From positions 42,577 to 106,576 of the forward strand of contig JAZRXZ010000021.1 in the NCBI GenBank assembly GCA_045600445.1: a DNA stretch of 64,000 bases. The letters are read 5' to 3'. Positions 1 to 64,000 of this stretch are shown piece after piece; the first letter of the stretch is position 1, and every line of letters begins with the position of its first letter. The notes below the pieces were generated by a model. It was not told where the DNA came from. It made no database searches and saw only the letters and a list, made by a program, of their open reading frames with translations. Origin of the DNA: Bacteroidales bacterium. GTDB taxonomy: Bacteria > Bacteroidota > Bacteroidia > Bacteroidales > UBA3663. The position numbers were made by a program, and so were the translations under genes.

Positions 1-1580
1 TAGAAATGTCCGTCAGTAACATTGTCGTGTTTTGTACCAATGCGATAAGCACGCTGCCAACTATTGCCAGCATAAGACAAAGTATTGCCATTCTGGTTAT
101 TTACGCCATAGTAGCCATCCGTACCACCTTCTTCTGTCCAGACTTCAGCACCGGAGCTATTGTAGTTTACAGCCTCCTGGTTGATACGAAGATATACGAT
201 GGTCTGGAAATTAGCATCAAGATCGAACTCAAATTTCTTATGATATGACAATCCATTGTCAAGAGTAATCTCAAAATCGATATTGTTGTTAACTGTAGCA
301 AACTGATCTTTTGTCTTATCTCCTAAATATTCATCATACATCACGGTTGTTGCGGCCGTATAGGTCGGACGGACAATAAGATCATATACAGGAACTTTAC
401 CATACACAGTACGAACATAACCAGACTTCTCGTTTGCTGTTTTAATCTTCTGTGTTTCTGTTCCAGTTGCTTTCCCATATTCTGTATTCCAGGCTGTTTT
501 TGCGGTAGTCCAAGGCTGCTTTGTCTCACTCTCATCATTAGCCGGGAAAATATATTGTTTCTCTGCAGTCTTATAGAACATAATGAAATGCTCCGCGTCC
601 ATCACAGTTCCTGAAGCATTTACACTTCCTCTTTCATCTACGAAATGTGGTATGGCTTTACGCGCTTCTGTCCATTGAGGAGTAAGCGTAGCATGACCAG
701 TTTCGTCAATTGCTTCTTTAACACCATTCAAAACTTTTACATTGCAGAAGCGAATAGAGCTGTCTGTAGCATCTTCCTTTATTATTGTTCCACTTCCATC
801 GTTAGAATAAGAATACCCCTTAATCTTGACTCCTGTCAGCTCTGGGTCAATAAGGACGTATGCAATAACACGTGCTAGACGATGTTTGAATGGCAATTTG
901 ATACGGCTGATAGTTGCATTGATGCCCCAGTTTGCTGGCATACCTAGGTAGTGCTCCAATAACGTATAGTTGGCATTTCCAGACGTTAACGATGACGGAT
1001 CTTTGCTTTGGTCTATATTTAGATCTTGAGCAGTACCCTCTGCTTTAGTAATGTCCGTTAATGATACATTGGAAGTTGTCCTCTGTGCATCCTGATCTGG
1101 GTTATAACGAATCTCTGTAGGGACATATACACCCTCAAAGTAATGATATCCGTTTCCTTGCCATTGTGCAGGGGTACCACCGGTTCGATAATTAAGCGAA
1201 TACTCGGCCAAGCCACTGTCTGACTTCTTAATATTACTTTCTGAATAATTGCTTCCGGCCTCAATTTGATTTAGTTTAAGTATAGCCACCTTAGGAGAAC
1301 CTCCACTTATGCGATAAGTCACATCCAATCCCTTGAATAATGGTTCAAGCAACCAATCAACGGTTTCTGCATCCCTCTTAGGTTCCTCACTGGCACGAGT
1401 CTGTACAGGTTCATCTGAATTGATGGTAAGAGCTTCAGTTTCTACACCACCAATGCAGATAACGTTCGAATTATCGACAGGCTCATCCTCCACTGCAACA
1501 ATATCAGTGCAGGAAGAAAAACCTCCCACAGCCGAAAGGATGCACAAGATGCTGAATATATAAACTTTAATAGGTTCCAT
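1..1580 (-). CDS. Fimbrillin-family (type V pilin-like) surface lipoprotein, partial (C-terminus beyond window edge)
   Basis: Absent from the ORF track because it has no in-window stop. Hand translation of the minus strand from ATG at 1580 gives MEPIKVYIFSILCILSAVGGFSSCTD (lipobox FSSC). It also gives a PVQTRA site and the fimbrillin-type motif IKLPFKHRLARVIAYV. The frame stays open for 526 codons to position 3. The start overlaps the upstream stop by 14 nt (1567-1580). Confidence 0.8.
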   Translation of the reverse strand, partial: MEPIKVYIFSILCILSAVGGFSSCTDIVAVEDEPVDNSNVICIGGVETEALTINSDEPVQTRASEEPKRDAETVDWLLEPLFKGLDVTYRISGGSPKVAILKLNQIEAGSNYSESNIKKSDSGLAEYSLNYRTGGTPAQWQGNGYHYFEGVYVPTEIRYNPDQDAQRTTSNVSLTDITKAEGTAQDLNIDQSKDPSSLTSGNANYTLLEHYLGMPANWGINATISRIKLPFKHRLARVIAYVLIDPELTGVKIKGYSYSNDGSGTIIKEDATDSSIRFCNVKVLNGVKEAIDETGHATLTPQWTEARKAIPHFVDERGSVNASGTVMDAEHFIMFYKTAEKQYIFPANDESETKQPWTTAKTAWNTEYGKATGTETQKIKTANEKSGYVRTVYGKVPVYDLIVRPTYTAATTVMYDEYLGDKTKDQFATVNNNIDFEITLDNGLSYHKKFEFDLDANFQTIVYLRINQEAVNYNSSGAEVWTEEGGTDGYYGVNNQNGNTLSYAGNSWQRAYRIGTKHDNVTDGHF

Positions 1581-4500
1581 AATTTGTATCTTCTAATGGG
1601 GCAATAGAATTCTTTCGGCCTATAATATCCTCTTCTTTCTTACCCGTCTGAATCTGACCTGCTGCATTAAGAGCCTGCCACCAATTACCTTGACATCTTA
1701 CCATTGCATTAGCTAGAGCTCCAACCGTTCCATAAACAGAATATCCGATAATACCACCCCATCTAGGATGTAGGTCTTCTTCGGTATTTGTCCATGACAG
1801 CCAGCTATTACAGTCAGAAATTTCAATTTCTGGATTTACCGAGTTTTTAATAGCAGCTCCGCCAACAATTCCGCCATAATAGATCGTACCGTTAGCTGAT
1901 GGTGTAATAGCATCTGCTCTGCCATGATAAGTACAACGACTGATTTTAGCAACAACAGCCGTGTTGACGATACCTCCCACGAAATAGCTTGCCTGACCTC
2001 CAGTAGTATTTGGCAAATCAATCTTTAGTTTAGCGTTACTCTCACAGTCTTCAATCGTAGCACCGCCATAAGCGTACACTACTAATCCACTCGGATTTGA
2101 AGCTTGCACAAACTTATCACTTGCCATTTTCACCTTAATACCAGAAAGCCTTCCTGACGAAACGGAATATGCTAAAGGAGCGATAGCATCTGTAAGGTCA
2201 GAGCTCTGTTCTGACTTAATATCGTTAAGGCAAACGATCGTGAGGTCATGGACATAGCTGACAATATTAGTGAATAGCATTGGAGCCTGAGATGTTCCAT
2301 CAAGATAAACAGCACAGTTGTTACCATCTAATTCACAGAATACATTACCGATACCGGAGGCTGAAAGTTCTTCCGATTGCTGACCAATTGGAACGGCTGT
2401 TTCGCCTTGTCCTATTTTCCAATTATCATAGTTGACTGTAAAATCATCAGACAAACGAGCTCGCCTTGACGTACTATTATAATTAGAAGTTGTAATCAGC
2501 TCTTTCAGTTCTTCTTCACTATCTAACACATAATCATATAGTGAAGAGCCTGTACGAGCATTTGTAAAATAATCAGTTTCTGTAAATGCATTAGTAACGG
2601 AAGTCGGCCACTGGTTGCCACTTACGTTAGCTGCATTATACAAATTGCCTTCTGTCTCGCCCTTAACAGAAATGATATTATTAAAAAAAGAAGGATTTTG
2701 CAAAAGCGTTATTCCATATTCAAAAGTATTATTGGTAATCTTACCTTCTGCTTTTCCTACAATTCCGCCACCATAGACATTCTCCCCACCAGACACACGA
2801 GCATTGACCGTACACATGTCAATGACCGGCATCGTTGTTGTTATGGCACTACCACCCGCTTCTCGAGGGAATAGTGAGGTTCCTGCTATACCTCCAATAT
2901 AATAATCAGAAGTCTGATCTCCTGCCGAAACAGGCATATTAGAAGTGCAGCGTAAGATATTACCCAAGTTAGCATTTACCAAACCTCCATGGGTTGCCTT
3001 GATCTGCGAGCCTTTGATATTTGCAACATTTATACGTTCAATAGAACCTGCATTTGTCGGTGCAATTGCACACTCTATGGAGTTAGTTGCATTTCTATTA
3101 CCAAACTCCAAGGTACCATTGACAATTGAGCCAGAAGAGGCAATTCCGCCAGGAAAGAGCGTATGATTAACCTTAAGTGTTGCACCTGCAAGGCTCAAAG
3201 TAGCTTTAAGTTCCTTGTCAGCGATTTGAGTTATTCCACCCCAATTATCAGGATAAGCATCTTCACTGCTGCCTTGAACCTCAAGATCAATTGAGGCCGG
3301 ACTGATAAACGCAATATTTCCTGGTTTATTCAACTCTTCAGAAGCCAAGAACTCTATCAAATCCTTACGGTTTTTGATACTAATTGGTTCACTTGCATGC
3401 CCATAGTCATCGCACTTAGTGATAAACGGCCAGTCTTCCCAATCCACAACGTATGCTGTGATCAGAATCTTTCGATCTCCGGTACTAAGCGTTACATCGA
3501 TGACTAGATGATCACCAGCATTAAGATTATATCGAGACTTGACATTAGCCAACAAAGACTCTTTCATAGTCTCATCTTCTTCTTTCAGATAAGTTCCATA
3601 TTCAGTATCGTTGGCTGCATAGAATGAGAACTTCTGATTAGACACCTCAATGGCAGCGATCTTATGTTCTGACGCATAATCAGCATAAGCATGAGGTTCT
3701 ACAATCGCATCATAACATGCAGTCATATAAGGGACTTCTACACCTCGATCTGTATATTTGATCTGTCTACCACTCAAAAGAGGGCTGACTTCAGTAGGAG
3801 TATTACCTTTGTAACTGAAGATCTTCATGTGTACCTTGTCACTGGCAGTTGTGATACCATTCTCTACATCATACTGCAACTGATCACGGTTGATACCCTC
3901 TCCTGCACGCAAGATGATACTGACACGAGCACGCTGGTGCTGCATATAAAGTGGAATGGTCTTGTAATAGTCTGTTGATAAACCTTGAGGTAAACCTAAA
4001 TCCTGGTTGGCTGCATACCACTGCTTTGCTGTCAGGTAGTTAGGTGCATCAAGCTCATACTTACTTTTTGAATTCTCGTCATCCCAAGCCTTCACATAAC
4101 CATAACCCTTGATATAATCCTCAGCGAAATAAAGCGCTGCAGTCGATTGGTCTGTGGCTACAGTAGCTCCTGATGCCGGCAGATGCGAGGTTGCCTCAAA
4201 CGCGTACGGAGTGTTATTGCTTAGCCAATAGAGTGGCGTAGCATTATCTGCAAGTTTCAGATATCCATTAGCATCAAACGAAAGTATATCATTCTCATCC
4301 ATTTCAGTAACAGGGACGAGGTCTGTCATACCTTCGACACTCGGTGTTCCAGCATTATCTGTCAGCATCTTCACATTAAATGTATAAAGATCACGGACGC
4401 TCTGAAACTTATCGATTAGAGTATTATATTCTTGTTCTGCAGATACGCGGGTTCTCTCTGGCTGAGGGACATGTGCAGAAAAAAGCACTTGTTCACCAGC

Positions 4501-4629
4501 AGAAATACCACTTTCCTCATGTTCTGGAACAAGAATTGTATCTGTGCATGATGAAGTAATAGCCATCATGGCCAGCCCAAACAATATATTATTATGTATA
4601 TTTCTGTTTATCATATTATGTAGTATCAC
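1567..4629 (-). CDS. Fimbrillin-like lipoprotein fused to a C-terminal GLUG-type repeat domain (candidate pilus tip adhesin)
   Basis: 1020-aa ORF with lipobox AITSSCTD and an ERTRV site. N-terminal module carries PLYMQHQRARVSIILRAGEG and ends ILITAYVVDWEDW. The C-terminal ~600 aa carry spaced G-G-I-x-G motifs resembling the GLUG motif: YYIGGIAGTS, VYGGGIVGKAEG, YFVGGIVNTA, YYGGIVGGAAI, RWGGIIGYSV. Confidence 0.75.
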   Translation of the reverse strand: MILHNMINRNIHNNILFGLAMMAITSSCTDTILVPEHEESGISAGEQVLFSAHVPQPERTRVSAEQEYNTLIDKFQSVRDLYTFNVKMLTDNAGTPSVEGMTDLVPVTEMDENDILSFDANGYLKLADNATPLYWLSNNTPYAFEATSHLPASGATVATDQSTAALYFAEDYIKGYGYVKAWDDENSKSKYELDAPNYLTAKQWYAANQDLGLPQGLSTDYYKTIPLYMQHQRARVSIILRAGEGINRDQLQYDVENGITTASDKVHMKIFSYKGNTPTEVSPLLSGRQIKYTDRGVEVPYMTACYDAIVEPHAYADYASEHKIAAIEVSNQKFSFYAANDTEYGTYLKEEDETMKESLLANVKSRYNLNAGDHLVIDVTLSTGDRKILITAYVVDWEDWPFITKCDDYGHASEPISIKNRKDLIEFLASEELNKPGNIAFISPASIDLEVQGSSEDAYPDNWGGITQIADKELKATLSLAGATLKVNHTLFPGGIASSGSIVNGTLEFGNRNATNSIECAIAPTNAGSIERINVANIKGSQIKATHGGLVNANLGNILRCTSNMPVSAGDQTSDYYIGGIAGTSLFPREAGGSAITTTMPVIDMCTVNARVSGGENVYGGGIVGKAEGKITNNTFEYGITLLQNPSFFNNIISVKGETEGNLYNAANVSGNQWPTSVTNAFTETDYFTNARTGSSLYDYVLDSEEELKELITTSNYNSTSRRARLSDDFTVNYDNWKIGQGETAVPIGQQSEELSASGIGNVFCELDGNNCAVYLDGTSQAPMLFTNIVSYVHDLTIVCLNDIKSEQSSDLTDAIAPLAYSVSSGRLSGIKVKMASDKFVQASNPSGLVVYAYGGATIEDCESNAKLKIDLPNTTGGQASYFVGGIVNTAVVAKISRCTYHGRADAITPSANGTIYYGGIVGGAAIKNSVNPEIEISDCNSWLSWTNTEEDLHPRWGGIIGYSVYGTVGALANAMVRCQGNWWQALNAAGQIQTGKKEEDIIGRKNSIAPLEDTNYGTY

Positions 4630-4633
4630 CTAC

Positions 4634-6448
4634 TTATTCGCTGATTGTTCCATCCTCAAGGTAATTCAAGTCTTCAGAGAGCCCCCATCCTTGAATAGAT
4701 ACTCGTATTGAAGCCAGCATACCACGTGCAAGCCTGATATCATACAGATATCGTTTGCCACTCTGGAGTGTCTTCAGATCATGACTATGCTCATCGGTCG
4801 TGATTGGGAAAATCACAGAGTGAACAATTCGCTTTGATGGATCAGTCTCTCCATCAGGCAAAGGCTCTTTCCATGTTATACGTAAAGCCTGTAACAATCC
4901 GTAAGCAATAGCATTAAATGACTTTAATGAAGTTGTTGGCTTCTCTGTATCCGACATCTCGAACATGTTGAAAGATGTTTTATAAGGGTTCTCTGCCAAT
5001 TGTGCAGCTGTAAGCTTACTAACATCAACATTATCAAAGGCAGGAGCAATGGCCACACCACTTTGATTTGGCAGTGTAAATACATAACCCTTTTCGGTTA
5101 CACCCAAAAGCTCTACACTCTCTATACTCTCAGCCGTCAGATCATCGGTATTACCCTCCACCTTCTGTACATTCACCTGAATCTGTGAGAACTGATGCTT
5201 GAAGTACAGTCGCACACGGTTAGCCTCCTGTGTAGCACCTGTTGGCTTCATTTTTTCCACAGCAAGAATTGGATCTGGCTGATCGGACATCTTTGTCATT
5301 CCTTCTTTTCTAGTTAGATCGAAAGTATTGGCAGGATGCTCTTCAAAGATTTCTTCTATATCCTTCTTCTCGTAACTGAAATAGACTGTAGTTGACGGAT
5401 CTGAGAGGTCAATTCTCTCTCCACGATGTCCTTTAGAAGAATCCTCATAACCAATATTTTTCGTGTAGTCGAAGGCTACAGTCCAACATGAGTTATGGAA
5501 TGTACCATTCACAGTAGCTTCGTCTTCAGTAGGAGCTGTTCGTTCCAAATCAGCTTTCAATGCGCTCTTTTTATCATCAGCCAAATTAGATGCATCAATG
5601 GCGTTTGCAATATCATTTTTAGCATTTGCAAGCCAGGTTGCAAATTCTTCGGTATGACCAGCATTATTAAAAACAAGATGATTATGAGACCAATTAACCG
5701 GACTTTGGTTTTCTTTCACCTCAGTCAAAGTCCACGAAGCAGGTTCCTCCTCATTGTTACGAATAAATGCAAACACCGTTGCCTTCTGTGGCTGCCAAAC
5801 CACATTTTCACCCGTCTTAACCTTTCGCACGCCATCAGCCTCAGGATACATAAACAATGATCCTTGAGCAGGAACAGTTACATTGTTCTTTGTTGTAGTT
5901 GAATACTCGATTGTTTTCAGCTTATTATAATCAGTATATGCTACAAAGACATGTGGCAGACGGTTCTTCCAGTAGAAAGGCTCTACTCGAGGATCGAAAC
6001 CGTAAGTCGTGTAAGTTTCCTCGTCTAGATCATCGCTAGACAGATCTGTATAATCCCACTTCCAATAAACAGAGTTACCCAATGACTCGGTACCGGTAGC
6101 GCCAGGTTTATGCACATCGAAAACCTTCAAATAAGACGTAGCTCGAGAGTTCTCGTCCTCTACATCGAACGTAGATTCGTCTGTAGCACCCGCATTACCA
6201 TGATAATACATAGTACAGACAAAACGACCTCCAGTTTCCATATAAGGAATGACATCTGCACGTGTCGTACCAGAGACGGCTCCTACATTACCAGCTGAGA
6301 ACAGCACCATCTGGCCGATACCTTGATCATTGGTGTTACCACCTCCAGAAACTGAAGGTTCTGCCAATTCATCAGTACAAGACAAAGTCATCAATGCCGT
6401 CAGCAAATAACAGGCGCTTTTGATTATATGTATAAATCGCTGATTCAA
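4634..6448 (-). CDS. Fimbrillin-family surface lipoprotein
   Basis: 604-aa ORF with lipobox LMTLSCTDE and a GTTRAD site. It has the motif LYFKHQFSQIQVNVQK and the C-terminal strand motif SIRVSIQGWGL. There is a 4-bp gap to the downstream gene. Confidence 0.7.
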   Translation of the reverse strand: MNQRFIHIIKSACYLLTALMTLSCTDELAEPSVSGGGNTNDQGIGQMVLFSAGNVGAVSGTTRADVIPYMETGGRFVCTMYYHGNAGATDESTFDVEDENSRATSYLKVFDVHKPGATGTESLGNSVYWKWDYTDLSSDDLDEETYTTYGFDPRVEPFYWKNRLPHVFVAYTDYNKLKTIEYSTTTKNNVTVPAQGSLFMYPEADGVRKVKTGENVVWQPQKATVFAFIRNNEEEPASWTLTEVKENQSPVNWSHNHLVFNNAGHTEEFATWLANAKNDIANAIDASNLADDKKSALKADLERTAPTEDEATVNGTFHNSCWTVAFDYTKNIGYEDSSKGHRGERIDLSDPSTTVYFSYEKKDIEEIFEEHPANTFDLTRKEGMTKMSDQPDPILAVEKMKPTGATQEANRVRLYFKHQFSQIQVNVQKVEGNTDDLTAESIESVELLGVTEKGYVFTLPNQSGVAIAPAFDNVDVSKLTAAQLAENPYKTSFNMFEMSDTEKPTTSLKSFNAIAYGLLQALRITWKEPLPDGETDPSKRIVHSVIFPITTDEHSHDLKTLQSGKRYLYDIRLARGMLASIRVSIQGWGLSEDLNYLEDGTISE

Positions 6449-6498
6449 AATACTAATTCTTAATCATTAATCTATAAACGCTAGTCACGAAATAGAAG

Positions 6499-8901
6499 TT
6501 AGTCCCAGTCAAGGGTCGCATTGCCACTACCGGTCTTCTCCTCCCAAGCCTTAATCATAGCACGGAAAGAGATGGTTTCCTTACTCAAAAAAATCGTATA
6601 AATGTAATGCTTTCCTTGTTCCCATTGATTCAAATCGCTTGTTATTGGATCTCCATTTGAATCTGTGGTCTGGTACTCACATTTATTCAATTGAGCCTTA
6701 TAGGTAGCACCATTCCTAAGTGTTATAGTGATAATTGCATCATCATAGATTGTCTGAGGCACCATGACGTAATCTTTGAGAAGATTGACAGGTTTTCCAG
6801 ATTCCGGCGTAATACAATCTCCCAAAGAAGTGTCATTGCCGTTGCTCTTGGCGGGCAAGAAACCTGTATCATTTGTTGCATAAACAAATACTTTACTTGC
6901 CTTACTTCCTGTAACTTCAACTTTACCATTTTCAATAGTGATAGTACCAGTCGTGAACAAGTTCGAAATCTGGATCTTAGCCTGACTTAAGTCTAATCTT
7001 GGATTGAGCGGGTGATTATAAAGCGTCAAGTATTCATAATCATCCCACCCATCTACTGTAGCGTCCTTATTAATATCCTCCAGATTAAACGTCACCTTGC
7101 TCATGATGTGCTGGAAAGCCAGAGGCACACCACCCTTACGAGGAGGGATGGCAGCTCCGATCTCGTATACACGCTCATCGGTTTCTGATTTACCAATATG
7201 GCGAGGAGTATTTGCCCAAATGACATCATGACCATCTGCAATCGTTCCTTGAGATACAGAAGCTGGTTTATAATTATACGAATTGATTGCTCCAACACTT
7301 TCGGTATCAAACTCATTGGTTACAGTTTTACCTTTGTATATAGCCAGAGCACGGAAATAGTAATTATCCGTCTGGTTTGGCCAGTAGATTGGAGGTGTAT
7401 TCGTCCATTGGTCTTCTGAAGGGGCAGTATTGTTAGAGAAAGAACATACAGTTGAATAAGCATACTTCTCATTAGTACGCTCTTCTGAGTCATCAGTGTC
7501 ATTAGACTTCTTTACAGAGAACAAACTAAAAGCTGCACCAGTCTTGAACTTATCCTTATCAACAGTCTTAACTAAAATTTCTTCACCACTCTCAACGTTT
7601 TCGTCCGAGATATAATATTCGTCTTTGCCATTTGGCAAATCAATCTCACCCACAGCTTCTGCATTAACATCATCCCAGTTACGGATACTGGCTCTAACAT
7701 CAGTCGCCTGCTTCTTGATAGTCACTGTGATATGATAATTAACACCAGGAATGGTCATGCCACCATTACTTTCGTTATATCCAGAAGATACTAAATCTGG
7801 AGTAACCGAAGAAGCATTATAAGCAGCAAGTTTTGTACTCCACGCATCTGACTTCGTTTCTAAAGGCTCACCTTCCTTGGCATCAATGATAGCATCTGTC
7901 AGGAATACCTTATAATTATTATCATCAATGTTAGTCAGCGTGAGGAACGGATTATCTAGATCTGCCTTAAATACAGTTGGTGCAATCACAGCTTCAAACA
8001 CACACTGACGGTTATTGTTTGTAATAGCACCTTTCTTAAATATCACTTCCTTCTCATCGTCAGAGTTTGTACTAGGTGTAACTGTAGCTGTAGGTGCGGA
8101 AACGTTACATTTTGTAACCGCACTACTCAGCTTAACGACAGCATTTGCGAAGTTTCCACTCACGTTATCAAGAAAGCCATCTGCGCATATTACCGTGATA
8201 GTCACTTTACTCATAGCATGAGTATAAGGGATTTCGAGGTGACCTCTATCTGCCAGCGTATGCTTATACGCTACTGGAGACTGAGTCTTTGCAAAAAGCA
8301 GGTCGCTGGTCTTAAAAGCATTTGCAGCACCCTGATCAGCTAAAACAGTCCAATTACTTAGCAGTCCAGATGGTTCTGTGAGGGTAATAGGAGATTCAAT
8401 AGTTCTGCCATTATATCCATAACCATAATAAACCATTAAAGCGTGATTTGCAGTACGGAGGTCTGTTGTCTCAGATGCTGAATTGCTAAAATCATCCCAA
8501 TAAAGCCCTTGTGAATCTGTTACCGTCAAAGTAGAAGACGAATTATGATTGGTATAATTATCTGCTTCATTCAAATAACCATCTTTCAACACAGAAACCT
8601 TGAAATTTACCAAACGAGGTCCGACTCCTGTACCTGTTACATCTGCACTCCATACCAATGGATTAGTGGTAGCATCAGTAACAGTAACATGCTTGATATA
8701 AGCATTCAAAAGTTCGTCAGTAGTAAATTTATCGTCTGTAGCACGAGTCACAGAAGTCTCTGTCTTAAGCTTCATGTTTATCGCAATCGGAGTCTTCTCC
8801 ACCCCATTCAGGAATAAAGAAGTATCCACCACGTCATCTGTACATGATGTCAAGGCTGCTACACCTATAATACTATATATAAATTTCTTTATCATTGTCA
8901 T
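6499..8901 (-). CDS. Double-module fimbrillin-family surface lipoprotein
   Basis: 800-aa ORF with lipobox AALTSCTDD and an SVTRAT site. It has two H-x-M-S-K motifs (IPYTHAMSKVTITV, LAFQHIMSKVTFNL). It has two module-end W motifs (VRASIRNWDDV, FRAMIKAWEEK) and DNYYFRAL between the modules. Confidence 0.8.
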   Translation of the reverse strand: MTMIKKFIYSIIGVAALTSCTDDVVDTSLFLNGVEKTPIAINMKLKTETSVTRATDDKFTTDELLNAYIKHVTVTDATTNPLVWSADVTGTGVGPRLVNFKVSVLKDGYLNEADNYTNHNSSSTLTVTDSQGLYWDDFSNSASETTDLRTANHALMVYYGYGYNGRTIESPITLTEPSGLLSNWTVLADQGAANAFKTSDLLFAKTQSPVAYKHTLADRGHLEIPYTHAMSKVTITVICADGFLDNVSGNFANAVVKLSSAVTKCNVSAPTATVTPSTNSDDEKEVIFKKGAITNNNRQCVFEAVIAPTVFKADLDNPFLTLTNIDDNNYKVFLTDAIIDAKEGEPLETKSDAWSTKLAAYNASSVTPDLVSSGYNESNGGMTIPGVNYHITVTIKKQATDVRASIRNWDDVNAEAVGEIDLPNGKDEYYISDENVESGEEILVKTVDKDKFKTGAAFSLFSVKKSNDTDDSEERTNEKYAYSTVCSFSNNTAPSEDQWTNTPPIYWPNQTDNYYFRALAIYKGKTVTNEFDTESVGAINSYNYKPASVSQGTIADGHDVIWANTPRHIGKSETDERVYEIGAAIPPRKGGVPLAFQHIMSKVTFNLEDINKDATVDGWDDYEYLTLYNHPLNPRLDLSQAKIQISNLFTTGTITIENGKVEVTGSKASKVFVYATNDTGFLPAKSNGNDTSLGDCITPESGKPVNLLKDYVMVPQTIYDDAIITITLRNGATYKAQLNKCEYQTTDSNGDPITSDLNQWEQGKHYIYTIFLSKETISFRAMIKAWEEKTGSGNATLDWD

Positions 8902-8914
8902 CTTCAGTTAGATG

Positions 8915-11080
8915 TTAGAACCAGATGTCCTGACTTGCATTCACAGTTTCCCAATCGGTGACGGTGGCAGTAACAGATATAGCTGTCTTACGCACATCAA
9001 GCGTATAGATATAATGTACCCCAGCTTCCCATTTACCATTAGGAGCCACCTTATCTGTTGTAGATCCAGTTTTGAGAATTGGCTCTATGTTAGCATAGTA
9101 GATATCTGTAGTACTATCGCTATTTGTAATAGTAACCTTGAAACGAAGATACTTCGTAGTAGAAGCTTCCGTCCAAGTCAATGCTTGTGGAACAATAGCA
9201 GAATGTCGGATATTAACGGCATCCACGCCATCTCTGGCGACAACTCCATCGATAGCATCGAGTGTATAATTGCCACGACTACCAGAAACCACAGATACTC
9301 CATTTCCTAATTGAATATCTCCAGTAGTATAACCGTCAACAACTTCTACTACAGCACCAGACAAATTCACTTGATCGGTACCAGTCGAGGTCTTTAGACG
9401 CACCTCTACCTGAGACATCATATACTTGAAGTCCAAAGTTATACTTCCCGTTGTAGCACAGATACCATATTTTGACTGATCGACCTTCTTATGATCAGAG
9501 GTTTCACATTGAGTTCCCGACGCGATCACAGGCATACCGATCAGGAGGTCTGAAGGGAATGACCCGCTTGCATACTTCACATTCTTGACTGCGATGACCT
9601 GGGCCAAGTTTTCTGAATTCTTCTTTACACGAGGAGCTGCCCAATCATAACTTGCATCTGCAGTTGTAACGGTATTAGGCCACACTCCACGGAAGTGATA
9701 GTGAGTCTTATGGTTTGGCCAATAAAGGACTGGGGTCATTGTCCAAGTGCTACCAAGAGTTCCTGTTGGCTTACTCTCTGGTGCATAATAGTCATTTGCA
9801 TTCTCAGTGAAACCCTTGCTATATTCTAAAAGATTGTTCTCTGCTGGTGTCGAAGCGTACGGATCACTGGCACTTCTATACAAGCTAAAACTTGTGAACC
9901 CATCTGGTGTGGCAGTTCCTGACCCTAAATAAGAGGTGCTGATATTAATGATAGGAGCTTCAGAGGCCGTAACTTCAGTCCATGCTATCACTGAAGCAGA
10001 CACATTGATAGAGGTCTTATTGAGCGTGACATTCAAGATATAATTCTTACCACGCTCAAAGACCTTATCGGTTGCAGTATTTGCGTCATTGAGATTTTTA
10101 GCTTTCACATAATAGATATTATCATCTGCATTGATCTTAATGAGGTTATCTGCATCTGCGAACTTATTACCTGGCATAATGAGGCCATTATAGGTAACGT
10201 TATAACTGGCTGTTGGAGTAGTTTTCTCCTTTAGAGTGATCACTCCTTTCGTATCGTCGCTTCCATTTTTTGCAATAGTCGTTCCTGCTTCTATATTTAC
10301 AGTACCGTTCAAGTAGGTTTCACAAACGGTTACTACAGGAGTTGCTGTAAATTCATTGTTTGCAAAGCCATTGCCAGCTTTAAGATTAACCGTAATCTTG
10401 CTCATCGCATGGGTAAACTCCAAGAGCTTACCACTATTACGTTCTGCAAACTTATACGCATTATCATTCTCCGCTGTAGAACTATAAACTACATTATTAC
10501 TTGTCAGCAGATCATATTTCTCCCATTCTGTTTCAGCAATACTCTGTGCAGTTGGAAGTTTCCAAGTATAGTCCGTCCAAGAAGTCCCTGGGGTTTCATT
10601 TATCGTAAGTTCATTTACTGCATTATTATTCACACCAGCGCCATAGATGGTCAGGCCTTCAGTACGTCCTACTATCGCATTATCAGGATCTGCCATACCA
10701 TAGTCATCCCAATACAAAACGGTTGAGAGCGTCAGGCTATTATGCTTACTATTAGTAGCAGTTTCTGCACCGATTGTTGCAATAGTCTGTTTTTTCACAA
10801 GATTTGTGATCTCTCCATGTTTCCAGGTGCCTCTAACGTCCAGAAGCATCTTAGCACCATTGTTAATAAGTACATGATTCGCATGGTTAGCGTCAGGATT
10901 AGCCACAGCTCTTGTCTCCACATGAGAGTACCCTCCACTGATACCAGCGCTGAGGACAATAGGAGAAGGCCCCTCTCCCTGTACTGAGCTAGTAGGTTCT
11001 GTGACGGCATCATCACTACATGCCGTAAGCATCGCGAACGCTACGCTTATATATATATAATGTGTAAGCTTCATTTGCAT
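8915..11080 (-). CDS. Double-module fimbrillin-family surface lipoprotein
   Basis: 721-aa ORF with lipobox AMLTACSDD and a VETRAV site. Motifs are LEFTHAMSKITVNLKAGNG and FKYMMSQVEVRLK. Module ends are VSASVIAWTEV and VTATVTDWETV, with THYHFRGV between the modules. Confidence 0.8.
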   Translation of the reverse strand: MQMKLTHYIYISVAFAMLTACSDDAVTEPTSSVQGEGPSPIVLSAGISGGYSHVETRAVANPDANHANHVLINNGAKMLLDVRGTWKHGEITNLVKKQTIATIGAETATNSKHNSLTLSTVLYWDDYGMADPDNAIVGRTEGLTIYGAGVNNNAVNELTINETPGTSWTDYTWKLPTAQSIAETEWEKYDLLTSNNVVYSSTAENDNAYKFAERNSGKLLEFTHAMSKITVNLKAGNGFANNEFTATPVVTVCETYLNGTVNIEAGTTIAKNGSDDTKGVITLKEKTTPTASYNVTYNGLIMPGNKFADADNLIKINADDNIYYVKAKNLNDANTATDKVFERGKNYILNVTLNKTSINVSASVIAWTEVTASEAPIINISTSYLGSGTATPDGFTSFSLYRSASDPYASTPAENNLLEYSKGFTENANDYYAPESKPTGTLGSTWTMTPVLYWPNHKTHYHFRGVWPNTVTTADASYDWAAPRVKKNSENLAQVIAVKNVKYASGSFPSDLLIGMPVIASGTQCETSDHKKVDQSKYGICATTGSITLDFKYMMSQVEVRLKTSTGTDQVNLSGAVVEVVDGYTTGDIQLGNGVSVVSGSRGNYTLDAIDGVVARDGVDAVNIRHSAIVPQALTWTEASTTKYLRFKVTITNSDSTTDIYYANIEPILKTGSTTDKVAPNGKWEAGVHYIYTLDVRKTAISVTATVTDWETVNASQDIWF

Positions 11081-11107
11081 TACAATTAAAAACTCAGTTT
11101 ATCAAAA

Positions 11108-13501
11108 TTACTCAATCACTACCTCATCGTCTGGTGTAGCTACAATATTCTCCCAATCAACAACGGTGGCAGTAATGTTATCAATACCCGTCTTTTTCAA
11201 TACGAACTTATAATAATAGTTCTTTCCAGGCAGCCATTCTCCAATTACAGTAGAAGTACCGTTAACGGTGTGGGTACTGAGATTCGGAATCTTATAGACA
11301 TTTCCATCTGCAGTTGTGATCTCCATGCCTATCGTCTTAGTAACACTTCCTTCAGTATAGCTCAATGGCTGAGGGACAACGCGATATGAATAGTCATATG
11401 CTGGTATTGCTGGAGGTCCTGCTACTGCATCATGAGCATCAGACTTCATAGCTGTACCCGCGCCATCATCATAATTAGACAATTCTGTCACAAGTCCATT
11501 ACCCATCAGGAGCTTTGCGTCTTTTGCATATCGCAGGATTTTTACAGTAGCACCAGTAAGATTTACAGGGTTTGCTATAGTAGTTTCAAGATCAACAAAG
11601 ATATTACTCATCATGTGATGCTGTATCAACGTGATATTGTCTTTCGTTGCGCCTATAGCCTTATAAATCTGGCCTGCAGCATTAGTTTCAGCATTGCAGA
11701 ATCCTGTAATAGTCGAGTATTCCAAATTACTATCCTTAGGCTTGAAAGGAGCACCCCAAAGATAGTCGTTATCATCACTAATAGCACCAGACGATATGCT
11801 TACATAATCCTTAGGTTCAGATCCGTCTGGCGTTTGTACAGTCAATCCCGTATTAATAGTGCGGAAATGGTAGTATGTATCATTATTCGGCCATACCCAC
11901 TGATTGTTGCTTGCATCCTTTGCTGTATAAACTGTGCCTCCTATAGCCGACTGGGTTAATGTTGCCTTATTACCAGTTACTGTATATCCTGTATTCCAAT
12001 CATATTTAGCCCAATCATTATAATTGCTACCATTATATGTATTAGGATCTTTTGCTCGATATAAATCTACCTGAGGATCTGCTGTATTAACCGCAGTTCC
12101 TTCATCTGTCTTCAATAAAAGATTCACATAAGTATTTGATGGGGTCAGTTCATTCGCCTCAACGTTTTGCCATGAGGCAACGGTAGCAGTAATATTATTA
12201 ATGGCAGTTTTACCAATGGTAAAAGTGAAGACATAATTCTTTCCTGCCTCAAGAGGAATATAAGTTCCGTTGTTCGTTTTCTCTGTTGCTCCAGTCTTTC
12301 CCGTCAGCACATTGTACAACATACCAGATGTGATCTGATACTTATTATTATCGATGGAAAACTCCATCATAACATTTGTTGCATCATCTTTTACAAAACG
12401 ACTATGATCGTCATGTTGAGGAGTATCATAGCCCTGCATAAACTCATCAATATTAGGAACAACAAGTGCCTCTAATACATGTAGTGTTGCAGTATTAGTC
12501 TTATGATAGATCGAAGGAATATCACTATGATTATTAATCTGTTGGAAAATACCTTGCTGAATGCTAAAAAGTCCTTCAGTATTAAAGTTTGTCAACTTAA
12601 TATTCGTTGAGGTAAACTTAAAATCCGAAGAAGCATTATCTCCAGTCGTGATAAATCCATCACCTTCTTTAATATTGATAGTGATTTTGGCCATAGCATG
12701 ATAAAACCTCATCACATTATCCGTAGGGAATGTGCGATTTGTGAAATCAAACTTCAGGCTTTTATCACTTCCACCAAGACCTGTACCGCCATTTTCTAAC
12801 GAGCTAGCATTATCTACCAGATTATTACTGAATAGCAAGTCCTGACACATGACACTAGTTTCACTTTGTGCTCCTCCATCATGATGACTTGCTTTCCAGT
12901 TAAAAATAAGTGGATAAATAGGAGTAGTTTTCCAAACAATATTCTCTGTCGTCTCGTAAGGTTGTTTCTTATATGGAGATGGAGGATTATCACTATTATC
13001 ATCCACGGCAAAAGAGCATTCTGTCCAAGACATTCCCTTCTGTGCATAAGCCCAAATATTCAGTTTTGTGCTTCGTGCATGTGCATCATCCCAATACTTT
13101 TGATTATTTTCATCAAAAGTGACAGACATTCCACTATTAGTGTCATCTTTCTTCTTGACATCTCCACGAGAAACAGTATACTTAGGGTCAAGTGCAGTCC
13201 CCGTCACCTGATAGTCAGGATGAGATGTATCATATACACTCTTCATGATCATGAAGATCTTTGTATCTACATCAAATGGCTCCATATTGTCTGTGCCATC
13301 AGTAATCACAGCACGAGTCAATATGTTGCTCTCCTCACCCCCTACAGATAAAACAATAGGAGTTTTCGTTACAATCTCTGGCTCTGGTTCTGGAACTGGA
13401 GGTGTAACGACATCTTCCACACCGCCCTTATCTGCACAAGCTGCGAGAGCGAATGCAGATGAAAGGACTAAAAGATTGATATATAACTGATGTTTTTGCA
13501 T
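11108..13501 (-). CDS. Double-module fimbrillin-family surface lipoprotein
   Basis: 797-aa ORF with lipobox ALAACADK and ILTRAV (R63, 41 residues after the Cys). Motifs are RFYHAMAKITINIKEGDG and LIQHHMMSNIFVDLET. Module ends are ITATVASWQNV and ITATVVDWENI, with TYYHFRTI between the modules. Confidence 0.8.
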   Translation of the reverse strand: MQKHQLYINLLVLSSAFALAACADKGGVEDVVTPPVPEPEPEIVTKTPIVLSVGGEESNILTRAVITDGTDNMEPFDVDTKIFMIMKSVYDTSHPDYQVTGTALDPKYTVSRGDVKKKDDTNSGMSVTFDENNQKYWDDAHARSTKLNIWAYAQKGMSWTECSFAVDDNSDNPPSPYKKQPYETTENIVWKTTPIYPLIFNWKASHHDGGAQSETSVMCQDLLFSNNLVDNASSLENGGTGLGGSDKSLKFDFTNRTFPTDNVMRFYHAMAKITINIKEGDGFITTGDNASSDFKFTSTNIKLTNFNTEGLFSIQQGIFQQINNHSDIPSIYHKTNTATLHVLEALVVPNIDEFMQGYDTPQHDDHSRFVKDDATNVMMEFSIDNNKYQITSGMLYNVLTGKTGATEKTNNGTYIPLEAGKNYVFTFTIGKTAINNITATVASWQNVEANELTPSNTYVNLLLKTDEGTAVNTADPQVDLYRAKDPNTYNGSNYNDWAKYDWNTGYTVTGNKATLTQSAIGGTVYTAKDASNNQWVWPNNDTYYHFRTINTGLTVQTPDGSEPKDYVSISSGAISDDNDYLWGAPFKPKDSNLEYSTITGFCNAETNAAGQIYKAIGATKDNITLIQHHMMSNIFVDLETTIANPVNLTGATVKILRYAKDAKLLMGNGLVTELSNYDDGAGTAMKSDAHDAVAGPPAIPAYDYSYRVVPQPLSYTEGSVTKTIGMEITTADGNVYKIPNLSTHTVNGTSTVIGEWLPGKNYYYKFVLKKTGIDNITATVVDWENIVATPDDEVVIE

Positions 13502-13589
13502 CGTATATATGTTTGTTTTATGATTTAATGACTTTCGTCAATTTTTGATCGATTATTTCAACGTCGCGTACACGATGTCAGTATTCTTG

Positions 13590-13822
13590 ATGCAGGATGT
13601 GCTCACAGAGATTCGTGCAGTCCCTTCCTGCTTGCGGGAAGTGTTCCCAGTGATTCGTGCGGACCCTTCCTGCTTGCGGGAAGTGCTCCCAGTGATTCGT
13701 GCAATCCCTTCCTGCTTGCGGGAAGTGCTCGCAGTGATTCGTGCGATCCCTTCCTGCGAGAAGGAAGGGACGCCGTGCATGCAAGACATCCGTTCTTGCG
13801 TGCAGGATAGGACGGCACGAAT
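13590..13822. repeat. Tandem repeat array A: four 42-bp units plus a terminal 9-bp-stem hairpin and an inverted end motif
   Basis: ATTCGTGC recurs at 13611, 13653, 13695 and 13737, an exact 42-nt period. Each unit contains CCCTTCCTGCTTGCGGGAAGTG (CTTCC/GGAAG arms). The last unit ends in a perfect hairpin TCCCTTCCT-gcgaga-AGGAAGGGA (13747-13770). GCACGAAT, the reverse complement of the unit motif, lies at 13815-13822. The array sits in the 331-bp gap between two pilin-like genes. Confidence 0.9.
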
Positions 13823-13832
13823 TCAGATTAGC

Positions 13833-16244
13833 TTAGTTCTCAAGATTGATGTCTGTAGAGCCAGCGGTGACGGTTACCCATTGAGCTACAGAAGCCGTGA
13901 TATTTTCAATCTTGGTCTTTGAAAGCTTGAAAGTATATGTATAGGTATGATTTGGATACCAGCGAACAATCGCCTCATCTTGAACATGCTGCTGACCAGC
14001 CTGAGCTCCGACAACAGAAGCAGTTATCTTTGACAAGTCAGCCTCAACATAGTAGGTATTGCCATCCTTTGTGGTGATGGTAATACCGACGAGCTCTGCT
14101 GTTGTTGCAGCACCATCTCCAGTATGGCGATTCAATGCCTGAGGAATTACAGAACAGGTAAATGGCTTTGTCATAGGACTTTCTGTTTCCCAATAATCTG
14201 ATGAACCTGGGGCTTTAGTTGGAACTGAACCATCAACAGTTGAGCTAGGTGTAATCAAACCAGTTCCCATATCTACAGTTGCAGTAGTTGCAAGACGTGT
14301 AATGGTTACTGTTGTACCTGCAGAAAGATCAACCTTATCTGTACCAGTTGTGGTTTCCAAAACGATATTCAAGTTGCTCATCATGTGTAGCTCGGTGATC
14401 TTAATATCACTCTCAGTAGCAACGATACCTTGATGGAGGCTTGATTCATAACCCTTATCTACATCATATTTCAAAGTAGCACCATCGCCTGCACCAGCAC
14501 TTGTTTCTTTCTTCATAGGAGCACCCCAATGATAATCAGGAGAATCAGTACCTGCAGTCATTGTAAAATAACTCTTGCTGTCAGTAGTATTCTGAATATT
14601 TCCATCTTTAACGGAATTTCCTTCTGAATCTTTTGAATTAGCAGCCAAAGCATTTAACGTACGGAAATGATATGCGGTACTATTGTCTTTATAATACCAA
14701 TCTGTCTGATACTTACTAGCATTAGGAGCTGCCATTGTAGAAGTAGTTGCTGCACCTTCTGTCTTATAATCACCGCTATAATTAGTTGCAGTATAATTAT
14801 CGGTTGGCTTAGTTACAGGGGCTGTCAAAGTCTCTGCAAGACGATAGAACTGGAAACCTTCAGAACAAACAGTTCCTGATGCCGAGTACAAATCAAAGGT
14901 TACATGAGAGTTATTCATAGACAAAGAACCCTTAACTTCTGCCCAAGGAGTAAGTGTTGCGGTAATAGCAGCAATTGCGGTTTTGTTTACGGTAATTGAG
15001 AAGTTGTAATTCTTGCCTTGCTCCATAGAGATAGGACCAGTAGCACCAGCCAACATGCCATCGCCATCATTTGCGTCATACGAATTATTACCATTCTTAT
15101 CGTATGTCAAAGCGTCAAACAACATGTCCTGAGTTACATAATAGGTGTTTCCATCGATAGTAAACTCCATTACGTTGGTATCATCGCCATTTGTAAAGAC
15201 ATATTCTGGGAGCATCTGTGCCACATAAGTACCAGATGCATCTGTTTGGTCTGTAGTTTTTGCTAGAACATCAATATTCTTAACATTATCATTAGTTGAA
15301 CCAGCAGTTTTGTTAATGGTCCAAGTTCCAGTAGCAATATTTAAAGTACCCTTAACATACATGTTTAAGAGTTTTATATTTTCCGTAGCAGTTTTGAACT
15401 TAAAATCAGAACCTACACCTGCAGTAAATCCTTCTCCTTCAACCAAAGTAATAGTCATACGTGATAGTGCGTGGTTGAAGACAAGATGACCACGGTCAAA
15501 GTGACCAGGAGCACTGGTTAAGTCCTTAGTAGCGGCATCGGTATCAGTCATACCATCCTGATAGAAAAGCATCTGACCATCCTTATGTCCATTACTCCTA
15601 CCATTATTTTCAGGGTATGGATATCGGTAAATACCATTTTTTCCACCACTTTTAATATTATTACTATAAACTAAATCCTCAAGATCAATAGTCTTAGTTG
15701 GAGTATTTGCATCCGGAGCATCTTTTGTCTGTGTTCCTGTTGTAACCTGCCATGCTATGGTATTTGTGTCATCAGTACCCCAAGTAGTTTCTCCTGTATT
15801 TAGACCTGAGTTAATAAGCTCCTCCAAAGTTTTTTCATTATTCTTTAAGGAGTTACCGCCATTAGGAATTGCTACAGCATATACAGACAATAATGACTTA
15901 CGACCAAATGCATCATCCCAATAACGCTTATCACTTGTATTAAAAGTTACATCCGAATAATCATCTACACCAGAACCACCAACGGCAGCGGTGGCTACTG
16001 TTCTTGTATATTTGGCATTTGTTGTATTTCCTTTCTCGTTACCCTGAATACGCATAACCAAATGCGTAGCAGAACCTGTAAAACCTGCACGAGTGCTAGC
16101 CGCTCCATCGCTCAGCGAGAACGAAATCATCTCTTTCTGAGAATCTGGAATAGGTTGATCTACTGCGTTGACCTCATCATCGCTACAAGAGGGTGCAGCG
16201 AGAAGTGTGGCGGTGATTGCCAATGGATAGATGTACTTTTTCAT
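13833..16244 (-). CDS. Double-module fimbrillin-family surface lipoprotein
   Basis: The track ORF runs to 16412, but the signal peptide MKKYIYPLAITATLLAAPSCSDD starts at Met57 (cat at 16242-16244). The longer version would overlap the upstream gene. It has an ASTRAG site and the motifs LVFNHALSRMTITLVEGEG and ITELHMMSNLNIVLET. Module ends are ITATLTPWAEV and ITASVAQWVTV. Confidence 0.8.
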   Translation of the reverse strand: MKKYIYPLAITATLLAAPSCSDDEVNAVDQPIPDSQKEMISFSLSDGAASTRAGFTGSATHLVMRIQGNEKGNTTNAKYTRTVATAAVGGSGVDDYSDVTFNTSDKRYWDDAFGRKSLLSVYAVAIPNGGNSLKNNEKTLEELINSGLNTGETTWGTDDTNTIAWQVTTGTQTKDAPDANTPTKTIDLEDLVYSNNIKSGGKNGIYRYPYPENNGRSNGHKDGQMLFYQDGMTDTDAATKDLTSAPGHFDRGHLVFNHALSRMTITLVEGEGFTAGVGSDFKFKTATENIKLLNMYVKGTLNIATGTWTINKTAGSTNDNVKNIDVLAKTTDQTDASGTYVAQMLPEYVFTNGDDTNVMEFTIDGNTYYVTQDMLFDALTYDKNGNNSYDANDGDGMLAGATGPISMEQGKNYNFSITVNKTAIAAITATLTPWAEVKGSLSMNNSHVTFDLYSASGTVCSEGFQFYRLAETLTAPVTKPTDNYTATNYSGDYKTEGAATTSTMAAPNASKYQTDWYYKDNSTAYHFRTLNALAANSKDSEGNSVKDGNIQNTTDSKSYFTMTAGTDSPDYHWGAPMKKETSAGAGDGATLKYDVDKGYESSLHQGIVATESDIKITELHMMSNLNIVLETTTGTDKVDLSAGTTVTITRLATTATVDMGTGLITPSSTVDGSVPTKAPGSSDYWETESPMTKPFTCSVIPQALNRHTGDGAATTAELVGITITTKDGNTYYVEADLSKITASVVGAQAGQQHVQDEAIVRWYPNHTYTYTFKLSKTKIENITASVAQWVTVTAGSTDINLEN

Positions 16245-16279
16245 ATTTTGTTTTTTTATTATCGAGATAGAATTGTCTG

Positions 16280-17512
16280 TTACTTTTCGAGGTCGGTGCT
16301 CAACGAGCCAGAGATGTCTTGCCATGGCTGGAGCACGCAGGTGAAGTGGATCGGACGAGGATCGAAACGCTTCAGAACGATATAATAGGTGTAGATGGTG
16401 TTCGGCTCCCAAGTGAACTGTGTGGTGGTTGTGTTGTCTGGGAGAACGAGAACTATGTGCTCGTCATGATAAGTGACGTCACCGATCTTGAGCGATACGG
16501 TCATCTCTACATTCTGCTGTGGCATCTGAAGCAATCCGTCTGGCACTTCACACATATAAGCCTTGGCCTGCGAGGTGCACTGGTTGATCTGACGCTTCAC
16601 GTCGGGAGTAGTAGATCCGATGGCAGCAGTGAGAAGTGTCACGCCAGCGTCGGTGGTAGTCTTCGGTCCAAAGGCTCCGTCCATCATGCTGCCGGTGGTA
16701 AGGCCGGTGGCTTCATAGCCTTTGGCATCGGTGACGAAACCGCTGGAGATTACCTTGACCGTGACATCGCTGATAATTCTTCCGTCAGAGATGCTGGCTG
16801 CATCGTCATCGTCGCAATAAATACCAAAGCGCACTTTAGAGGTGAGATGGTGGAATGGCAGAGCGACAGAGCGGTTGAGCGTAGCGCTCGAAGTGTTGAT
16901 CTGCACAGGATTGCCGTCTGCATCATTGATGACATGGTCGAGGTCCTTGCCTGCTCCATCGCGTGAAACCTGTGCTACGAGATATGGCTCGGCCTGGGGT
17001 GTTGGCATAGACAACGTGCCTTCAGCGGCCGTCTGATAGCTGTAAGTCACCGTCTGTGGGATGGTGAGTTTCTGACCATCGAGCGTGAAGTTAGCAATGT
17101 CAGTATGTGCAGGACAGGGTGAGATGGCATGGAAACGATAAGGGAAATTATTGAAGTCCCAGTATCGCTCAATCTGCCTCTGGTAGAAAGATTCTGGCTC
17201 ACCGATGTAGCACCACTCTGAGGTACCATACCAATCGTTTTGCTTATACTGAACTTCATATTTGCCCATCACATCCTGTTGTTTGCTGCCAGCAAAAGCC
17301 TTCCAGCATGAGACGAGGAATCCCTGATTGAGGGCGCTGCCAGCACGGGTGCCAGCCTGCTCGCTCACATTATAGGAGGTGAAGCGCATCAGTTCGTTGC
17401 TCTCTGGTACAGAAGCCTCAGGCTCTTCGACAACTGAGTCAGAAGAGCAGGCAGATGCCAGCAGCGCAACGGACAGAAGCCAGGGAGATATTTCAGGACG
17501 AGAAAATGCCAT
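16280..17512 (-). CDS. Fimbrillin-family surface lipoprotein (single module)
   Basis: 410-aa ORF with lipobox LLASACSSD and an AGTRAG site. It has the motif LPFHHLTSKVRFGIY and the C-terminal strand FTCVLQPWQDI. It is visibly more GC-rich than the genes to its left. Confidence 0.75.
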   Translation of the reverse strand: MAFSRPEISPWLLSVALLASACSSDSVVEEPEASVPESNELMRFTSYNVSEQAGTRAGSALNQGFLVSCWKAFAGSKQQDVMGKYEVQYKQNDWYGTSEWCYIGEPESFYQRQIERYWDFNNFPYRFHAISPCPAHTDIANFTLDGQKLTIPQTVTYSYQTAAEGTLSMPTPQAEPYLVAQVSRDGAGKDLDHVINDADGNPVQINTSSATLNRSVALPFHHLTSKVRFGIYCDDDDAASISDGRIISDVTVKVISSGFVTDAKGYEATGLTTGSMMDGAFGPKTTTDAGVTLLTAAIGSTTPDVKRQINQCTSQAKAYMCEVPDGLLQMPQQNVEMTVSLKIGDVTYHDEHIVLVLPDNTTTTQFTWEPNTIYTYYIVLKRFDPRPIHFTCVLQPWQDISGSLSTDLEK

Positions 17513-17529
17513 GAACAGGAATTAGGAGA

Positions 17530-19005
17530 TTAATTGATGTTGTGGTCAGAATCCTTGGTGACGTAATCTTCGATGGTACAATCATCAAAGACAATAGGAT
17601 AAACCGTGTTGATAGGGCCAGGGGTAGGATCGGTAGGATCGATCTGGTCAGAAGGACTGGTAGAACCCGATGAGTTACGTGTGATCAAGAAGGTGTAGAT
17701 GTAACGGGTATTGTCGGCCCACGTAGTATATTCAGCAGGTACGAAGACGGTGGCGTTGTGTACGGTAATGACCTCCTGATTATCTTCAGCGATGATGCGA
17801 TAGGTAACGTGGAAGGTGAAACCTGTCTTCTGTGCAGCAGGCTGAGCCACTGGATAATAGATGGTTGGAGACCAGCTGTATGTCTGATCGGCACCGGTGG
17901 CTACCTTCTCTGGCATGGTCTTGTGAACGGTGTTTTCAAGACCGACATAGTCAGTGACGTTAGCACTCAAGGCTGCTGGAACGTTGACGGTAGGATAAGT
18001 GGCGTCAGCGGCAGGGATGGCAAACATCAGGTTCTCCTGGGTGCTGGTGGCACCATCGGTAGTACCAGCGAATGAGGCCTTGGCATCGGCATCGAAGCTG
18101 ATGACTGCACCCGATGAGGTGTAGTAGCTGGCCTTGGTGAAGGTGGCAGCGGCAGACATCTCGGCAGGTGTAGCCTGAACACCCTTCTGCTGGTCAGCCG
18201 ATGAACTGGTGGCCATGGTGCCCTCGTCGGCCGAAAGATCGAGCAACTCTACCTTATAGCCAGGAATATCCTCGTAGAAACGGATGAACATCTGTGCACC
18301 CATGTGCTTGAATGGCACGGTGATGTCGGCCAACGAAGCGTTGGTGGCCTTGACACCGGCATACATAAACTCGGAGAGCGAAGCATCGGTGCCAGCACCA
18401 GTGTAAGTACTGTTGACCGGGTTGTCGTAATGATCTTTGACGGTAGTGCCCTCGAAGGTCATCACTGCGGTACCGTCGACACCCAATGCACAGCTTACAC
18501 CGCTGGCACGGTATGGGGTGTAACAGAAGAAGTTAGTATTGGTAAACGCGAGGTCCCAGTAACGAAGGTACTGGCTCTCGTTGCCCGACATATACTCGGT
18601 CTGACTGGCGGTGTAATATCCGTCAGTGCCACTGTAAGTGTACTGCGACTTGCCCAGGCCTTCGTAGAACCAAGGTGAGGTATGATCGTCTGTCGTACCT
18701 GCGTCTCCAGCCCATGTGGAGCCATTGCTATGCTCGTAGCCGACGTTGTTGCCGCCAAAGCCTACGAGATAGTTTTCCATGACGGTCTGTGCGAGAGTAC
18801 CCGTCGCAACCTTGCTGGCCCAGACGCCGAAGTTATAGTGATAGTTATCCTGCAGGCTATTAGATGCACGAGTCACATTCTGACGGAGGGTGTTGAAGGA
18901 GATAGGTACCTGAGTTTCTGGAGCCTTCTCAACGTTGACGATGTCGTCAGAACTACAACTTGCAAGCAATGCAGCAGAAGCTGCTATAGCGAGAATTCTT
19001 TTCAT
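17530..19005 (-). CDS. Mfa1/FimA-like candidate major (stalk) pilin, paralog 2
   Basis: 491-aa ORF with lipobox LLASCSSDD and an NVTRAS site. It has VPFKHMGAQMFIRFYEDIPGYKVELLDL. Its C-terminal block GFTFHVTYRI..ATVFVP..GSTSPSDQIDPTDPT..YPIVFDD is shared with the adjacent 441-aa paralog. Confidence 0.7.
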   Translation of the reverse strand: MKRILAIAASAALLASCSSDDIVNVEKAPETQVPISFNTLRQNVTRASNSLQDNYHYNFGVWASKVATGTLAQTVMENYLVGFGGNNVGYEHSNGSTWAGDAGTTDDHTSPWFYEGLGKSQYTYSGTDGYYTASQTEYMSGNESQYLRYWDLAFTNTNFFCYTPYRASGVSCALGVDGTAVMTFEGTTVKDHYDNPVNSTYTGAGTDASLSEFMYAGVKATNASLADITVPFKHMGAQMFIRFYEDIPGYKVELLDLSADEGTMATSSSADQQKGVQATPAEMSAAATFTKASYYTSSGAVISFDADAKASFAGTTDGATSTQENLMFAIPAADATYPTVNVPAALSANVTDYVGLENTVHKTMPEKVATGADQTYSWSPTIYYPVAQPAAQKTGFTFHVTYRIIAEDNQEVITVHNATVFVPAEYTTWADNTRYIYTFLITRNSSGSTSPSDQIDPTDPTPGPINTVYPIVFDDCTIEDYVTKDSDHNIN

Positions 19006-19042
19006 ACGTATATATTATATATAATGTGTAATCGTTACATTG

Positions 19043-20368
19043 TTAATTTTTCGAACCCTGATTGATCTCGTATTCTGACTCCTCGAGAGTCCAGTCATCG
19101 ACCTTAGCGGCATCGAACACAATTGGATAGAGTGCATTCTCCGGATCGACGGTCGGATCGGCAGGATCAATGGTGTCGTCTTTATCTGGATCAGTAGAAC
19201 CGCTGGTGTTCTTCGTGATCTTGAAGATATAAGTGTAGGCGTGGTTAGCCTGCCAGTTGCAATGATCGCTCGGCACGAAGACCGTAGCGTTCTTGACGGT
19301 GATCGTCTCGCCCGTGGTTGAGGTCAAGACGAAAGATACGTGGAAGGTGAATCCGGTATCATTGTTCTTAGGGATGGCGTAATAGGTGGTAGGCGATGCA
19401 GAGGCGGTCTCTCTGGTGATGCCAATAGCCTCTTCGACGGGTTCCTTGAAGACCAATGGACGTGTGTTGGTCTCCTTGATGGCCGACACATGAGCGATCT
19501 GCGGGTTGCTGACAGAAGTAGAGAAATCAATGTTGACACCTGTCTGGCTGTAATACTCTCCTGGTGTGTACTTGCCTTCGTTTTCGATAGCAGGAGTTGC
19601 CTGCACATCGTCATACTTGCCAGGGAGGAGGTCGATCATCCGGATAGAATAGCCCTCAATCTCCTCATAGAACTTGATGTTGACCTTGGCATTGAGACGA
19701 CGGAACAGCAACCAGACGTCTTTGCCATAATCGTCCTTAGCTACAGTGGTAGCTGCATACATGTATTCACAAGCCGTAGGCTGGTCGTAACCATCGGTCA
19801 ACGAACCGCCAGGCAATGAGAGTAACTTGGACTGATTGTCAAAGGTGGCAGTGCCGGAACCATTGACGTAAGGCGCATAAGCGTAGAAGGTAGTGGTGGG
19901 AGCCTCTAAGTCCCAGTATCGCAATACCTGATTCGCATGATTGGACATCATAGTCGTCTCTGTGGCCAGGACGTAACCTTCTGAACCTACATAAGTATAA
20001 TCGGCCGAGCCAAGATGCTCATAGGCCCAGAATGACTTGCCATCGACAATCTCCTCCCAATCCCCCAGAGTGGTCTGAGCGTCGGGCGTCATGTAATAGC
20101 CGCGATGTTTGGCAGAATCATTATAACCCACCAGATAATTCTCTATGACCGGATGAGTGTCATCAGTGCTCTTATAGCCAAAGACGCCGAAGTTAAGATG
20201 ACCGTATTCCTGTAGCTTTGTAGCACGTGTGATGTTGCTTTTTGCAGCGCTAAAACTGATTGTCTTCTGACGCAAGGTAAGCTCGGGACCCGTGGTCTCG
20301 ACAAGGCTATCCTGCACGCAGCTACTTAAGAGCAGCAGAAAAGACAGATAAGAAATACGCTTTTTCAT
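19043..20368 (-). CDS. Mfa1/FimA-like candidate major (stalk) pilin, paralog 1
   Basis: 441-aa ORF with lipobox LLSSCVQD and NITRAT (R48, 31 residues after the Cys). It has LLFRRLNAKVNIKFYEEIEGYSIRMIDL. Its C-terminal block is GFTFHVSFVL..ATVFVP..GSTDPDKDDTIDPADPT..YPIVFDA. Confidence 0.7.
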   Translation of the reverse strand: MKKRISYLSFLLLLSSCVQDSLVETTGPELTLRQKTISFSAAKSNITRATKLQEYGHLNFGVFGYKSTDDTHPVIENYLVGYNDSAKHRGYYMTPDAQTTLGDWEEIVDGKSFWAYEHLGSADYTYVGSEGYVLATETTMMSNHANQVLRYWDLEAPTTTFYAYAPYVNGSGTATFDNQSKLLSLPGGSLTDGYDQPTACEYMYAATTVAKDDYGKDVWLLFRRLNAKVNIKFYEEIEGYSIRMIDLLPGKYDDVQATPAIENEGKYTPGEYYSQTGVNIDFSTSVSNPQIAHVSAIKETNTRPLVFKEPVEEAIGITRETASASPTTYYAIPKNNDTGFTFHVSFVLTSTTGETITVKNATVFVPSDHCNWQANHAYTYIFKITKNTSGSTDPDKDDTIDPADPTVDPENALYPIVFDAAKVDDWTLEESEYEINQGSKN

Positions 20369-20411
20369 ATTCTTAATATTTGTTTTTAGCTTCTTTGACT
20401 AGGAGACTGAA

Positions 20412-21605
20412 TCAGTATCCAATCGGAATCTCGTAAATCACCTCATCATAGTCTTCGACCGTTGGGACGAAGAGCGAACCTGTACCTTCTTCGACCGGGA
20501 TATCTGGCATCTCTATTTCACTGCAGTCAATAACTACGGTGATGATGCCACCGTGCGCCTGTTTGTGGCACTGGTCGGTGACGTCGAAGGTATAAGTCTT
20601 CTCTGTGCCATTACGGAAACTGAGATCGACCATCAACTGATTGATCAAATCTGTGCGAGAACCATTGTACTGATGACTTGGCGCGTCAGAATAAGAAGCC
20701 ATGTCGCACATACCGAAGGTAGTAAGCATACTGCCGATGATGTCTGCAGGCTTTCCTTCATAGTTCATACCCGTCTTATATCGAGTATTGAAATAAACCA
20801 TGGCAGGATTCATGCCAGTATGACCTGTGTTGACATCCACACTGCTGGCCACTGACGAGAGGGCTGCATTACCAGAAGTACCGGTGACACGACCATCATT
20901 ATTTACGAGAATGACCTGCACGAGGTAGATATAAACCAATGGATTGAGCTCACAGTCGATATGCTTGACCCAGCACTTCTCCTCTTCATCGTAATAGTCA
21001 TAATCTTCCATGCGACGAGAGATATAGATATCACGTGGATAGGTAGAGTAGAAGATTTCTGGCTGGTTGAAGAGCGCGATGATAGCACGACTTGCATCTT
21101 CATCCTTCTTACCACGCGAGAATCCTCGGGTGACGGTGGTAGAAGCCTGGACTGAAAGCGGATCGGACTCGTCGATGGTCAATACCTGCGAGCCGTCTTC
21201 ACTATCGATATTACTCCAGATCAGAAGATCGTAATAGCCGAACTGATAAGAGCGACGGAAACGGTTTCCGAAGATGGTAAAACCATCATAGCTGACAGGT
21301 CTTCCTCCTGGTTGATCACCAAGATAGTGTCGGCGCACCTCAAAGTTGGTTGGCTGAGGATAGGTGATCTTACCGAAAAGCTCCTCGTCTTTTTGGTCCC
21401 AACTGTAATACCAACGATGTTCCCAATCGATATCGAGGTTCCAGACGACTTCAATATCGGTAATGATGGCAGGGACATCGACCAAAACCTCTTCTGCCGG
21501 CAACTTCAGCGGTGGCTCAATGCACGACTGGAAAGTGAAGAGTGAAGAGCAAAGGGCGAAAAGGGCCATCAGGAGATGGGTGGCTTTAAGTATCATCTTT
21601 TTCAT
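20412..21605 (-). CDS. Lipoprotein, candidate pilus anchor or assembly subunit (Mfa2/FimB-like or DUF5119-like; family unresolved)
   Basis: 397-aa ORF with lipobox TFQSCIEPP. It lacks the early T-R-A site seen in all ten downstream lipoproteins. It lies second in the operon, and its start overlaps the upstream stop by 4 nt (21602-21605). Confidence 0.5.
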   Translation of the reverse strand: MKKMILKATHLLMALFALCSSLFTFQSCIEPPLKLPAEEVLVDVPAIITDIEVVWNLDIDWEHRWYYSWDQKDEELFGKITYPQPTNFEVRRHYLGDQPGGRPVSYDGFTIFGNRFRRSYQFGYYDLLIWSNIDSEDGSQVLTIDESDPLSVQASTTVTRGFSRGKKDEDASRAIIALFNQPEIFYSTYPRDIYISRRMEDYDYYDEEEKCWVKHIDCELNPLVYIYLVQVILVNNDGRVTGTSGNAALSSVASSVDVNTGHTGMNPAMVYFNTRYKTGMNYEGKPADIIGSMLTTFGMCDMASYSDAPSHQYNGSRTDLINQLMVDLSFRNGTEKTYTFDVTDQCHKQAHGGIITVVIDCSEIEMPDIPVEEGTGSLFVPTVEDYDEVIYEIPIGY

Positions 21606-23083
21606 CGTGCATCTCCTTTCTTTGCTGACTTGTTACGACGATAGAGGATATCGTAGGTGATCTGGATACCCAGGTTGGTAGGGCCGAACCAGACGAACTG
21701 ATGGTTGCGCTCCTTGAAGTTTGAGGCTGAACCGAGGTAATCATAGTAATAATCGCCATCGATCTCTCCTGAGAGCGGATTGCCATAGACGTATGGATCG
21801 TAGCGTGTGATATAAGCTCCTACGGCGGCCATGAACTCAAGGCGCCAGTTGCCGCGCTTGCTGATCGGCATCACATATCCGACAGAGAGGCCTGCACCTC
21901 CACCCTCACCTTGCCAGCCTTTGGTCTTGCTCAGGCCGATGCCGTATTTGCCGCCTTGTGCATAAAGACCAGCATAAGCGCCGAGGAATTCGCCTCCTCC
22001 ACGGAAGTAGCGACGGAGCTCGAGCTGAATGTCGCGCCACTGCCAGAACTTCTGCTGGCTCCACTTGCGGTTAGTACCCCAGGTGATGCCGGCATTGTAG
22101 GTATAATGTCCATCAAGCGGATAATATTCGAGCTGGAGGTTTGGCGAGTAGGCCATACCGAATTGTGGCATGTAGAAGAAGTCGTGCAGCAAGTTGGTGC
22201 GAAGAGCCATGAGATGGCGACGCTCCTGTGGCTGCGGCTGCTGAGGCACCTCAACTGGAGTCTGTACCTGGATGACCGGAGCTTCGATAATTATAGAATC
22301 CGGCTTCTCAATCTTCTCGATTTCGACATTGCTGACCGAGACACTCTCAAAGACTGGAGCCGGACGTGACAGCCAGAGGACAATACGTGCAGTACGAAGT
22401 TCTGGGAAATACTGCTGCTTGAGGCGCGACCATAAACGACCACCATCGAGGCGGCTGAGCTGCAACTTGCATGTCTGTTCGTCACCATTACAAGCATCAA
22501 AGATCTGCTTGACACGAGCATAGTCAACATCATTGCGCTGCTGCATCAGAGTGATGAGGTAAGCATAATCTTCGGTAACACTTTGCACATCCATCTTGAT
22601 CTCCTGTTGAGCGAAAGGTCCACCAGAGAGATCGGTCTTGATGAGAGATTGCAGGGCTTCGGTACGACCCTGTCCTAAGCGACGGTTATTTTCATACGAT
22701 CCCTCTGGCGATGCAGCGCCACGAAGGAAGAGCTGACGGAGCTGGTAGCCTTCACGCTGAAGGAAAGGTAACAGTTCACGATAGGTACGGAAGAAATCGG
22801 AATTGGTATTGATCTCGGTGCGATTGACCTGGAAACGGACACCGACAGCCAAGGCGTTGAAGAGCGAGTCTGTCATCACAGGAGCCTCATCAACATTGTA
22901 ATCAGAAACGATAACGAAAGGATACTCTGCCATGACGGAGTAGCGCTCAGTATCGAGCAAACGCTCAATCTCAGTCATTGAGGATGACAGAACAGCCGCA
23001 CGACATAGTCCTATGGAGAAGACCCATAGGAGAATCGACAAAAACAGGTGCTGTGCGGTTTTCATAAAGATACGATTAAACAA
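21602..23083 (-). CDS. Outer-membrane protein: OmpA-C-like/DUF3868-like module plus C-terminal DUF3575-like beta-barrel
   Basis: 493-aa ORF with a type I signal peptide. The N-terminal half has GAASPEGSYENNRRLGQGRTEAL. The C-terminal half (ALRTNLLHDFFYMP..NLQLEYY..ELRRYF..GAYAGLY..GLSVGYVMPIS..WRLEF) matches my memory of DUF3575 proteins that head Bacteroidales fimbrial operons. Confidence 0.65.
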   Translation of the reverse strand: MFNRIFMKTAQHLFLSILLWVFSIGLCRAAVLSSSMTEIERLLDTERYSVMAEYPFVIVSDYNVDEAPVMTDSLFNALAVGVRFQVNRTEINTNSDFFRTYRELLPFLQREGYQLRQLFLRGAASPEGSYENNRRLGQGRTEALQSLIKTDLSGGPFAQQEIKMDVQSVTEDYAYLITLMQQRNDVDYARVKQIFDACNGDEQTCKLQLSRLDGGRLWSRLKQQYFPELRTARIVLWLSRPAPVFESVSVSNVEIEKIEKPDSIIIEAPVIQVQTPVEVPQQPQPQERRHLMALRTNLLHDFFYMPQFGMAYSPNLQLEYYPLDGHYTYNAGITWGTNRKWSQQKFWQWRDIQLELRRYFRGGGEFLGAYAGLYAQGGKYGIGLSKTKGWQGEGGGAGLSVGYVMPISKRGNWRLEFMAAVGAYITRYDPYVYGNPLSGEIDGDYYYDYLGSASNFKERNHQFVWFGPTNLGIQITYDILYRRNKSAKKGDAR

Positions 23084-23108
23084 ACTTAATATTAAAATAT
23101 TATGGGTG

Positions 23109-23140
23109 CAAATTTAGCAATATTTTTCGCGAAAACCAAA
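23109..23140 (-). promoter_or_regulatory. Bacteroidetes-type promoter for the pilus operon (TTTG-N20-TAAATTTG)
   Basis: The minus strand reads TTTG (23140-23137), then 20 nt, then TAAATTTG (23116-23109). This matches the -33 TTTG / -7 TAnnTTTG consensus. It lies 26 nt upstream of the ATG at 23083. Confidence 0.6.
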
Positions 23141-23145
23141 TTTAG

Positions 23146-23181
23146 AAAAAAAAAAAAAATGGAGTTGCCCCCATTTTTTTA
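23146..23181 (-). terminator. A-tract/hairpin/T-tract intrinsic terminator after wecA, containing a 14-nt homopolymer
   Basis: The minus strand reads AAAAAAATGG-gggcaact-CCATTTTTTT followed by further T residues. On the plus strand this is an A14 run at 23146-23159. It lies between the wecA stop and the pilus promoter. Confidence 0.5.
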
Positions 23182-23222
23182 ATTTTTGCAAGGAAAAATG
23201 CAAGTAATTATACATAATGCAA

Positions 23223-23268
23223 GCTTTGTTACGGGAAAAAGCGCAATGTAACAAAGCATGTAACAAGC
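23223..23268. repeat. Inverted repeat GCTTTGTTAC-N15-GTAACAAAGC plus a third copy GTAACAAGC
   Basis: The arms lie at 23223-23232 and 23248-23257 and are perfect over 10 bp. A further direct copy at 23260-23268 abuts and overlaps the wecA stop codon (23268-23270). Confidence 0.7.
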
Positions 23269-24599
23269 TATTCCTGCCGCTCGTCCTTACCGTAAAGTCC
23301 TGATTTCTTATACTCTTCATCCTCCTCCTGCGTCTTAGGAGCAGCATGCTGGAAACGGCGTTCCAAGTGTGCCTTCACATCGAAAGAATCAAGATCCCAA
23401 CCATCTTCAGGAGCATCCAGCCACTCAGAGAAACCTCTGAATCGGCGACGTCGGCCATACAGAGGCTTGACACCGAGCTTGGCCAATCGACGCGAGCTGA
23501 CAGCTGACTGAGCTGAGAAATATCGAAGGAAATAATATGATCCCCACACAAGCGTAATGGAAGAAACGATGACCACGAAGAGCTGCGTCGTGACATCTAC
23601 CTGGAAGACAAACGCCGCGATGATCCAAACCAGGATATTGATTAGATTGATAGAAACGATGCAGAATGAAGTAAACAGATGAGAGAAGCCGACTCGGATA
23701 AAGCCATGGTGTATATGCGTCTTATCTGGTTTGAAAGGACTGCCGCCATGGATCATACGGAACGTCATCACACGCAAAGTATCGAACACCGGCACACTCA
23801 GAGCGGCCAAGGCAAATGCAGCCATGTTGGCTTTACCCAAGCCATCGAAATAGTGATATGAAGAGTCGCTACGTATGATACTGATTGTAAACCAGGAAAG
23901 CATGGCACCCATCATCATCGTACCTGCATCACCCAGGAACATACGAGAGCGGATGCCAAACACATTGTGTACAAAGAACGGTAGCAATGCACCCATCATA
24001 GCAAAAGCCAGACATGCATTAGAGACGTCTCCTGCAACGAGGAACACCACACCATAGATAAAGGAGCAAAGGATGCAAAGTCCTGAAGACAGGCCATTTA
24101 CACCATCGATCATATTGATGGCATTGATAATACCGACACTACAGAGAACAGTCAATGGCACACCGATGTCCCAACTAAAACTATCTATTCCCAGGAAGCC
24201 ATGCAATGAGTCTATACATCCATTCGTCGAATAGATAATACAAAGAGTGATCAACGTCTCGATGACAAGACGGACCAAAGGTGTCAGTCCTAAGATATCA
24301 TCAATAGCGCCGACATAGAGCATTACACAGATCACCAGAAAAACCGGCAGGAGATCTCTTGCGATTGGCAATCCGACAATTGAATAGTAGGCGACAGAAA
24401 CCATCAGACCCATGGTCAATCCCCAGAAGACCGCAATTCCTCCCATGACAGGGATTGGGTCTTTCTGCAATTTTCTTGCATCCGGGTTATCCACCAGATT
24501 CTTCACCTTGGCAATCTTCAGAATCTTGAAATAGACCCATCTCGCCGTATAGACAGCGATGAAAATTGTCACAAGCACATGCAGATACAAATACTCCAT
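23268..24599 (-). CDS. wecA: Undecaprenyl-phosphate HexNAc-1-phosphate transferase (WecA/MraY family, GT4-type initiating enzyme)
   Basis: 443-aa polytopic ORF with VDNPDARKLQKDPIPVMGGIAV, GAIDDILGL and NAINMIDGVNGL motifs. An ~80-aa charged C-terminal tail follows the last TM segment. Confidence 0.85.
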   Translation of the reverse strand: MEYLYLHVLVTIFIAVYTARWVYFKILKIAKVKNLVDNPDARKLQKDPIPVMGGIAVFWGLTMGLMVSVAYYSIVGLPIARDLLPVFLVICVMLYVGAIDDILGLTPLVRLVIETLITLCIIYSTNGCIDSLHGFLGIDSFSWDIGVPLTVLCSVGIINAINMIDGVNGLSSGLCILCSFIYGVVFLVAGDVSNACLAFAMMGALLPFFVHNVFGIRSRMFLGDAGTMMMGAMLSWFTISIIRSDSSYHYFDGLGKANMAAFALAALSVPVFDTLRVMTFRMIHGGSPFKPDKTHIHHGFIRVGFSHLFTSFCIVSINLINILVWIIAAFVFQVDVTTQLFVVIVSSITLVWGSYYFLRYFSAQSAVSSRRLAKLGVKPLYGRRRRFRGFSEWLDAPEDGWDLDSFDVKAHLERRFQHAAPKTQEEDEEYKKSGLYGKDERQE

Positions 24600-24611
24600 G
24601 TTATATTGTAA

Positions 24612-26492
24612 TTAATGATTGACGTAAGTTTTCTCTACCGGATAAGTGTACCAGTTCCAGTAGTCCATCTGAGTCACCTCTTCACTCCAGGACTTAAAGT
24701 CTTTATATGCATCCGTGATCTTCACTCCTTCTCTTGGCCAATTCCAGTAGTCAGCTACAAGTATTGCCTCTGGCATCACACCAGGGGATTCTGGCAGGCG
24801 TAAAACGTCCGTACACTCCATACAGTCACCTCTCATCACTTCTATGTAGAAGCGACGAGCATCATTGGCCATCGTATATTCTGACAGCCAAGGGACATCG
24901 GCGATATCCTTCCCCTTCACAGTCATCTCACCAGACAGCGTATTAACCTTGTCCAGATTCTCAGAGTTACCTGTCAGCAACGCGTGCATCTCACCGATTA
25001 CGACGTCACCATCCGGTCCATCATAATGCAGATACATGCGGTCTTCTGTACCGCAAGCCATCACCTTCACATTGCACGTATGGTTCTCATAATCAGGAGT
25101 CAGATAAATCACCGCATCATTAAAGTCGAAGTCGGCCTCACGATGCATATCTTCGTAGGCGATGGTCCATGGCAGGCTTGAAATCGTAGGATCGTCAGGA
25201 TTATCGATATCCGGGTTGATGACATCGGGCAACACCATGTCCATATCGGTAGCAGTCATACCGAAGACGATATCATTACAGTCAAGATCTCCACCGTCGA
25301 AGATGTTCTCCATTCCCATGAAAGTAAATTCAGGGAACTCATGGATCCAGCTTCGGTGCGCTTTCTTGCCAGAATAAGAGTAGTTAAATGCCTGTGCCGA
25401 GAAGTTATAACCAGTATACTTTTCTGGGAAGATATTATCAGGCATACCCAGTTTCGTGATCAGATTAAACTGCTCCATGCTCCTTTCCTCGTCCAGACGA
25501 AGATAGAAACCGATATGCATTCCCACCGGCACATCCACCACAAAGGTCAGGCCTCGGATACGCGACACCTGTGTTCCCATTCTCTCCCATACCAGAATAG
25601 AATTATAAGCATCATCGTTACGTCTGGCGACATTCGGCAGCTTCGTACCATCTCCAGGATCATCCTTTAAATCGAAGTTCGAGTCATACCAGACATTCGG
25701 AAAGAGGGTCGCGTTGAACGTTTTATAAGTGCTATTGAGCATATATTGCGTCTTGGCCATTCCATCCAGATAATCGTATCTCTGGACCTCTGCAATATCG
25801 ACCAGCTTCGTATCACTATATGTATTAGGCGAATGATAGTAATAACCTAAAGTATGTGGCTCATTAGAAGAACCAAAACCAGTAATAAAAGTGACTTCGA
25901 AACGACCGTTCGACACCAGCTCGTAATTGACAATCTCATTTCGCGTGCTGGCATCGACACTCTCCATACTTACCAAGCTCATCACGTCGCCCCATACTTC
26001 CTCCTTGATCTCATTATAATAGGCTCCACCTAAGATACTATATCCATAGAGAGACGGATCAAAGGCAGATCGGGTCGTAGCATGGCTGGACTGCAGATTC
26101 ACATCCACAGTCTGCTCCTGACTTCCATTGAGTATGATCGATTTCGTTACCTTCATCTGCCTGCTGACAGCAGTCAACCCTACACGGTTTCCCATTCCCT
26201 GTGGCAAAGTCAGTGTCACCATCTGAGAACCGACACACTCCTTGACATCGTAGATCACGGTATTTGCCTGACCTACCGAATAAGCCTGGACCTTCACACG
26301 GTCCTCACTGCCAGCCGAAACTTTCACATGCAGTCTCACTGCAGTTTCCCAATATTGGACAGTGTCGATGCTACTTCCTAATATCTTCTGGAAGTCTTTC
26401 TCGACATCCTCCCAGTATGAAGCCATATCGCTCTCGCTACAGCCAAACAGCAGCAGGCTACACATTATATAATATATGACGTGTCTTCTCAT
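24612..26492 (-). CDS. LruC-domain (DUF4842-like) lipoprotein
   Basis: 626-aa ORF with lipobox LLFGCSESD. It has two D-x-D-x-N-D motifs (GGDLDCNDIVFGM, EADFDFNDAVIYL) typical of the LruC domain as I remember it. The start overlaps the upstream stop by 4 nt. Confidence 0.6.
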   Translation of the reverse strand: MRRHVIYYIMCSLLLFGCSESDMASYWEDVEKDFQKILGSSIDTVQYWETAVRLHVKVSAGSEDRVKVQAYSVGQANTVIYDVKECVGSQMVTLTLPQGMGNRVGLTAVSRQMKVTKSIILNGSQEQTVDVNLQSSHATTRSAFDPSLYGYSILGGAYYNEIKEEVWGDVMSLVSMESVDASTRNEIVNYELVSNGRFEVTFITGFGSSNEPHTLGYYYHSPNTYSDTKLVDIAEVQRYDYLDGMAKTQYMLNSTYKTFNATLFPNVWYDSNFDLKDDPGDGTKLPNVARRNDDAYNSILVWERMGTQVSRIRGLTFVVDVPVGMHIGFYLRLDEERSMEQFNLITKLGMPDNIFPEKYTGYNFSAQAFNYSYSGKKAHRSWIHEFPEFTFMGMENIFDGGDLDCNDIVFGMTATDMDMVLPDVINPDIDNPDDPTISSLPWTIAYEDMHREADFDFNDAVIYLTPDYENHTCNVKVMACGTEDRMYLHYDGPDGDVVIGEMHALLTGNSENLDKVNTLSGEMTVKGKDIADVPWLSEYTMANDARRFYIEVMRGDCMECTDVLRLPESPGVMPEAILVADYWNWPREGVKITDAYKDFKSWSEEVTQMDYWNWYTYPVEKTYVNH

Positions 26493-28201
26493 AGCTTTAT
26501 CACTTTACCATTCTCAACTACCCAGCTGATTCGACCATCCAGGGCATCCATCACCGTCCGCAGGTAATCAGTCTCAGGTGACGAACCTGCCCGATTCAGG
26601 AATTTTCTGGCATCCTTCATTCGCCTTGTCTGAATCGAAGCCACAGCGGCGTTATAGTTAGCGATCTCATTCTCCGGATACTGACGTGCGGCAATGACCA
26701 ATGCATCATACCAGGCCTCAGATCCTTCTGGCACACAGAGTGCCACCTGATACATCTCCTCCACGCTAAGAGCTTCCGGATGCGTGTATATCAGTCGCTT
26801 TGCGTCCACCACCTCATACTTCTGTACCTTATATTCTATCAGATAGTCCGTATGGCGCAGACCTGGATAGATGTTTTCATACAACCACTTATAAGGCTTG
26901 CCGCCACCTACCTTCTTCAGTACCTCCTCCTTATGATCAGGATTCAAGTCACTGTCGATGACACGCAGCAGCTCCTCCCGATTACCCATTACCGGCTTAT
27001 CCACCTTATCGATACGCTTGCCACGTTCTGCCTTGAGCGGTTCACGCTCAGGATCCAGATGGTCACACACATCGACGAACGCTCTCAGGTTCTCCCAGTC
27101 TTCAGGAGTAGATTGCGTGGCGAAGATGCCGTCTTCGAACTGATATACCTGTTTCAGATAATTCACCAGAGCTGCCGTACGACCTGTCGCCAGTCGGGTA
27201 TTATTGCTATAAGGACTCTCCGGAGAAGCATATCCATGCAGGCTGATAGAGAGGATCTGAATGCTCTTGTCGAACAAAGCGCTATCCACAGAAGCGTTGA
27301 TTCTCCTCAGCTCATCCTTATTCTTTCGGTAATCCGGATAAATCACAGTCTCATTCACGGGGAAGTCCAGATAAGCAGTTCCTGAGATGAACCTCACCTT
27401 CTCGTCTTCCTTCGCAGGTAATAGCAACGGCAGATCAGGCAGTTCTCGCAGTCGGCGCGAATAGACGACTGGCGTCGTAACCGTACGTGACGTCTTCACC
27501 ACCTCCCTCAACATATAAGTGATACCAATACTGAGATTGGTGCGCATATCCCAAGGGAAATCTGCATTCTCCACGCCATTGAAATTGTCCGACACCACCG
27601 TGTGAGACAGTTCAAGTCCCAACTTCAGATTACTGTCTAACCGATAAGTTGCCGTCAGTCCGGCTCTGACACCGAAACACAGCTGGCTTTTCTTGCTGAA
27701 TGGATCCGTATAAGAGAGATAGATATCCTTCGGGAACTTATAAGTATAGAGGCCACCCACACCCGCGAAGGCCTTCAGATTGAAACTCGGCACTTCTTTA
27801 CGGTCTTTCTTACGGTTCCTGAAAGCATCCGAGAGGTCGAACGTCACATCGCCGAACAGCTCGACATCGTTCCAGTTCCACGGCTCTCCATTCTCACATT
27901 CGCGCACATTACGGCTCCTATTATTGTCGATGCCCAAAGCCAGACGCCACCCCCACAATGGAGATAGCTCCTTGCCAATACCGGCGAAAGCTCCGAAAGA
28001 AATCGGATGAATCGTAAACTCCGACCATGGCATATTCTCATTGGCAGACTTATTGATACCACCATAGAACTGTAGATAGTAAGCATCCACACCCCTCAGT
28101 GCCAGAGAGTCATTTCCATGAAGAGGCTTAGCATATCCAGACACCGCCGAACATACTATCATCAAAAGAATTACGATCCTCTTCTCCAATTTATAAATCA
28201 T
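26489..28201 (-). CDS. Outer-membrane beta-barrel protein with OmpA-C-like/DUF3868-like module and helical C-terminal region
   Basis: 570-aa ORF with a signal peptide. The N-terminal ~240 aa show alternating beta-barrel-like segments (WGWRLALGIDN, LKAFAGVGGLYTY, GVRAGLTATYRL, NLSIGITYML). These are followed by HGYASPESPYSNNTRLATGRTAALVNYLK and a helical tail. There is a 5-bp gap after wzc. Confidence 0.6.
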   Translation of the reverse strand: MIYKLEKRIVILLMIVCSAVSGYAKPLHGNDSLALRGVDAYYLQFYGGINKSANENMPWSEFTIHPISFGAFAGIGKELSPLWGWRLALGIDNNRSRNVRECENGEPWNWNDVELFGDVTFDLSDAFRNRKKDRKEVPSFNLKAFAGVGGLYTYKFPKDIYLSYTDPFSKKSQLCFGVRAGLTATYRLDSNLKLGLELSHTVVSDNFNGVENADFPWDMRTNLSIGITYMLREVVKTSRTVTTPVVYSRRLRELPDLPLLLPAKEDEKVRFISGTAYLDFPVNETVIYPDYRKNKDELRRINASVDSALFDKSIQILSISLHGYASPESPYSNNTRLATGRTAALVNYLKQVYQFEDGIFATQSTPEDWENLRAFVDVCDHLDPEREPLKAERGKRIDKVDKPVMGNREELLRVIDSDLNPDHKEEVLKKVGGGKPYKWLYENIYPGLRHTDYLIEYKVQKYEVVDAKRLIYTHPEALSVEEMYQVALCVPEGSEAWYDALVIAARQYPENEIANYNAAVASIQTRRMKDARKFLNRAGSSPETDYLRTVMDALDGRISWVVENGKVIKL

Positions 28202-28206
28202 GTTTA

Positions 28207-30618
28207 TCAGCTATTTGATAAATACGCGAAGTTATAACGGTCATAGTAACCGTAAGCATATTGGTTACCATATCGGTTGTCCAAAGCCGAGCCATTCACA
28301 ATGACAGCCATGTTCTTGAACGCACCCTTCTGGAAATCCTCCTCCAGAGTACCGAGCATATCTCTCTGGAAAAGGCCTACGCGCAGCACGAACAGCGTTC
28401 TGTCTGCCAGACGCTCAATGATGCGGGTATCAGCCATATAGCTGGCAGGCGGACAGTCAATGAAGATATACTCAAATTCCTTTCGCAACTGCGCGATTAG
28501 ATCCTTGAAGCGGTCACTTGACAGCAACTCGGTCGGGTTCGGAGGTCTCACACCCACAGGGAGGAAGAACAAGTTCGGGTACTGCTCCAGGCCTACAATT
28601 GCCTCATGAATATCATCTACCTGTCCTCCCAGATAATTAGCGATACCGACCGTCGGACGATTGACATACGAAGAAGCCGAGGTGTGTCTGAGGTCACCGT
28701 CAATCACCAACGTCTTATGGTTACGGATGGAGAACGCTGCAGCCAAGTTTGCCGAAACAAACGTCTTGCCAGAGTTCGGATTATAGGAAGCCGTGATAAT
28801 CACAGAACCTTCCTCCCTCTGTTGGCTCTGTGTCATAAACTCCACATTGGTACGTAGCAGACGGAAAGACTCATTGAGCAAGTCATGCCCATTTTCCTTC
28901 ACCAAGATTGATCTCCGTGCCACCTTGGTAAGCTTCGGTTTTTCATTCATCAAGCGAGGGACAAGAGGATCCGAATCTTCAGAATAGAAAGGAATATCGC
29001 CAAGCACAGGAACACTTATCACACCATCCAGATCCCTTGAGCCTCGAATACTTCCATTCATGGCATTCTTAGTGAATACAAGGCCGAGAGGGATCAAAAG
29101 TGCCAAAGCCAAAGCGCTCAAAATGACATTCTTATTATTCGGAGAAACAGGTGTCAGACTAGCATGCGGATTATCGAGCATCTGACGATTTCTAGCCACG
29201 TATGATTCTGACAAATCAATCTTCTCCTTCTTCTGGAGCAAATACATATATAGTTCCTCCTTGATCTTCTGCTGACGTTCTATCGACATCAGATATTTGG
29301 CCTGATCCGGATTAGATTCAATCTTCTCCGTCGCCTTATTTCCATACTGCTCGTAAGTATCCAGCTTCAAAGAAATCGTATTTATCTCATTTCTCAGCGA
29401 CTGAATCACGCTCTCTCGAAGACCATTCAGCTGCTGCTCCATATTCTCAATCAATGGATTCTGTGCTGAAGTATATCTTAAGTGGCTCTTCAAACTGAGC
29501 AACTGAGAATTGTAATCCTGGAGTTGGCTCTGTATCGAAGTATTAGTAATGCCAGAATTGACAGGAAGCAGCTCATGTGACTTACTCTTGGTATTCAAAA
29601 TATCCAAGATATACTGAACAACAGACAATTCGTTGTTTAAGCTCAGAATCTGATCATCTGAGCGACTATACTGACTGATATAAAGACTACCTGCAGTATT
29701 TACGTCAGTGATGGCATTCGTACTCTTAAACTGCGAAATATCTGTATCAATAGCATTCAGTTCTTTTTCAATTATCTGCAATCGTTCTACAATAAACGAC
29801 GAAGCTGCACGAATCAATTGTTTCTGGTCTTCAACACCGAAATCAGAATAAACCTCAGCAATGGTGCGTAAAACGGCATCTGCGCGTAAAATGTTCTGTT
29901 CGGTATATTTCAGGTCAATAATAGTTGATTCTTTATCAGGAATACTTGTCTTCAATCGATTTTTTATTTCATCTACAGCTTCATTTATTGGCCTATTAAC
30001 AACCTGATATTTTTGACGGACAATTGTTCTAAATTCGAAATAATCAGATTTTTTGAAAGACATCACTCCTATTGGAGTCTGAACAGAACTCCCATCAAGT
30101 TTTACCGTTATAGGATCTGTTCCACCTGAAGTATTGCTAAAATTAGATAATATATATTGCTCTGGAGATTCAATAAATAATTCAAATGAAGATTGTTTTT
30201 TCTCATCATCTGGTGTAAAAGTCAGCACAAAAGGAAGTTCTTCGGTATAAGGAGTAAGCACCTTAAAAGACTTACGGGCATAATATACAAGGTTAAGATT
30301 CAATCTTCGCGCGACTTCAGTCAGTACGTCTCTAGACTTAATCTCTCTTACCTCATTCTTTAAGTTGGTAGTCTTTAACTCCAACCCAAGTTCCTTAAAC
30401 TCTTCTCCGAACTCTGCATCAGAGTTTTTACCTCCTTCTTCTTTAATCAAAACAGAAACCTCTCTAACAAAAGTTTTAGGCGTGATTAGAAGATAAGCAG
30501 CCGCACCACCCATACAAATCATAAAAGATATGGCGAACCATACCCAATGATACATGCACAGATAGCCAAGATCCGACAACGAAATAAACTCCTCCTGTTT
30601 CTTCTTTTTCGTAGCCAT
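28207..30618 (-). CDS. wzc: Polysaccharide co-polymerase / tyrosine autokinase (Wzc, PCP-2a type)
   Basis: 803-aa ORF with an N-terminal TM segment, a long coiled periplasmic region and a second TM segment. It has Walker A NPNSGKTFVSANLA and VIDGDLR. The C-terminal tail is Tyr-rich: NRYGNQYAYGYYDRYNFAY. Confidence 0.85.
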   Translation of the reverse strand: MATKKKKQEEFISLSDLGYLCMYHWVWFAISFMICMGGAAAYLLITPKTFVREVSVLIKEEGGKNSDAEFGEEFKELGLELKTTNLKNEVREIKSRDVLTEVARRLNLNLVYYARKSFKVLTPYTEELPFVLTFTPDDEKKQSSFELFIESPEQYILSNFSNTSGGTDPITVKLDGSSVQTPIGVMSFKKSDYFEFRTIVRQKYQVVNRPINEAVDEIKNRLKTSIPDKESTIIDLKYTEQNILRADAVLRTIAEVYSDFGVEDQKQLIRAASSFIVERLQIIEKELNAIDTDISQFKSTNAITDVNTAGSLYISQYSRSDDQILSLNNELSVVQYILDILNTKSKSHELLPVNSGITNTSIQSQLQDYNSQLLSLKSHLRYTSAQNPLIENMEQQLNGLRESVIQSLRNEINTISLKLDTYEQYGNKATEKIESNPDQAKYLMSIERQQKIKEELYMYLLQKKEKIDLSESYVARNRQMLDNPHASLTPVSPNNKNVILSALALALLIPLGLVFTKNAMNGSIRGSRDLDGVISVPVLGDIPFYSEDSDPLVPRLMNEKPKLTKVARRSILVKENGHDLLNESFRLLRTNVEFMTQSQQREEGSVIITASYNPNSGKTFVSANLAAAFSIRNHKTLVIDGDLRHTSASSYVNRPTVGIANYLGGQVDDIHEAIVGLEQYPNLFFLPVGVRPPNPTELLSSDRFKDLIAQLRKEFEYIFIDCPPASYMADTRIIERLADRTLFVLRVGLFQRDMLGTLEEDFQKGAFKNMAVIVNGSALDNRYGNQYAYGYYDRYNFAYLSNS

Positions 30619-30623
30619 AAACT

Positions 30624-31448
30624 TTATTTTGATAAGAAGGTGATCAGAGTCATCACGAATGATGCCATCGATACCCAGAAACCAGGTGTATTAAATGTAT
30701 TACCATTCGGATTTGCCTCACGTTTACGCTTGGCATTCGGTGCCACATAAACAATATCATTCTGCTGCAAATAGAAAACTGGAGAATAATACAGATCGGC
30801 CTTGCTGCAAAGATCCACCTCGTATGTATATTCTTCATTGTCTTGCGTACGGAGTACTAATACACGATCTCTCCTACCATCAATAGTCAAATCTCCAACT
30901 GCCGCAATTGCATCGAGCAAAGTGAAATGATCCTTCTTAATATCAACATGTCCAGGATTATTTACCTCGCCGAGCACATCAATACCCATATTAACATATT
31001 CCACTGTCACAAGAGCATCTGTTACCAATTCTCGTTCCCGCAGACGCTGAGATATATAATCAGCCACCTCATTTCTTGTTTTTCCTATCACAGATATCTT
31101 TCCCAAGATCGGGAACGCAATATCACCCTGCTCATCGACAGTATAGGCAACGACTTGTCCTCCACCGCCTCCGCCATTACCTGCCATTGTTTCCGGAGAA
31201 ACAGTTCCTCCTAAAGTCTGATTACTGCCAGCTTTCAGAGAGAACTGAGAGGCCAACATTGGGTCTGCGCTATGCACGATGATATTAATCTTGTCATCCG
31301 GCTTCAGGCGCAAAAACTGCTTCTCCTGACCAAGGATTCCCTGTAGTTCTGCCGCGTCCTGAAAATAATCGATATTCAACGGAGCACTACAAGACACCAG
31401 CAAGATGGCAAATATTATATAGCAATAGATTTTATGCATTAAGCCCAT
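30624..31448 (-). CDS. wza: Polysaccharide export outer-membrane protein (Wza family)
   Basis: The lipoprotein-like signal MGLMHKIYCYIIFAILLVSCSAP is followed by Poly_export/SLBB-like sequence (LKPDDKINIIVHS.., GKISVIGKTRNEVADYI). Start chosen at Met18 (31448). The longer track ORF (31499) would overlap the upstream gene. Met21 (31439) is also possible. Confidence 0.8.
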   Translation of the reverse strand: MGLMHKIYCYIIFAILLVSCSAPLNIDYFQDAAELQGILGQEKQFLRLKPDDKINIIVHSADPMLASQFSLKAGSNQTLGGTVSPETMAGNGGGGGGQVVAYTVDEQGDIAFPILGKISVIGKTRNEVADYISQRLRERELVTDALVTVEYVNMGIDVLGEVNNPGHVDIKKDHFTLLDAIAAVGDLTIDGRRDRVLVLRTQDNEEYTYEVDLCSKADLYYSPVFYLQQNDIVYVAPNAKRKREANPNGNTFNTPGFWVSMASFVMTLITFLSK

Positions 31449-31459
31449 ATAGAATACAT

Positions 31460-32242
31460 TTAGAAAAGATATTCTTTCAACTTCAGCACATATCTGCATG
31501 CCTGAATCAGTTTATTAGAATATACACCATTCTTCTTGAAAGCTCGCTTATGATCTTCAAGGATTCGCAAATGAGACTTGATGCCACTGGTAGAAGCGCC
31601 ACCAGTACGCATAGTTACAAAATCCTTATCGACGTACTGCGTTTTGATTTCTCCCTTATAAATGACACGCAGTAGGAACTCAAAATCGGCAGCTACCTTG
31701 AATGAATTATCATAATATGACCCATCCTCTTCTCGGAATCTCTCGTATGCTGTTTTCGTCATATAAAAAGAAGGATGAGCAGGCATGAAGCCCATAATCA
31801 TCCTTTTTCGAGTGAATTTCTCACTACTATAGTAACGAATGCATAAACCTAAATCTTTTGGCATGACATAATGAATGTCTCCATAAACAGCATCCAGAGT
31901 TGGGTCTGCTTCAAATTTATCTACCACGGTAGCAAGCACATCATCACTGGTATAGAAATCGTCCGAATTCAGAATGCCAACCACATCACCCGTAGCCATG
32001 GCAATTCCCTTATTCATGGCATCATAAATACCCTTATCAGGTTCTGAGATCCATCGGAGCTGAGATCCCTTATCCTGATATCGTTGCACATATTCCTTGA
32101 TGACGCTTACTGTCTCATCTTTTGATGCGCCATCGACTATGATATGTTCAATATTAGCACACCCCTGCTTCAAAACACTTTCCAGTGTATCTGCCAGAGT
32201 CTTTGCACTATTATATGTTGCCGTAATAATTGATATTGTCAT
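31460..32242 (-). CDS. Family 2 glycosyltransferase (WcaE-like)
   Basis: 260-aa ORF with ISIITATYNSAKTL, IIVDGASKDETV and GILNSDDFY motifs. Confidence 0.8.
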   Translation of the reverse strand: MTISIITATYNSAKTLADTLESVLKQGCANIEHIIVDGASKDETVSVIKEYVQRYQDKGSQLRWISEPDKGIYDAMNKGIAMATGDVVGILNSDDFYTSDDVLATVVDKFEADPTLDAVYGDIHYVMPKDLGLCIRYYSSEKFTRKRMIMGFMPAHPSFYMTKTAYERFREEDGSYYDNSFKVAADFEFLLRVIYKGEIKTQYVDKDFVTMRTGGASTSGIKSHLRILEDHKRAFKKNGVYSNKLIQACRYVLKLKEYLF

Positions 32243-32262
32243 AATAAAGACTTTAGAATGTG

Positions 32263-32270
32263 CAAAAATA
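32263..32270 (-). promoter_or_regulatory. Possible -7 box (TATTTTTG) upstream of the GT2-wza-wzc operon
   Basis: The minus strand reads TATTTTTG, which matches TAnnTTTG, 21 nt upstream of the ATG at 32242. No well-spaced -33 TTTG was found. Confidence 0.3.
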
Positions 32271-32345
32271 ATAAAAACTAATAAATAGTCAATACTATTT
32301 TACAAATATTAACACAAATATCAAACGTTCTCTCAAAGAATTTGC

Positions 32346-32373
32346 ATAAAAGAGTAATTTTCTACTCTTTTAT
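32346..32373 (-). terminator. Hairpin overlapping the acetyltransferase stop codon
   Basis: Perfect 11-bp stem ATAAAAGAGTA / TACTCTTTTAT with a 6-nt loop. It encloses the TAG stop (32362-32364) and is followed by an AT-rich 119-bp gap. Confidence 0.5.
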
Positions 32374-32916
32374 CTCCCTATCTTTCACCTTCTTCGCAGG
32401 AATCCCTTGATAGATACTATATGCCTCACAATCTTTAGTAGCAATGCTTCCCACCGAAAGAACGGAATGACTTTTCATTGAGACACCAGGACAAACTATT
32501 GCTTTGGCGCCTACCCATGCTCCTTCTTCTATACATATTTCTCCGATTATCAGATCAAACGTAGTTTTGCTGTAATTGTGATTTCCGCAAAGCAGCATTG
32601 CACCCTGTGAAATTACTGCATTGTTTCCAATAGTGACAGGTGCCAGATTATCAATCCAAACCCCCTCGCCTATCCATGCATAATCACCGATCGTCAGATT
32701 CCATGGATATTTTATATTCACATTTGGCTTAATATTTACACCTTTCCCAATCTTGGCGCCAAACATACGAAGCAGGAAAACCTTCAATCGGCTGTTTGGC
32801 ATCCATCCACAATTGATAAACCAGACGTTAACAAAATACCATGCCAATCTTTTTAATCGGCCACCGCAAAGCGTATACCAGCTATTATCATACTTTGACA
32901 AATCAGTCTTATTCAT
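32362..32916 (-). CDS. Hexapeptide-repeat O-acetyltransferase (WcaF-like)
   Basis: MNKTDLSKYDNSWY.., LLRMFGAKIGKGVNIKPNVNIKYPWNLTIGDYAWIGEGVWIDN resembles colanic-acid WcaF. Start chosen at Met11 (32916), giving an 8-nt overlap with the upstream stop. Confidence 0.8.
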   Translation of the reverse strand: MNKTDLSKYDNSWYTLCGGRLKRLAWYFVNVWFINCGWMPNSRLKVFLLRMFGAKIGKGVNIKPNVNIKYPWNLTIGDYAWIGEGVWIDNLAPVTIGNNAVISQGAMLLCGNHNYSKTTFDLIIGEICIEEGAWVGAKAIVCPGVSMKSHSVLSVGSIATKDCEAYSIYQGIPAKKVKDREIKE

Positions 32917-34087
32917 ATACAAATGCAGGTTTATTACCACCTTCAAGAATCCATTGATACAAATCTATCATCATCTGAGCCACCTTATGCTGCTCGTATT
33001 TCTCTTCCATGAGCTTACGCCCCTTCTGCCCCATTTCCTGTAACTCCACTTCTGTCTTTGACAGGATCTCAATAATTACATCTGCAATGATCTCAGGATC
33101 ATTCGACTTCCACCAGCCACAACCATACTCATTCAGTTCTTCCCAAGGTGTACCCAAACTTGCATAGACTGGAGTTCCACAAATCAATGCCTCTGGGACA
33201 ATCATACCAAAGTTTTCCTGGGCTGATGGCACCATCAAAGCAGACAAACGAGCTAGACGGTCATATTTTTCTTTACCATCCACATACCCTACGAACTCAA
33301 CAAACTCTTCAAGATCAAGTCGTTTGACTTCATCCTTCAACCATTGCTCATACTGATCGTCAAATTTCCCCATAATCTGAAGAGATACCTTAGCTCGCAA
33401 ATCCACTGGCAATTTATCCAATGCATATATCAAGTTTTCAACCTTTTTGATGGGATGTAAACGACCTAAAAAACCTATGTATCTCTTTCCGTCTACGAAC
33501 CTAAAACTATCCGAAGTTCGGCGATAATCCTGAATGTATTCTGGGAAAACCACAGGATTTGGAATCACTGCAATCGGACCTTTATATCCATAAGCTCTAC
33601 AATATTCCATCTCCTGTACGCAAGTAGCATGCAGACAAGAGGCTTCCATCACGTCTTTCCTATACCACATCGCTCCCATCAACTTCTTTTTCCATGCACT
33701 GACTGCCAATGCAGTCGGATATAACATCCCATGAGGCGACAGGACATATTTCTTTCCTCTTTTTACTGCATTTCTGCAAGTCGCATGAGTTGGATAAAGC
33801 CATAATGTATTCGCATGGTAAAGGTCATACTCTTTCTGCATCAAATACCCATCAATGTTCTTTGACAAAGCTAATGGAGTCTTATAATCACACTCCACAA
33901 CTTTCATCCAGGGACGATCAATACCTAAAACCTTCTGTGCATCCTCTCTAGGATATGAGGACAACAGAACAACGTCAGTTTTTCCATTTTGGCTAACGTC
34001 GTATAACCCATCCATGAGTGCATTAGTACATGTAGATGGGCCACCGTGAGCCGCTAACATATAGGGAATTGTCTGTAGGATTTTCAT
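32909..34087 (-). CDS. GT4-family (GT-B) glycosyltransferase
   Basis: 392-aa ORF with the C-terminal motif PSAQENFGMIVPEALICGTPVYAS. Confidence 0.75.
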   Translation of the reverse strand: MKILQTIPYMLAAHGGPSTCTNALMDGLYDVSQNGKTDVVLLSSYPREDAQKVLGIDRPWMKVVECDYKTPLALSKNIDGYLMQKEYDLYHANTLWLYPTHATCRNAVKRGKKYVLSPHGMLYPTALAVSAWKKKLMGAMWYRKDVMEASCLHATCVQEMEYCRAYGYKGPIAVIPNPVVFPEYIQDYRRTSDSFRFVDGKRYIGFLGRLHPIKKVENLIYALDKLPVDLRAKVSLQIMGKFDDQYEQWLKDEVKRLDLEEFVEFVGYVDGKEKYDRLARLSALMVPSAQENFGMIVPEALICGTPVYASLGTPWEELNEYGCGWWKSNDPEIIADVIIEILSKTEVELQEMGQKGRKLMEEKYEQHKVAQMMIDLYQWILEGGNKPAFVYE

Positions 34088-34090
34088 AGT

Positions 34091-35281
34091 TTAAGCTTTG
34101 CTACAAGGGCCTTCCAGAATTGTGGTCTCCGAACTATTCTTCAAACAATCAATCAGAGTCAAAAAATTCTCAGCTGCGACTTGAGGTGACCACAATTCAT
34201 TCATACATTTATGAGCATTTCTCTGCATTTCCAGTCTTTCGCTTGGATGAGTAAGTAGCCACTCGACTTTCTCCGTTAATGAGTCTACATCACAGCTACG
34301 GAACAAGAATCCATTATATCCATTTTTAATTAAATATGGAGAACTTCCGATAGCATCACTTGCCACCAAAACACAGCCATTAGCCATACTTTCATTAGCC
34401 ACAGCACCCCATCCTTCGTTTTTATCAGAAGAGAAAACAAAAACAGAACTTTGCTGCATCGCCTTAATGATTTCATCATTTGGCCTGTTTCCCATTAAAT
34501 GAACATAATCCTTAACGCCCAACTCATCTATTAATCTCTTAAGCTTTTCTTTTGGGAATATAGCATCATTCTTCGCAGCGTTGCCCTCATCTCCGTACAT
34601 CTCTAGGCGGAACTTATATCCTTTTTCTTTCAATCTGCTAGCCATTGCAACAGCTAGTTCTGGATGCTTCCACACAAGGAATCTGCCGCACCACATAATC
34701 CGGACGATAGGATTACTATCATTTGCAGACATTTCTTGAAGTCTCTTCTTTTCATCATATAAGTTGTCGACTTTCGTAAAATATCCCCATTTGTACCATC
34801 TGTCCATATAAGCATGTAAGACTATGTCGTCAACTTTAGTATATGCACTAGCACATAATCTGTAGAACCCGGCTTTTCTATAATACTTATGATAATAGTA
34901 CAGCCACTTTAGTAATCTTGGAGACAGTAGATTCAACAATCCTCTTTTTAACCAGCGCTCAGCAATCTCGAAAGACAATTGTGAGGGCTTTTGTCTAGCC
35001 TGTTTTGCTCTTTCTCCAGCGAATATCATAGCGTCTGCGCCAAAGACACAAACTTCTGCTTCTCTGGCTAAACGAATCGCGTTTTCAAAAGAAGCACCAC
35101 CCTCATAGGCCCTAATACAATACTTCCTAGAAACACTATAATCAGCACCACCCTTTAATAAAGCTATGCTAGCAGGTTTTGTCGCTACAAAAGCATAGTT
35201 CTCTCCCAATAAATCATATAGAGCATCAGCAACCAGCACCTGATGATGATTTAGGTAATTACAAAAGAAAACAAGTTTCAT
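34091..35281 (-). CDS. GT4-family (GT-B) glycosyltransferase
   Basis: 396-aa ORF with SSDKNEGWGAVANESMANGCVLVASDAIGSSPYLIKNGYNGFLF. Confidence 0.75.
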   Translation of the reverse strand: MKLVFFCNYLNHHQVLVADALYDLLGENYAFVATKPASIALLKGGADYSVSRKYCIRAYEGGASFENAIRLAREAEVCVFGADAMIFAGERAKQARQKPSQLSFEIAERWLKRGLLNLLSPRLLKWLYYYHKYYRKAGFYRLCASAYTKVDDIVLHAYMDRWYKWGYFTKVDNLYDEKKRLQEMSANDSNPIVRIMWCGRFLVWKHPELAVAMASRLKEKGYKFRLEMYGDEGNAAKNDAIFPKEKLKRLIDELGVKDYVHLMGNRPNDEIIKAMQQSSVFVFSSDKNEGWGAVANESMANGCVLVASDAIGSSPYLIKNGYNGFLFRSCDVDSLTEKVEWLLTHPSERLEMQRNAHKCMNELWSPQVAAENFLTLIDCLKNSSETTILEGPCSKA

Positions 35282-35300
35282 ATAAAAAAACTAATTATTT

Positions 35301-36581
35301 TCATGCTACAGACTTCTCACTTTTATCTGAAGCATCTTCTTCGTCATCATCAAAATACTCTTCACTTGCATCACTTGCACAACCGAATACCAGCCATACA
35401 ATAAAACATAAAGAACTTCCTCCCGCAAAGATATAACCTTCTGCAATAAATGCCATACAGAAAAAGACAAATAAACCAAATAAAAGGGTATTATATGGTG
35501 TGGGATTATCTTTTAGATAAATAAAAGGAGAAAATAAAATACCAAGAATTAAAACAAGACCTATTACTCCAGTCATAGATAGAATACAAAGCCACGAACT
35601 GCCAGGTTCTATAGTTCCTGTAATCTTATTGTAAGTATCATTTCCATTGGGATCTTGCGCAGAAAAGCCGACACCGAAGACAGGGCTGCTCGCAAATTCT
35701 GCCATTCGTGCTTCCCATTTTCCAGATCTGGAACCATAGTTTCCTTCAATCTTATTGTTTGCTTCCTGCTTATTTATAATACCTTCCGCAGCACTTTCCC
35801 ATAACGGAAAAGTAAGCATTGCAACCACAACCATTGAGAACAATGTTTTAATAAACGATCCGTTTTCTTTTTGGCTTTGGTATAACATTGCTAGAAAACC
35901 AGCCATGGTAGACATCAAAGCAGACCTAGAAGCAGAAAACAGCATAGTCGCTGCTAATGCAGCCATGATTACCCAATAGACAATACGAACTTCTTTATCT
36001 TGTCTTAAAGATCGATAAAACATGTATAGTATCGAAACACCAGAAAACAAACCAAGGGCGATTGATTGAATTGTCAATCCACCGAAACTTCCTCCTGACC
36101 CCTGAAAATTATCTAGAGCACTTCCATCTGCCTGATTCTTCATATAGTTAACACCAAGAAAATAGCAAAAAAACGACCCTAATGCAACAATGCTAGTAAT
36201 AAAAAGAACCCCTGTCAGAATTCCTCGTCTCATTGTAGCAAGATATTCGCCTTTAAACAATGGAGATGCTAATGCAAATACAAGAGCAAAAAAAGCCATT
36301 CGGGTCCAAGACTGAAATACAGGATCAGGATCAGCTACAATAATATTAATAGGCAAATAAAATAAAAAAGTAGCGCATGCTTTTTCAAACGTCCAATGCC
36401 TTCCTAAATTCAAGCAAAGACATAATAGGATAAAAGGGACATGGAAATAAGGGATTTTGGGGAACGGTCCAATTTGAGAAGACAACACAGCAATGGCTGT
36501 AGCCAAAGGAAGCCACTTAGACTCTTTATAAGCAAAAAGTACTTCTTGCTTAAGTGTCAATAAAATAGTTTCAGCATCCAT
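35301..36581 (-). CDS. wzy: O-antigen/capsule repeat-unit polymerase (Wzy / O-antigen ligase family)
   Basis: 426-aa ORF with about 10 TM segments. It has an FSASRSALMSTMAGFL (Wzy_C-like) segment and a periplasmic loop. The C-terminal tail is acidic. Confidence 0.7.
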   Translation of the reverse strand: MDAETILLTLKQEVLFAYKESKWLPLATAIAVLSSQIGPFPKIPYFHVPFILLCLCLNLGRHWTFEKACATFLFYLPINIIVADPDPVFQSWTRMAFFALVFALASPLFKGEYLATMRRGILTGVLFITSIVALGSFFCYFLGVNYMKNQADGSALDNFQGSGGSFGGLTIQSIALGLFSGVSILYMFYRSLRQDKEVRIVYWVIMAALAATMLFSASRSALMSTMAGFLAMLYQSQKENGSFIKTLFSMVVVAMLTFPLWESAAEGIINKQEANNKIEGNYGSRSGKWEARMAEFASSPVFGVGFSAQDPNGNDTYNKITGTIEPGSSWLCILSMTGVIGLVLILGILFSPFIYLKDNPTPYNTLLFGLFVFFCMAFIAEGYIFAGGSSLCFIVWLVFGCASDASEEYFDDDEEDASDKSEKSVA

Positions 36582-36621
36582 TGGGAATCAATAAATAAAA
36601 AAACGACAACAAAACCAGAAT

Positions 36622-37611
36622 TTACGACTTCTCACCTACTAAAAACTGTAATTGCATTTTCCCGAAGCAATACGCGACAAAAATACTAGCTAAAATGGAT
36701 ATCGAAAAAACTAGTGGAATCAATAGGAAATATGACAGTTTATCCCCAAGCAATGAACATATGATATAAATAAACACCACATGAAATAGATATATAGGAT
36801 AACTATTACTTAAGAAATATGGCAGAACATATATTCTCTTCAGTTTTGAAAATGCCCATTTCCCAATTGGCAATATGAAAGCAATCATTGCAGATGACAA
36901 AAGTTTAAGTAAGCCAACGTCCAAAACTTGAACAGGATTAATCAGCATTAATCCACCACTAACGACAAGAGTCAATACTGCATATACAACCATTTTCTTT
37001 CCTACGAAACCATCGTTCTTGGCTATCCACATTCCAAAAATGAAATATGACATATAATGAACAGCATGAGTCAATCGGAAAAAATCAAAACCTGGCAATA
37101 TGGCAAACCAAGCCATTGATAAAAGAATTGACAATAAGTAACTAACATAAATGTTTATTTTGAGATGAGTTAGCCACCAAACCACAATAAAAACCCAGAA
37201 CAATGCGGGAAGGGACCAAAGATGACGATCCATAGCATCTATACAGCAAACAGTTTTAATTATAGTCTGGACATAATTGCAATGACTTAATCCTAAAAAA
37301 TAAAGTGTTGGTGCTAAGAATATGATTGATACCACTATGAATGGTAATAATAATCTTAAAATCTTGTTTTTCAAAAAGGAAATAAAATCTCTATACTTTC
37401 CTCTTTCAATACAGAGTTCAAATATCGCCCCACTTAATGCAATATAGAGAGGCTTGTGAAAAAGATACAATCCTTTATTTATGGTTAATAAAAATTGATT
37501 CTCTGGTAATCCAAAACTTCTTCCATTATATAGAACAAGTTTATGCCCAAGGACGACTAATAGAATGTTTATTGATTTTACTAGATCCAGATAATTCTTC
37601 ATATATTTCAT
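36622..37611 (-). CDS. Membrane acyltransferase (acyltransferase-3 family, O-acetylation)
   Basis: 329-aa polytopic ORF. The N-terminus SINILLVVLGH and the overall topology are typical of Acyl_transf_3. Confidence 0.7.
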   Translation of the reverse strand: MKYMKNYLDLVKSINILLVVLGHKLVLYNGRSFGLPENQFLLTINKGLYLFHKPLYIALSGAIFELCIERGKYRDFISFLKNKILRLLLPFIVVSIIFLAPTLYFLGLSHCNYVQTIIKTVCCIDAMDRHLWSLPALFWVFIVVWWLTHLKINIYVSYLLSILLSMAWFAILPGFDFFRLTHAVHYMSYFIFGMWIAKNDGFVGKKMVVYAVLTLVVSGGLMLINPVQVLDVGLLKLLSSAMIAFILPIGKWAFSKLKRIYVLPYFLSNSYPIYLFHVVFIYIICSLLGDKLSYFLLIPLVFSISILASIFVAYCFGKMQLQFLVGEKS

Positions 37612-38780
37612 TTACGCAACAGTCTATTTCTCGCGACAGAAACTACTTTTCCTAATATTGCAGATAGTTTTAGAGATAACGTCAACTCTCTATCGAAGGA
37701 AGGTATAATCTCTTTGTAGAAGCTATTATGTTTGAATGTTGCTTCAATATACATGTCTTTGATATAATCTGCTCTATGAGAATGATAGTAATTGACATCA
37801 AACACTTCGCAGTAATTGTCAACAACACCTAGCGCATCTAGTGTAAGAAGTGTCCTCGCACACTTGAAACAAGTACTATCATTATGAGCTTCATTAACAC
37901 AAACATTCAGATACTTATTCGCCAACTTATAATTTGCAACCACACGAGTTTTTTCAAATCTGTTCAAATTACCACCTGTTGAGTAGAATTTCATTCCATT
38001 GATTGATGCCATTTGCAAAATTAGCAAATCATAATGTTCAGAATCAAGTTCCGCATTGTGTCCTTCTCTTATGATGGTAAATTCGGCATAAGAATAACCA
38101 GATGAATAATAGTAGTTCTTTATGGCTCCCTGAATATTATAGATGCAGAATAATGCCATATATGTATTATTCTCTACATGCGAATAACCCAAATACTTAT
38201 CAATCAACAAATGAATATTTGACTCGACAAACAAGAATGCCTTACCAGCTTCTAAAGTAAAGTTTTTTGCATTTTCGAGTCTACCTTCCAATAAAGGAGA
38301 TCGTAGAGTTTTCTCTTTTCGCCTAAAAGAACTCCCTGAATTAAAGAACGCTAACGTATTTAGCTTCTGATCGTCCGGCGCATTCTCATGTTGCGCAATA
38401 GTATACAAAGAATCGATTCCGCAAGATACACCTGTAGAAACAATATGATGAGTACCAATAATACCCTTACATAAAGGAGCTTCTACATGAACTCGTGTTA
38501 ATGTATTATTTACTTGCGACAGACCATCAATAAAATGAAATTCTAGATTATAGTATAATTCATCTGTTATTGGAATTTCTGAATAGATATCATATCCTTT
38601 GCACATACAGAAGAATAAAAGCCCCCACACAAAAGCATCTATTCTATCTGTAACTGTGTATTGTCTATATTCCTCTCCAATAAAAACATCAATAACCTCT
38701 CTATTTCCTTCAATCAGAAGGGTTGCAGACAAACCGTCTGCAGTTTTATCGATATTAAGAATTTCAAGCTTCGATTTCAT
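37608..38780 (-). CDS. Uncharacterised cytoplasmic protein with PP-loop-like S-C-G-x-D-S motif (paralog A)
   Basis: 390-aa ORF. It is clearly paralogous to 43391-44548, sharing blocks DAFVWGLLFF, IPITDELYYN, STGVSCGIDSLYT, GYSHVENNTYMA, YYYSSGY, YSTGG, KYLNVCV and CFKCARTLL. It overlaps both neighbours (4 nt and 17 nt). Confidence 0.6.
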   Translation of the reverse strand: MKSKLEILNIDKTADGLSATLLIEGNREVIDVFIGEEYRQYTVTDRIDAFVWGLLFFCMCKGYDIYSEIPITDELYYNLEFHFIDGLSQVNNTLTRVHVEAPLCKGIIGTHHIVSTGVSCGIDSLYTIAQHENAPDDQKLNTLAFFNSGSSFRRKEKTLRSPLLEGRLENAKNFTLEAGKAFLFVESNIHLLIDKYLGYSHVENNTYMALFCIYNIQGAIKNYYYSSGYSYAEFTIIREGHNAELDSEHYDLLILQMASINGMKFYSTGGNLNRFEKTRVVANYKLANKYLNVCVNEAHNDSTCFKCARTLLTLDALGVVDNYCEVFDVNYYHSHRADYIKDMYIEATFKHNSFYKEIIPSFDRELTLSLKLSAILGKVVSVARNRLLRK

Positions 38781-39663
38781 GATTGCTCTTTAATTTCAAC
38801 GGACATACTTCTACTAATGCTTCTAGATCCAAATGATTCAATGGCATTTGTCTACATGCAGATACTAAAACATCTCTTGATACACACGTCGAGATGATCA
38901 AAGCATCACGGTCTTCTCGAAGGGAGAGAAAAAAATCGTGAAACTTAAAATCATCTGTCAGTTTACTTCCTTCTAACTTAATCCAGACATTAGGAATACC
39001 ATAAGCGACACTCATGATCAAACCATGCATAGAAGATGATGCAATGACCTCACACATACAAATCTGGTCAATAAAATCCAGCCAATGAGAATAATGCTTA
39101 ATATCAATCATCAGAACGTTTTTATCATTTTTTAGGTTATTCAAAAAAGGGTTATTCTGATCTGCATAATGTGCAATAACACCTAATTTGAATTTTTTTT
39201 CAACCTTCGGACAATAAAAACGAGAAATCAGCAACGCAGGATCTCCATAAATCTCTGGGCAACTAATTCCCTGTTCAAGCAATAGTTTTCTAGTCAATGG
39301 ACCTCTAACAGCTCTAACTTCTTTAGGTTTTCCTTTTACAATGCCAGAACTTGAGATAATACCGGATCCCCAAACAATGGCATTCTCCATATCAAATAAA
39401 GTTAATATTGATCCTATTCCTGCAATATATGGACGATGAAGGAATTTTGTCATCAAAGACCAATCATACGAAATAATCTTCTTTTGAGAGATTTCACTCA
39501 AGAACCAATAATTAATGTCATCTCCCCAATTGTTTTTTATAAAACTTCCGTCTCTATTAAAATAAGCCGACATTTTTACAACTTGTGTTGGTGTAAAAAG
39601 CTCTAAAATAATATTGAAAAGAAGGCGTGTTATTTTTTTTATTCTTTCAATTAATAAACTCAT
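38764..39663 (-). CDS. Polysaccharide pyruvyl transferase family protein
   Basis: 299-aa ORF. NNWGDDINYWF near the N-terminus is the NxGD motif of PS_pyruv_trans. An alternative start is Met31 (39573). Confidence 0.65.
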   Translation of the reverse strand: MSLLIERIKKITRLLFNIILELFTPTQVVKMSAYFNRDGSFIKNNWGDDINYWFLSEISQKKIISYDWSLMTKFLHRPYIAGIGSILTLFDMENAIVWGSGIISSSGIVKGKPKEVRAVRGPLTRKLLLEQGISCPEIYGDPALLISRFYCPKVEKKFKLGVIAHYADQNNPFLNNLKNDKNVLMIDIKHYSHWLDFIDQICMCEVIASSSMHGLIMSVAYGIPNVWIKLEGSKLTDDFKFHDFFLSLREDRDALIISTCVSRDVLVSACRQMPLNHLDLEALVEVCPLKLKSNHEIEA

Positions 39664-39686
39664 TGGGGAAAAGCAAGCTATTATGA

Positions 39687-40601
39687 TTATTGATTGAAAT
39701 ATACATCTTTTAAGCCATTTTCTCGCAAGTACTTTCGTAGTTCTTGCAATTGTGATTGGTTTTTTCCCTGCCCATTATTCTCGGTAAAAAGACTTGGTGA
39801 ATCATTCTTAATTGGCAGACTGACAACATTTCTCTTAGTTTGTATGACAGGAGTGTTATTCAATCTTGCCATACAATTCAGCCAAATATCATCAGCCATA
39901 GGGATAAGTGCCATGAAAAGATCTTTTCTAGTCGCTAATTCATGCAGGCAATGAGGAGGATATAATACACCACCTATACCGACTTGCATCAAATCTTTCT
40001 TCTCGTAAGGATCACCTGTAGGTCCCCAATTATTATAATGAACAGCATTACCATCCGCAGAAAACTGAATTTTCCAAGTACGATTTGCCGTGATACAATT
40101 CGGGTTCTTTCTGCTGCATTCTACAAGTCGCTCTATCATTTCCGAATCGTAGATTACGTCATCATCACAAGTTATAAAGGACTTTTCTGAATATAATAAG
40201 AGCGAATAATGATGTTTTTTGTGAGAACGTATATCTCCATCGACCATCTGAATCTCAAATAGGTCATCAACTTGATTCCATAAAGACTGAGGGATGGAAC
40301 TCGCTGATGGGAACTGATCTTTTGATAGCCATAGAATTATCCTCTCCGGCAATACGGTCTGGTTCTTTAGGCTAACCACGACTTTCCATACGTCATTGAT
40401 TCGAGCAGGAAAAGACGTAAAGGATACTATTAATCCCTTTTCAGTCTTTCCCCATGGTACGAACTTGCAACTCTTGTATTTTAAGATATGAACCTCTGTA
40501 CATTTGCGTACAAGAACTCTTGCACACTTCATTACCAATGGCAGATACGGCTTATTCGCGAGACCAGTATATATGTAAGTCAGAGTAGATAAGATATTCA
40601 T
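39687..40601 (-). CDS. Putative GT-A-type glycosyltransferase (family unresolved)
   Basis: 304-aa ORF with IVSFTSFPARI, ERIILWLSKDQF and a DxD-like FITCDDDVIY. Confidence 0.45.
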   Translation of the reverse strand: MNILSTLTYIYTGLANKPYLPLVMKCARVLVRKCTEVHILKYKSCKFVPWGKTEKGLIVSFTSFPARINDVWKVVVSLKNQTVLPERIILWLSKDQFPSASSIPQSLWNQVDDLFEIQMVDGDIRSHKKHHYSLLLYSEKSFITCDDDVIYDSEMIERLVECSRKNPNCITANRTWKIQFSADGNAVHYNNWGPTGDPYEKKDLMQVGIGGVLYPPHCLHELATRKDLFMALIPMADDIWLNCMARLNNTPVIQTKRNVVSLPIKNDSPSLFTENNGQGKNQSQLQELRKYLRENGLKDVYFNQ

Positions 40602-40604
40602 AAA

Positions 40605-41783
40605 TTATAATTCTTTCAAAAGGTGATCCATCAAATTGTCAAACTCCCGAAGTACAAAAGATTTTGTAAATGGATATTTTCCTGCATTGGACTCTAGTTT
40701 CTGTCGCAAATCATTATTAGTTAAGACGTCTACTATTGCATCAGCCATAATCGAAGGATTGTATTCTCGAAGAAGTCCATTCTCCCCATCTTGTATTTGT
40801 TCTTTGAATGCAGGAATGTTTGATGCAACTACAGCCTTTCCTAAACACAATGCCTCAGAAACCATCATTCCCCAAGATTCATAAGTACTTGGCTGAACTA
40901 CGACATCTGCAGACTTAACCAATGGCATTGGATTTGGCAGACTCCCTGCAAAAATAACTCGATTAGGGGAACACTTTTCATTTGCCTCTTGCTGTAATCT
41001 TTGTCTGCCTCCGCCATCACCGATAATTATCCATTCAAAGTCAATTCCTTTTTGTTCTATTTTTTTAGCTATATCTGGAATAATATCAAAACCCTTGGCT
41101 GAAGTAATTCTACCAACGGAAGCAATACGCATTATTGAGTCTTTCTTAGGATATTCACAGATTTCTTTTGCTCGCTCTTTACAAATATCCGCATCAATAA
41201 TATTGTGAACGACGTAATGTGGAGCCGATTTGAGGCCAATAGTGCAGACCAAGTCCTTGCCTACATATTCTGAAACAGGAACACATGCATCAACATGATC
41301 AAATGCCTGTAATACATAAGGCAATTGAGGCCAATGACTATATGGAATATGAATCCAACTGCATTTCTTTCCTTTCTTTACTTTCTTTACAATCATTGGC
41401 ACAGTGAAACCATCTTCATAACTGCATACTACATCATAGTCCTCTTTTATTACAGATAAAAAAGGCCATAAATAATAGTTTAGCTTGAAAGCTCTTTGGA
41501 AAGAAACAAGCAGACGATATAAGACTAAATCAAATCTACCACGTTCAAAAGCTTTTCTTAATGCAACTCTTAATGGCAACCTATGAACAGAATAGCAGAG
41601 TCGTTCTGGTAGTACGGTAACGTGTCCTGGTATTCTATCCATCATGCTTCCGCCATGTGACAAAACAAACAAACTGACATTATATTTATCTCTTGGCAGA
41701 GAATTCAAAAGAGCTAAAAGGCTCATTGTTGCCCCATTAACGGTAAGTTCTTCGGCAACAAAGAGAATTCTTTTTGGGGTCAT
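40605..41783 (-). CDS. GT4-family (GT-B) glycosyltransferase
   Basis: Start chosen at MTPKRILFVAEEL (41783), avoiding the extension toward wzx. The C-terminal motif is PSTYESWGMMVSEALCLGKAVVASN. Confidence 0.75.
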   Translation of the reverse strand: MTPKRILFVAEELTVNGATMSLLALLNSLPRDKYNVSLFVLSHGGSMMDRIPGHVTVLPERLCYSVHRLPLRVALRKAFERGRFDLVLYRLLVSFQRAFKLNYYLWPFLSVIKEDYDVVCSYEDGFTVPMIVKKVKKGKKCSWIHIPYSHWPQLPYVLQAFDHVDACVPVSEYVGKDLVCTIGLKSAPHYVVHNIIDADICKERAKEICEYPKKDSIMRIASVGRITSAKGFDIIPDIAKKIEQKGIDFEWIIIGDGGGRQRLQQEANEKCSPNRVIFAGSLPNPMPLVKSADVVVQPSTYESWGMMVSEALCLGKAVVASNIPAFKEQIQDGENGLLREYNPSIMADAIVDVLTNNDLRQKLESNAGKYPFTKSFVLREFDNLMDHLLKEL

Positions 41784-41828
41784 AAATATAGATATTGAAT
41801 TGCAGCAAATATTGAGCAATGATAAATG

Positions 41829-43355
41829 CTACTTCTTTATAAAAGAAACAACTTTTCTTTGGAGATACAAACGTTCTTGATTTGATAAACCTACTAAAAG
41901 AATAACGAAGACAGATAAAAAGACAGAGAGTATAATTGAACTCAGAGAACCCATAACCGACGATGGAAGAAAAATAGAAATATAATACGACAAAACACCC
42001 GCAATCAAACCAACTAGTGCACAAGGTAGAATGGACTGAATAAGGAATTGATTAATAGATAAGTTAATCATTGGTCTCAATATAACAAAGCGACCGATAT
42101 AAGCGGTACAGGCAATAAAAAGATGAACATAAAACACACTATCTGGATCACCTCCCAAATATAGAGAGATATATGCACATGGGACAATTAATAGCAATAA
42201 CCCACCAATCACAGACTGGCAGAGTTTAACGTTACCAGTTGCCGAAATGGAGACATTCAACGGATTCGACAATGCGTCAAAAATACATATCAATAACATT
42301 AATCTTAAAAAAACTACCGCATACTCAGGCACCAGACCTAGCCACATACTTAACACAAATTCTGTCTTAAGCAAAAGTGGTAGGACGAGACAAAATAGAA
42401 GAAAAAACGTAATTTTTGTACTTCTATATATTAAGGAATACATATTAGAAAGATCATCATTTGCGAATGATTTAGTAATTTGAGGGTTGATTGCTGTCTG
42501 AAAGTTAACAGCAAACATTTGCACAGAAGATTGCACTTGAACTGCAATTGCTCTAGCAGCGTTGACTGCCGGTCCGAAAAACATGTTCAATAGCACATTG
42601 ACTCCATGTGTATATAATACGCCTGCTAAATTACCCCAAAGACTCCATCCGGCAAATGATAGTACCTCTCGGAAAAGAGCTTTATCCCACACCTTTTTGA
42701 AATGGCTTTCATCAAAGTGTTTATGACAATAATGCGTGTATATATACCTAACGACAAGCTGGACAACAAGTAGTAATATGGCATAAAGTATGAGATTGTC
42801 TGCTATACCTAGCATCAACACATATATAACAGCAAGTTTTGCTATTACCTCGAATATTGAAATATAAGCAAAAGCAGACATCTTTTCATGAGCTATAATA
42901 CAAGCATTATAAGGGACACTCCATATCATAACTAATGAGGAAGCAATTGAACACTGATATATCCACATTGCAGCTGATACTCGCGAATCAGGAATTGTCA
43001 GCTTATTCATCACAAACCACAGACCTATTGTTTCTGCAAATATAAATATGATGAGCGCAATAACAAGATGAGTTATTAGACAAGTAGAAAATACCTTTTT
43101 AAGTTGATCTTTATCACCTTTCCCTAATGTAAATGTGATATATCGAGAAGTGCTTGAACTGATAGCGCCATTCAAGAACCCAAGAAACGAGACAAAACCA
43201 CCAACGACATTATAAATACCAAAATCATCCACACCAAGTGTCTGCAAGATAATACGTGAAGTATATAAAGAAATAACCATCAAGAACATCATGCGAAAAT
43301 ATAGCATGATAGTATTCTTAGCTATTCTTCCGTTATTAACTACAGACTGCGACAT
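41829..43355 (-). CDS. wzx: Wzx-type oligosaccharide flippase (MOP superfamily), copy 1
   Basis: 508-aa ORF with about 12-14 TM segments. The N-terminus KNTIMLYFRMMFLMVISLYTSRIILQTLGVDDFGIYNVVGG is typical of polysaccharide biosynthesis (PST) proteins. Confidence 0.8.
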   Translation of the reverse strand: MSQSVVNNGRIAKNTIMLYFRMMFLMVISLYTSRIILQTLGVDDFGIYNVVGGFVSFLGFLNGAISSSTSRYITFTLGKGDKDQLKKVFSTCLITHLVIALIIFIFAETIGLWFVMNKLTIPDSRVSAAMWIYQCSIASSLVMIWSVPYNACIIAHEKMSAFAYISIFEVIAKLAVIYVLMLGIADNLILYAILLLVVQLVVRYIYTHYCHKHFDESHFKKVWDKALFREVLSFAGWSLWGNLAGVLYTHGVNVLLNMFFGPAVNAARAIAVQVQSSVQMFAVNFQTAINPQITKSFANDDLSNMYSLIYRSTKITFFLLFCLVLPLLLKTEFVLSMWLGLVPEYAVVFLRLMLLICIFDALSNPLNVSISATGNVKLCQSVIGGLLLLIVPCAYISLYLGGDPDSVFYVHLFIACTAYIGRFVILRPMINLSINQFLIQSILPCALVGLIAGVLSYYISIFLPSSVMGSLSSIILSVFLSVFVILLVGLSNQERLYLQRKVVSFIKK

Positions 43356-43390
43356 ATGAATACGTTATTACAATTCGTTAGTATTTTCTT

Positions 43391-44548
43391 CTACCTTCTA
43401 AATAATTGAATAACAGCCTCAAGAATGGCATAACTCTTAAAAAAGAGAGTTAGTTTATTTTTGTACAAAGGCAAAATTTCTTTACTAAAGTCATCATGAA
43501 AGAAAGATGCAGATACCCATGACTTTCTAATGTATTTGTTTTTATTCTTTCGGAATTTTTCTACATTAAAAACATCTTTGAAATCATCCAAATGGCCAAC
43601 TGCATCTATACTTAACATGGTACGGATACACTTAAAGCAATCACCTTCATTGAACGACTCTCGAACACAAACATTCAAATATTTCTGAGCTGGTTGGTAT
43701 GTAGAAATTGCTCTTGTTTTATCAATACGCTTGATAGATCCACCAGTAGAATATACTTTCAACTGTCCTATGGATATTGTGAAGAATGTCAGGAGGTCGT
43801 ACTTTGCAGAATCGAGTTCCTCCGTTTTATGTGCCTTTAATAATTTAAAATCAGAATATGGATAACCTGCGGAATAATAATATCTGCTTATACCTTTCTG
43901 CAATAAAAGAATACAGAAAGCAGCCATATAAGAGTGGTTTGTCACATGAGAATAACCGCCATATCTATCTATCAATTGATAAATATCAGAAGTGACAGAA
44001 TAGAAAGTATATCCATATTCCTCTGCAAACTTCTTGCAATGATTATATCTGCCTTCATATAACGCCTTGTCCTTTTCTTCATCCATTCCCGTATGATGAG
44101 ACCCTATGTTATAGAAAGCCAGATGGGTAATCTTATGGGTAGGAATTTCTATGTTATCATGCACTTTTAAAGTATATAGAGCATCAACGCCACAACTTCC
44201 ACCTGTCGCAACAATTGAATCAATATGTTCGCAACATGGGATTATAGGAATATAGAGATGTGTGCGGTACAAGCCACTATTTGGAGAGGCAAGAGCATCA
44301 ATAAAATGATTTTGAATGTTATAATAAAGATCCTCAGAAATAGGGATGTCTGACTTGATATCAAAACCATGAGACATTGCAAAAAACAGCAAGCCAAAAA
44401 CAAATGCGTCGCAACGATCATCTGTTATGAATGAAAGCATATTATCAGAAACTGTAGCCGTAATTGTTTCCTCTATGCCATTAATAAAGACTGTTGCAAT
44501 GATGATATTATCATTACGACAAATACGTTTTATATGAAGAATAGCCAT
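43391..44548 (-). CDS. Uncharacterised cytoplasmic protein with PP-loop-like S-C-G-x-D-A motif (paralog B)
   Basis: 385-aa ORF, paralog of 37608-38780. Shared blocks are DAFVFGLLFF, IPISEDLYYN, ATGGSCGVDALYT, GYSHVTNHSYMA, YYYSAGY, YSTGG, KYLNVCV and CFKCIRTML. Confidence 0.6.
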   Translation of the reverse strand: MAILHIKRICRNDNIIIATVFINGIEETITATVSDNMLSFITDDRCDAFVFGLLFFAMSHGFDIKSDIPISEDLYYNIQNHFIDALASPNSGLYRTHLYIPIIPCCEHIDSIVATGGSCGVDALYTLKVHDNIEIPTHKITHLAFYNIGSHHTGMDEEKDKALYEGRYNHCKKFAEEYGYTFYSVTSDIYQLIDRYGGYSHVTNHSYMAAFCILLLQKGISRYYYSAGYPYSDFKLLKAHKTEELDSAKYDLLTFFTISIGQLKVYSTGGSIKRIDKTRAISTYQPAQKYLNVCVRESFNEGDCFKCIRTMLSIDAVGHLDDFKDVFNVEKFRKNKNKYIRKSWVSASFFHDDFSKEILPLYKNKLTLFFKSYAILEAVIQLFRR

Positions 44549-44551
44549 ATT

Positions 44552-45496
44552 CTAACTATCTTTGTGCAAACTATTATAGACCGCAGGGATTAATGTTCGA
44601 TAGTATAAACTTAATGCATCTCTAAACTTGCAATAGCGAAATAGTCCTTTATAAGTATAAATCAGTATTTCCTGTAATTGTCTTAAATACCCGAGTTTCT
44701 TCAACCAAGTAATATAGAACATCCAAAAACGGAACTTAAAACTTTTTCTCAATTCAGTCAATGAAATTCCAAGTTTCTTTTCTGTTTTACTTACTTGCTT
44801 GAGTATCTTCTTTATATGAAACTCGTATTCATCTGTACTAACACAATATTTAAGATTTGCCTCTGAAGGAGAATAACGTTGATGGTAGTGTGCTTGTGGA
44901 ATAGTTACCAAAGATTGAACATACGTGATATATTCCAAACAAAAATGTATGTCTTCTGCATTTTTCATCCCTAAAGGGAATCTAATATTGTTAGACAGAA
45001 TAACTTCTTTCTTGAATAACTTACACCATGGAGCTAAAAAAAGTGTTTTTTTTAGTAATTCTGCCCAATATGTCCGAATCTCAGTAACATTTGATCGATC
45101 TATATTTTCTGTACAAACTTCAGTTTTATTTATTTCACCAAATCTAATAAAGTTCTCAATGTATAAATCATCTCCTTTAGGGGCAAATTCTTCCAAATAA
45201 TTACTATCGACATAATCATCTGCATCAATAAATGTGATATAATCACCTTTGGCTAGCTCAATACCAATATTTCTGGCACTACTCACACCTCCGTTTTCCT
45301 GATGAATAACCTTAATTCGGTTGTCTTTCTCTGCATATTCATCACAAATTCGACCACTTCCATCAGGAGATCCATCATCTACCAGTATAAGTTCCCAATT
45401 AGGATAAGTTTGAACAAGAATACTATCGAGACATTCTCGCAGATACTGCTCAACTCGATAAACTGGAACAATAATTGTAATTAACGCGGCTGCCAT
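44552..45496 (-). CDS. Family 2 glycosyltransferase
   Basis: 314-aa ORF with IIVPVYRVEQYL, ELILVDDGSPDGS and DYITFIDADDY. Confidence 0.85.
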   Translation of the reverse strand: MAAALITIIVPVYRVEQYLRECLDSILVQTYPNWELILVDDGSPDGSGRICDEYAEKDNRIKVIHQENGGVSSARNIGIELAKGDYITFIDADDYVDSNYLEEFAPKGDDLYIENFIRFGEINKTEVCTENIDRSNVTEIRTYWAELLKKTLFLAPWCKLFKKEVILSNNIRFPLGMKNAEDIHFCLEYITYVQSLVTIPQAHYHQRYSPSEANLKYCVSTDEYEFHIKKILKQVSKTEKKLGISLTELRKSFKFRFWMFYITWLKKLGYLRQLQEILIYTYKGLFRYCKFRDALSLYYRTLIPAVYNSLHKDS

Positions 45497-45522
45497 TTTA
45501 CTATTATCGTAACCAAAAATAC

Positions 45523-46035
45523 TTATGCTTCTACAAATTCCTTAATAATTCTTGCAGGGACACCTCCGACCCTAGTATATGGTGGCACATCATGTGTAAC
45601 AAGACTTTTTGCTGCTGCATGACTCATTTCGCCAAGAGTCTTACCAGGTAAAAGTGTTGCACCTAAACCAAGTGAAGCTCCTCTACAGATTCTACAAGTA
45701 CTTGAACTTCCTTCATAACCTATGATTCTAGGACCTTCAGGTGTTATTGGATGAAATCCAGTCACAATTGTTGCATCATGGCCTACCATTCCATAGTTCT
45801 CAATAATGACAGAGCTGCCAGCATTAGTCATAATCTTAGCATCAATACCGATAAAGCAATTGTCGCCGATCTGAACCTCTCCTGCACCAAAGATTTGCGC
45901 ACCAGAAAAAATCTCAACATTATTTCCGATTTTAACACCAGCCCATCTATAAATACGAGACTTAAGACTCATACATCTGGATGTAGGTAATACTTTATTG
46001 ATCAAGTTTGCTATATATAATCTACTTGTATTCAT
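45523..46035 (-). CDS. Hexapeptide-repeat (LbH) acetyltransferase
   Basis: 170-aa ORF with repeated [LIV]-G-x4 hexapeptides (VKIGNNVEIFSGAQIFGAGEVQIGDNCFIG) and a GGVPARIIKEF end. Confidence 0.8.
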   Translation of the reverse strand: MNTSRLYIANLINKVLPTSRCMSLKSRIYRWAGVKIGNNVEIFSGAQIFGAGEVQIGDNCFIGIDAKIMTNAGSSVIIENYGMVGHDATIVTGFHPITPEGPRIIGYEGSSSTCRICRGASLGLGATLLPGKTLGEMSHAAAKSLVTHDVPPYTRVGGVPARIIKEFVEA

Positions 46036-46045
46036 AGAAACCTAT

Positions 46046-46858
46046 TTATATCCAATAAGCGGTAATACCATGAGGAGACTGACGATCTTTCTCTTCAGGC
46101 AATTTCATATAGTCATTATAATGCTGAGTAAGATAAGCCTCATAGTCTTTTATACACATATATTCCTTATTTTCAAAAGAAAGATAAGTATACTCTAGAA
46201 AGATATGATTGTCCATTAATTCTTTCTCATTATAAGCACCTACAACAGCACCACCATATATAGAATCCTCGATACTACATGAAGCCAATGTCTTCATCAA
46301 TAAATTATGAAGCTTCTTATGGGTATACTTCCATAAACAATAATATCCATTTTCAATGAGATTTGACTCCCATAAAATCCTACGCCATACCAACTGTTTG
46401 ATTGTTGCAATTTTTCGCTTGCGTATGATTCTTGTATTATATAATTTGAGTATAGATCTCAGCTTCCACATAGCATCAACCGTTTCCTTATCAGGGAAAA
46501 AGTCAATTGGGAAAATATCTATATAAACACTTTCTTCATTATCGTTTCCCAATGTACTTGTTCTCAAATCATACAGTTTTGCAAATAACCAGAAATGTTC
46601 CTTATCGTGAAGATAATAAGATAGCTTCGTATTAGTCTCTGCCCCATCAAAGTTCTTCAAAAAGTACTCATAATCCGGCCTCGGCATCATCACGTCAATA
46701 TCATCATCCCAAGGTATGAATCCCTGATGGCGGACAGCGCCGAGGAGAGTTCCTCCTCCGAGAGAATAACGTAGATTATGCTCTTCGCAGAAATCTGCAA
46801 AGATATTGAGCATGCGGAGTTGAATCTCTCTTTGCTCTTCTGGTGAGACTTTTCTCAT
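46046..46858 (-). CDS. licD: LicD-family phosphotransferase (CDP-alcohol/phosphocholine-type transfer to glycan)
   Basis: 270-aa ORF with the LicD signature LRYSLGGGTLLGAVRHQGFIPWDDDIDVMMPR. Confidence 0.8.
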   Translation of the reverse strand: MRKVSPEEQREIQLRMLNIFADFCEEHNLRYSLGGGTLLGAVRHQGFIPWDDDIDVMMPRPDYEYFLKNFDGAETNTKLSYYLHDKEHFWLFAKLYDLRTSTLGNDNEESVYIDIFPIDFFPDKETVDAMWKLRSILKLYNTRIIRKRKIATIKQLVWRRILWESNLIENGYYCLWKYTHKKLHNLLMKTLASCSIEDSIYGGAVVGAYNEKELMDNHIFLEYTYLSFENKEYMCIKDYEAYLTQHYNDYMKLPEEKDRQSPHGITAYWI

Positions 46859-47153
46859 ATGCGATTAATTAATGTCTGTGGTGTAGTGGTGGACATAAAT
46901 CCTATTTTTCGAAACTTTTTCTCCACCGCTCAATAATTCCCGTCACCATCCGGACCCCCTCGGGAATTTTTGCATTTCCGCAGAAAAGTTAAAAAACATC
47001 TCCACCATCTCCACCATTTATCAGTGAGAAGGGTTTCCAATTCGGAACGCTAATTCTTAGCTTTTTCTTCCAACGACAAAAAACGATCAAAGTCGCTGAT
47101 ATACGTCTGATCCAGAATTCAAGGTTTGTCATAATATATTGCTAGCCTATAAA

Positions 47154-47576
47154 TTAATGCTGCTTCTCCGCATATTCCCTCAACTTCATCAAAAGTCCTA
47201 CGATGATGGAGATGATGAGGACGCCAGAGGTGTTGTAGATGAGGTCATCGACCTCGAAAGTGCCGGTACAAGTATAGTATTGAAGGACTTCTATCGAGAG
47301 AGAACAAAGGAAGCCGATCAGGGTGACGAGCAGGAAATGCCAACGGAGACAGGTGAGCAGGAAGCCGAGAGGCATGAGAAGGATAATATTCAGAATGACT
47401 TCTCTCAGGATATACTGGCCATGAGAGATATAGGGATACTGCTGGATGTCCTTGATGGTCTGGAATGGCACTAAGCAGATGCGTGGTTCTGACAATGGCT
47501 CACGACCGAAGACGGTATAATAATAGACGATGGCAAGGAAAAGAACCGTCAAAATCAGGATAAATTTCTTGAACAT
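47154..47576 (-). CDS. VanZ-like membrane protein
   Basis: 140-aa ORF with 4 TM segments. NIILLMPLGFLL and SIEVLQYY..GTFEVDDLIYNTSG are typical VanZ motifs. Confidence 0.7.
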   Translation of the reverse strand: MFKKFILILTVLFLAIVYYYTVFGREPLSEPRICLVPFQTIKDIQQYPYISHGQYILREVILNIILLMPLGFLLTCLRWHFLLVTLIGFLCSLSIEVLQYYTCTGTFEVDDLIYNTSGVLIISIIVGLLMKLREYAEKQH

Positions 47577-47581
47577 GGGGT

Positions 47582-48052
47582 CTATCGCATTTTCTGATTA
47601 GCACCACGTTTTTTGCGAAGCTCCTGACGCAAGAGGTTGTAGTACTCTGGTCCTGCTTTACTTTTCGTGCCCCCCACTGTAGTACCGAGTTTTCGCTGGA
47701 AGAAGCGCCAGAGTGAATCATCGCTGGCATATCCACAGGCATGAGCGACTTCAGTAAGGGTTGCATCTGGATGCTCCTGAGTGTACTGCTGCACCTGATT
47801 GATGCGATACTGCTGAATCACGTCAATCAGTTTCATTCCCAGATCGAGCTGGATGGCACACGCTAATCTGCGTGCGTCGACATCGAGATATTCTGCGATT
47901 TCCTTACTCTCGATCAGGTGCGTCTGAAAGAGTGCATGTGCCAACGCGTTAACGATCGGTGAGGCTGTGTAGGTTTCAGCATTACCTGGATTGTAGTCAA
48001 TAACCTGCTGAAAAGTAGCAACTGGAAGGTAAGGATGTTTTTCTTTTATCAT
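47582..48052 (-). CDS. AraC-type helix-turn-helix protein (DNA-binding domain only)
   Basis: 156-aa ORF. The HTH_18-like region is SKEIAEYLDVDARRLACAIQ...TLTEVAHACGYASDDSLWRFFQRKLG. It has no sensor or receiver domain. Confidence 0.7.
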   Translation of the reverse strand: MIKEKHPYLPVATFQQVIDYNPGNAETYTASPIVNALAHALFQTHLIESKEIAEYLDVDARRLACAIQLDLGMKLIDVIQQYRINQVQQYTQEHPDATLTEVAHACGYASDDSLWRFFQRKLGTTVGGTKSKAGPEYYNLLRQELRKKRGANQKMR

Positions 48053-48250
48053 AATCCTGACATTAGGTTTGTGATGTTAGTATTCTGTATTTGTGAAGCT
48101 GACATTACGTACGTGTTGTCAGCTTTCTGTATTCGTGAAGCTGACATTACGAACGTGTTGTCAGCTTTCTGCATCTGTGAAGCTGACATTACGTACGCGT
48201 TGTCAGCTTTTTGCATCCGCGAAGCTGACATTACGTTCGTGATGTCAGCA
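48053..48250. repeat. Tandem repeat array B: four 42-bp units, each with palindrome GCTGACA-N12-TGTCAGC, plus one degenerate unit
   Basis: Units start at 48095, 48137, 48179 and 48221. The 7-bp arms are identical in all four units while loops and linkers vary. Loops contain ACGTACGT, ACGAACGT or ACGTTCGT. The degenerate copy is at 48053-48094. The SDR stop codon (48231-48233) lies inside the last hairpin loop. The array abuts the AraC start codon at 48052. Confidence 0.9.
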
Positions 48251-49262
48251 TCCACGGGATAAGATGCTCAAAAATCATTTTCAGATCATGTTTCGGCTGC
48301 CATCCGAGCTCAGTGAGCTTGGCAGATGAGAGCCGGAGACGGGATTCGGGAGCATAACCTTGCGTGTCATCGGCTTCGACACGCACCTGGATGGCTGGTG
48401 CGAAGTTGTCACGAAGGTATTCGGCCATCTGACGAGCAGAAATGTAAGTTGACTCATTGGCTACATTATAAGCCTCAGCATCAGCGCCTCTCAGCAAGAT
48501 GGTCAAGATGGCATCAATGGCATCAAGCGTATAGCAATAAGGCCGGGCAGAAGTTCCACAGGTGTGCAGGACAATGTCTTCTCCCAATGCGCCCCTTCGC
48601 GCGAACTGGTTGATGACGCGGTTGTCATCGAATGCCACTCCTACCCCAGTGGTCTGCGTCAGTCGGGCAATCTTAGCCGGTACGCCATATTGATGTACAT
48701 AGAGGCAACAGAGATTCTCGGCAGCGAGCTTGGCCATCGGATAAGAGCTGCGAGGACTCAGCGGATCGGTCTTTCCCAGCATGTTTTCGGTCACTGCGAT
48801 GCTATCATCGGTGATCTGGCCATATACCTCCAATGAGGATAGGAACACGAAACCCTTAACCGGATGCTGGAGTGAGTAGCGAAGCAGTGCGTCAGTACTA
48901 TAATATATAAAGGTGGAGGTTTCGACGGCATGCTCCACGAAATAGCGGCTTCCCGTCGGGGCAGCGCAGTGGATGATATAGTCTACATTGCCCAAGGAGC
49001 TATAGTCAAAGGTGCAGAGATCGCACTCTACGAGTTCTATCCGCCTCAGTTCGGACTCATCGAACATCGACAAGGCCTTGCTCCTATTTCTGACTGGTGC
49101 GATGATGCGAATATCCTGATTCAGAGCCAACAGGCAATGCACAAGCATAGAACCGATAAGGCCTGTGACTCCTGTAATCAGGAAAGTGCGACCTGCCAAA
49201 TCGCTACCATGCTGAAATTGGCTTGCAAAGTCTTGTTTATCTTTCTGGAGAAGTGGATGCAT
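48231..49262 (-). CDS. NAD(P)-dependent extended SDR (sugar-nucleotide epimerase/dehydratase/reductase)
   Basis: 343-aa ORF with the Rossmann motif FLITGVTGLIGSMLV and the catalytic YPMAK (YxxxK). Confidence 0.8.
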   Translation of the reverse strand: MHPLLQKDKQDFASQFQHGSDLAGRTFLITGVTGLIGSMLVHCLLALNQDIRIIAPVRNRSKALSMFDESELRRIELVECDLCTFDYSSLGNVDYIIHCAAPTGSRYFVEHAVETSTFIYYSTDALLRYSLQHPVKGFVFLSSLEVYGQITDDSIAVTENMLGKTDPLSPRSSYPMAKLAAENLCCLYVHQYGVPAKIARLTQTTGVGVAFDDNRVINQFARRGALGEDIVLHTCGTSARPYCYTLDAIDAILTILLRGADAEAYNVANESTYISARQMAEYLRDNFAPAIQVRVEADDTQGYAPESRLRLSSAKLTELGWQPKHDLKMIFEHLIPWMLTSRT

Positions 49263-49273
49263 TTAAGGAAGAA

Positions 49274-50452
49274 TCAAATCTTTACACTAAACACGGATTC
49301 TATGACTGGAGCCATATCAAAATAGCGATACTCAGCTAGACGACCGCCAAATATGACATTCTCTTCTCTTTCTGCTAATACTCTATACTGATCAGCCAAA
49401 TCTGCATTTCGAGAATCATTCACAGGATAATAAGGTTCCATACCAGGCTTGTATTCTTCTGAATACTCTTCGCTGATCACCGTGGTCGGGTTTTCATAAA
49501 CCTCCTGTCCAAATTTCTCAAAATGTTTATGCTCAATGACACGGGTGAATGGGACTTCATGGCTTGTATAATTTACGACAGCATTGCCTTGGAAATTAGG
49601 AGTATTCTCTATTCGAGTCTTAAAACTGACGGTACGCCAATCTAAATGTCCCAGCTGATAGTCAAAGTATTCGTCAAGAGGACCTGTATAGACAAGTTGT
49701 TTTGCAACACTCTGCCAATGGTCTTTTAATCTAGAATCGGTCTTAATTGCCCAAGAATTATCTACTAAATGAATATTATTGCCGAAGAAATCGCAATTAG
49801 TGATACAGTCAATGCCATCAAGCAACCCCTCAATCAACTTATTATAGCCTCCGATAGGAACCCCTTGATATTTATCATTGAAATAGTTGTTATCGAATAC
49901 CAAGCGGACAGGTAAGCGATTGATAATGAATGCTGGCAAGTCCTTACACTCTCTACCCCATTGCTTTTCGGTATATTCCTTTATAAGTTTCTCAAAAATA
50001 TCTTTACCCACCAAGCATAAAGCTTGTTCTTCAAGGTTCTGAGGTTTCCTTCCTTCCAATCTGGCTATAGCTTCTGCCCTCTGCTCTTCAAGTCTCATTT
50101 CTGCCTCTTGGGGTGTAGTAACTCCCCAAAGTTGGTTGAATGTATTCATATTAAATGGCAGATTATACAGCTCGCCTTTATAATTTGCAATGGGACTATT
50201 GGTATATCTATTGAATGGAACGATTGAATTCACAAAATCCCATACGTCCTTATTTGATGTATGGAAAATATGTGCACCATACTTATGAACATTGATTCCC
50301 TCAAGTCTCTCGCAATAAACATTGCCTCCTAAATGAGGTCGCCTGTCTATCACAAGACACTTCTTTCCTAATTTAGTTGCCCTATAAGCAAAAGTTGCAC
50401 CAAAAAGGCCAGAACCGACAATCAAATAATCATACGACATGCTATTTGTCAT
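49274..50452 (-). CDS. glf: UDP-galactopyranose mutase
   Basis: 392-aa ORF with YDYLIVGSGLFGATFA, IDRRPHLGGNVY and HKYGAHIFHTSN, which is classic Glf. The start overlaps the upstream stop by 4 nt. Confidence 0.9.
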   Translation of the reverse strand: MTNSMSYDYLIVGSGLFGATFAYRATKLGKKCLVIDRRPHLGGNVYCERLEGINVHKYGAHIFHTSNKDVWDFVNSIVPFNRYTNSPIANYKGELYNLPFNMNTFNQLWGVTTPQEAEMRLEEQRAEAIARLEGRKPQNLEEQALCLVGKDIFEKLIKEYTEKQWGRECKDLPAFIINRLPVRLVFDNNYFNDKYQGVPIGGYNKLIEGLLDGIDCITNCDFFGNNIHLVDNSWAIKTDSRLKDHWQSVAKQLVYTGPLDEYFDYQLGHLDWRTVSFKTRIENTPNFQGNAVVNYTSHEVPFTRVIEHKHFEKFGQEVYENPTTVISEEYSEEYKPGMEPYYPVNDSRNADLADQYRVLAEREENVIFGGRLAEYRYFDMAPVIESVFSVKI

Positions 50453-51468
50453 GCTTTTCTTAACTTTGCTCTCAACTTTGATTGTATTGAATGAAGGTAC
50501 AAAACCAAAGGTGTCAAAACTGGAATATCTGCCCTCCAGAAAGATACAATCGGGAATGAGCGATACTTCAGAACAAGCCTGTCATCATTCTTTATCTCAG
50601 GATATAAAGATGTGATCTGCCTATCAAACGCTCTGAATTCTCTGTATGAATAATAATGGAAAATGAAGAACTCCTGATAAGCGTACTGTATCTGCTTTAA
50701 CAGAAGGTTATACAAACAAGTTTTTCTAATCTTTTCTCCCTCGTATTCTGACCAGATCTTACCCAATGATAACATCATTGCCGCTAATGAGCTGAATGAT
50801 TTACTCTTAGAAATGCGGCTTATCGTCTGATCCTCACGACCACGAAGATAGCAATAGAATGGTTGTGGAATAAAATACACTGATCTTATTGCGACCATTG
50901 GCTTAGCAACCCACTCGTTGTCAGAGTAGGAAATACCTTCCGTTTGACAATAATTTATATCTAAAAGTAAACTACGACGATAAGCGAAATGATGTATGAA
51001 AAAAGACTGGAATGAGGGAGCGAACTCTTCAAATGAAATTGTACATCTCTCTTTGACTGATATTCTCCATTCGGATGTTTTCTTATATTCAGGATCCACT
51101 ATCGTCATATAGTTCAATACAAGATCGACATCCAATGTTTCAAGTTCTTTCAAGTATTGCTCAAATGATGATGTATCGAAATAATCGTCAGCATCAAGGA
51201 CCTTTACATATTTTCCTTTGGCAAGGGGAAGAGCTGCATTTATACAACTTCCATAATTGCCATTTTTTTTGCAGATTATAGAAAAAAGACTTGGATACTG
51301 ATCGTGAAATCCCCGAGCTATCTGCAAACTTCCATCCGTTGCACCGTCAATGACAATCAATACCTCCAATTGCTCCAGTAAACTAGTATCTAAAACGATT
51401 AAACTAGAAAGACACTTATTGAGGTACCTTTCAACATTGTAGGTAGGGATAATTATTGATAAAAGCAT
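50449..51468 (-). CDS. Family 2 glycosyltransferase
   Basis: 339-aa ORF with LSIIIPTYNVERYL, VIDGATDGS and KVLDADDY. Confidence 0.8.
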   Translation of the reverse strand: MLLSIIIPTYNVERYLNKCLSSLIVLDTSLLEQLEVLIVIDGATDGSLQIARGFHDQYPSLFSIICKKNGNYGSCINAALPLAKGKYVKVLDADDYFDTSSFEQYLKELETLDVDLVLNYMTIVDPEYKKTSEWRISVKERCTISFEEFAPSFQSFFIHHFAYRRSLLLDINYCQTEGISYSDNEWVAKPMVAIRSVYFIPQPFYCYLRGREDQTISRISKSKSFSSLAAMMLSLGKIWSEYEGEKIRKTCLYNLLLKQIQYAYQEFFIFHYYSYREFRAFDRQITSLYPEIKNDDRLVLKYRSFPIVSFWRADIPVLTPLVLYLHSIQSKLRAKLRKA

Positions 51469-51489
51469 AATAGTTGTAGAAGAAATTAA

Positions 51490-52461
51490 TTAACTATTAT
51501 GAAAGACATTCCGATGAAACAAATTCGTGCGCAAATGAACATATACATTACATGACCATTCTATAAATCTATAAAACTTTCCAAATTGCTTTTTTAATCT
51601 GTCCGCTTTGCTAATTAGCAAGAACCCATCATAGTTAACCAATAACAGTTTTGGATTACGAACCAAATCATTAACTATGGGTGGTATCTCTCCCATATCC
51701 TTAATTGTCTGATAAATACTATGGTGGGACAGTGGATAAACATCATCTTCTCCAAGTTCCCAAAAATAATGAATAATCCGAGCTTCTGGAAAGAATTTTC
51801 TGCCGCCTTGGGTTTTTATCTGACAATTCCAAAGGTCATCGAAATGATCAATTACATGACCTTCCAATTTATTTGCCCAACATAATGCCGTCTGATCAGT
51901 ATCCACTCCACTTGCCTTGGTCTTAAGCCAACAGTCGAACCACCTTTTATATAAAGAGCGCGAACGTGGGGTATCTTTAACATACATTACCCCACTGTTG
52001 AAATAGGGTTCACCATTTATTTCGGATACCAGATCTGCCTTTTCCGCAAGGAGGTTCATCCATCTATCTGTAGTCATAAAGGATGATATTCTATTATATT
52101 CCCGGACAGCGCATATATCATTCTGTAATTGGTCAATGCTTTCTAAAGAATCACAAATGATAGTATCTGTATCTATAAATAGATAATCGCCAGTTATAAT
52201 ATTTCGCAATTGGGTTTTAAGATACCGACTTTTTTGTTTTTTTGAATAATCTATGGGTGTCTCAATGACTGTTACTTTGTCAAAATAGTTATAAAAGTAT
52301 CGTCTTTTGCCATTAAGTGTCTCAGCTGTTTCCGTATCAATTACAATCTCGATAAATACCCCAGGATTGTATAATCGTGCAGAATAAGCACTGACAACAG
52401 CCTGTTCTAAATACAGGCTTGTCTCGTCGGAAACTAATACATATACAATCTTAGTTTTCAT
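51490..52461 (-). CDS. GT8-like nucleotide-diphospho-sugar transferase
   Basis: 323-aa ORF. SRYLKTQLRNIITGDYLFIDTDTII resembles the GT8 R-L..ll...YlDxD motif. Confidence 0.5.
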   Translation of the reverse strand: MKTKIVYVLVSDETSLYLEQAVVSAYSARLYNPGVFIEIVIDTETAETLNGKRRYFYNYFDKVTVIETPIDYSKKQKSRYLKTQLRNIITGDYLFIDTDTIICDSLESIDQLQNDICAVREYNRISSFMTTDRWMNLLAEKADLVSEINGEPYFNSGVMYVKDTPRSRSLYKRWFDCWLKTKASGVDTDQTALCWANKLEGHVIDHFDDLWNCQIKTQGGRKFFPEARIIHYFWELGEDDVYPLSHHSIYQTIKDMGEIPPIVNDLVRNPKLLLVNYDGFLLISKADRLKKQFGKFYRFIEWSCNVYVHLRTNLFHRNVFHNS

Positions 52462-52466
52462 AGATT

Positions 52467-53204
52467 TCAGATGCCGAATGCGCGACGATCTTCGCGCATC
52501 TTGAGGATGGCACGGAAGATGAAGAAGTCGGTGGGGGTTGTGATCTTGATATTTTCGTAGGACCCGATGCAGGAATAGAGCTGATGTCCATAGCGATGCA
52601 TCAGGGTACAGGAATCGATGTAGTCATGACGACCTTCCTCTCGGGCCTGGGTATGTGCTACCAGAATCTCACTTAGACGGAAGGTCTGTGGAGCTCGGGC
52701 TATCAACGATTCGTCGCGCTCAGGGACAAATGGCTTTCCATCTTTCGGCTTGACGACGAAGGTTTCAGTAGCCGGGACACAGGTGATGCAGTTACCACAC
52801 TCATGCGCCTTCTGGATATTGGCAGTGATCGTCTCAGGATGTACTAAGGGACGAACGCCATCGTGAATCAGGACAAAAGCATCGGTAAGCTGCTCTGCCT
52901 CTGCATAATCGTGAGCAGCACAAAGGCCGTTATAGATACTATCCTGACCCGTTTCTCCACCAGGAACGATCGAGAAGACTTTCTTGAGACCGTATTTCTG
53001 TACCAGTCCTTTAAGGTAAGGAATCCAAAGCTCTACGCAAGCGATGCAGATGGCATCGATCATAGGGTGATGCTCAAAAATCTCGAGTGTATAGATAATA
53101 ACGGGTTTGCCATCAGCATTGAGAAACTGTTTCGGAGTGCCTGGGGTCTGCATTCTGGCTCCATAACCACCGGCGAAGATGACTGCGATGTTTTTCATAT
53201 TCAA
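52467..53204 (-). CDS. IspD/TarI-family cytidylyltransferase (CDP-polyol synthesis, e.g. CDP-ribitol)
   Basis: 245-aa ORF with IAVIFAGGYGARM..PKQFL, VPGGETGQDS, LIHDGVRP, APQTF and ENIKITTPTDF. Confidence 0.8.
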   Translation of the reverse strand: MNMKNIAVIFAGGYGARMQTPGTPKQFLNADGKPVIIYTLEIFEHHPMIDAICIACVELWIPYLKGLVQKYGLKKVFSIVPGGETGQDSIYNGLCAAHDYAEAEQLTDAFVLIHDGVRPLVHPETITANIQKAHECGNCITCVPATETFVVKPKDGKPFVPERDESLIARAPQTFRLSEILVAHTQAREEGRHDYIDSCTLMHRYGHQLYSCIGSYENIKITTPTDFFIFRAILKMREDRRAFGI

Positions 53205-53210
53205 ACGAAC

Positions 53211-54497
53211 TTAGTCTTCATAACTCTCTAAACCAATGATTCCCTCCGTATTGAGTATAATCGGACGGCCGTAAGCATTGAATTTTCCCATGGATGACAG
53301 GACGGCGCAATGCTCTGCGGCAAAATAATCGCGTGTCTGTGGCTGATAGAGGATCAGATCGACTACCAGGTCACCTTTGGCGAGATACGTCGGCAGAGCA
53401 ATTTTTCTGGAGATCTGGAAATCTCCTGTTGAGAAAGTCTCGAGGCGATCTTTGTAACGACCCTCCATATAAAGAGCGACGGGGGTTCCTGAAGGATTGC
53501 GGAAGATCATCTTGACGTCGCACTTCATTGGCACATCGGTATGGCCAGCAATGTGAAGATCAATGTATTTCTGGTCGGAGGTGATGGTGCTGTGCGATAA
53601 GGTCGTGCCATTGATGCTGATGTCACTGACTGATATATAAGACTGCTTGATGACGACAGTATCGATGATTTTTGAGCCTTCGGTGTTGTTGCTTTTTGTC
53701 AGATAGAAATCTACGGCATCTGCTGAGGTTCCTTCAAAAACCTTCTGGCCATTGGACAGTACGACACCCTTCTGGCAGAGGTTCCTCACCGTGGCCATAT
53801 TATGGCTCACAAACAATACGGTTCGGCCCTCTCCTTGTGCCACATCGTTCATCTTTCCGATCGCCTTCTTCTGAAACTCAGCATCGCCCACTGTGAGCAC
53901 CTCATCGACCACAAGGATCTCCGGCTCAAGAAAGGCGGCAACAGCAAAACCAAGGCGGACGGTCATGCCTGAGGAGTAGCGCTTGACAGGGGTGTCGATG
54001 TAACGTTCAACACCTGCGAAATCAACGATCTCATCAAGCTTGCGGGTGATTTCGGACTTGGTCATGCCCATGATGGAACCATTCATGTAGATATTCTCAC
54101 GGCCAGTCATCTCTGGGTGGAAGCCGGTGCCGACTTCGAGGAGGGAGGCAATGCGACCCTGATAATTGATGCTGCCGGTGGTTGGAGAGGTGATATTACT
54201 GAGAAGCTTCAGTAGGGTACTCTTTCCTGCTCCGTTCTTGCCGATGATGCCAAGGACCTCGCCTTGCTCCACCTTGAATGTGATGTCTCGCAGAGCCCAT
54301 ACATAGTCACTCTCGCCCTTGGTCGTACGGTCATTGGTCTGACCGATCTTGAGATAAGGGTCTTCCTTGCCGAGAACGGACATCTGCCACCAGCGGTTAA
54401 GGTCATGGCTGAGAGTGCCAGTACCAACTCGACCGAGGCGGTACATCTTACCGATGTTATTGAATTCGATGGCGATGCTTGACATAAAAGGATGCAA
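53211..54497 (-). CDS. wzt: Polysaccharide/teichoic-acid ABC exporter ATP-binding protein (Wzt/TagH type) with extra C-terminal domain
   Basis: 428-aa ORF with Walker A GKNGAGKST, signature YSSGM and Walker B ILVVDE. A ~180-aa C-terminal extension could be a glycan-binding domain. Confidence 0.85.
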   Translation of the reverse strand: MHPFMSSIAIEFNNIGKMYRLGRVGTGTLSHDLNRWWQMSVLGKEDPYLKIGQTNDRTTKGESDYVWALRDITFKVEQGEVLGIIGKNGAGKSTLLKLLSNITSPTTGSINYQGRIASLLEVGTGFHPEMTGRENIYMNGSIMGMTKSEITRKLDEIVDFAGVERYIDTPVKRYSSGMTVRLGFAVAAFLEPEILVVDEVLTVGDAEFQKKAIGKMNDVAQGEGRTVLFVSHNMATVRNLCQKGVVLSNGQKVFEGTSADAVDFYLTKSNNTEGSKIIDTVVIKQSYISVSDISINGTTLSHSTITSDQKYIDLHIAGHTDVPMKCDVKMIFRNPSGTPVALYMEGRYKDRLETFSTGDFQISRKIALPTYLAKGDLVVDLILYQPQTRDYFAAEHCAVLSSMGKFNAYGRPIILNTEGIIGLESYED

Positions 54498-54502
54498 TCG
54501 GC

Positions 54503-55342
54503 TTATACGGTGTCCATAAAATTACGCTCAGTACGCGAGAAGATCACCACGCTGAGGAATAGTGTAACGAGCATGAAGACGGTGCTGTAGAGAAGTCCTC
54601 CCCAGTCGAGGGAGCCACACGAAAGACAAGAATACTTGAAGGCCTCGAAGATAGGAGTCAACGGATTGAGTGCAATGATTTCACGATACTTCTCCGGAGC
54701 CACGCTCAATGGATAAATGACCGGAGTGGCGTACATGAACAGCTGGATGCCGAACTGAATGAGGAACTTGAGGTCACGATACTTGGTAGTAAGGCTCGAA
54801 ATGATCAGTCCCCAACTCATGGAATGGAATGCCAGAAGCAGGATGAGGAAGGGGAAAAGAAGGATACTGGCATTGATGCTGATGACACCGGCTGGAAGAG
54901 TGACGTAATAGTACACATACACCAGGACGAACAGCACAAGCTGAATGAGCATCTTAAGCAGATTGCTGGTAGCACCGCTCAAAGGGACGACCAGGCGAGG
55001 GAAATAGACTTTGCCAAAGACATTGGCGTTGGCCGTAAAAATGTCGCTACAGAGGGTGAAGGTCTCAGAGAAATAGTTCCACAGCAGGATACCAGCCATG
55101 TAGAACAAAGGTTGAGGTGCTCCATCGGTACTGATGCCAGCTAAGCCACCGAAAACAAACATATACATGATTGTGGTGAAGACAGGCTGGATGACGTACC
55201 AAAGCGGGCCGAGGATGGTCTGCTTATACTTGGTGACAATGTCGCGCTTGATATACATGACATAAAGGTCGCGGTAGCGCCACAGGCCTTTGATATCAAT
55301 GTCGAGGATACCTCGGCGTGGTGTGATTACGTGCTGCTGCAT
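54503..55342 (-). CDS. wzm: ABC-2 type polysaccharide exporter permease (Wzm/TagG type)
   Basis: 279-aa ORF with 6 TM segments. The N-terminus LWRYRDLYVMYIKRDIVTKYKQTILGPLWYVIQP is typical of ABC2_membrane proteins. Confidence 0.85.
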   Translation of the reverse strand: MQQHVITPRRGILDIDIKGLWRYRDLYVMYIKRDIVTKYKQTILGPLWYVIQPVFTTIMYMFVFGGLAGISTDGAPQPLFYMAGILLWNYFSETFTLCSDIFTANANVFGKVYFPRLVVPLSGATSNLLKMLIQLVLFVLVYVYYYVTLPAGVISINASILLFPFLILLLAFHSMSWGLIISSLTTKYRDLKFLIQFGIQLFMYATPVIYPLSVAPEKYREIIALNPLTPIFEAFKYSCLSCGSLDWGGLLYSTVFMLVTLFLSVVIFSRTERNFMDTV

Positions 55343-55366
55343 ATAAAACTAGATAGTGACCAGGAG

Positions 55367-56734
55367 TTATCTTCTCTTAATACGGATGGATTCAAGGTGC
55401 TTAAGCATTCGCTTCAACAGAATCCAGGACAAGATGACACTATAGAAATCGGACAAAGACATGCTCCACCAGACGCCGGTGACTCCTATGGAATCTGGCA
55501 GGAAAAGGAGCAATGGCAACAGACAGCAGAGCTGTCGAGAAAGCGAGATAAAGGCGGATACTTTGGCCTTACGGATGGACTGGAAGAAGGCCACGGCAAT
55601 AAGCTGACTGCCGACCAGGGGCAAGGTGAAAAGTGAAATACGAAGTGCTGGAATACAGATATCAAAGAACTCGTACTCAGAAACGAACAGACGGACAAGG
55701 AACCCTGGGAAAAGGGCAATCAGCGTATATCCGACCGTGGTCAGGATCGTAATAAGAAAAATGGACTGAGAGACCGCCTGACGGACGCGTCGGAAAGAGC
55801 CTGCACCCATGTTATAGCCGACAATAGGCTGAAGACCCTGGCTGAAACCGATGGCCAGCATGATGAGCAGCTGGGTGATACGATAGGTGATGCCGTATGC
55901 ACTGATATACATATCGCCGCCATAGAACAGGAGGCTCAGTATGACAACTGTCACGATCAGACATCCACTGATGTTGGACAAGAATGGAGAGACACCGACA
56001 CCGAGAATATCGCGGATATGCTCAGAATTGATATTGAAGATATTCCGCGAGAAGAAGAGATAGTTGCGCTTATTGAAATAATAAGGCAGCAGGAACAGCA
56101 TGGCCAGCAGTTGTGCTACCATCGTAGCCAGGGCGGCACCCTTGATGCCCATGTCAAGGACGAAGATGAACAGACCATCGAGCAGGACATTCAGGATGAC
56201 TGCCAGAAGCTGCGTGTACATGGCATACTTCGGATGTCCTGTGGAACGTATCATGCTGCAAAGTGTCTGGAAGATAAAATTGGGGAGAATGCCCAACAGC
56301 AAGACGTACATGTATGGCTGAGCAAACTGCAAGGTGGTAGGAGATGCACCGAAAAAGGTGAGCAAAGACTCCAGAAAGCTAATACCGAGCAGAGTCAGCA
56401 GTGCAGCAAAAACGATATTGAGGAAAAGGACATTGCCCAAGACCTCATGCACTGTACGACGCATCTTTCGGCCCATGTAGATAGATGCCTGCGTGGTACC
56501 ACCCACGGTAGCAAGGGTTCCGAAGGCTGTAACAATATTGGTCAGCGGGAATGTAATGGCCATGCCGGCAATAGCATTAAACCCAGAGTGATTGCCTACG
56601 AATATGGTATCGCAGAAATAATAAAGCGAATTAGCAGATGTGGCAATAATGCTTGGAAGAGCAAAGCTCCATAGCAGCTTACCGATGGGTTTTGTGGCTA
56701 ATGCATGACCTTGTTCCTGGGTATATTTAGACAT
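55367..56734 (-). CDS. MATE-family transporter (MOP superfamily)
   Basis: 455-aa ORF with 12 TM segments and the N-terminus KPIGKLLWSFALPSIIATSANSLYYFCDTIFVG. Confidence 0.75.
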   Translation of the reverse strand: MSKYTQEQGHALATKPIGKLLWSFALPSIIATSANSLYYFCDTIFVGNHSGFNAIAGMAITFPLTNIVTAFGTLATVGGTTQASIYMGRKMRRTVHEVLGNVLFLNIVFAALLTLLGISFLESLLTFFGASPTTLQFAQPYMYVLLLGILPNFIFQTLCSMIRSTGHPKYAMYTQLLAVILNVLLDGLFIFVLDMGIKGAALATMVAQLLAMLFLLPYYFNKRNYLFFSRNIFNINSEHIRDILGVGVSPFLSNISGCLIVTVVILSLLFYGGDMYISAYGITYRITQLLIMLAIGFSQGLQPIVGYNMGAGSFRRVRQAVSQSIFLITILTTVGYTLIALFPGFLVRLFVSEYEFFDICIPALRISLFTLPLVGSQLIAVAFFQSIRKAKVSAFISLSRQLCCLLPLLLFLPDSIGVTGVWWSMSLSDFYSVILSWILLKRMLKHLESIRIKRR

Positions 56735-56843
56735 GAATTAAGAAAAGAATAAATAGTATGATTAGAATGAAGCAAAAGCTTCGCTAGGATCTGCCACCTC
56801 AGGTATCGGACAAACCCTACAATATGTATATATTATAACGCGG

Positions 56844-56875
56844 CAAATTTAAAGAAAAAACTGCGAAATTGCAAA
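56844..56875 (-). promoter_or_regulatory. Bacteroidetes-type promoter (TTTG-N20-TAAATTTG) upstream of the MATE-wzm-wzt operon
   Basis: The minus strand reads TTTG (56875-56872), then 20 nt, then TAAATTTG (56851-56844). It lies about 110 nt upstream of the ATG at 56734. The architecture is the same as the pilus promoter. Confidence 0.6.
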
Positions 56876-56898
56876 TCCTGCATCACATTTTTTAATAC

Positions 56899-56950
56899 TA
56901 AGCCTCAAAAAAGTGCATTTTGACTTGGAAATGCACTTTTTTGAGGCTTA
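56899..56950 (-). terminator. Perfect 22-bp-stem hairpin downstream of the propeller-sensor gene
   Basis: TAAGCCTCAAAAAAGTGCATTT-tgacttgg-AAATGCACTTTTTTGAGGCTTA. It lies 45 nt after the stop at 56995. There is no clean T-tail on the minus strand, so the terminator role is inferred from position. Confidence 0.6.
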
Positions 56951-56994
56951 ATATTTATATTAAATACGCAAAAAGATGACAAGAACTGGACGTG

Positions 56995-59343
56995 TTACAT
57001 ATCTTCAATTCGAGGACGAAGCAGGTACAAGACAATCTTGAGGATGATCCAGATACCGAACAACACATAGCCGAGGATGGCATACCAACGAAGCCAGATA
57101 GGGCTCGTCACATGGATCATACATACTTTATTGAGTTCAAACTGCGTAGAGTTGACAGCTCGCAGATCCAACTCCCAGTCTCCGGATGGGAGGTTGACCA
57201 GTCGCAGCTTTGCGCCATCGGTGAAAGGCAACCATTCCTCGATGTAACCAGGAATACGATAGGAATAATGATAATCGTCCTGATGATAGATATCATTGAC
57301 ACAACACTGAAGAGTGAGGGTACGGTTCTGATAGCTGATAATATAGTCTCCACCGGTATCTGACGGGCCATTGGCAAAAATCCAGTAATCATGCTGTGTG
57401 GCAAGAATGTCCTGCGCAGTGATACGCACGGCGCCACGGTCTCCGCCATAGAAGAGCGTTCCAGATTCTGAGCGGATACCAGAGTTCTGGAGGAACTCCT
57501 GCTGCAGCATCTCATCCTCGGAGAGGATAGCACGCTCAGCCTGACGACTATTGCAGTTGAACGAGAAGATGCCATTGCTCTCTGTAGATGCGCAAAGAAT
57601 AGAGTCGTTGAGCATCAGCACAGATCGCAGCTCAAGAGAGGGCAGCCAGGCCAATGAGTCATAATAGTCATAATGATCTGAACGTGTGTCATAGCAGACG
57701 AGTCCGCCTCCTGCGGTAGCGCACCAGACTTCATGCCCCTCACGGGTAATGATGGAACGTACAAAGTTCGAACCATTCCAACCATGCTCGGCTCCGACCT
57801 GTAGATGGTGAGAGAGTTCTCCTGACTGCTTATCAAGTAGCCAGAATCCATCAGAGGTTGCAAAGGCCAGCGTATCGTCGTTTAATGACTCGACATCAAA
57901 TGCTTGCTGAATCTCATAGTAGCACAAGGTCTCAAAGGATCCATTCGGCAAGAAGTGCAACTGAGTCAATGGCATATTGAGACCTCCGATCCAGAGGTCA
58001 CCATCAGAAGTGTCATGTATATCGTAAATATTGTCGTTGGTAGGTGCTCCACAGATAGATGGATACCATTGCTTCTGCCCGGTCTTCGGATCAAAATGCA
58101 GTAGTCCAGAGCCGAATCCTCCTGCCCAGATGGTAGAATCAGGACGGACCTTTAATGTCAGGAAACGTGACTCATGATCGAGATAAACCGTAGGTTCATG
58201 ATCCTTAGAGTCATAATGGACAATGGACTGATTGAAGGCCACCCAGAGATCTCCGTCTGGCGCGAAGTCAAGATCGTACACAAAGTTATCGGACGGAGAG
58301 ACAGCCTCCGGATTGGTCAGGGTATACATTTGATGGTTCTGGCGTAGCAGGACACAGCCTCCCATATACATGGAGAACCAGATATTGCCCTGATCGACCG
58401 TCACGTCATTGATGGCTCCTGATCGTGTGGGGAAGAGTGCATCCTGACTATCGAAAGCGATCTTCTGAAGCGTCTTAGGCTCCTTGGATACGCGATCCAG
58501 ATCGAGCTGCATAAGTCCTTGTCCATCGGTAGCCAACAACAGGCCATGCTTAGGATGATAATCTATTGCATTGACAATAAGGTCCTCGGTGCTAGGAACA
58601 AAGGTGAGGGTCAAAGGTGCTGCGACCTCGGTATAATACAAGCCTCGTCCATTGGTTCCGACCCAAAGCTTGCCATTGAAAATATTCATGCACTGTACAG
58701 GAACTCGAGGCAAATCTGCCGCCGTCGCAACTCCAGTCTTGATATTGAAGAAACCGATACCCTGATCAGATCCGACCCATAAGACCCCATCATTCCGAGC
58801 CAGAAGGCTACGCACGTTGGCCGTCTCCATGACATGAGAAAGAAGCTTGTGCTCTTTCAGGTCATAGCTCAGAATACCATTGTTCATACCCACTACCAGC
58901 ACGTCATCAGAAGTCACATAGAGCGCCTGAACGCTATAGTACTTCTCCATACTGTAGAGGTCGACAACCACCTGGAACTTGTCGTTCAGAGGGTCGAACT
59001 GATAGATCATTCCGCGCTCTGTATATGCCCAGATACGGCCTTGATAATCCAGATACAACTGTATCATCATGCCATCACGGTAACTGCGCTTACCCAGATC
59101 ACTGAGTTTATAGTGGAATGCATCAAGACCGTTATAGCAGTCAATACCATTACGGTTGGAGATCCATATAAAATGCTTATTGTCAACCAGAATGGTGTTA
59201 GCCGTCTGGCTCTGCAGACAGGTGATAGTCTGAGCGTGGAAGTCTCCGGCAGTAATTTCATTAGCCAGGACCTTGTGACAGGAAACCTTTCCGAGACAGA
59301 GCAGGAAGAGGACGAGATAGAGGAAATACTGTCGCATAATCAT
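56995..59343 (-). CDS. HTCS-type periplasmic sensor module only (two-component-regulator propeller repeats plus Y_Y_Y domain plus a single C-terminal TM)
   Basis: 782-aa ORF with a signal peptide and many propeller-like repeats (IWISNRNGIDCY, LWVGSDQGIGFF, LWVGTNGRGLYY, IWAGGFGSGLLHF, LWIGGLN). It has the Y_Y_Y-like YHYSYRIPGYIEEWLPF..LPSGDWELDLRAVN. The TM segment WYAILGYVLFGIWIILKIVLYLL is followed by only 7 residues. The start overlaps the upstream stop by 4 nt. Confidence 0.7.
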   Translation of the reverse strand: MIMRQYFLYLVLFLLCLGKVSCHKVLANEITAGDFHAQTITCLQSQTANTILVDNKHFIWISNRNGIDCYNGLDAFHYKLSDLGKRSYRDGMMIQLYLDYQGRIWAYTERGMIYQFDPLNDKFQVVVDLYSMEKYYSVQALYVTSDDVLVVGMNNGILSYDLKEHKLLSHVMETANVRSLLARNDGVLWVGSDQGIGFFNIKTGVATAADLPRVPVQCMNIFNGKLWVGTNGRGLYYTEVAAPLTLTFVPSTEDLIVNAIDYHPKHGLLLATDGQGLMQLDLDRVSKEPKTLQKIAFDSQDALFPTRSGAINDVTVDQGNIWFSMYMGGCVLLRQNHQMYTLTNPEAVSPSDNFVYDLDFAPDGDLWVAFNQSIVHYDSKDHEPTVYLDHESRFLTLKVRPDSTIWAGGFGSGLLHFDPKTGQKQWYPSICGAPTNDNIYDIHDTSDGDLWIGGLNMPLTQLHFLPNGSFETLCYYEIQQAFDVESLNDDTLAFATSDGFWLLDKQSGELSHHLQVGAEHGWNGSNFVRSIITREGHEVWCATAGGGLVCYDTRSDHYDYYDSLAWLPSLELRSVLMLNDSILCASTESNGIFSFNCNSRQAERAILSEDEMLQQEFLQNSGIRSESGTLFYGGDRGAVRITAQDILATQHDYWIFANGPSDTGGDYIISYQNRTLTLQCCVNDIYHQDDYHYSYRIPGYIEEWLPFTDGAKLRLVNLPSGDWELDLRAVNSTQFELNKVCMIHVTSPIWLRWYAILGYVLFGIWIILKIVLYLLRPRIEDM

Positions 59344-61250
59344 AGATTGATGAGATATTTTCGCTGCTCTGGAGTCTCCTTCAGCACACGGTTAAACACA
59401 CTTATCATACGGTCGATGAAGCTATCGATCGTAAACTCGGACAAGAAGAACTTATATCCCTCCTCTCCCATCGACACTCGGAGTTCCGGATTGTCAATCA
59501 GCTTGGCTATCGAGTGAGACAAGTCAATCGGATTGCGCGACTTGCAGATCAATCCTGTCTTGCCATCCTTAATCATATATGGGATACCGCCTTCCTGCGT
59601 AGAGATGATTGGCAACTTACGCTCCATGGCCTCCAGATTTACCAGCGGGAAGCACTCCTTCGCATAGTAAGTCGGGAAGACCATCATATCTGCCCTATCA
59701 AGATAGATATTCTTCTCATCGCCATATTTCGGACCGACGTAAGTGACTCGATGCTGTAGGTAGCGACTGCGAATCTCCTCCTCCAGTCGATCACCATTCA
59801 TGGCAAAAGCCTCAGCGCCGACGATCGTACAATGGAAATTATATCCTTCTCCTCTAAGCAGATACAACGCATCGAGCAAATCCAAGATTCCCTTCGATAC
59901 AAAAAGGTTAGAGAGATAGAGTATTTCTGGGACCTCATTATGACGATCAGCCTCTATCTCATTGCCGGTACTCAGGACTCGAGGGACACCATTCGGACAG
60001 AAATAGGTATCTCGGATACGTAGATACTTCTTCATGTCATCATAGAGCTGAGGAACGATTAATAGTACCTTGATGCCCTGGAAGTACTGACGATAAAGGA
60101 AATCATCGATCGCGTAAGACTGACGACGACGGACACCTTTGTTATGATAATGGCACAAGATACGGCATCCCAGAAGCTTCAGCAGGGTCACCACTACAAA
60201 ATCCTTGTAGAATGCGCCACCTGATGCATTTGGCGTAATGTAGACAAGATCCGGATTGAATTGTTTGACCACATGACGGAGATGAGATAGCAACTTCAAG
60301 AAATTAACCAGTTTCTGAAATCCTACCTTTCCGATGTCTGCGAGGCTGGCTGCTGCCGTCAGGTTAATATATCGGCAGTTAAAACTTTCATTGATTGTTT
60401 TACTGTCATGAATCCACTTTCCTACCATAGCAGCACCATGTACAGGTGGCGGCAGATGTAAAACGAAGAGAATCTTAGGCTTTTCTGAAGAATCTAAGGT
60501 CTCAACATTGTGGACGTATCTGTTACGAGAAGTATATTCCTTAATAATGTTCCAGACGAAAACGGGATTGCCTATCAGATAACGACGCCACATGCGTCGA
60601 GGATTGTGCAACAGACGGAAAAGCCACTCAAAACCATGCTTCTGCCAAGACCACGGAGCTCGTGGAGCCGTACCTGCGAAGAAGTCAAATACGGCACCAA
60701 TAGAACCTGCATGACAATGGATATCCAACTGTTCCCAATGACTGTAGAGCCACTTTTCCTGCTTGGGTGCAGTCATACCCACCCAAAGTAAGTCCGGATT
60801 GGCAGAGTTGATCGCCTTAACGACTAAATCGGAATCTTCTGGAGAAAGTTCTGACTTGAATGGTGGAGAATAGGTCACTACTTCCAGATTCGGGTATACG
60901 GTCTTCGCTTTCTCGCGAATCAAGGACAACACTTTTTCTGTCGATCCAACAAACATGACTTTACCTCCTGTCTGATTGAGCTTCTCCATCTCAATCTCAA
61001 AAAGATCCCATCCCGGACAGCGCTGTTCTGGATTATTCTTTCTCCTCAGAAGTTTACAGGCCACGACAATAGACACACCATCAGCCAGCAGATAGTCGCA
61101 CTTCGACAGGGAGTCTGCCAAAAGTTTGTCTGTCTGCGCAATGTTGTAAGTATGCGCATTAATAGTGTTAATGAGCACCTTACCCGGTGGTATCTGGGCA
61201 ATGTCTGAACGGGTTCTGACGAATTTTAGATCTCTAAGTTTGAATGACAT
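59340..61250 (-). CDS. Bifunctional glycosyltransferase: N-terminal WecG/TagA/CpsF (GT26) domain fused to C-terminal GT4 domain
   Basis: 636-aa ORF. The N-terminal ~250 aa have INTINAHTYN, LLADGVSIV and LWVGMTAPKQEKW (GT26). The C-terminal part has FPTYYAKECFPLVNLEAMERKLPIISTQEGGIPYMIKDGKTGLI (GT4). Confidence 0.7.
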   Translation of the reverse strand: MSFKLRDLKFVRTRSDIAQIPPGKVLINTINAHTYNIAQTDKLLADSLSKCDYLLADGVSIVVACKLLRRKNNPEQRCPGWDLFEIEMEKLNQTGGKVMFVGSTEKVLSLIREKAKTVYPNLEVVTYSPPFKSELSPEDSDLVVKAINSANPDLLWVGMTAPKQEKWLYSHWEQLDIHCHAGSIGAVFDFFAGTAPRAPWSWQKHGFEWLFRLLHNPRRMWRRYLIGNPVFVWNIIKEYTSRNRYVHNVETLDSSEKPKILFVLHLPPPVHGAAMVGKWIHDSKTINESFNCRYINLTAAASLADIGKVGFQKLVNFLKLLSHLRHVVKQFNPDLVYITPNASGGAFYKDFVVVTLLKLLGCRILCHYHNKGVRRRQSYAIDDFLYRQYFQGIKVLLIVPQLYDDMKKYLRIRDTYFCPNGVPRVLSTGNEIEADRHNEVPEILYLSNLFVSKGILDLLDALYLLRGEGYNFHCTIVGAEAFAMNGDRLEEEIRSRYLQHRVTYVGPKYGDEKNIYLDRADMMVFPTYYAKECFPLVNLEAMERKLPIISTQEGGIPYMIKDGKTGLICKSRNPIDLSHSIAKLIDNPELRVSMGEEGYKFFLSEFTIDSFIDRMISVFNRVLKETPEQRKYLINL

Positions 61251-61378
61251 GAGGCATTAAATTACTCTGCAAAGATAACTAAAAAGTAATTAGGTGAAAA
61301 GAAAAGTCAAGAAAAACTAATAAAAATATTAAAAATTGGCCTAATATGTCGATTTTTCACTGGTTGCAATAACAAATC

Positions 61379-62323
61379 TTATTTCATTGACAGGAGCATC
61401 TCGTTAAATCGATCATACAATAACGGATTCTGACCTTTAGAGAAAAACTCCAGTTTATAATTGACAAATGCCTTAAGATAGACCTGCCAGTCCTCCCCTG
61501 CGAAGTATTCGTCAATCATCGTACGGTGATCCTCTATCACCTTCATTCCCGATTGGGTCTTATCTAATAAAAAAGAGGTCTGAAGCACATAGGTAAAAAG
61601 GTCAAAGCCAAGAGGCATTTCTGCAGACATTTCCCAATCAATGAGATGGAGCTTTCCCCTGACAGACAGCATATTCCACGGACAGAAATCCATGTGGGCA
61701 AAACAGGTCTTCAGCGGAGCTTCTTCTGCACCATTGTTTACACAGAATGGACTAGAAGTCTCAGTATAATGCTTATCTTTTAGCATCATGAGTATACCCA
61801 TGACCTGTGAATCTTCTACACCTGACAGAACATGGTCTCCCTGTATGCATTCGCATTTCAAAAAAACGTATTCTTCAGTATCTTTGTAGGAATAGAGCTC
61901 TGGAACCAAGCCGGTACCAGCTAATGACTGATATACCTTAATCTCATTACGAGACAAATCCTTCGCTCTCTGGGAGGTAGATAACTTTGCAAAGAACCTA
62001 GATTTATTAGCAGATGATGTCAAAGTATTGGTATGGTATCCAAGAACTGACATCTTCTGATCTGGGCCTGTGGTTCCCATATTGACACCATAGATTACAT
62101 CTTCTCCCAACAGAGACTTAAGCAATGACAAGCCTTCGATATTCTTCTCTTCCACGCGAAACAAAAAGCGGAAAAGTGACACATGGCAGAAAAGCCACCA
62201 CATCAGCCGAGCACATCTCCCACCATAATTACCATACAGGGAGTAGATAAATCGACTGTCTGGAGTCAATGGTGGGAAATAATAGGTACTCTTGAATGTC
62301 TTGAATCGATAGAATGCCATCAT
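61379..62323 (-). CDS. APH/choline-kinase-like phosphotransferase
   Basis: 314-aa ORF. The catalytic-loop pattern HMDFCPWNML....LHLIDWEMSAEMPLGFDLF matches H-x-D-x4-N ... D-W-E. Confidence 0.6.
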   Translation of the reverse strand: MMAFYRFKTFKSTYYFPPLTPDSRFIYSLYGNYGGRCARLMWWLFCHVSLFRFLFRVEEKNIEGLSLLKSLLGEDVIYGVNMGTTGPDQKMSVLGYHTNTLTSSANKSRFFAKLSTSQRAKDLSRNEIKVYQSLAGTGLVPELYSYKDTEEYVFLKCECIQGDHVLSGVEDSQVMGILMMLKDKHYTETSSPFCVNNGAEEAPLKTCFAHMDFCPWNMLSVRGKLHLIDWEMSAEMPLGFDLFTYVLQTSFLLDKTQSGMKVIEDHRTMIDEYFAGEDWQVYLKAFVNYKLEFFSKGQNPLLYDRFNEMLLSMK

Positions 62324-62329
62324 AATAAA

Positions 62330-63853
62330 TCACTTACGGATAAACAGTCGCAGAACAAACTGACTGATAGCCTGTCTCTCTGAAGTTTTCAGAATCAGCT
62401 TCCATCCTAACAGGATAAACAGTACCGTAGAAATAGAAGTCGCTATAATTCTGTAGGTAACAGTATCAGTTGCTAATAAAATCAGATAATAAGGAATCAG
62501 ACTGATAACAGTCAGGGATAAACAGGTAAAGAACACTTCGAACATGAAAGTCCTGATAGGCAGACCCGTGGATCTATGGCAGAAGTATAATGCACTGAAT
62601 CCTTGTAACAGCGCTGCAGCAATCCAAACCAGATATAAATAATAAGGAGGATATCCATAATAGAAAAACAGAGCAGATACTACCAATGGCAACAGGTAAA
62701 GAATAGAGCTTACAAACGAAAACATCCGGATACTACCTTGCGCATAGATGGAAGTACTCAGGTTCTTGAACAAAAGATCGACCATGTGCCGGATAATCTG
62801 CAAACGTAGGAATATCAAAGCCCAGACAGGGACCTCGACCAGCCAAAGATTAAGGATTTCAGGAGCTAAGAGAAAGATAGGGATTGCAATAGCGACAGCC
62901 AGCATATAAGGGACTCGGCATCCGACAAGGGTATAATAATAGACCTTGTCCTTATTATTCTCTCCTTCACTCTTTGTCAAGATTGGAGAAATAACCTTGA
63001 GTGCATGGTTGGAGAGAGTTGTATAAGCAGAGCCGACCTGTGCAGACACACCTTGAGAAGCATTCACCAAGACACCAAAGAAACGGTTGAGGACCAGACT
63101 CTGACCATGATACCCCACTAAATAACTGGTTATACCTAAGAGATTCCATCCTACGAATGAAGACATCTCTTTGATGACGGCGCGAGAATAATAGGTAGCA
63201 GGACGGAAAACACATTCGCTATAATTACGGTGGCAATAGAAATACTTGATTGCCATGGTAATAAATGGAATACTTCCAATCAGCAATCCGTATATAATCA
63301 GCTTATCCTGACTAGAAAAAAGACAAGCGACGGCAGATGATAACTTCAATAAATTTTCAAGAATGCTAATCAGCGCAAACAGCTTAAAGTTCTCATGAGA
63401 ATTAATGAGTGCATCGTAAGGAGAAGATAGTACTGTTACGATGGTACTTATGACCAGACATGAGTAGACAATCCGGGAGGCAGCCAATCGTTCTATCGGG
63501 ATATTGACCAATTCATCAAAGAAGAAATAGCCAATGATGGACAAGATAGAACCTACAAGGAAAGCAATGATAATATGAAGTACAATTGACACATTATATA
63601 TTTGCTTAAGCTTGAAGGAATCTCCCTGTCCTTCACAATAATTCAGAAATCGTTGAGTCGTTTGTGCCATCGCCGAATTCAAGAATCCCAGCATGGCTAT
63701 CGCTCCACCTACAATGTTAAAGATTCCATAGTCCGTCTGGCCAAGTCCATGCAAAATAATGCGAGTAGTTAATAAGAGTACTACCAGATTAACTACTATC
63801 TTGCCATACAACCAAGCCGTATTGACTATTAATCGATTAGCAGGCGGATTCAT
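62330..63853 (-). CDS. wzx: Wzx-type oligosaccharide flippase (MOP superfamily), copy 2
   Basis: 507-aa polytopic ORF, homologous along its length to 41829-43355 (for example TTRIILHGLGQTDYGIFNIVGG versus TSRIILQTLGVDDFGIYNVVGG). Confidence 0.8.
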   Translation of the reverse strand: MNPPANRLIVNTAWLYGKIVVNLVVLLLTTRIILHGLGQTDYGIFNIVGGAIAMLGFLNSAMAQTTQRFLNYCEGQGDSFKLKQIYNVSIVLHIIIAFLVGSILSIIGYFFFDELVNIPIERLAASRIVYSCLVISTIVTVLSSPYDALINSHENFKLFALISILENLLKLSSAVACLFSSQDKLIIYGLLIGSIPFITMAIKYFYCHRNYSECVFRPATYYSRAVIKEMSSFVGWNLLGITSYLVGYHGQSLVLNRFFGVLVNASQGVSAQVGSAYTTLSNHALKVISPILTKSEGENNKDKVYYYTLVGCRVPYMLAVAIAIPIFLLAPEILNLWLVEVPVWALIFLRLQIIRHMVDLLFKNLSTSIYAQGSIRMFSFVSSILYLLPLVVSALFFYYGYPPYYLYLVWIAAALLQGFSALYFCHRSTGLPIRTFMFEVFFTCLSLTVISLIPYYLILLATDTVTYRIIATSISTVLFILLGWKLILKTSERQAISQFVLRLFIRK

Positions 63854-63874
63854 GGTAATGAAACGAAGAATTGA

Positions 63875-64000
63875 TTACAGAGACGGCAGGGACATTCCGA
63901 AGATTTTGCGATATAAATCAAGAGCGTAGACGTCGGTCATGCCACTGATATAGTCGAGGACTGCCATGATGCGCGGATAAACGCCCTCAGCTCGTGTCTC
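63875..64000 (-). CDS. dgt: dGTP triphosphohydrolase-family protein, C-terminal fragment (N-terminus beyond window edge)
   Basis: Hand translation of the minus strand gives ..ETRAEGVYPRIMAVLDYISGMTDVYALDLYRKIFGMSLPSL with a stop at 63875-63877. DYI[AS]GMTDxYA is the conserved dGTPase C-terminal motif. Confidence 0.65.
   Translation of the reverse strand, partial: ETRAEGVYPRIMAVLDYISGMTDVYALDLYRKIFGMSLPSL

Follow-up and report, generated by a model that had tools for sequence, protein, structure and literature searches.

The window, i.e. the whole stretch of 64,000 nucleotides analysed here, holds a Bacteroidales-type capsule gene cluster with two related genes, referred to as copy A (37608..38780, minus strand, 390 aa) and copy B (43391..44548, minus strand, 385 aa). 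The two proteins are 43% identical across 381 aa with one gap (BLASTP, E = 2e-110), so that their paralogy is far above chance, and the ORF list and the BLASTP alignment agree in making them full-length paralogs, as an earlier note based on the DNA letters had proposed. Both look soluble, as the same note had described, since neither sequence has a hydrophobic stretch of TM grade (maximum KD19 1.31 and 1.48 for A and B, respectively). The tight packing with transferase genes also held up. Copy A shares 4 nt at its stop with the start of an Acyl_transf_3 gene (36622..37611, minus strand), and 17 nt at its start with the end of a PS_pyruv_trans gene (38764..39663, minus strand). Copy B lies between a GT2 gene (44552-45496), beginning 3 nt after it, and a Wzx-type flippase gene (MatE/MOP; 41829..43355, minus strand) located 35 nt downstream of B. 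No separate pyruvyl transferase accompanies copy B, and no glutaminase partner is found in the window cassette.

Copies A and B are members of a family of ATP-using PP-loop enzymes that is very large and unnamed. The earlier note could not place them in any polysaccharide-biosynthesis family known to it, and we found no Pfam, NCBIfam or PDB-sequence matches for either one and no characterised family to which they belong. The family comprises 7,851 clusters at 50% identity across many phyla and is without a Pfam, NCBIfam or literature description. At the sequence level it matches PP-loop enzymes only, and the alignments fall exactly on the loop: the matches of its profile against PDB are confined to the PP-loops of GMP synthase and MnmA, and the sole recurrent NCBIfam matches of 125 diverse members are NadE and MnmA. 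When the family is aligned with the E. coli QueC by hhalign, the P-loop and beta2 motifs fall in register, the similarity being limited to ~55 residues (E ~0.007, hhalign probability 5%). Membership in the WbpG/WbuX family was considered and rejected, as none of the 125 members matches TIGR03573.

The predicted structure of A (AF2, pLDDT 96.4 and pTM 0.93) has five parallel strands alternating with helices after the loop, and Foldseek searches with it retrieve almost exclusively PP-loop enzymes, in support of the PP-loop (adenine-nucleotide alpha-hydrolase) fold suspected in the earlier note. The top ranks in PDB are TilS, GMP synthase, NcsA, TtuA and NadE, with the best E = 6.9e-3 at probability 0.96 and no PDB structural match at E <= 1e-3. 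In BFVD the top five matches are all QueC (E = 1.6e-4 to 1.4e-3, probability 1.0), the three single-domain ones at ranks 1-3 having a target TM of 0.56-0.64. The query-normalised TM is only 0.3-0.4 because ~45% of the protein has no template. Both proteins are very probably PP-loop enzymes, and the modelled fold most resembles QueC.

The PP-loop of A (38400..38435, minus strand; residues 116-127) reads T-G-V-S-C-G-I-D-S-L-Y-T, follows strand beta1 (residues 113-117) and aligns to G-L-S-G-G-V-D-S of GMP synthase and F-S-G-G-Q-D-S of QueC. Its counterpart in B (44171..44206, minus strand; residues 115-126) is T-G-G-S-C-G-V-D-A-L-Y-T. The loop Cys highlighted in the earlier note is thus conserved between A and B but not family-wide, where this position is occupied by C in 80, G in 28, A in 10, R in 3, S in 2 and L in 2 of the 125 members, and the canonical SGGxDS is kept in 28 of them (22%). 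Judging from this alignment, the Cys-substituted loop is a lineage variant and no family hallmark. G121 and D123 are invariant, and Tyr126 is not conserved across the family. The beta2 motif of A, L-A-F-F-N-S-G-S (38331..38354, minus strand), aligns with F-D-Y-G-Q-R-H of QueC; the family consensus here is F-x-N-[VA]-G-[SA]-H, with G149 present in 123/125 members.

The C-F-K-C-x-R-T block pointed out in the earlier note is present in both copies but, on the alignment, is better read as part of a QueC-type four-ligand metal site, C-x6-[C/D/E]-x2-C-x2-C. The predicted metal-binding motif occupies residues 291-310 in both proteins. In A (37851..37910, minus strand) it is LNVCVNEAHNDSTCFKCART, i.e. 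L-N-V-C294-x6-D301-x2-C304-F-K306-C307-x-R-T, and in B (43619..43678, minus strand) it is LNVCVRESFNEGDCFKCIRT, i.e. L-N-V-C-x6-E-x2-C-F-K-C-x-R-T with Glu at the position of the fourth metal ligand. The family-wide form is C-x6-[C/D/E]-x2-C-x-K-C-x-R-T, in which C294, C304, K306 and C307 are invariant and the variable ligand, second in order at the D301 position, is C in 116, D in 7 and E in 2 of the 125 members. QueC binds Zn through C(x)8CxxCxxC (PMC13329287), and the metal at the predicted site is probably Zn as well. The combination of three invariant Cys and one variable ligand would be compatible with an Fe-S site, too.

The QueC-like PP-loop core and the Cys3-Asp metal motif of A are flanked by two further elements. 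For the N-terminal domain (38451..38780, minus strand; residues 1-110), a beta3-alpha-beta-alpha unit, no significant structural neighbour was found. Its D-R-x-D-A-F motif contains a near-invariant Asp48. At the other end is a basic amphipathic C-terminal helix (37611..37685, minus strand; LTLSLKLSAILGKVVSVARNRLLRK), which could possibly serve as a peripheral membrane anchor, the last 30 residues carrying a net charge of +5.

The family probably works as a dimer, as tandem fusions indicate. In nine proteins an intact copy is joined to one whose PP-loop is destroyed, and in one more both of the joined copies are intact. The dead copies have also lost the Cys motif and still keep the Asp48 motif; it is this pairing of dead and active copies that points to a dimeric working form. 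We take A and B for PP-loop ATP pyrophosphatases that are soluble, probably dimeric and would sit peripherally at the membrane; the ATP-PPase activity is likewise a prediction. The two copies might even be an obligate heterodimer performing one step, with one subunit mainly structural or substrate-presenting; this is a matter of quaternary structure and does not conflict with the chemistry favoured below. Besides the tandem fusions, such an arrangement would be in keeping with the rare substitutions S124A and N188D in B, each seen in 3/125 members, and with the divergent pairs in two other loci, L071, where they flank wzx, and L072. However, the invariant family residues are all retained in both A and B, 72 of the 79 loci have a single copy, and the B-type orthologs P0057 and P0068 are the only copies of their loci and sit inside triads of their own. 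We therefore regard an obligate heterodimer as rather unlikely.

The family is found mainly in glycan loci, with glycan markers in 73/79 genome loci, which extends to the family the glycan setting that the earlier note had given for the two copies. Its strongest positional partner is the Wzx gene, adjacent in 36 of the 40 loci possessing one versus 8.6 expected (p = 3e-20), and ABC exporters are adjacent in 6/12 loci. The gene order PS_pyruv_trans, family PP-loop gene, Acyl_transf_3, seen around copy A, is a translationally coupled triad frequent in Bacteroidales, and it occurs with 4-nt overlaps in the window and in loci L004, L089 and L091. Translational coupling of the family gene to capsule genes is observed in several genera. 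Some members are fused to PS_pyruv_trans (P0177 and P0235) or GT2 (P0150), others to a Mur ligase with VanY (P0121, P0229 and P0262) or Peptidase_S11 (P0109), and SH3 fusions exist in some lineages. The role of the family is probably in glycan or envelope tailoring.

Our best explanation, which we put forward tentatively, is that A and B tailor the capsule repeat unit in a late cytoplasmic step, tied genetically to the flippase. By analogy with QueC, NadE, Dph6, Cap9 and WbpG, the S-[C/G]-G-x-D-S loop would bind the beta- and gamma-phosphates of ATP, and the enzyme would adenylate an oxygen, most likely of a carboxylate although a carbonyl is also considered, on either the lipid-linked repeat unit or a nucleotide-sugar precursor. 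AMP would then be displaced by a nitrogen nucleophile, either ammonia or an amine (for example an amino acid), to give an amide, and the flippase would export the modified unit; A and B would perform two such steps or, as one heterodimer, a single one. Amides are formed from a carboxylate in the QueC family with ammonia by QueC itself or with a protein amine by Cap9 and QatC (PMC13329287), and the lack of a glutaminase partner in the cassette is in keeping with ammonia or an amine being used directly, as QueC does. The amide-forming chemistry, suggested by this analogy, is itself somewhat less likely than not. That the target is a pyruvate-ketal or lactyl carboxylate seems unlikely. PS_pyruv_trans adjacency is weakly enriched (17/50 versus 10.6 expected, p = 0.02), and a locus-level argument for pyruvate was dropped, as PS_pyruv_trans is equally frequent in 80 Wzx-anchored control loci without the family (68%, versus 63% of the family loci).

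Two other chemistries could act on a glycan. In a WbpG/PseA-type reaction the N-acetyl carbonyl oxygen of an amino sugar would be adenylated and replaced by ammonia, so that the product would be an amidine, namely an acetamidino sugar, and not an amide. The family members are likewise PP-loop enzymes of similar size (~380 aa) in glycan loci, where the cluster 5 amidotransferases have the sole established role for stand-alone PP-loop enzymes (PMC13329287), and S-x-G-x-D-S-x-Y of the window copies resembles the WbpG loop SGGxDSxY. However, the Tyr of this loop varies across the family, the NCBIfam N-acetyl-sugar amidotransferase model is unmatched by 125/125 members even at E <= 10, and the Cys motif stands before the P-loop in WbpG and after it here. 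The cassette also has no HisH/HisF-like (WbuY/WbuZ) partner, aminotransferase or amino-sugar pathway genes, and we consider this reaction improbable. Slightly less likely still is an Fe-S-dependent sulfur transferase like TtuA, NcsA, TtcA or the non-sacrificial LarE, in which a [4Fe-4S] cluster on the three invariant Cys would carry sulfide on its free iron and sulfur would replace the adenylated oxygen to yield a thio-sugar or thiocarboxylate. In its favour, the top PDB fold matches include NcsA and TtuA, exactly three Cys (C294, C304 and C307) are invariant with a varying fourth ligand, as in the three-Cys clusters of LarE and TtuA, and FrhB-like Fe-S flavoproteins are frequent neighbours. 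But the best structural match is QueC, whose Zn motif, not the central CxxC...C of TtuA, agrees with the family in Cys spacing and C-terminal position, and the inspected loci showed no gene for a sulfur carrier or a cysteine desulfurase. To our knowledge, thio-modified capsule sugars are essentially unknown.

The gene may instead serve a housekeeping or nucleobase function (7-deazapurine, tRNA or cofactor) or act on a cell-wall peptide, and merely hitch-hike in variable loci. This is suggested by QueC being the nearest fold, by a Bacillaceae subgroup with no obvious glycan locus, whose neighbours are genes for a trypsin-like protease and ApbA, and by the VanY, Peptidase_S11, Mur ligase and SH3 fusions, which for some lineages point to peptides of the peptidoglycan type. 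However, the substrate motifs of QueC are missing, and no queD, queE or tgt is found in the neighbourhoods. The extreme adjacency to Wzx or ABC exporters, the coupling to capsule genes and the PS_pyruv_trans and GT2 fusions also speak against it, as does the patchy distribution of the gene, often duplicated inside a low-GC variable cassette, unlike a housekeeping gene. We find a non-glycan role very improbable, and keep amide formation on the capsule repeat unit as the preferred reading.

Among known systems, the sole Pfam model touched by many members is DUF6395 (PF19932; 34/125), spanning the Cys motif and the following helices, roughly residues 262-345, with scores all of 14-17 bits, where the gathering threshold is 25 bits; this model, too, is uncharacterised, and our literature search found no mention of it. 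TilS, the GMP synthase ATP-PPase domain, NadE, MnmA and TtuA/NcsA share the Rossmann-like PP-loop fold with the S-G-G-x-D-S loop after beta1, but match at E of 7e-3 or worse with 12-16% identity and have no substrate-binding domain in common with the family. The nearest functional analogue is the WbpG/PseA/LfnA/WbuX group (TIGR03573; cluster 5 in PMC13329287), ~380-aa stand-alone PP-loop enzymes of O-antigen and capsule loci that exchange oxygen for nitrogen, although that group uses HisH/HisF-like partners, absent here, and has different neighbours.

QueC, 7-cyano-7-deazaguanine synthase (PF06508), is the best structural match (BFVD E = 1.6e-4, target TM ~0.6). Like the family members it is stand-alone and lacks a glutaminase domain, is dimeric, as the fusions indicate for the family, and has a four-ligand Cys motif after the Rossmann core in a shared C..C-x2-C-x2-C..R layout. 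Unlike QueC, the family adds a 110-aa N-terminal domain and a ~80-aa C-terminal helical tail (390 aa versus 231), spaces its first Cys by x6 instead of x8, may use Asp/Glu as the second ligand, and is set among glycan export genes and not with queD/queE/tgt; the PF06508 model detects 1/125 members, at E = 0.047. Nor does the family conserve YxQxHxxE, the substrate motif of QueC, a point against our best explanation. Cap9 (type IV CBASS) and QatC (QatABCD) differ from the family in being PF06508 proteins of defence operons with 7-carboxy-7-deazaguanine and protein N-termini as substrates, none of which is found here. In both, the QueC scaffold joins a carboxylate, once adenylated, to an amine that is not ammonia, so that the conjugation of an amino acid or amine has a precedent, and the VanY, S11 and Mur-ligase fusions hint in the same direction.

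The run of minus-strand genes from 28207 to ~52461 contains a Wzx/Wzy cassette, which extends from LicD (46046-46858) to Wza/Wzc (28207-31499). At 30000-46000 its GC content is 0.34-0.40, whereas the flanking regions (16-28 kb and 52-60 kb) have 0.45-0.51, a drop that would fit horizontal exchange of the capsule cassette. Two genes of the cassette, A (37608-38780, minus strand, 390 aa) and B (43391-44548, minus strand, 385 aa), had been described in an earlier note as soluble-looking, collinear paralogs of no known family, and our analysis bears this out. A one-gap alignment of the two spans 381 residues at 43% identity (E = 2e-110), the motifs named for them are found at the expected positions, neither has a transmembrane-grade hydrophobic segment, and neither has any match to Pfam, NCBIfam or PDB sequences. 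The packing among transferase genes holds as well: A overlaps an Acyl_transf_3 gene by 4 nt and a PS_pyruv_trans gene by 17 nt, and B has a GT2 gene on one side and wzx on the other.

Some other genes around the two paralogs are also worth recording. The ORF at 39687-40601 (minus strand, 304 aa) lies between the GT4 and pyruvyl-transferase genes and has no Pfam match; it contains C-D-D-D-V, a DxD-like motif, and may hence be an unclassified GT-A glycosyltransferase. Between the LicD-to-Wzc cassette and a Glf / epimerase / GT2 / GT8 block at 48231-52461 lie, on the minus strand, a small membrane ORF (47154-47576) and a gene of the AraC HTH type (47582-48052). Upstream lies a separate second glycan cluster of the teichoic-acid / ABC-transporter type (52467-63853, minus strand), encoding an IspD/TarI-like cytidylyltransferase, an ABC ATPase, an ABC-2 permease, a MatE protein, a Reg_prop beta-propeller protein, a WecG/TagA::GT1 fusion, a choline-kinase/APH-like protein and a 507-aa protein without a Pfam match that was picked up by our Wzx HMM.

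The family of A and B is large and has hardly been annotated. Its homologs form 130 clusters in a word-indexed search, all named 'hypothetical' and none with a Pfam domain, and an exhaustive profile search at E <= 1e-3 gave 7,851 representatives (50% identity), 1,715 of them reaching E <= 1e-30. A genome scan with a pattern covering the Cys-type loop only gave 271 confirmed matches across Bacteroidota, Bacilli, Clostridia, Verrucomicrobiota, Kiritimatiellia, Lentisphaerae, Alphaproteobacteria, Planctomycetota, Ignavibacteriota and Gastranaerophilales, and in one Methanomassiliicoccaceae archaeon. Single sequences of Bacteroides, P. vulgatus and B. xylanisolvens are found in 500-800 contigs each under the public name 'hypothetical'; the P. 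vulgatus ortholog has the accession WP_057280816. Single-sequence and profile searches against Pfam, NCBIfam and PDB sequences gave no significant family assignment. We found no Pfam or NCBIfam model, structure or literature description of the family, nor any paper that deals with DUF6395, links PP-loop enzymes to pyruvyl transferases or reports a QueC-like group from glycan loci.

The AF2 model of A (pLDDT 96.4, pTM 0.93) falls into three parts. Residues 1-110 form a beta3-alpha-beta-alpha domain at the N-terminus; a Rossmann-like core of five strands follows, its first strand leading directly into the S-C-G-I-D-S loop; and the C-terminal region, starting at a Cys motif, is helical. The earlier note had suspected a PP-loop enzyme, and Foldseek with this model retrieves PP-loop enzymes nearly exclusively, at modest scores. 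No match to the PDB reaches E <= 1e-3; the list is almost purely made of PP-loop enzymes, with TilS the best (E = 6.9e-3, probability 0.96) and GMP synthases, NcsA, TtuA and NadE among the others. Against BFVD, a set of predicted viral structures, QueC takes all top five places (E = 1.6e-4 to 1.4e-3, probability 1.0), with target-normalised TM scores of 0.56-0.64 for the three single-domain QueC matches at ranks 1-3. That QueC is not among the leading PDB matches may be due to the sole QueC structure there, which is reported to be truncated (PMC13329287). The model predicts a Rossmann-like alpha/beta/alpha fold that can be superposed, with modest scores, on PP-loop enzymes. A separate model of the N-terminal domain (pLDDT 95) finds no significant fold neighbour, its best match (E = 0.014) being of loosely RNase-H-like topology.

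Sequence comparisons give weak but consistent evidence for a PP-loop/QueC kinship. Profile matches against the PDB fall on the P-loops of GMP synthase and MnmA and nothing else, and NadE and MnmA are the only recurrent matches in an NCBIfam scan of 125 diverse members. The hhalign alignment with E. coli QueC puts the P-loop and the beta2 motif (F-x-N-V-G-S-H vs F-D-Y-G-Q-R-H) in register; this link has E of about 0.008, covers only these two elements and gains nothing from a profile over the single E. coli sequence, the QueC profile being shallow, with all retrieved homologs >80% identical.

The family carries the S-G-G-x-D-S/T loop of the PP-loop ATP pyrophosphatase superfamily: S119-x-G121-x-D123-S124 (numbering of A) comes right after the strand 113-117 and ahead of the helix 122-130. 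Seven residues, G121, D123, L291, C294, C304, K306 and C307, are invariant in the 125 members, and D48, T116, G117, S119, S124, G149, N188, Y223, R274, K277, N300, C301, R309, T310 and F327 are conserved in at least 90% of them. The Cys that replaces the first Gly of the loop in A and B had been taken as a conserved substitution; it is conserved between these two but not family-wide, position 120 being C in 80, G in 28, A in 10, R in 3, S in 2 and L in 2 of the members. Since the exact SGGxDS loop (S-G-G-[VI]-D-S) occurs in 28 of the 125 (22%), the alignment indicates that the loop Cys is a tolerated lineage variant, and that the backbone rather than the side chain matters at this position. 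A role of the loop Cys as catalytic residue or metal ligand was rejected, G, A, R, S or L being present in 36% of members. The sole conserved Cys motif is C-terminal (residues 294-307) and has four ligand positions, C294-x6-C301-x2-C304-x-K-C307-x-R-T, where position 301 is Asp in A and Glu in B. All nine members with Asp or Glu at 301 have the loop Cys (9/9), an association confounded by phylogeny.

We examined the gene neighbourhoods of the family in 79 species-level loci within ±7 kb, using iterated HMMs instead of BLAST single-linkage clusters, which join GT, FrhB and pyruvyl-transferase genes via fusion proteins; the pyruvyl-transferase set was confirmed against PF04230 of Pfam in 57/57 cases. 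Wzx is adjacent to the family gene in 36 loci and lies within three genes, as well as in the locus, in 40. The corresponding numbers (adjacent, within three genes, in the locus) are 17, 45 and 50 for PS_pyruv_trans, 13, 27 and 28 for the FrhB/FdhB-like Fe-S flavoprotein, 8, 16 and 20 for Acyl_transf_3, and 6, 9 and 12 for an ABC exporter. A glycan marker is absent from 6/79 loci, mostly short contigs. In a random-placement test the Wzx adjacency (36/40 vs 8.6 expected) has p = 3e-20, compared with 0.003 for FrhB, 0.02 for PS_pyruv_trans and 0.035 for the ABC exporter. A translationally coupled triad of PS_pyruv_trans, family gene and Acyl_transf_3 recurs in Bacteroidales, in the window and in L004 (P. 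vulgatus), L089 and L091, with both A-type and B-type orthologs. Family genes are also fused to PS_pyruv_trans (two), tandem GT2, a methyltransferase, Mur-ligase/LRR/VanY modules (three) and Peptidase_S11.

The co-occurrence with PS_pyruv_trans in 63% of the loci could be read as a sign of a pyruvate-carboxylate substrate. We dropped this reading after a control of 80 metagenome loci anchored on relatives of the window's Wzx (L093-L172), in which the family is absent (0), PS_pyruv_trans reaches 68% and FrhB-like genes 55%. Pyruvyl transferases thus go with this type of Wzx and locus, not with the PP-loop gene. In favour of a pyruvate link there remain the triad, a modest enrichment of adjacency and two fusions, together suggestive but not strong.

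Several other gene associations came out of these loci. The Wzx clade of the cassette travels with PS_pyruv_trans and the FrhB/FdhB-like Fe-S flavoprotein even without the PP-loop gene (L093-L172; L008-L087), and seven FrhB::PS_pyruv_trans fusion proteins were found among the family loci. This module of pyruvyl transferase plus FrhB-like reductase appears to be uncharacterised, and we speculate that it follows an enolpyruvyl-to-lactyl logic like that of MurA/MurB. TupA-type ATP-grasps lie near family genes in 6/79 loci, and a Lentisphaerae MAG (L050) has a repeated unit of two TupA-like ATP-grasps and a family gene beside an ABC exporter. A Bacillaceae subgroup (Neobacillus / Bacillus: L001, L032, L038, L049, L061 and L068) has a distinct conserved context of a 159-aa ORF (weak YceG-like match), a 448-aa protein without a Pfam match picked up only by the iterated Wzx HMM, the family gene and ApbA, with a divergently oriented Trypsin_2 protease gene. 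This subgroup may have a cell-wall rather than a capsule role.

The domain is present twice in nine proteins of 540-1,320 aa. Their N-terminal copy is truncated, with the P-loop destroyed (e.g. A-S-F-D-E-E-E-D-F) and no Cys motif, and keeps the Asp48 'xDAF' motif; their C-terminal copy is whole and carries both T-G-G-x-D-[SC] and the Cys4 motif. In one more protein the two copies are both intact. Such fusions point to an obligate dimer in which a single active site can suffice, and suggest that Asp48 of the N-domain acts in the dimer context.

To our knowledge every characterised PP-loop enzyme adenylates an oxygen, which is then exchanged for nitrogen or sulfur. QueC, the closest scaffold, converts a carboxylate to an amide with free ammonia; in its relatives Cap9 and QatC the nitrogen comes from a protein amine (PMC13329287). 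We found no glutaminase partner among the cassette genes. A and B end in a basic amphipathic helix (net charge of the last 30 residues +4 or +5, family median +6), which could hold them at the membrane, where the lipid-linked repeat unit is completed and flipped. Together, the precedent, the missing glutaminase and the helix make it our preferred reading that A and B would use ATP to form an amide on the repeat unit, in a late cytoplasmic tailoring step.

Other readings compete with this one. In a heterodimer A and B would carry out a single step; the inactive copies in the fusions would suit such a division, and two family copies occur in 7/79 other loci, some as recent tandem duplicates and others as divergent pairs, that of L071 flanking wzx as in the window. 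Thiolation dependent on an Fe-S cluster would agree with the fold matches of A to TtuA and NcsA, but the central CxxC and distal Cys that hold [4Fe-4S] in TtuA/NcsA/TtcA differ from the Cys layout of the family, and no sulfur-carrier genes were seen in the loci. Amidine formation as by WbpG is another rival; HisH/HisF-like partners (WbuY/WbuZ) are lacking among the 20 annotated cassette genes and in the 25 most frequent families of directly adjacent genes from ~62 loci. A role outside glycans is the last of these rivals.

Within the favoured reading of amide formation, a fuller proposal, to which we give a low probability, is that the family is an unrecognised class of glycan amidoligases: dimeric, Zn-dependent, QueC-like enzymes docked at the inner membrane beside Wzx, converting a carboxylate of the lipid-linked repeat unit (pyruvate ketal, lactyl ether or uronic acid) to a carboxamide or an amino-acid/D-Ala conjugate. 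If this is true, capsule charge would be switched in gut Bacteroidales and many other phyla, and the cognate flippase would co-evolve to recognise the modified unit. The charge and substituents of gut Bacteroidales capsules drive immune modulation, phage susceptibility and strain competition, and many tailoring genes in capsule loci are still annotated 'hypothetical'. A QueC-like PP-loop identity would offer testable biochemistry, ATP-dependent O-to-N replacement on a glycan, for thousands of such genes, with the fusions of dead and active copies and the near-obligatory adjacency to a flippase gene as experimental handles.

The family would resemble QueC or WbpG in its working, yet fails the membership tests of both. 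The QueC HMM (PF06508) matches 1/125 members (E = 0.047) and neither A nor B at E <= 10, and that of WbpG/WbuX (TIGR03573) matches 0/125 at E <= 10. DUF6395 (PF19932) gives weak matches in 34/125 members (best E-value 6e-4), covering only the Cys motif and the following helices and scoring 14-17 bits among six matches listed, below the gathering score of 25 bits. The C-terminus of E. coli QueC reads C-x8-C-x2-C-x2-C-x2-R and the family layout is alike with x6; the published Zn motif, C(x)8CxxCxxC (PMC13329287), shares order and position with C-x6-[C/D/E]-x2-C-x2-C of the family, where the metal is putative. The substrate-pocket motif YxQxHxxE of QueC is absent, the aligned segment being F-x-N-V-G-S-H-G, and in place of queD/queE/tgt the neighbours are flippases, pyruvyl transferases, FrhB-like proteins and acyltransferases. 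The Cys motif of WbpG/WbuX, CxxC(x)6CxC, is N-terminal to the P-loop, that of the family on the opposite, C-terminal side. We place the family outside both because of the missing HMM matches, the absent QueC motif and neighbourhood, the opposite side of the WbpG Cys motif and the lack of HisH/HisF-like partners. A 2026 survey of the QueC superfamily describes no glycan- or pyruvyl-associated group of this kind (PMC13329287). What is new is a PP-loop family of very large size and distinct architecture rather than a principle, and with it the functional radiation of the QueC scaffold, mapped only recently, would reach into polysaccharide biosynthesis.

Follow-up and report, generated by a model that had tools for sequence, protein, structure and literature searches.

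A strictly 42-bp-spaced palindrome array upstream of a small AraC-type gene in a Bacteroidales surface-polysaccharide region, a candidate phased operator

The window analyzed here is the whole 64-kb stretch (64,000 nucleotides) of a Bacteroidales contig, in which all genes are on the minus strand, among them those of an Mfa-like fimbrillin cluster and of a long polysaccharide region. Here, we report an array of palindromes (48053..48252, minus strand) that fills the gap between a gene for an NAD-dependent epimerase/dehydratase (SDR; 48231..49262, minus strand) and a gene for a 156-aa stand-alone AraC/XylS-type DNA-binding domain (the HTH gene; 47582..48052, minus strand), and that also takes in the last seven codons of the SDR gene. 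A VanZ-like gene (47154..47576, minus strand) lies directly 3' of the HTH gene and is syntenic in all close relatives. Pfam agrees with the identities given to these three genes in a first-pass annotation of this DNA, i.e., Epimerase for SDR, HTH_18 for the AraC-type HTH protein, and VanZ. The HTH_18 match (E = 8.5e-12) covers residues 52-128 of the 156-aa protein, which carries in addition an N-terminal extension and a C-terminal helix and is the proposed binder of the array. By Pfam on the window ORFs, the array–HTH–VanZ segment is located between an ABC-transporter-type block (MatE, ABC-2 permease, ABC ATPase, IspD, GT2, Glf, and SDR) and a Wzx/Wzy-type block (LicD, acetyltransferase, GTs, flippase, Wzy, Wza, and Wzc).

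The array contains four intact 42-bp units and one decayed unit beside the HTH gene, all read here in gene sense (minus strand). Unit 1 (48224..48249) is GCTGACA-TCACGAACGTAA-TGTCAGC, unit 2 (48182..48207) is GCTGACA-ACGCGTACGTAA-TGTCAGC, unit 3 (48140..48165) is GCTGACA-ACACGTTCGTAA-TGTCAGC, and unit 4 (48098..48123) is GCTGACA-ACACGTACGTAA-TGTCAGC. Unit 1 overlaps the 3' end of the SDR gene and codes for its C-terminus MLTSRT and the stop codon TAA, which sits at 48231-48233 inside the centre of the unit. The proximal fifth unit (48056..48081) has decayed arms, ACTAACA-TCACAAACCTAA-TGTCAGG, and ends 3 nt before the HTH ATG. A pattern search for GCTGACA-N12-TGTCAGC over the window gave exactly four matches, at 48098, 48140, 48182, and 48224, compared with a mean of 0.22 in shuffles, none of 100 of which reached four; allowing up to two mismatches, no further copy was found in the 64 kb. 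TRF over 48057-48249 returned a period of 42, 4.6 copies, and 0% indels. The first-pass annotation had described four identical-arm palindromes in 42-bp phase from the SDR to the HTH gene, their extent from the last seven SDR codons to the HTH start, the stop codon in the loop of one hairpin, a fifth copy with decayed arms, and the four core octamers, and in all these respects the sequence is as it was given. The true arm length is 9 bp (AAGCTGACA / TGTCAGCTT). The looser pattern RACA-N12-TGTY occurs 11 times in the window against 5.5 expected, an excess that arises because the palindrome array itself supplies the extra sites. The window has one other 42-bp array (13591-13757), which shows no significant similarity to the palindrome array and contains no 7-12-7 palindrome.

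Each unit is a self-palindrome, and the units follow one another head to tail as direct repeats with 16 bp between them. Units 2 and 4 had been read in the first-pass annotation as mutually inverted; we found that only the central dinucleotide differs (AA vs TT in two units, TA in the others), and that the asymmetric flanks of the unit centre (plus strand TTAC...GTGT or GTGA) have one orientation in every unit, as have the asymmetric linker positions throughout the array. Because the flanks of the centre share one orientation, unit inversion is not needed and point substitutions suffice.

Where else does such an array occur? We scanned one genome per species, for 185,579 species, with a tandem-pair pattern of 21 specified bases, and this pattern matched only one Bacteroidales MAG (L001), at a syntenic SDR–array–HTH–VanZ site that holds 5+1 units, i.e., one more than the 4+1 of the window. 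In the JGI metagenomes, the same pattern gave only one chance match, in eukaryote-like DNA. A TCAACA variant searched in viral contigs gave 20 matches, all by chance (lag-42 identity <=0.44), and no HTH homologues were found on plasmids. As far as the tandem-pair pattern reaches, a dispersed REP- or MITE-like repeat was rejected on the single syntenic locus in the species genomes and the chance match in JGI, and a CRISPR array on the 16-nt linkers, which are themselves repeated (TTCACRRATRCAGAAA), and on the lack of cas genes. Membership in a known RNA family was rejected as well, with nothing at Rfam gathering thresholds and only generic long-hairpin (miRNA-precursor) noise at relaxed settings. 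The same applies to intrinsic terminators; a terminator scan gave no site in the array, each hairpin being followed by UUCAC without a U-tract. Exact-sequence look-ups of the window HTH and SDR proteins returned no record, and literature searches found no account of a 42-bp Bacteroidales repeat of this kind. The palindrome arrays are apparently an undescribed family of strictly 42-bp-spaced arrays tied to one small AraC-type gene family, found mostly in surface-polysaccharide gene clusters of uncultured Bacteroidales.

The tie to the gene family is seen among the homologues of the HTH protein, of which there are 51, all about 150 aa long and all HTH_18-only. Close orthologues (80-95% identical) keep the same SDR–array–HTH–VanZ order in several metagenome contigs (L003-L010). 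Paralogues that are 59-66% identical have their own 42-bp arrays directly upstream, with different arms: TCTAACA/TGTTAGA in L017 (4.0 copies); GTCAACA/TGTTGAC in both L023 (4.7 copies) and L024 (3.7 copies), the centre being different in L024; TTCAACA/TGTTGA(T) in L019 and L020, which have 4.4 and 5.4 copies, respectively, despite an identical HTH protein; and TTCAACG/CGTTGAA in L025 (2.5 copies). L022 has a degenerate series spaced roughly 42. In all, 15 loci were fetched, with eight types or variants of array, and every array has a gene of the HTH family downstream of it, so that cis sites are linked to the regulator gene across homologues. The linkage was seen in every context with an upstream gap, i.e., the window type (L001, L003-L005, and L008-L010), L017, L023, L024, L019/L020, L025, and, in degenerate form, L022. 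The arrays upstream of the family are of the 7-12-7 type at 42 bp, and 2.5-5.4 units are kept in the paralogous contexts with a gap. Since L001, L023, L024, and L025 all come from one MAG, GCA_045598885.1, this single genome has at least four paralogue–array pairs. In the other polysaccharide loci, the array–HTH pair is likewise at the head of a run of polysaccharide genes. Arrays are absent before the HTH members L012-L016, where a ~165-aa gene immediately precedes the HTH gene in an operon beside a DUF3987 gene, and in L011, which has a similar operon.

The unit next to the ATG behaves differently from the distal ones. It is alike across paralogues, e.g., ACTAACATTACGAACCTAATGTCAGT in L024, and the same type recurs before L024, L023, L025, and L022, whose distal arms differ and are family-specific. 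Its end is 3-9 nt from the HTH ATG in all families, and among four lineages only 1-5 of its 42 positions differ. At the other end of the array, the centre of unit 1 is the same in L001 and L003-L005 and one base off in L009.

We then considered the evolutionary signals in the arms, the centres, and the period. The covariation set comprised 29 distinct units in six arm classes. In the 7-bp arms, 98% of the cells are paired and five of the seven pairs have changed on both sides; the arm covariation score of 0.557, compared with 0.26 in shuffles, was reached by none of 500 shuffles and collapses in the slid controls. Across families, the middle arm pairs (A-T, C-G) do not vary and the innermost pair hardly does, and an ACA/TGT core is present in 27 of the 29 units. 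The divergence comparison set internal units of the window or L003 lineage, matched by position, against those of L009, and gave 0-1 differences in 54 arm positions, 9-10 in 36 centre positions, and 7 in 36 linker positions (~20-28% for centres and linkers). The deep lineages of the window family differ from one another by 0.41-0.63 at four-fold degenerate sites in the flanking genes. The arms are thus under purifying selection, being near-invariant while centres, linkers, and four-fold sites diverge. Not all of the constraint is on pairing: centre positions 1, 2, 4, 9, and 12 are unpaired and nevertheless invariant within the window family. As for the period, all arrays examined have 0% indels at 42 bp; the sole visible linker indel (L019 vs the window) is compensated so that the total remains 42, and unit number varies between strains by whole units only.

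The window is a recombination mosaic at this site. Its SDR gene is nearest to that of L001 (89-95% per 100 nt), whereas from the array start through the HTH gene its sequence is nearest to L003/L004 (94-97%), which places the crossover at the SDR end or in the first unit. The SDR 3' end or array start is a recombination breakpoint as judged from sequence comparison, and the alignments indicate that the array and the HTH gene have been inherited together across the mosaic.

The 156-aa protein is predicted to have an AraC-type fold like that of MarA, SoxS, and the AdpA DNA-binding domain. The AF2 model has a pLDDT of 86.6, and its best Foldseek matches are the AdpA DNA-binding domain (3w6v), SoxS, MarA (1bl0), and Rob; HTH_18, AF2, and Foldseek agree on an AraC-type fold with two HTH motifs. 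Compared with AraC/XylS DNA-binding domains, the model has ~30 extra N-terminal residues and the C-terminal helix. One position in helix 3, which we take to correspond to the base-contacting R46 of MarA (matched by eye), is C with GCTGACA arms, Y with TCTAACA, H with GTCAACA (twice), and G with TTCAACA and TTCAACG. This tracking of arm class by the helix-3 residue is suggestive, but the independent pairs number about five and shared descent is a confounder.

The transcription context differs between loci. A sequence search found no sense-strand TAnnTTTG within the SDR–HTH gap of the window, as had been noted earlier. In four of the six polysaccharide-cluster contexts, i.e., the window type, L017, L023, and L024, the array comes directly after the upstream gene or overlaps it, no TAnnTTTG is present on the sense strand, and because of this arrangement the array is probably transcribed in these four. 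In L019, a canonical TTTG/TATCTTTG promoter is downstream of the array, which lies ~40-250 bp upstream of it and is likely untranscribed. L022 and L025 have a candidate promoter upstream of the array, which would put the array in a leader. The proximal unit has two weak matches to sigma-70-type promoter consensus, which we did not take as evidence.

Combining these observations, we tentatively favor, at a confidence slightly below even, the reading that the array is a helically phased set of DNA sites (operator or upstream regulatory) for the AraC-type protein encoded downstream, its predicted binder. Each site would be a 26-bp palindrome in duplex DNA, one in every 42 bp, and 42 bp corresponds to four turns of B-DNA. 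Since unit number shifts in whole 42-bp steps, helical phase is preserved. The binder would be the small AraC/XylS-type protein encoded just downstream, and array and gene together would form one heritable autoregulatory module, usually heading a block of surface-polysaccharide genes. We infer that the protein sits on the proximal, family-wide site and on the distal, paralogue-specific palindromes along the same helix face, and that its occupancy controls the expression of its own gene and of the downstream block, either through activation of a so far unrecognised promoter or because read-through from the block upstream is stopped; both the binding and its transcriptional effect are put forward as predictions. 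Among the readings considered, the phased operator is the best supported, by the linkage to the HTH family, the co-inheritance, the four-turn period, the constraints beyond pairing, the lack of a wobble signature, and the order of array and promoter in L019. It was also one of the roles proposed in the first-pass annotation, and the comparative data (eight array types in 15 loci) favor it while speaking against another of those roles, a recombinase target.

Several points do not sit easily with an operator array. MarA, SoxS, and other stand-alone domains of the AraC type normally bind as monomers, to asymmetric sites of ~20 bp, so a 26-bp palindrome needs two molecules or another binder. The 42-bp spacing is too far for contact between 17-kDa proteins unless the DNA bends. 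A weak point is that the four probably transcribed contexts give an activator no recognisable promoter to act on. Perfect Watson–Crick covariation is equally expected of a hairpin, and the array-free family members L011 and L012-L016 have also to be accommodated.

The main rival, which we regard as rather unlikely though by no means negligible, is that the palindromes work as transcribed tandem RNA hairpins in the polysaccharide mRNA; RNA stem-loops were also among the roles proposed in the first-pass annotation. The hairpins would have one or more of these effects: they would pause or attenuate transcription between the two blocks, occlude the HTH start codon, or act as a processing site or a barrier to exonucleases. 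The exonuclease barrier or processing site has a precedent in the REP elements of Escherichia coli operons. In the start-occluder variant, the proximal unit would be kept weak so that translation can start, and the link to the HTH gene would reflect 5'-leader biology instead of protein binding; a proximal unit 3-9 nt before the ATG in all families would suit it. The arrays fill co-directional gaps, overlap the upstream stop codon, and have no sense promoter, the candidate promoters of L022 and L025 place the array there within a leader, Watson–Crick pairing stands at 98% in the covarying arms, and the sense RNA folds in silico at -81.6 kcal/mol (z = -9.5), all as expected of hairpins. The antisense strand, however, folds even better (-100.6 kcal/mol in silico), and the sense strand shows neither an excess of G.U mismatches nor G.U tolerance, A.C pairs (49) being more numerous than G.U pairs (20). 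An invariant 42-nt period with compensated indels is not expected of independent hairpins, nor are the invariant unpaired positions; the L019 array lies upstream of a recognisable promoter, and neither a U-tract or terminator signal nor an Rfam family was found in the searches above. Less likely than RNA hairpins, given the selection on the arms, and a reading to which we assign little weight, is a minisatellite, in which a single ancestral element (operator or leader), the proximal unit, would have been multiplied by replication slippage or unequal crossing-over. The distal units would then have little or no function of their own and would serve cassette recombination, and their palindromy would be the product of template-switch 'quasi-palindrome correction'. 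Such a history would explain the whole-unit copy differences (4+1 in the window vs 5+1 in L001, and 4.4 in L019 vs 5.4 in L020 with an identical HTH protein), the breakpoint at the array start, and a proximal unit conserved across paralogues next to family-specific distal arms. It does not explain why the arms are invariant while four-fold sites differ by 41-63% and centres and linkers by ~20-28%; arms invariant amid diverging neighbours indicate purifying selection, for which drift with homogenisation is insufficient. Neither does it account for the 2.5-5.4 units that are kept wherever, among the paralogous contexts examined, there is a gap upstream.

Two further readings are very improbable. 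The first is that the units are sites at which a site-specific recombinase, either a tyrosine recombinase or an Mpi-type serine invertase, causes inversion or deletion. Recombinase targets had been suggested in the first-pass annotation by the core octamers: ACGTWCGT is present in three of the four window units and resembles the Mpi core, taken here to be ARACGTWCGT. Copy number that changes by whole units would be compatible with this, too. The reading is largely refuted, however, because the octamer is lost both in orthologous arrays (L009 and L001: GCAAACGC, GCGAACGT, and ACGTTTGC) and in paralogous ones (L019 and L024: TGGAACCA and ACTTTTGT), the units are direct repeats of self-palindromes that flank no invertible promoter segment, and the fully read syntenic arrays (six samples and one MAG, as assembled) share one unit orientation. 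Among 45 gene-like ORFs of at least 140 aa scanned in the window, none has a recombinase Pfam domain. It is just as hard to credit that the array codes for a repeat peptide, i.e., a translationally coupled leader peptide from a 68-aa ORF (48049-48255, minus strand) whose TGA overlaps the HTH ATG as ATGA. In the window, L001, L003, and L009, this frame runs through the array without a stop and ends in the ATGA overlap, but the equivalent frame in L017 has stop codons, on which ground a coding repeat was rejected, and in L023 the translated stretch of the open sense frame lacks a start codon. Moreover, variation in the centres is mostly non-synonymous in the peptide frame and the arms have no synonymous variation at all, while the antisense frame is equally open, a by-product of a palindromic unit of 42 nt (14 codons).

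Comparison with known systems places the array near several of them, and it has the defining features of none of REP/BIME, BrickBuilt, and UpxY/ops. The sites of AraC/XylS proteins (marboxes of MarA/SoxS/Rob and the inverted half-sites of AdpA; structures 1bl0 and 3w6v) are alike in the fold of the adjacent protein and in being several sites before the regulator's own gene in helical phase. They differ in that the known ones are single asymmetric ~20-bp boxes, whereas the array is made of 26-bp perfect palindromes in strict 42-bp tandem (3-6 units), with paralogue-specific arms and often within a gene cluster where no promoter is recognisable. The REP/BIME elements of enterobacteria are also perfect or imperfect palindromes clustered in the intergenic spaces of operons, where mRNA hairpins are possible; REPs, however, are dispersed in hundreds and alternate in orientation, while the array units are confined to their locus, as judged from the 64 kb and the species-genome scan, as direct repeats with a fixed period and one gene family. 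The Mpi invertible promoters of Bacteroides fragilis share the setting in a polysaccharide locus and, for some units, an ACGT-rich core. An Mpi inverton has two opposed inverted repeats that flank a promoter segment of 150-300 bp, whereas the array has no flanking pair of inverted repeats, no invertible promoter segment, no conserved core, and no nearby recombinase gene. BrickBuilt of Porphyromonas gingivalis, a minisatellite/MITE that has a 23-nt unit, a leader and a tail bearing terminal inverted repeats, and is dispersed in 19 copies per genome (PMC4596501), is likewise an intergenic minisatellite that may have a regulatory role in its Bacteroidales host. It lacks a palindromic 26-mer and a linked regulator gene, and the array for its part has a 42-nt unit, no leader or tail repeats, and a single locus. 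There is a likeness in genomic arrangement to UpxY/UpxZ and the ops-type leaders of Bacteroides capsule operons, i.e., a locus-specific regulator with a locus-specific upstream cis element at the head of a polysaccharide operon, with more than one such paralogous pair in a genome. UpxY, a NusG paralogue, recognises the paused polymerase through non-template DNA, upstream DNA, and a pause hairpin (PMC11685472), whereas the system described here pairs an AraC-type domain with a tandem palindrome array.

A small AraC-type protein with a phased, paralogue-specific palindrome array is a concrete and testable candidate for the control of polysaccharide loci. To our knowledge, the choice that Prevotella-like Bacteroidales of the gut make among their many surface-polysaccharide loci is little understood, and we know of no well-described counterpart in them of the invertible promoters and the UpxY/UpxZ hierarchy of Bacteroides. 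An extension of the operator reading, to which we give only slight credence, is a locus-specific control system with one AraC-type protein per block, in which the outer arm bases would act as a paralogue-specific address, the pairs would cross-talk or exclude each other as UpxY/UpxZ do, unit number would tune output, and the arrays would serve as crossover points of cassettes. The system would gain in interest if paralogue-specific addressing proves true. On the practical side, some caution is called for with these arrays, as they are recombination junctions and their copy number is variable between strains. Gene callers, we also noticed, put spurious ORFs across such arrays.

The stretch of the window that runs from the SDR gene through the palindrome array to the HTH gene (48053-49262) is a mosaic from recombination when compared with the syntenic MAG locus L001 and with L003/L004, two other loci carrying window-type arrays. 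The SDR gene has its nearest relative in L001, and the array and the HTH gene are nearest to L003/L004, which places the breakpoint at the 3' end of the SDR gene or in the first array unit; the closest relative switches a second time near the border of the HTH and VanZ genes. The number of array units is also polymorphic among strains, i.e., 4+1 units in the window versus 5+1 in L001. The same holds for the arrays of two loci with a paralogous HTH gene, L019 (3305-3489, 4.4 copies) and L020 (2051-2277, 5.4 copies), and the HTH protein is identical in both.

Because the repeat unit is a 14-codon palindrome, reading frames stay open on both strands of the arrays, as in the window at 48035-48262 (+) and 48049-48255 (-), and array-spanning ORFs are likewise found in L010 (3-227, -) and L020 (1830-2267, -). 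Gene callers have annotated such ORFs in the public contigs, 75 aa long in L010 and 145 aa long in L020. We consider these annotated ORFs running through the arrays almost certainly to be artefacts.

Inside the proximal unit of the window array, TAGGTTTG at 48064-48071 (+) matches the Bacteroidetes -7 box and is directed antisense, into the array. This match is retained in L009 but is gone in L001 and L024, and it is therefore probably fortuitous. A canonical promoter, TTTG...TATCTTTG (61270-61277, -), is located within 61251-61378 of the window, following an APH/choline-kinase gene and preceding a fused WecG-GT1 gene. Locus L017 has the same gene neighbourhood with an array-HTH pair at the position of the promoter, and this pair is absent from the window at 61251-61378, unlike in its L017 counterpart. 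Two further loci with paralogous HTH genes, L022 (2545-2650) and L025 (2225-2330), share roughly 90 nt of sequence (GCGTTATTCTACGCTTCAAGCATTATATTTATAGCAGTATCTTTAT...GATCCATAGAAAAACACACGATCTTCA) located 3' of a TAnnTTTG motif and 5' of the arrays; this segment may be a conserved leader or a small RNA.

A second tandem array, with about four copies of the unit TGCGGGAAGTGCTCCCAGTGATTCGTGCAATCCCTTCCTGCT, is found at 13591-13757 of the window between two Mfa-like fimbrillin genes on the minus strand (13833-16412 and 11108-13501); a 9-bp hairpin (13747-13770) comes after the array. Its period of 42 bp is the same as that of the palindrome array at 48053-48252. It contains no 7-12-7 palindrome, its similarity to the palindrome array is not significant, and no HTH gene adjoins it. 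In the viral contig L040 (IMGVR_UViG_3300045988_053605), GTCAACA/TGTTGAC repeats form a dense, irregularly spaced cluster at about 2120-2350; this cluster resembles a group of iterons or operators and has no relation to the 42-bp arrays.

Members of the HTH family without arrays are found in L012-L016, in operons with the order DUF3987 gene, 308-aa gene, 164-aa gene, and HTH gene. The operon of L011 is alike and also array-less (307-aa gene, 166-aa gene, HTH gene), with no DUF3987 gene found within the stretch read. The partner of about 165 aa has no match in Pfam or NCBIfam. NBU-like mobilisable elements typically carry DUF3987 genes, and some members of the HTH family may therefore reside on mobile elements.
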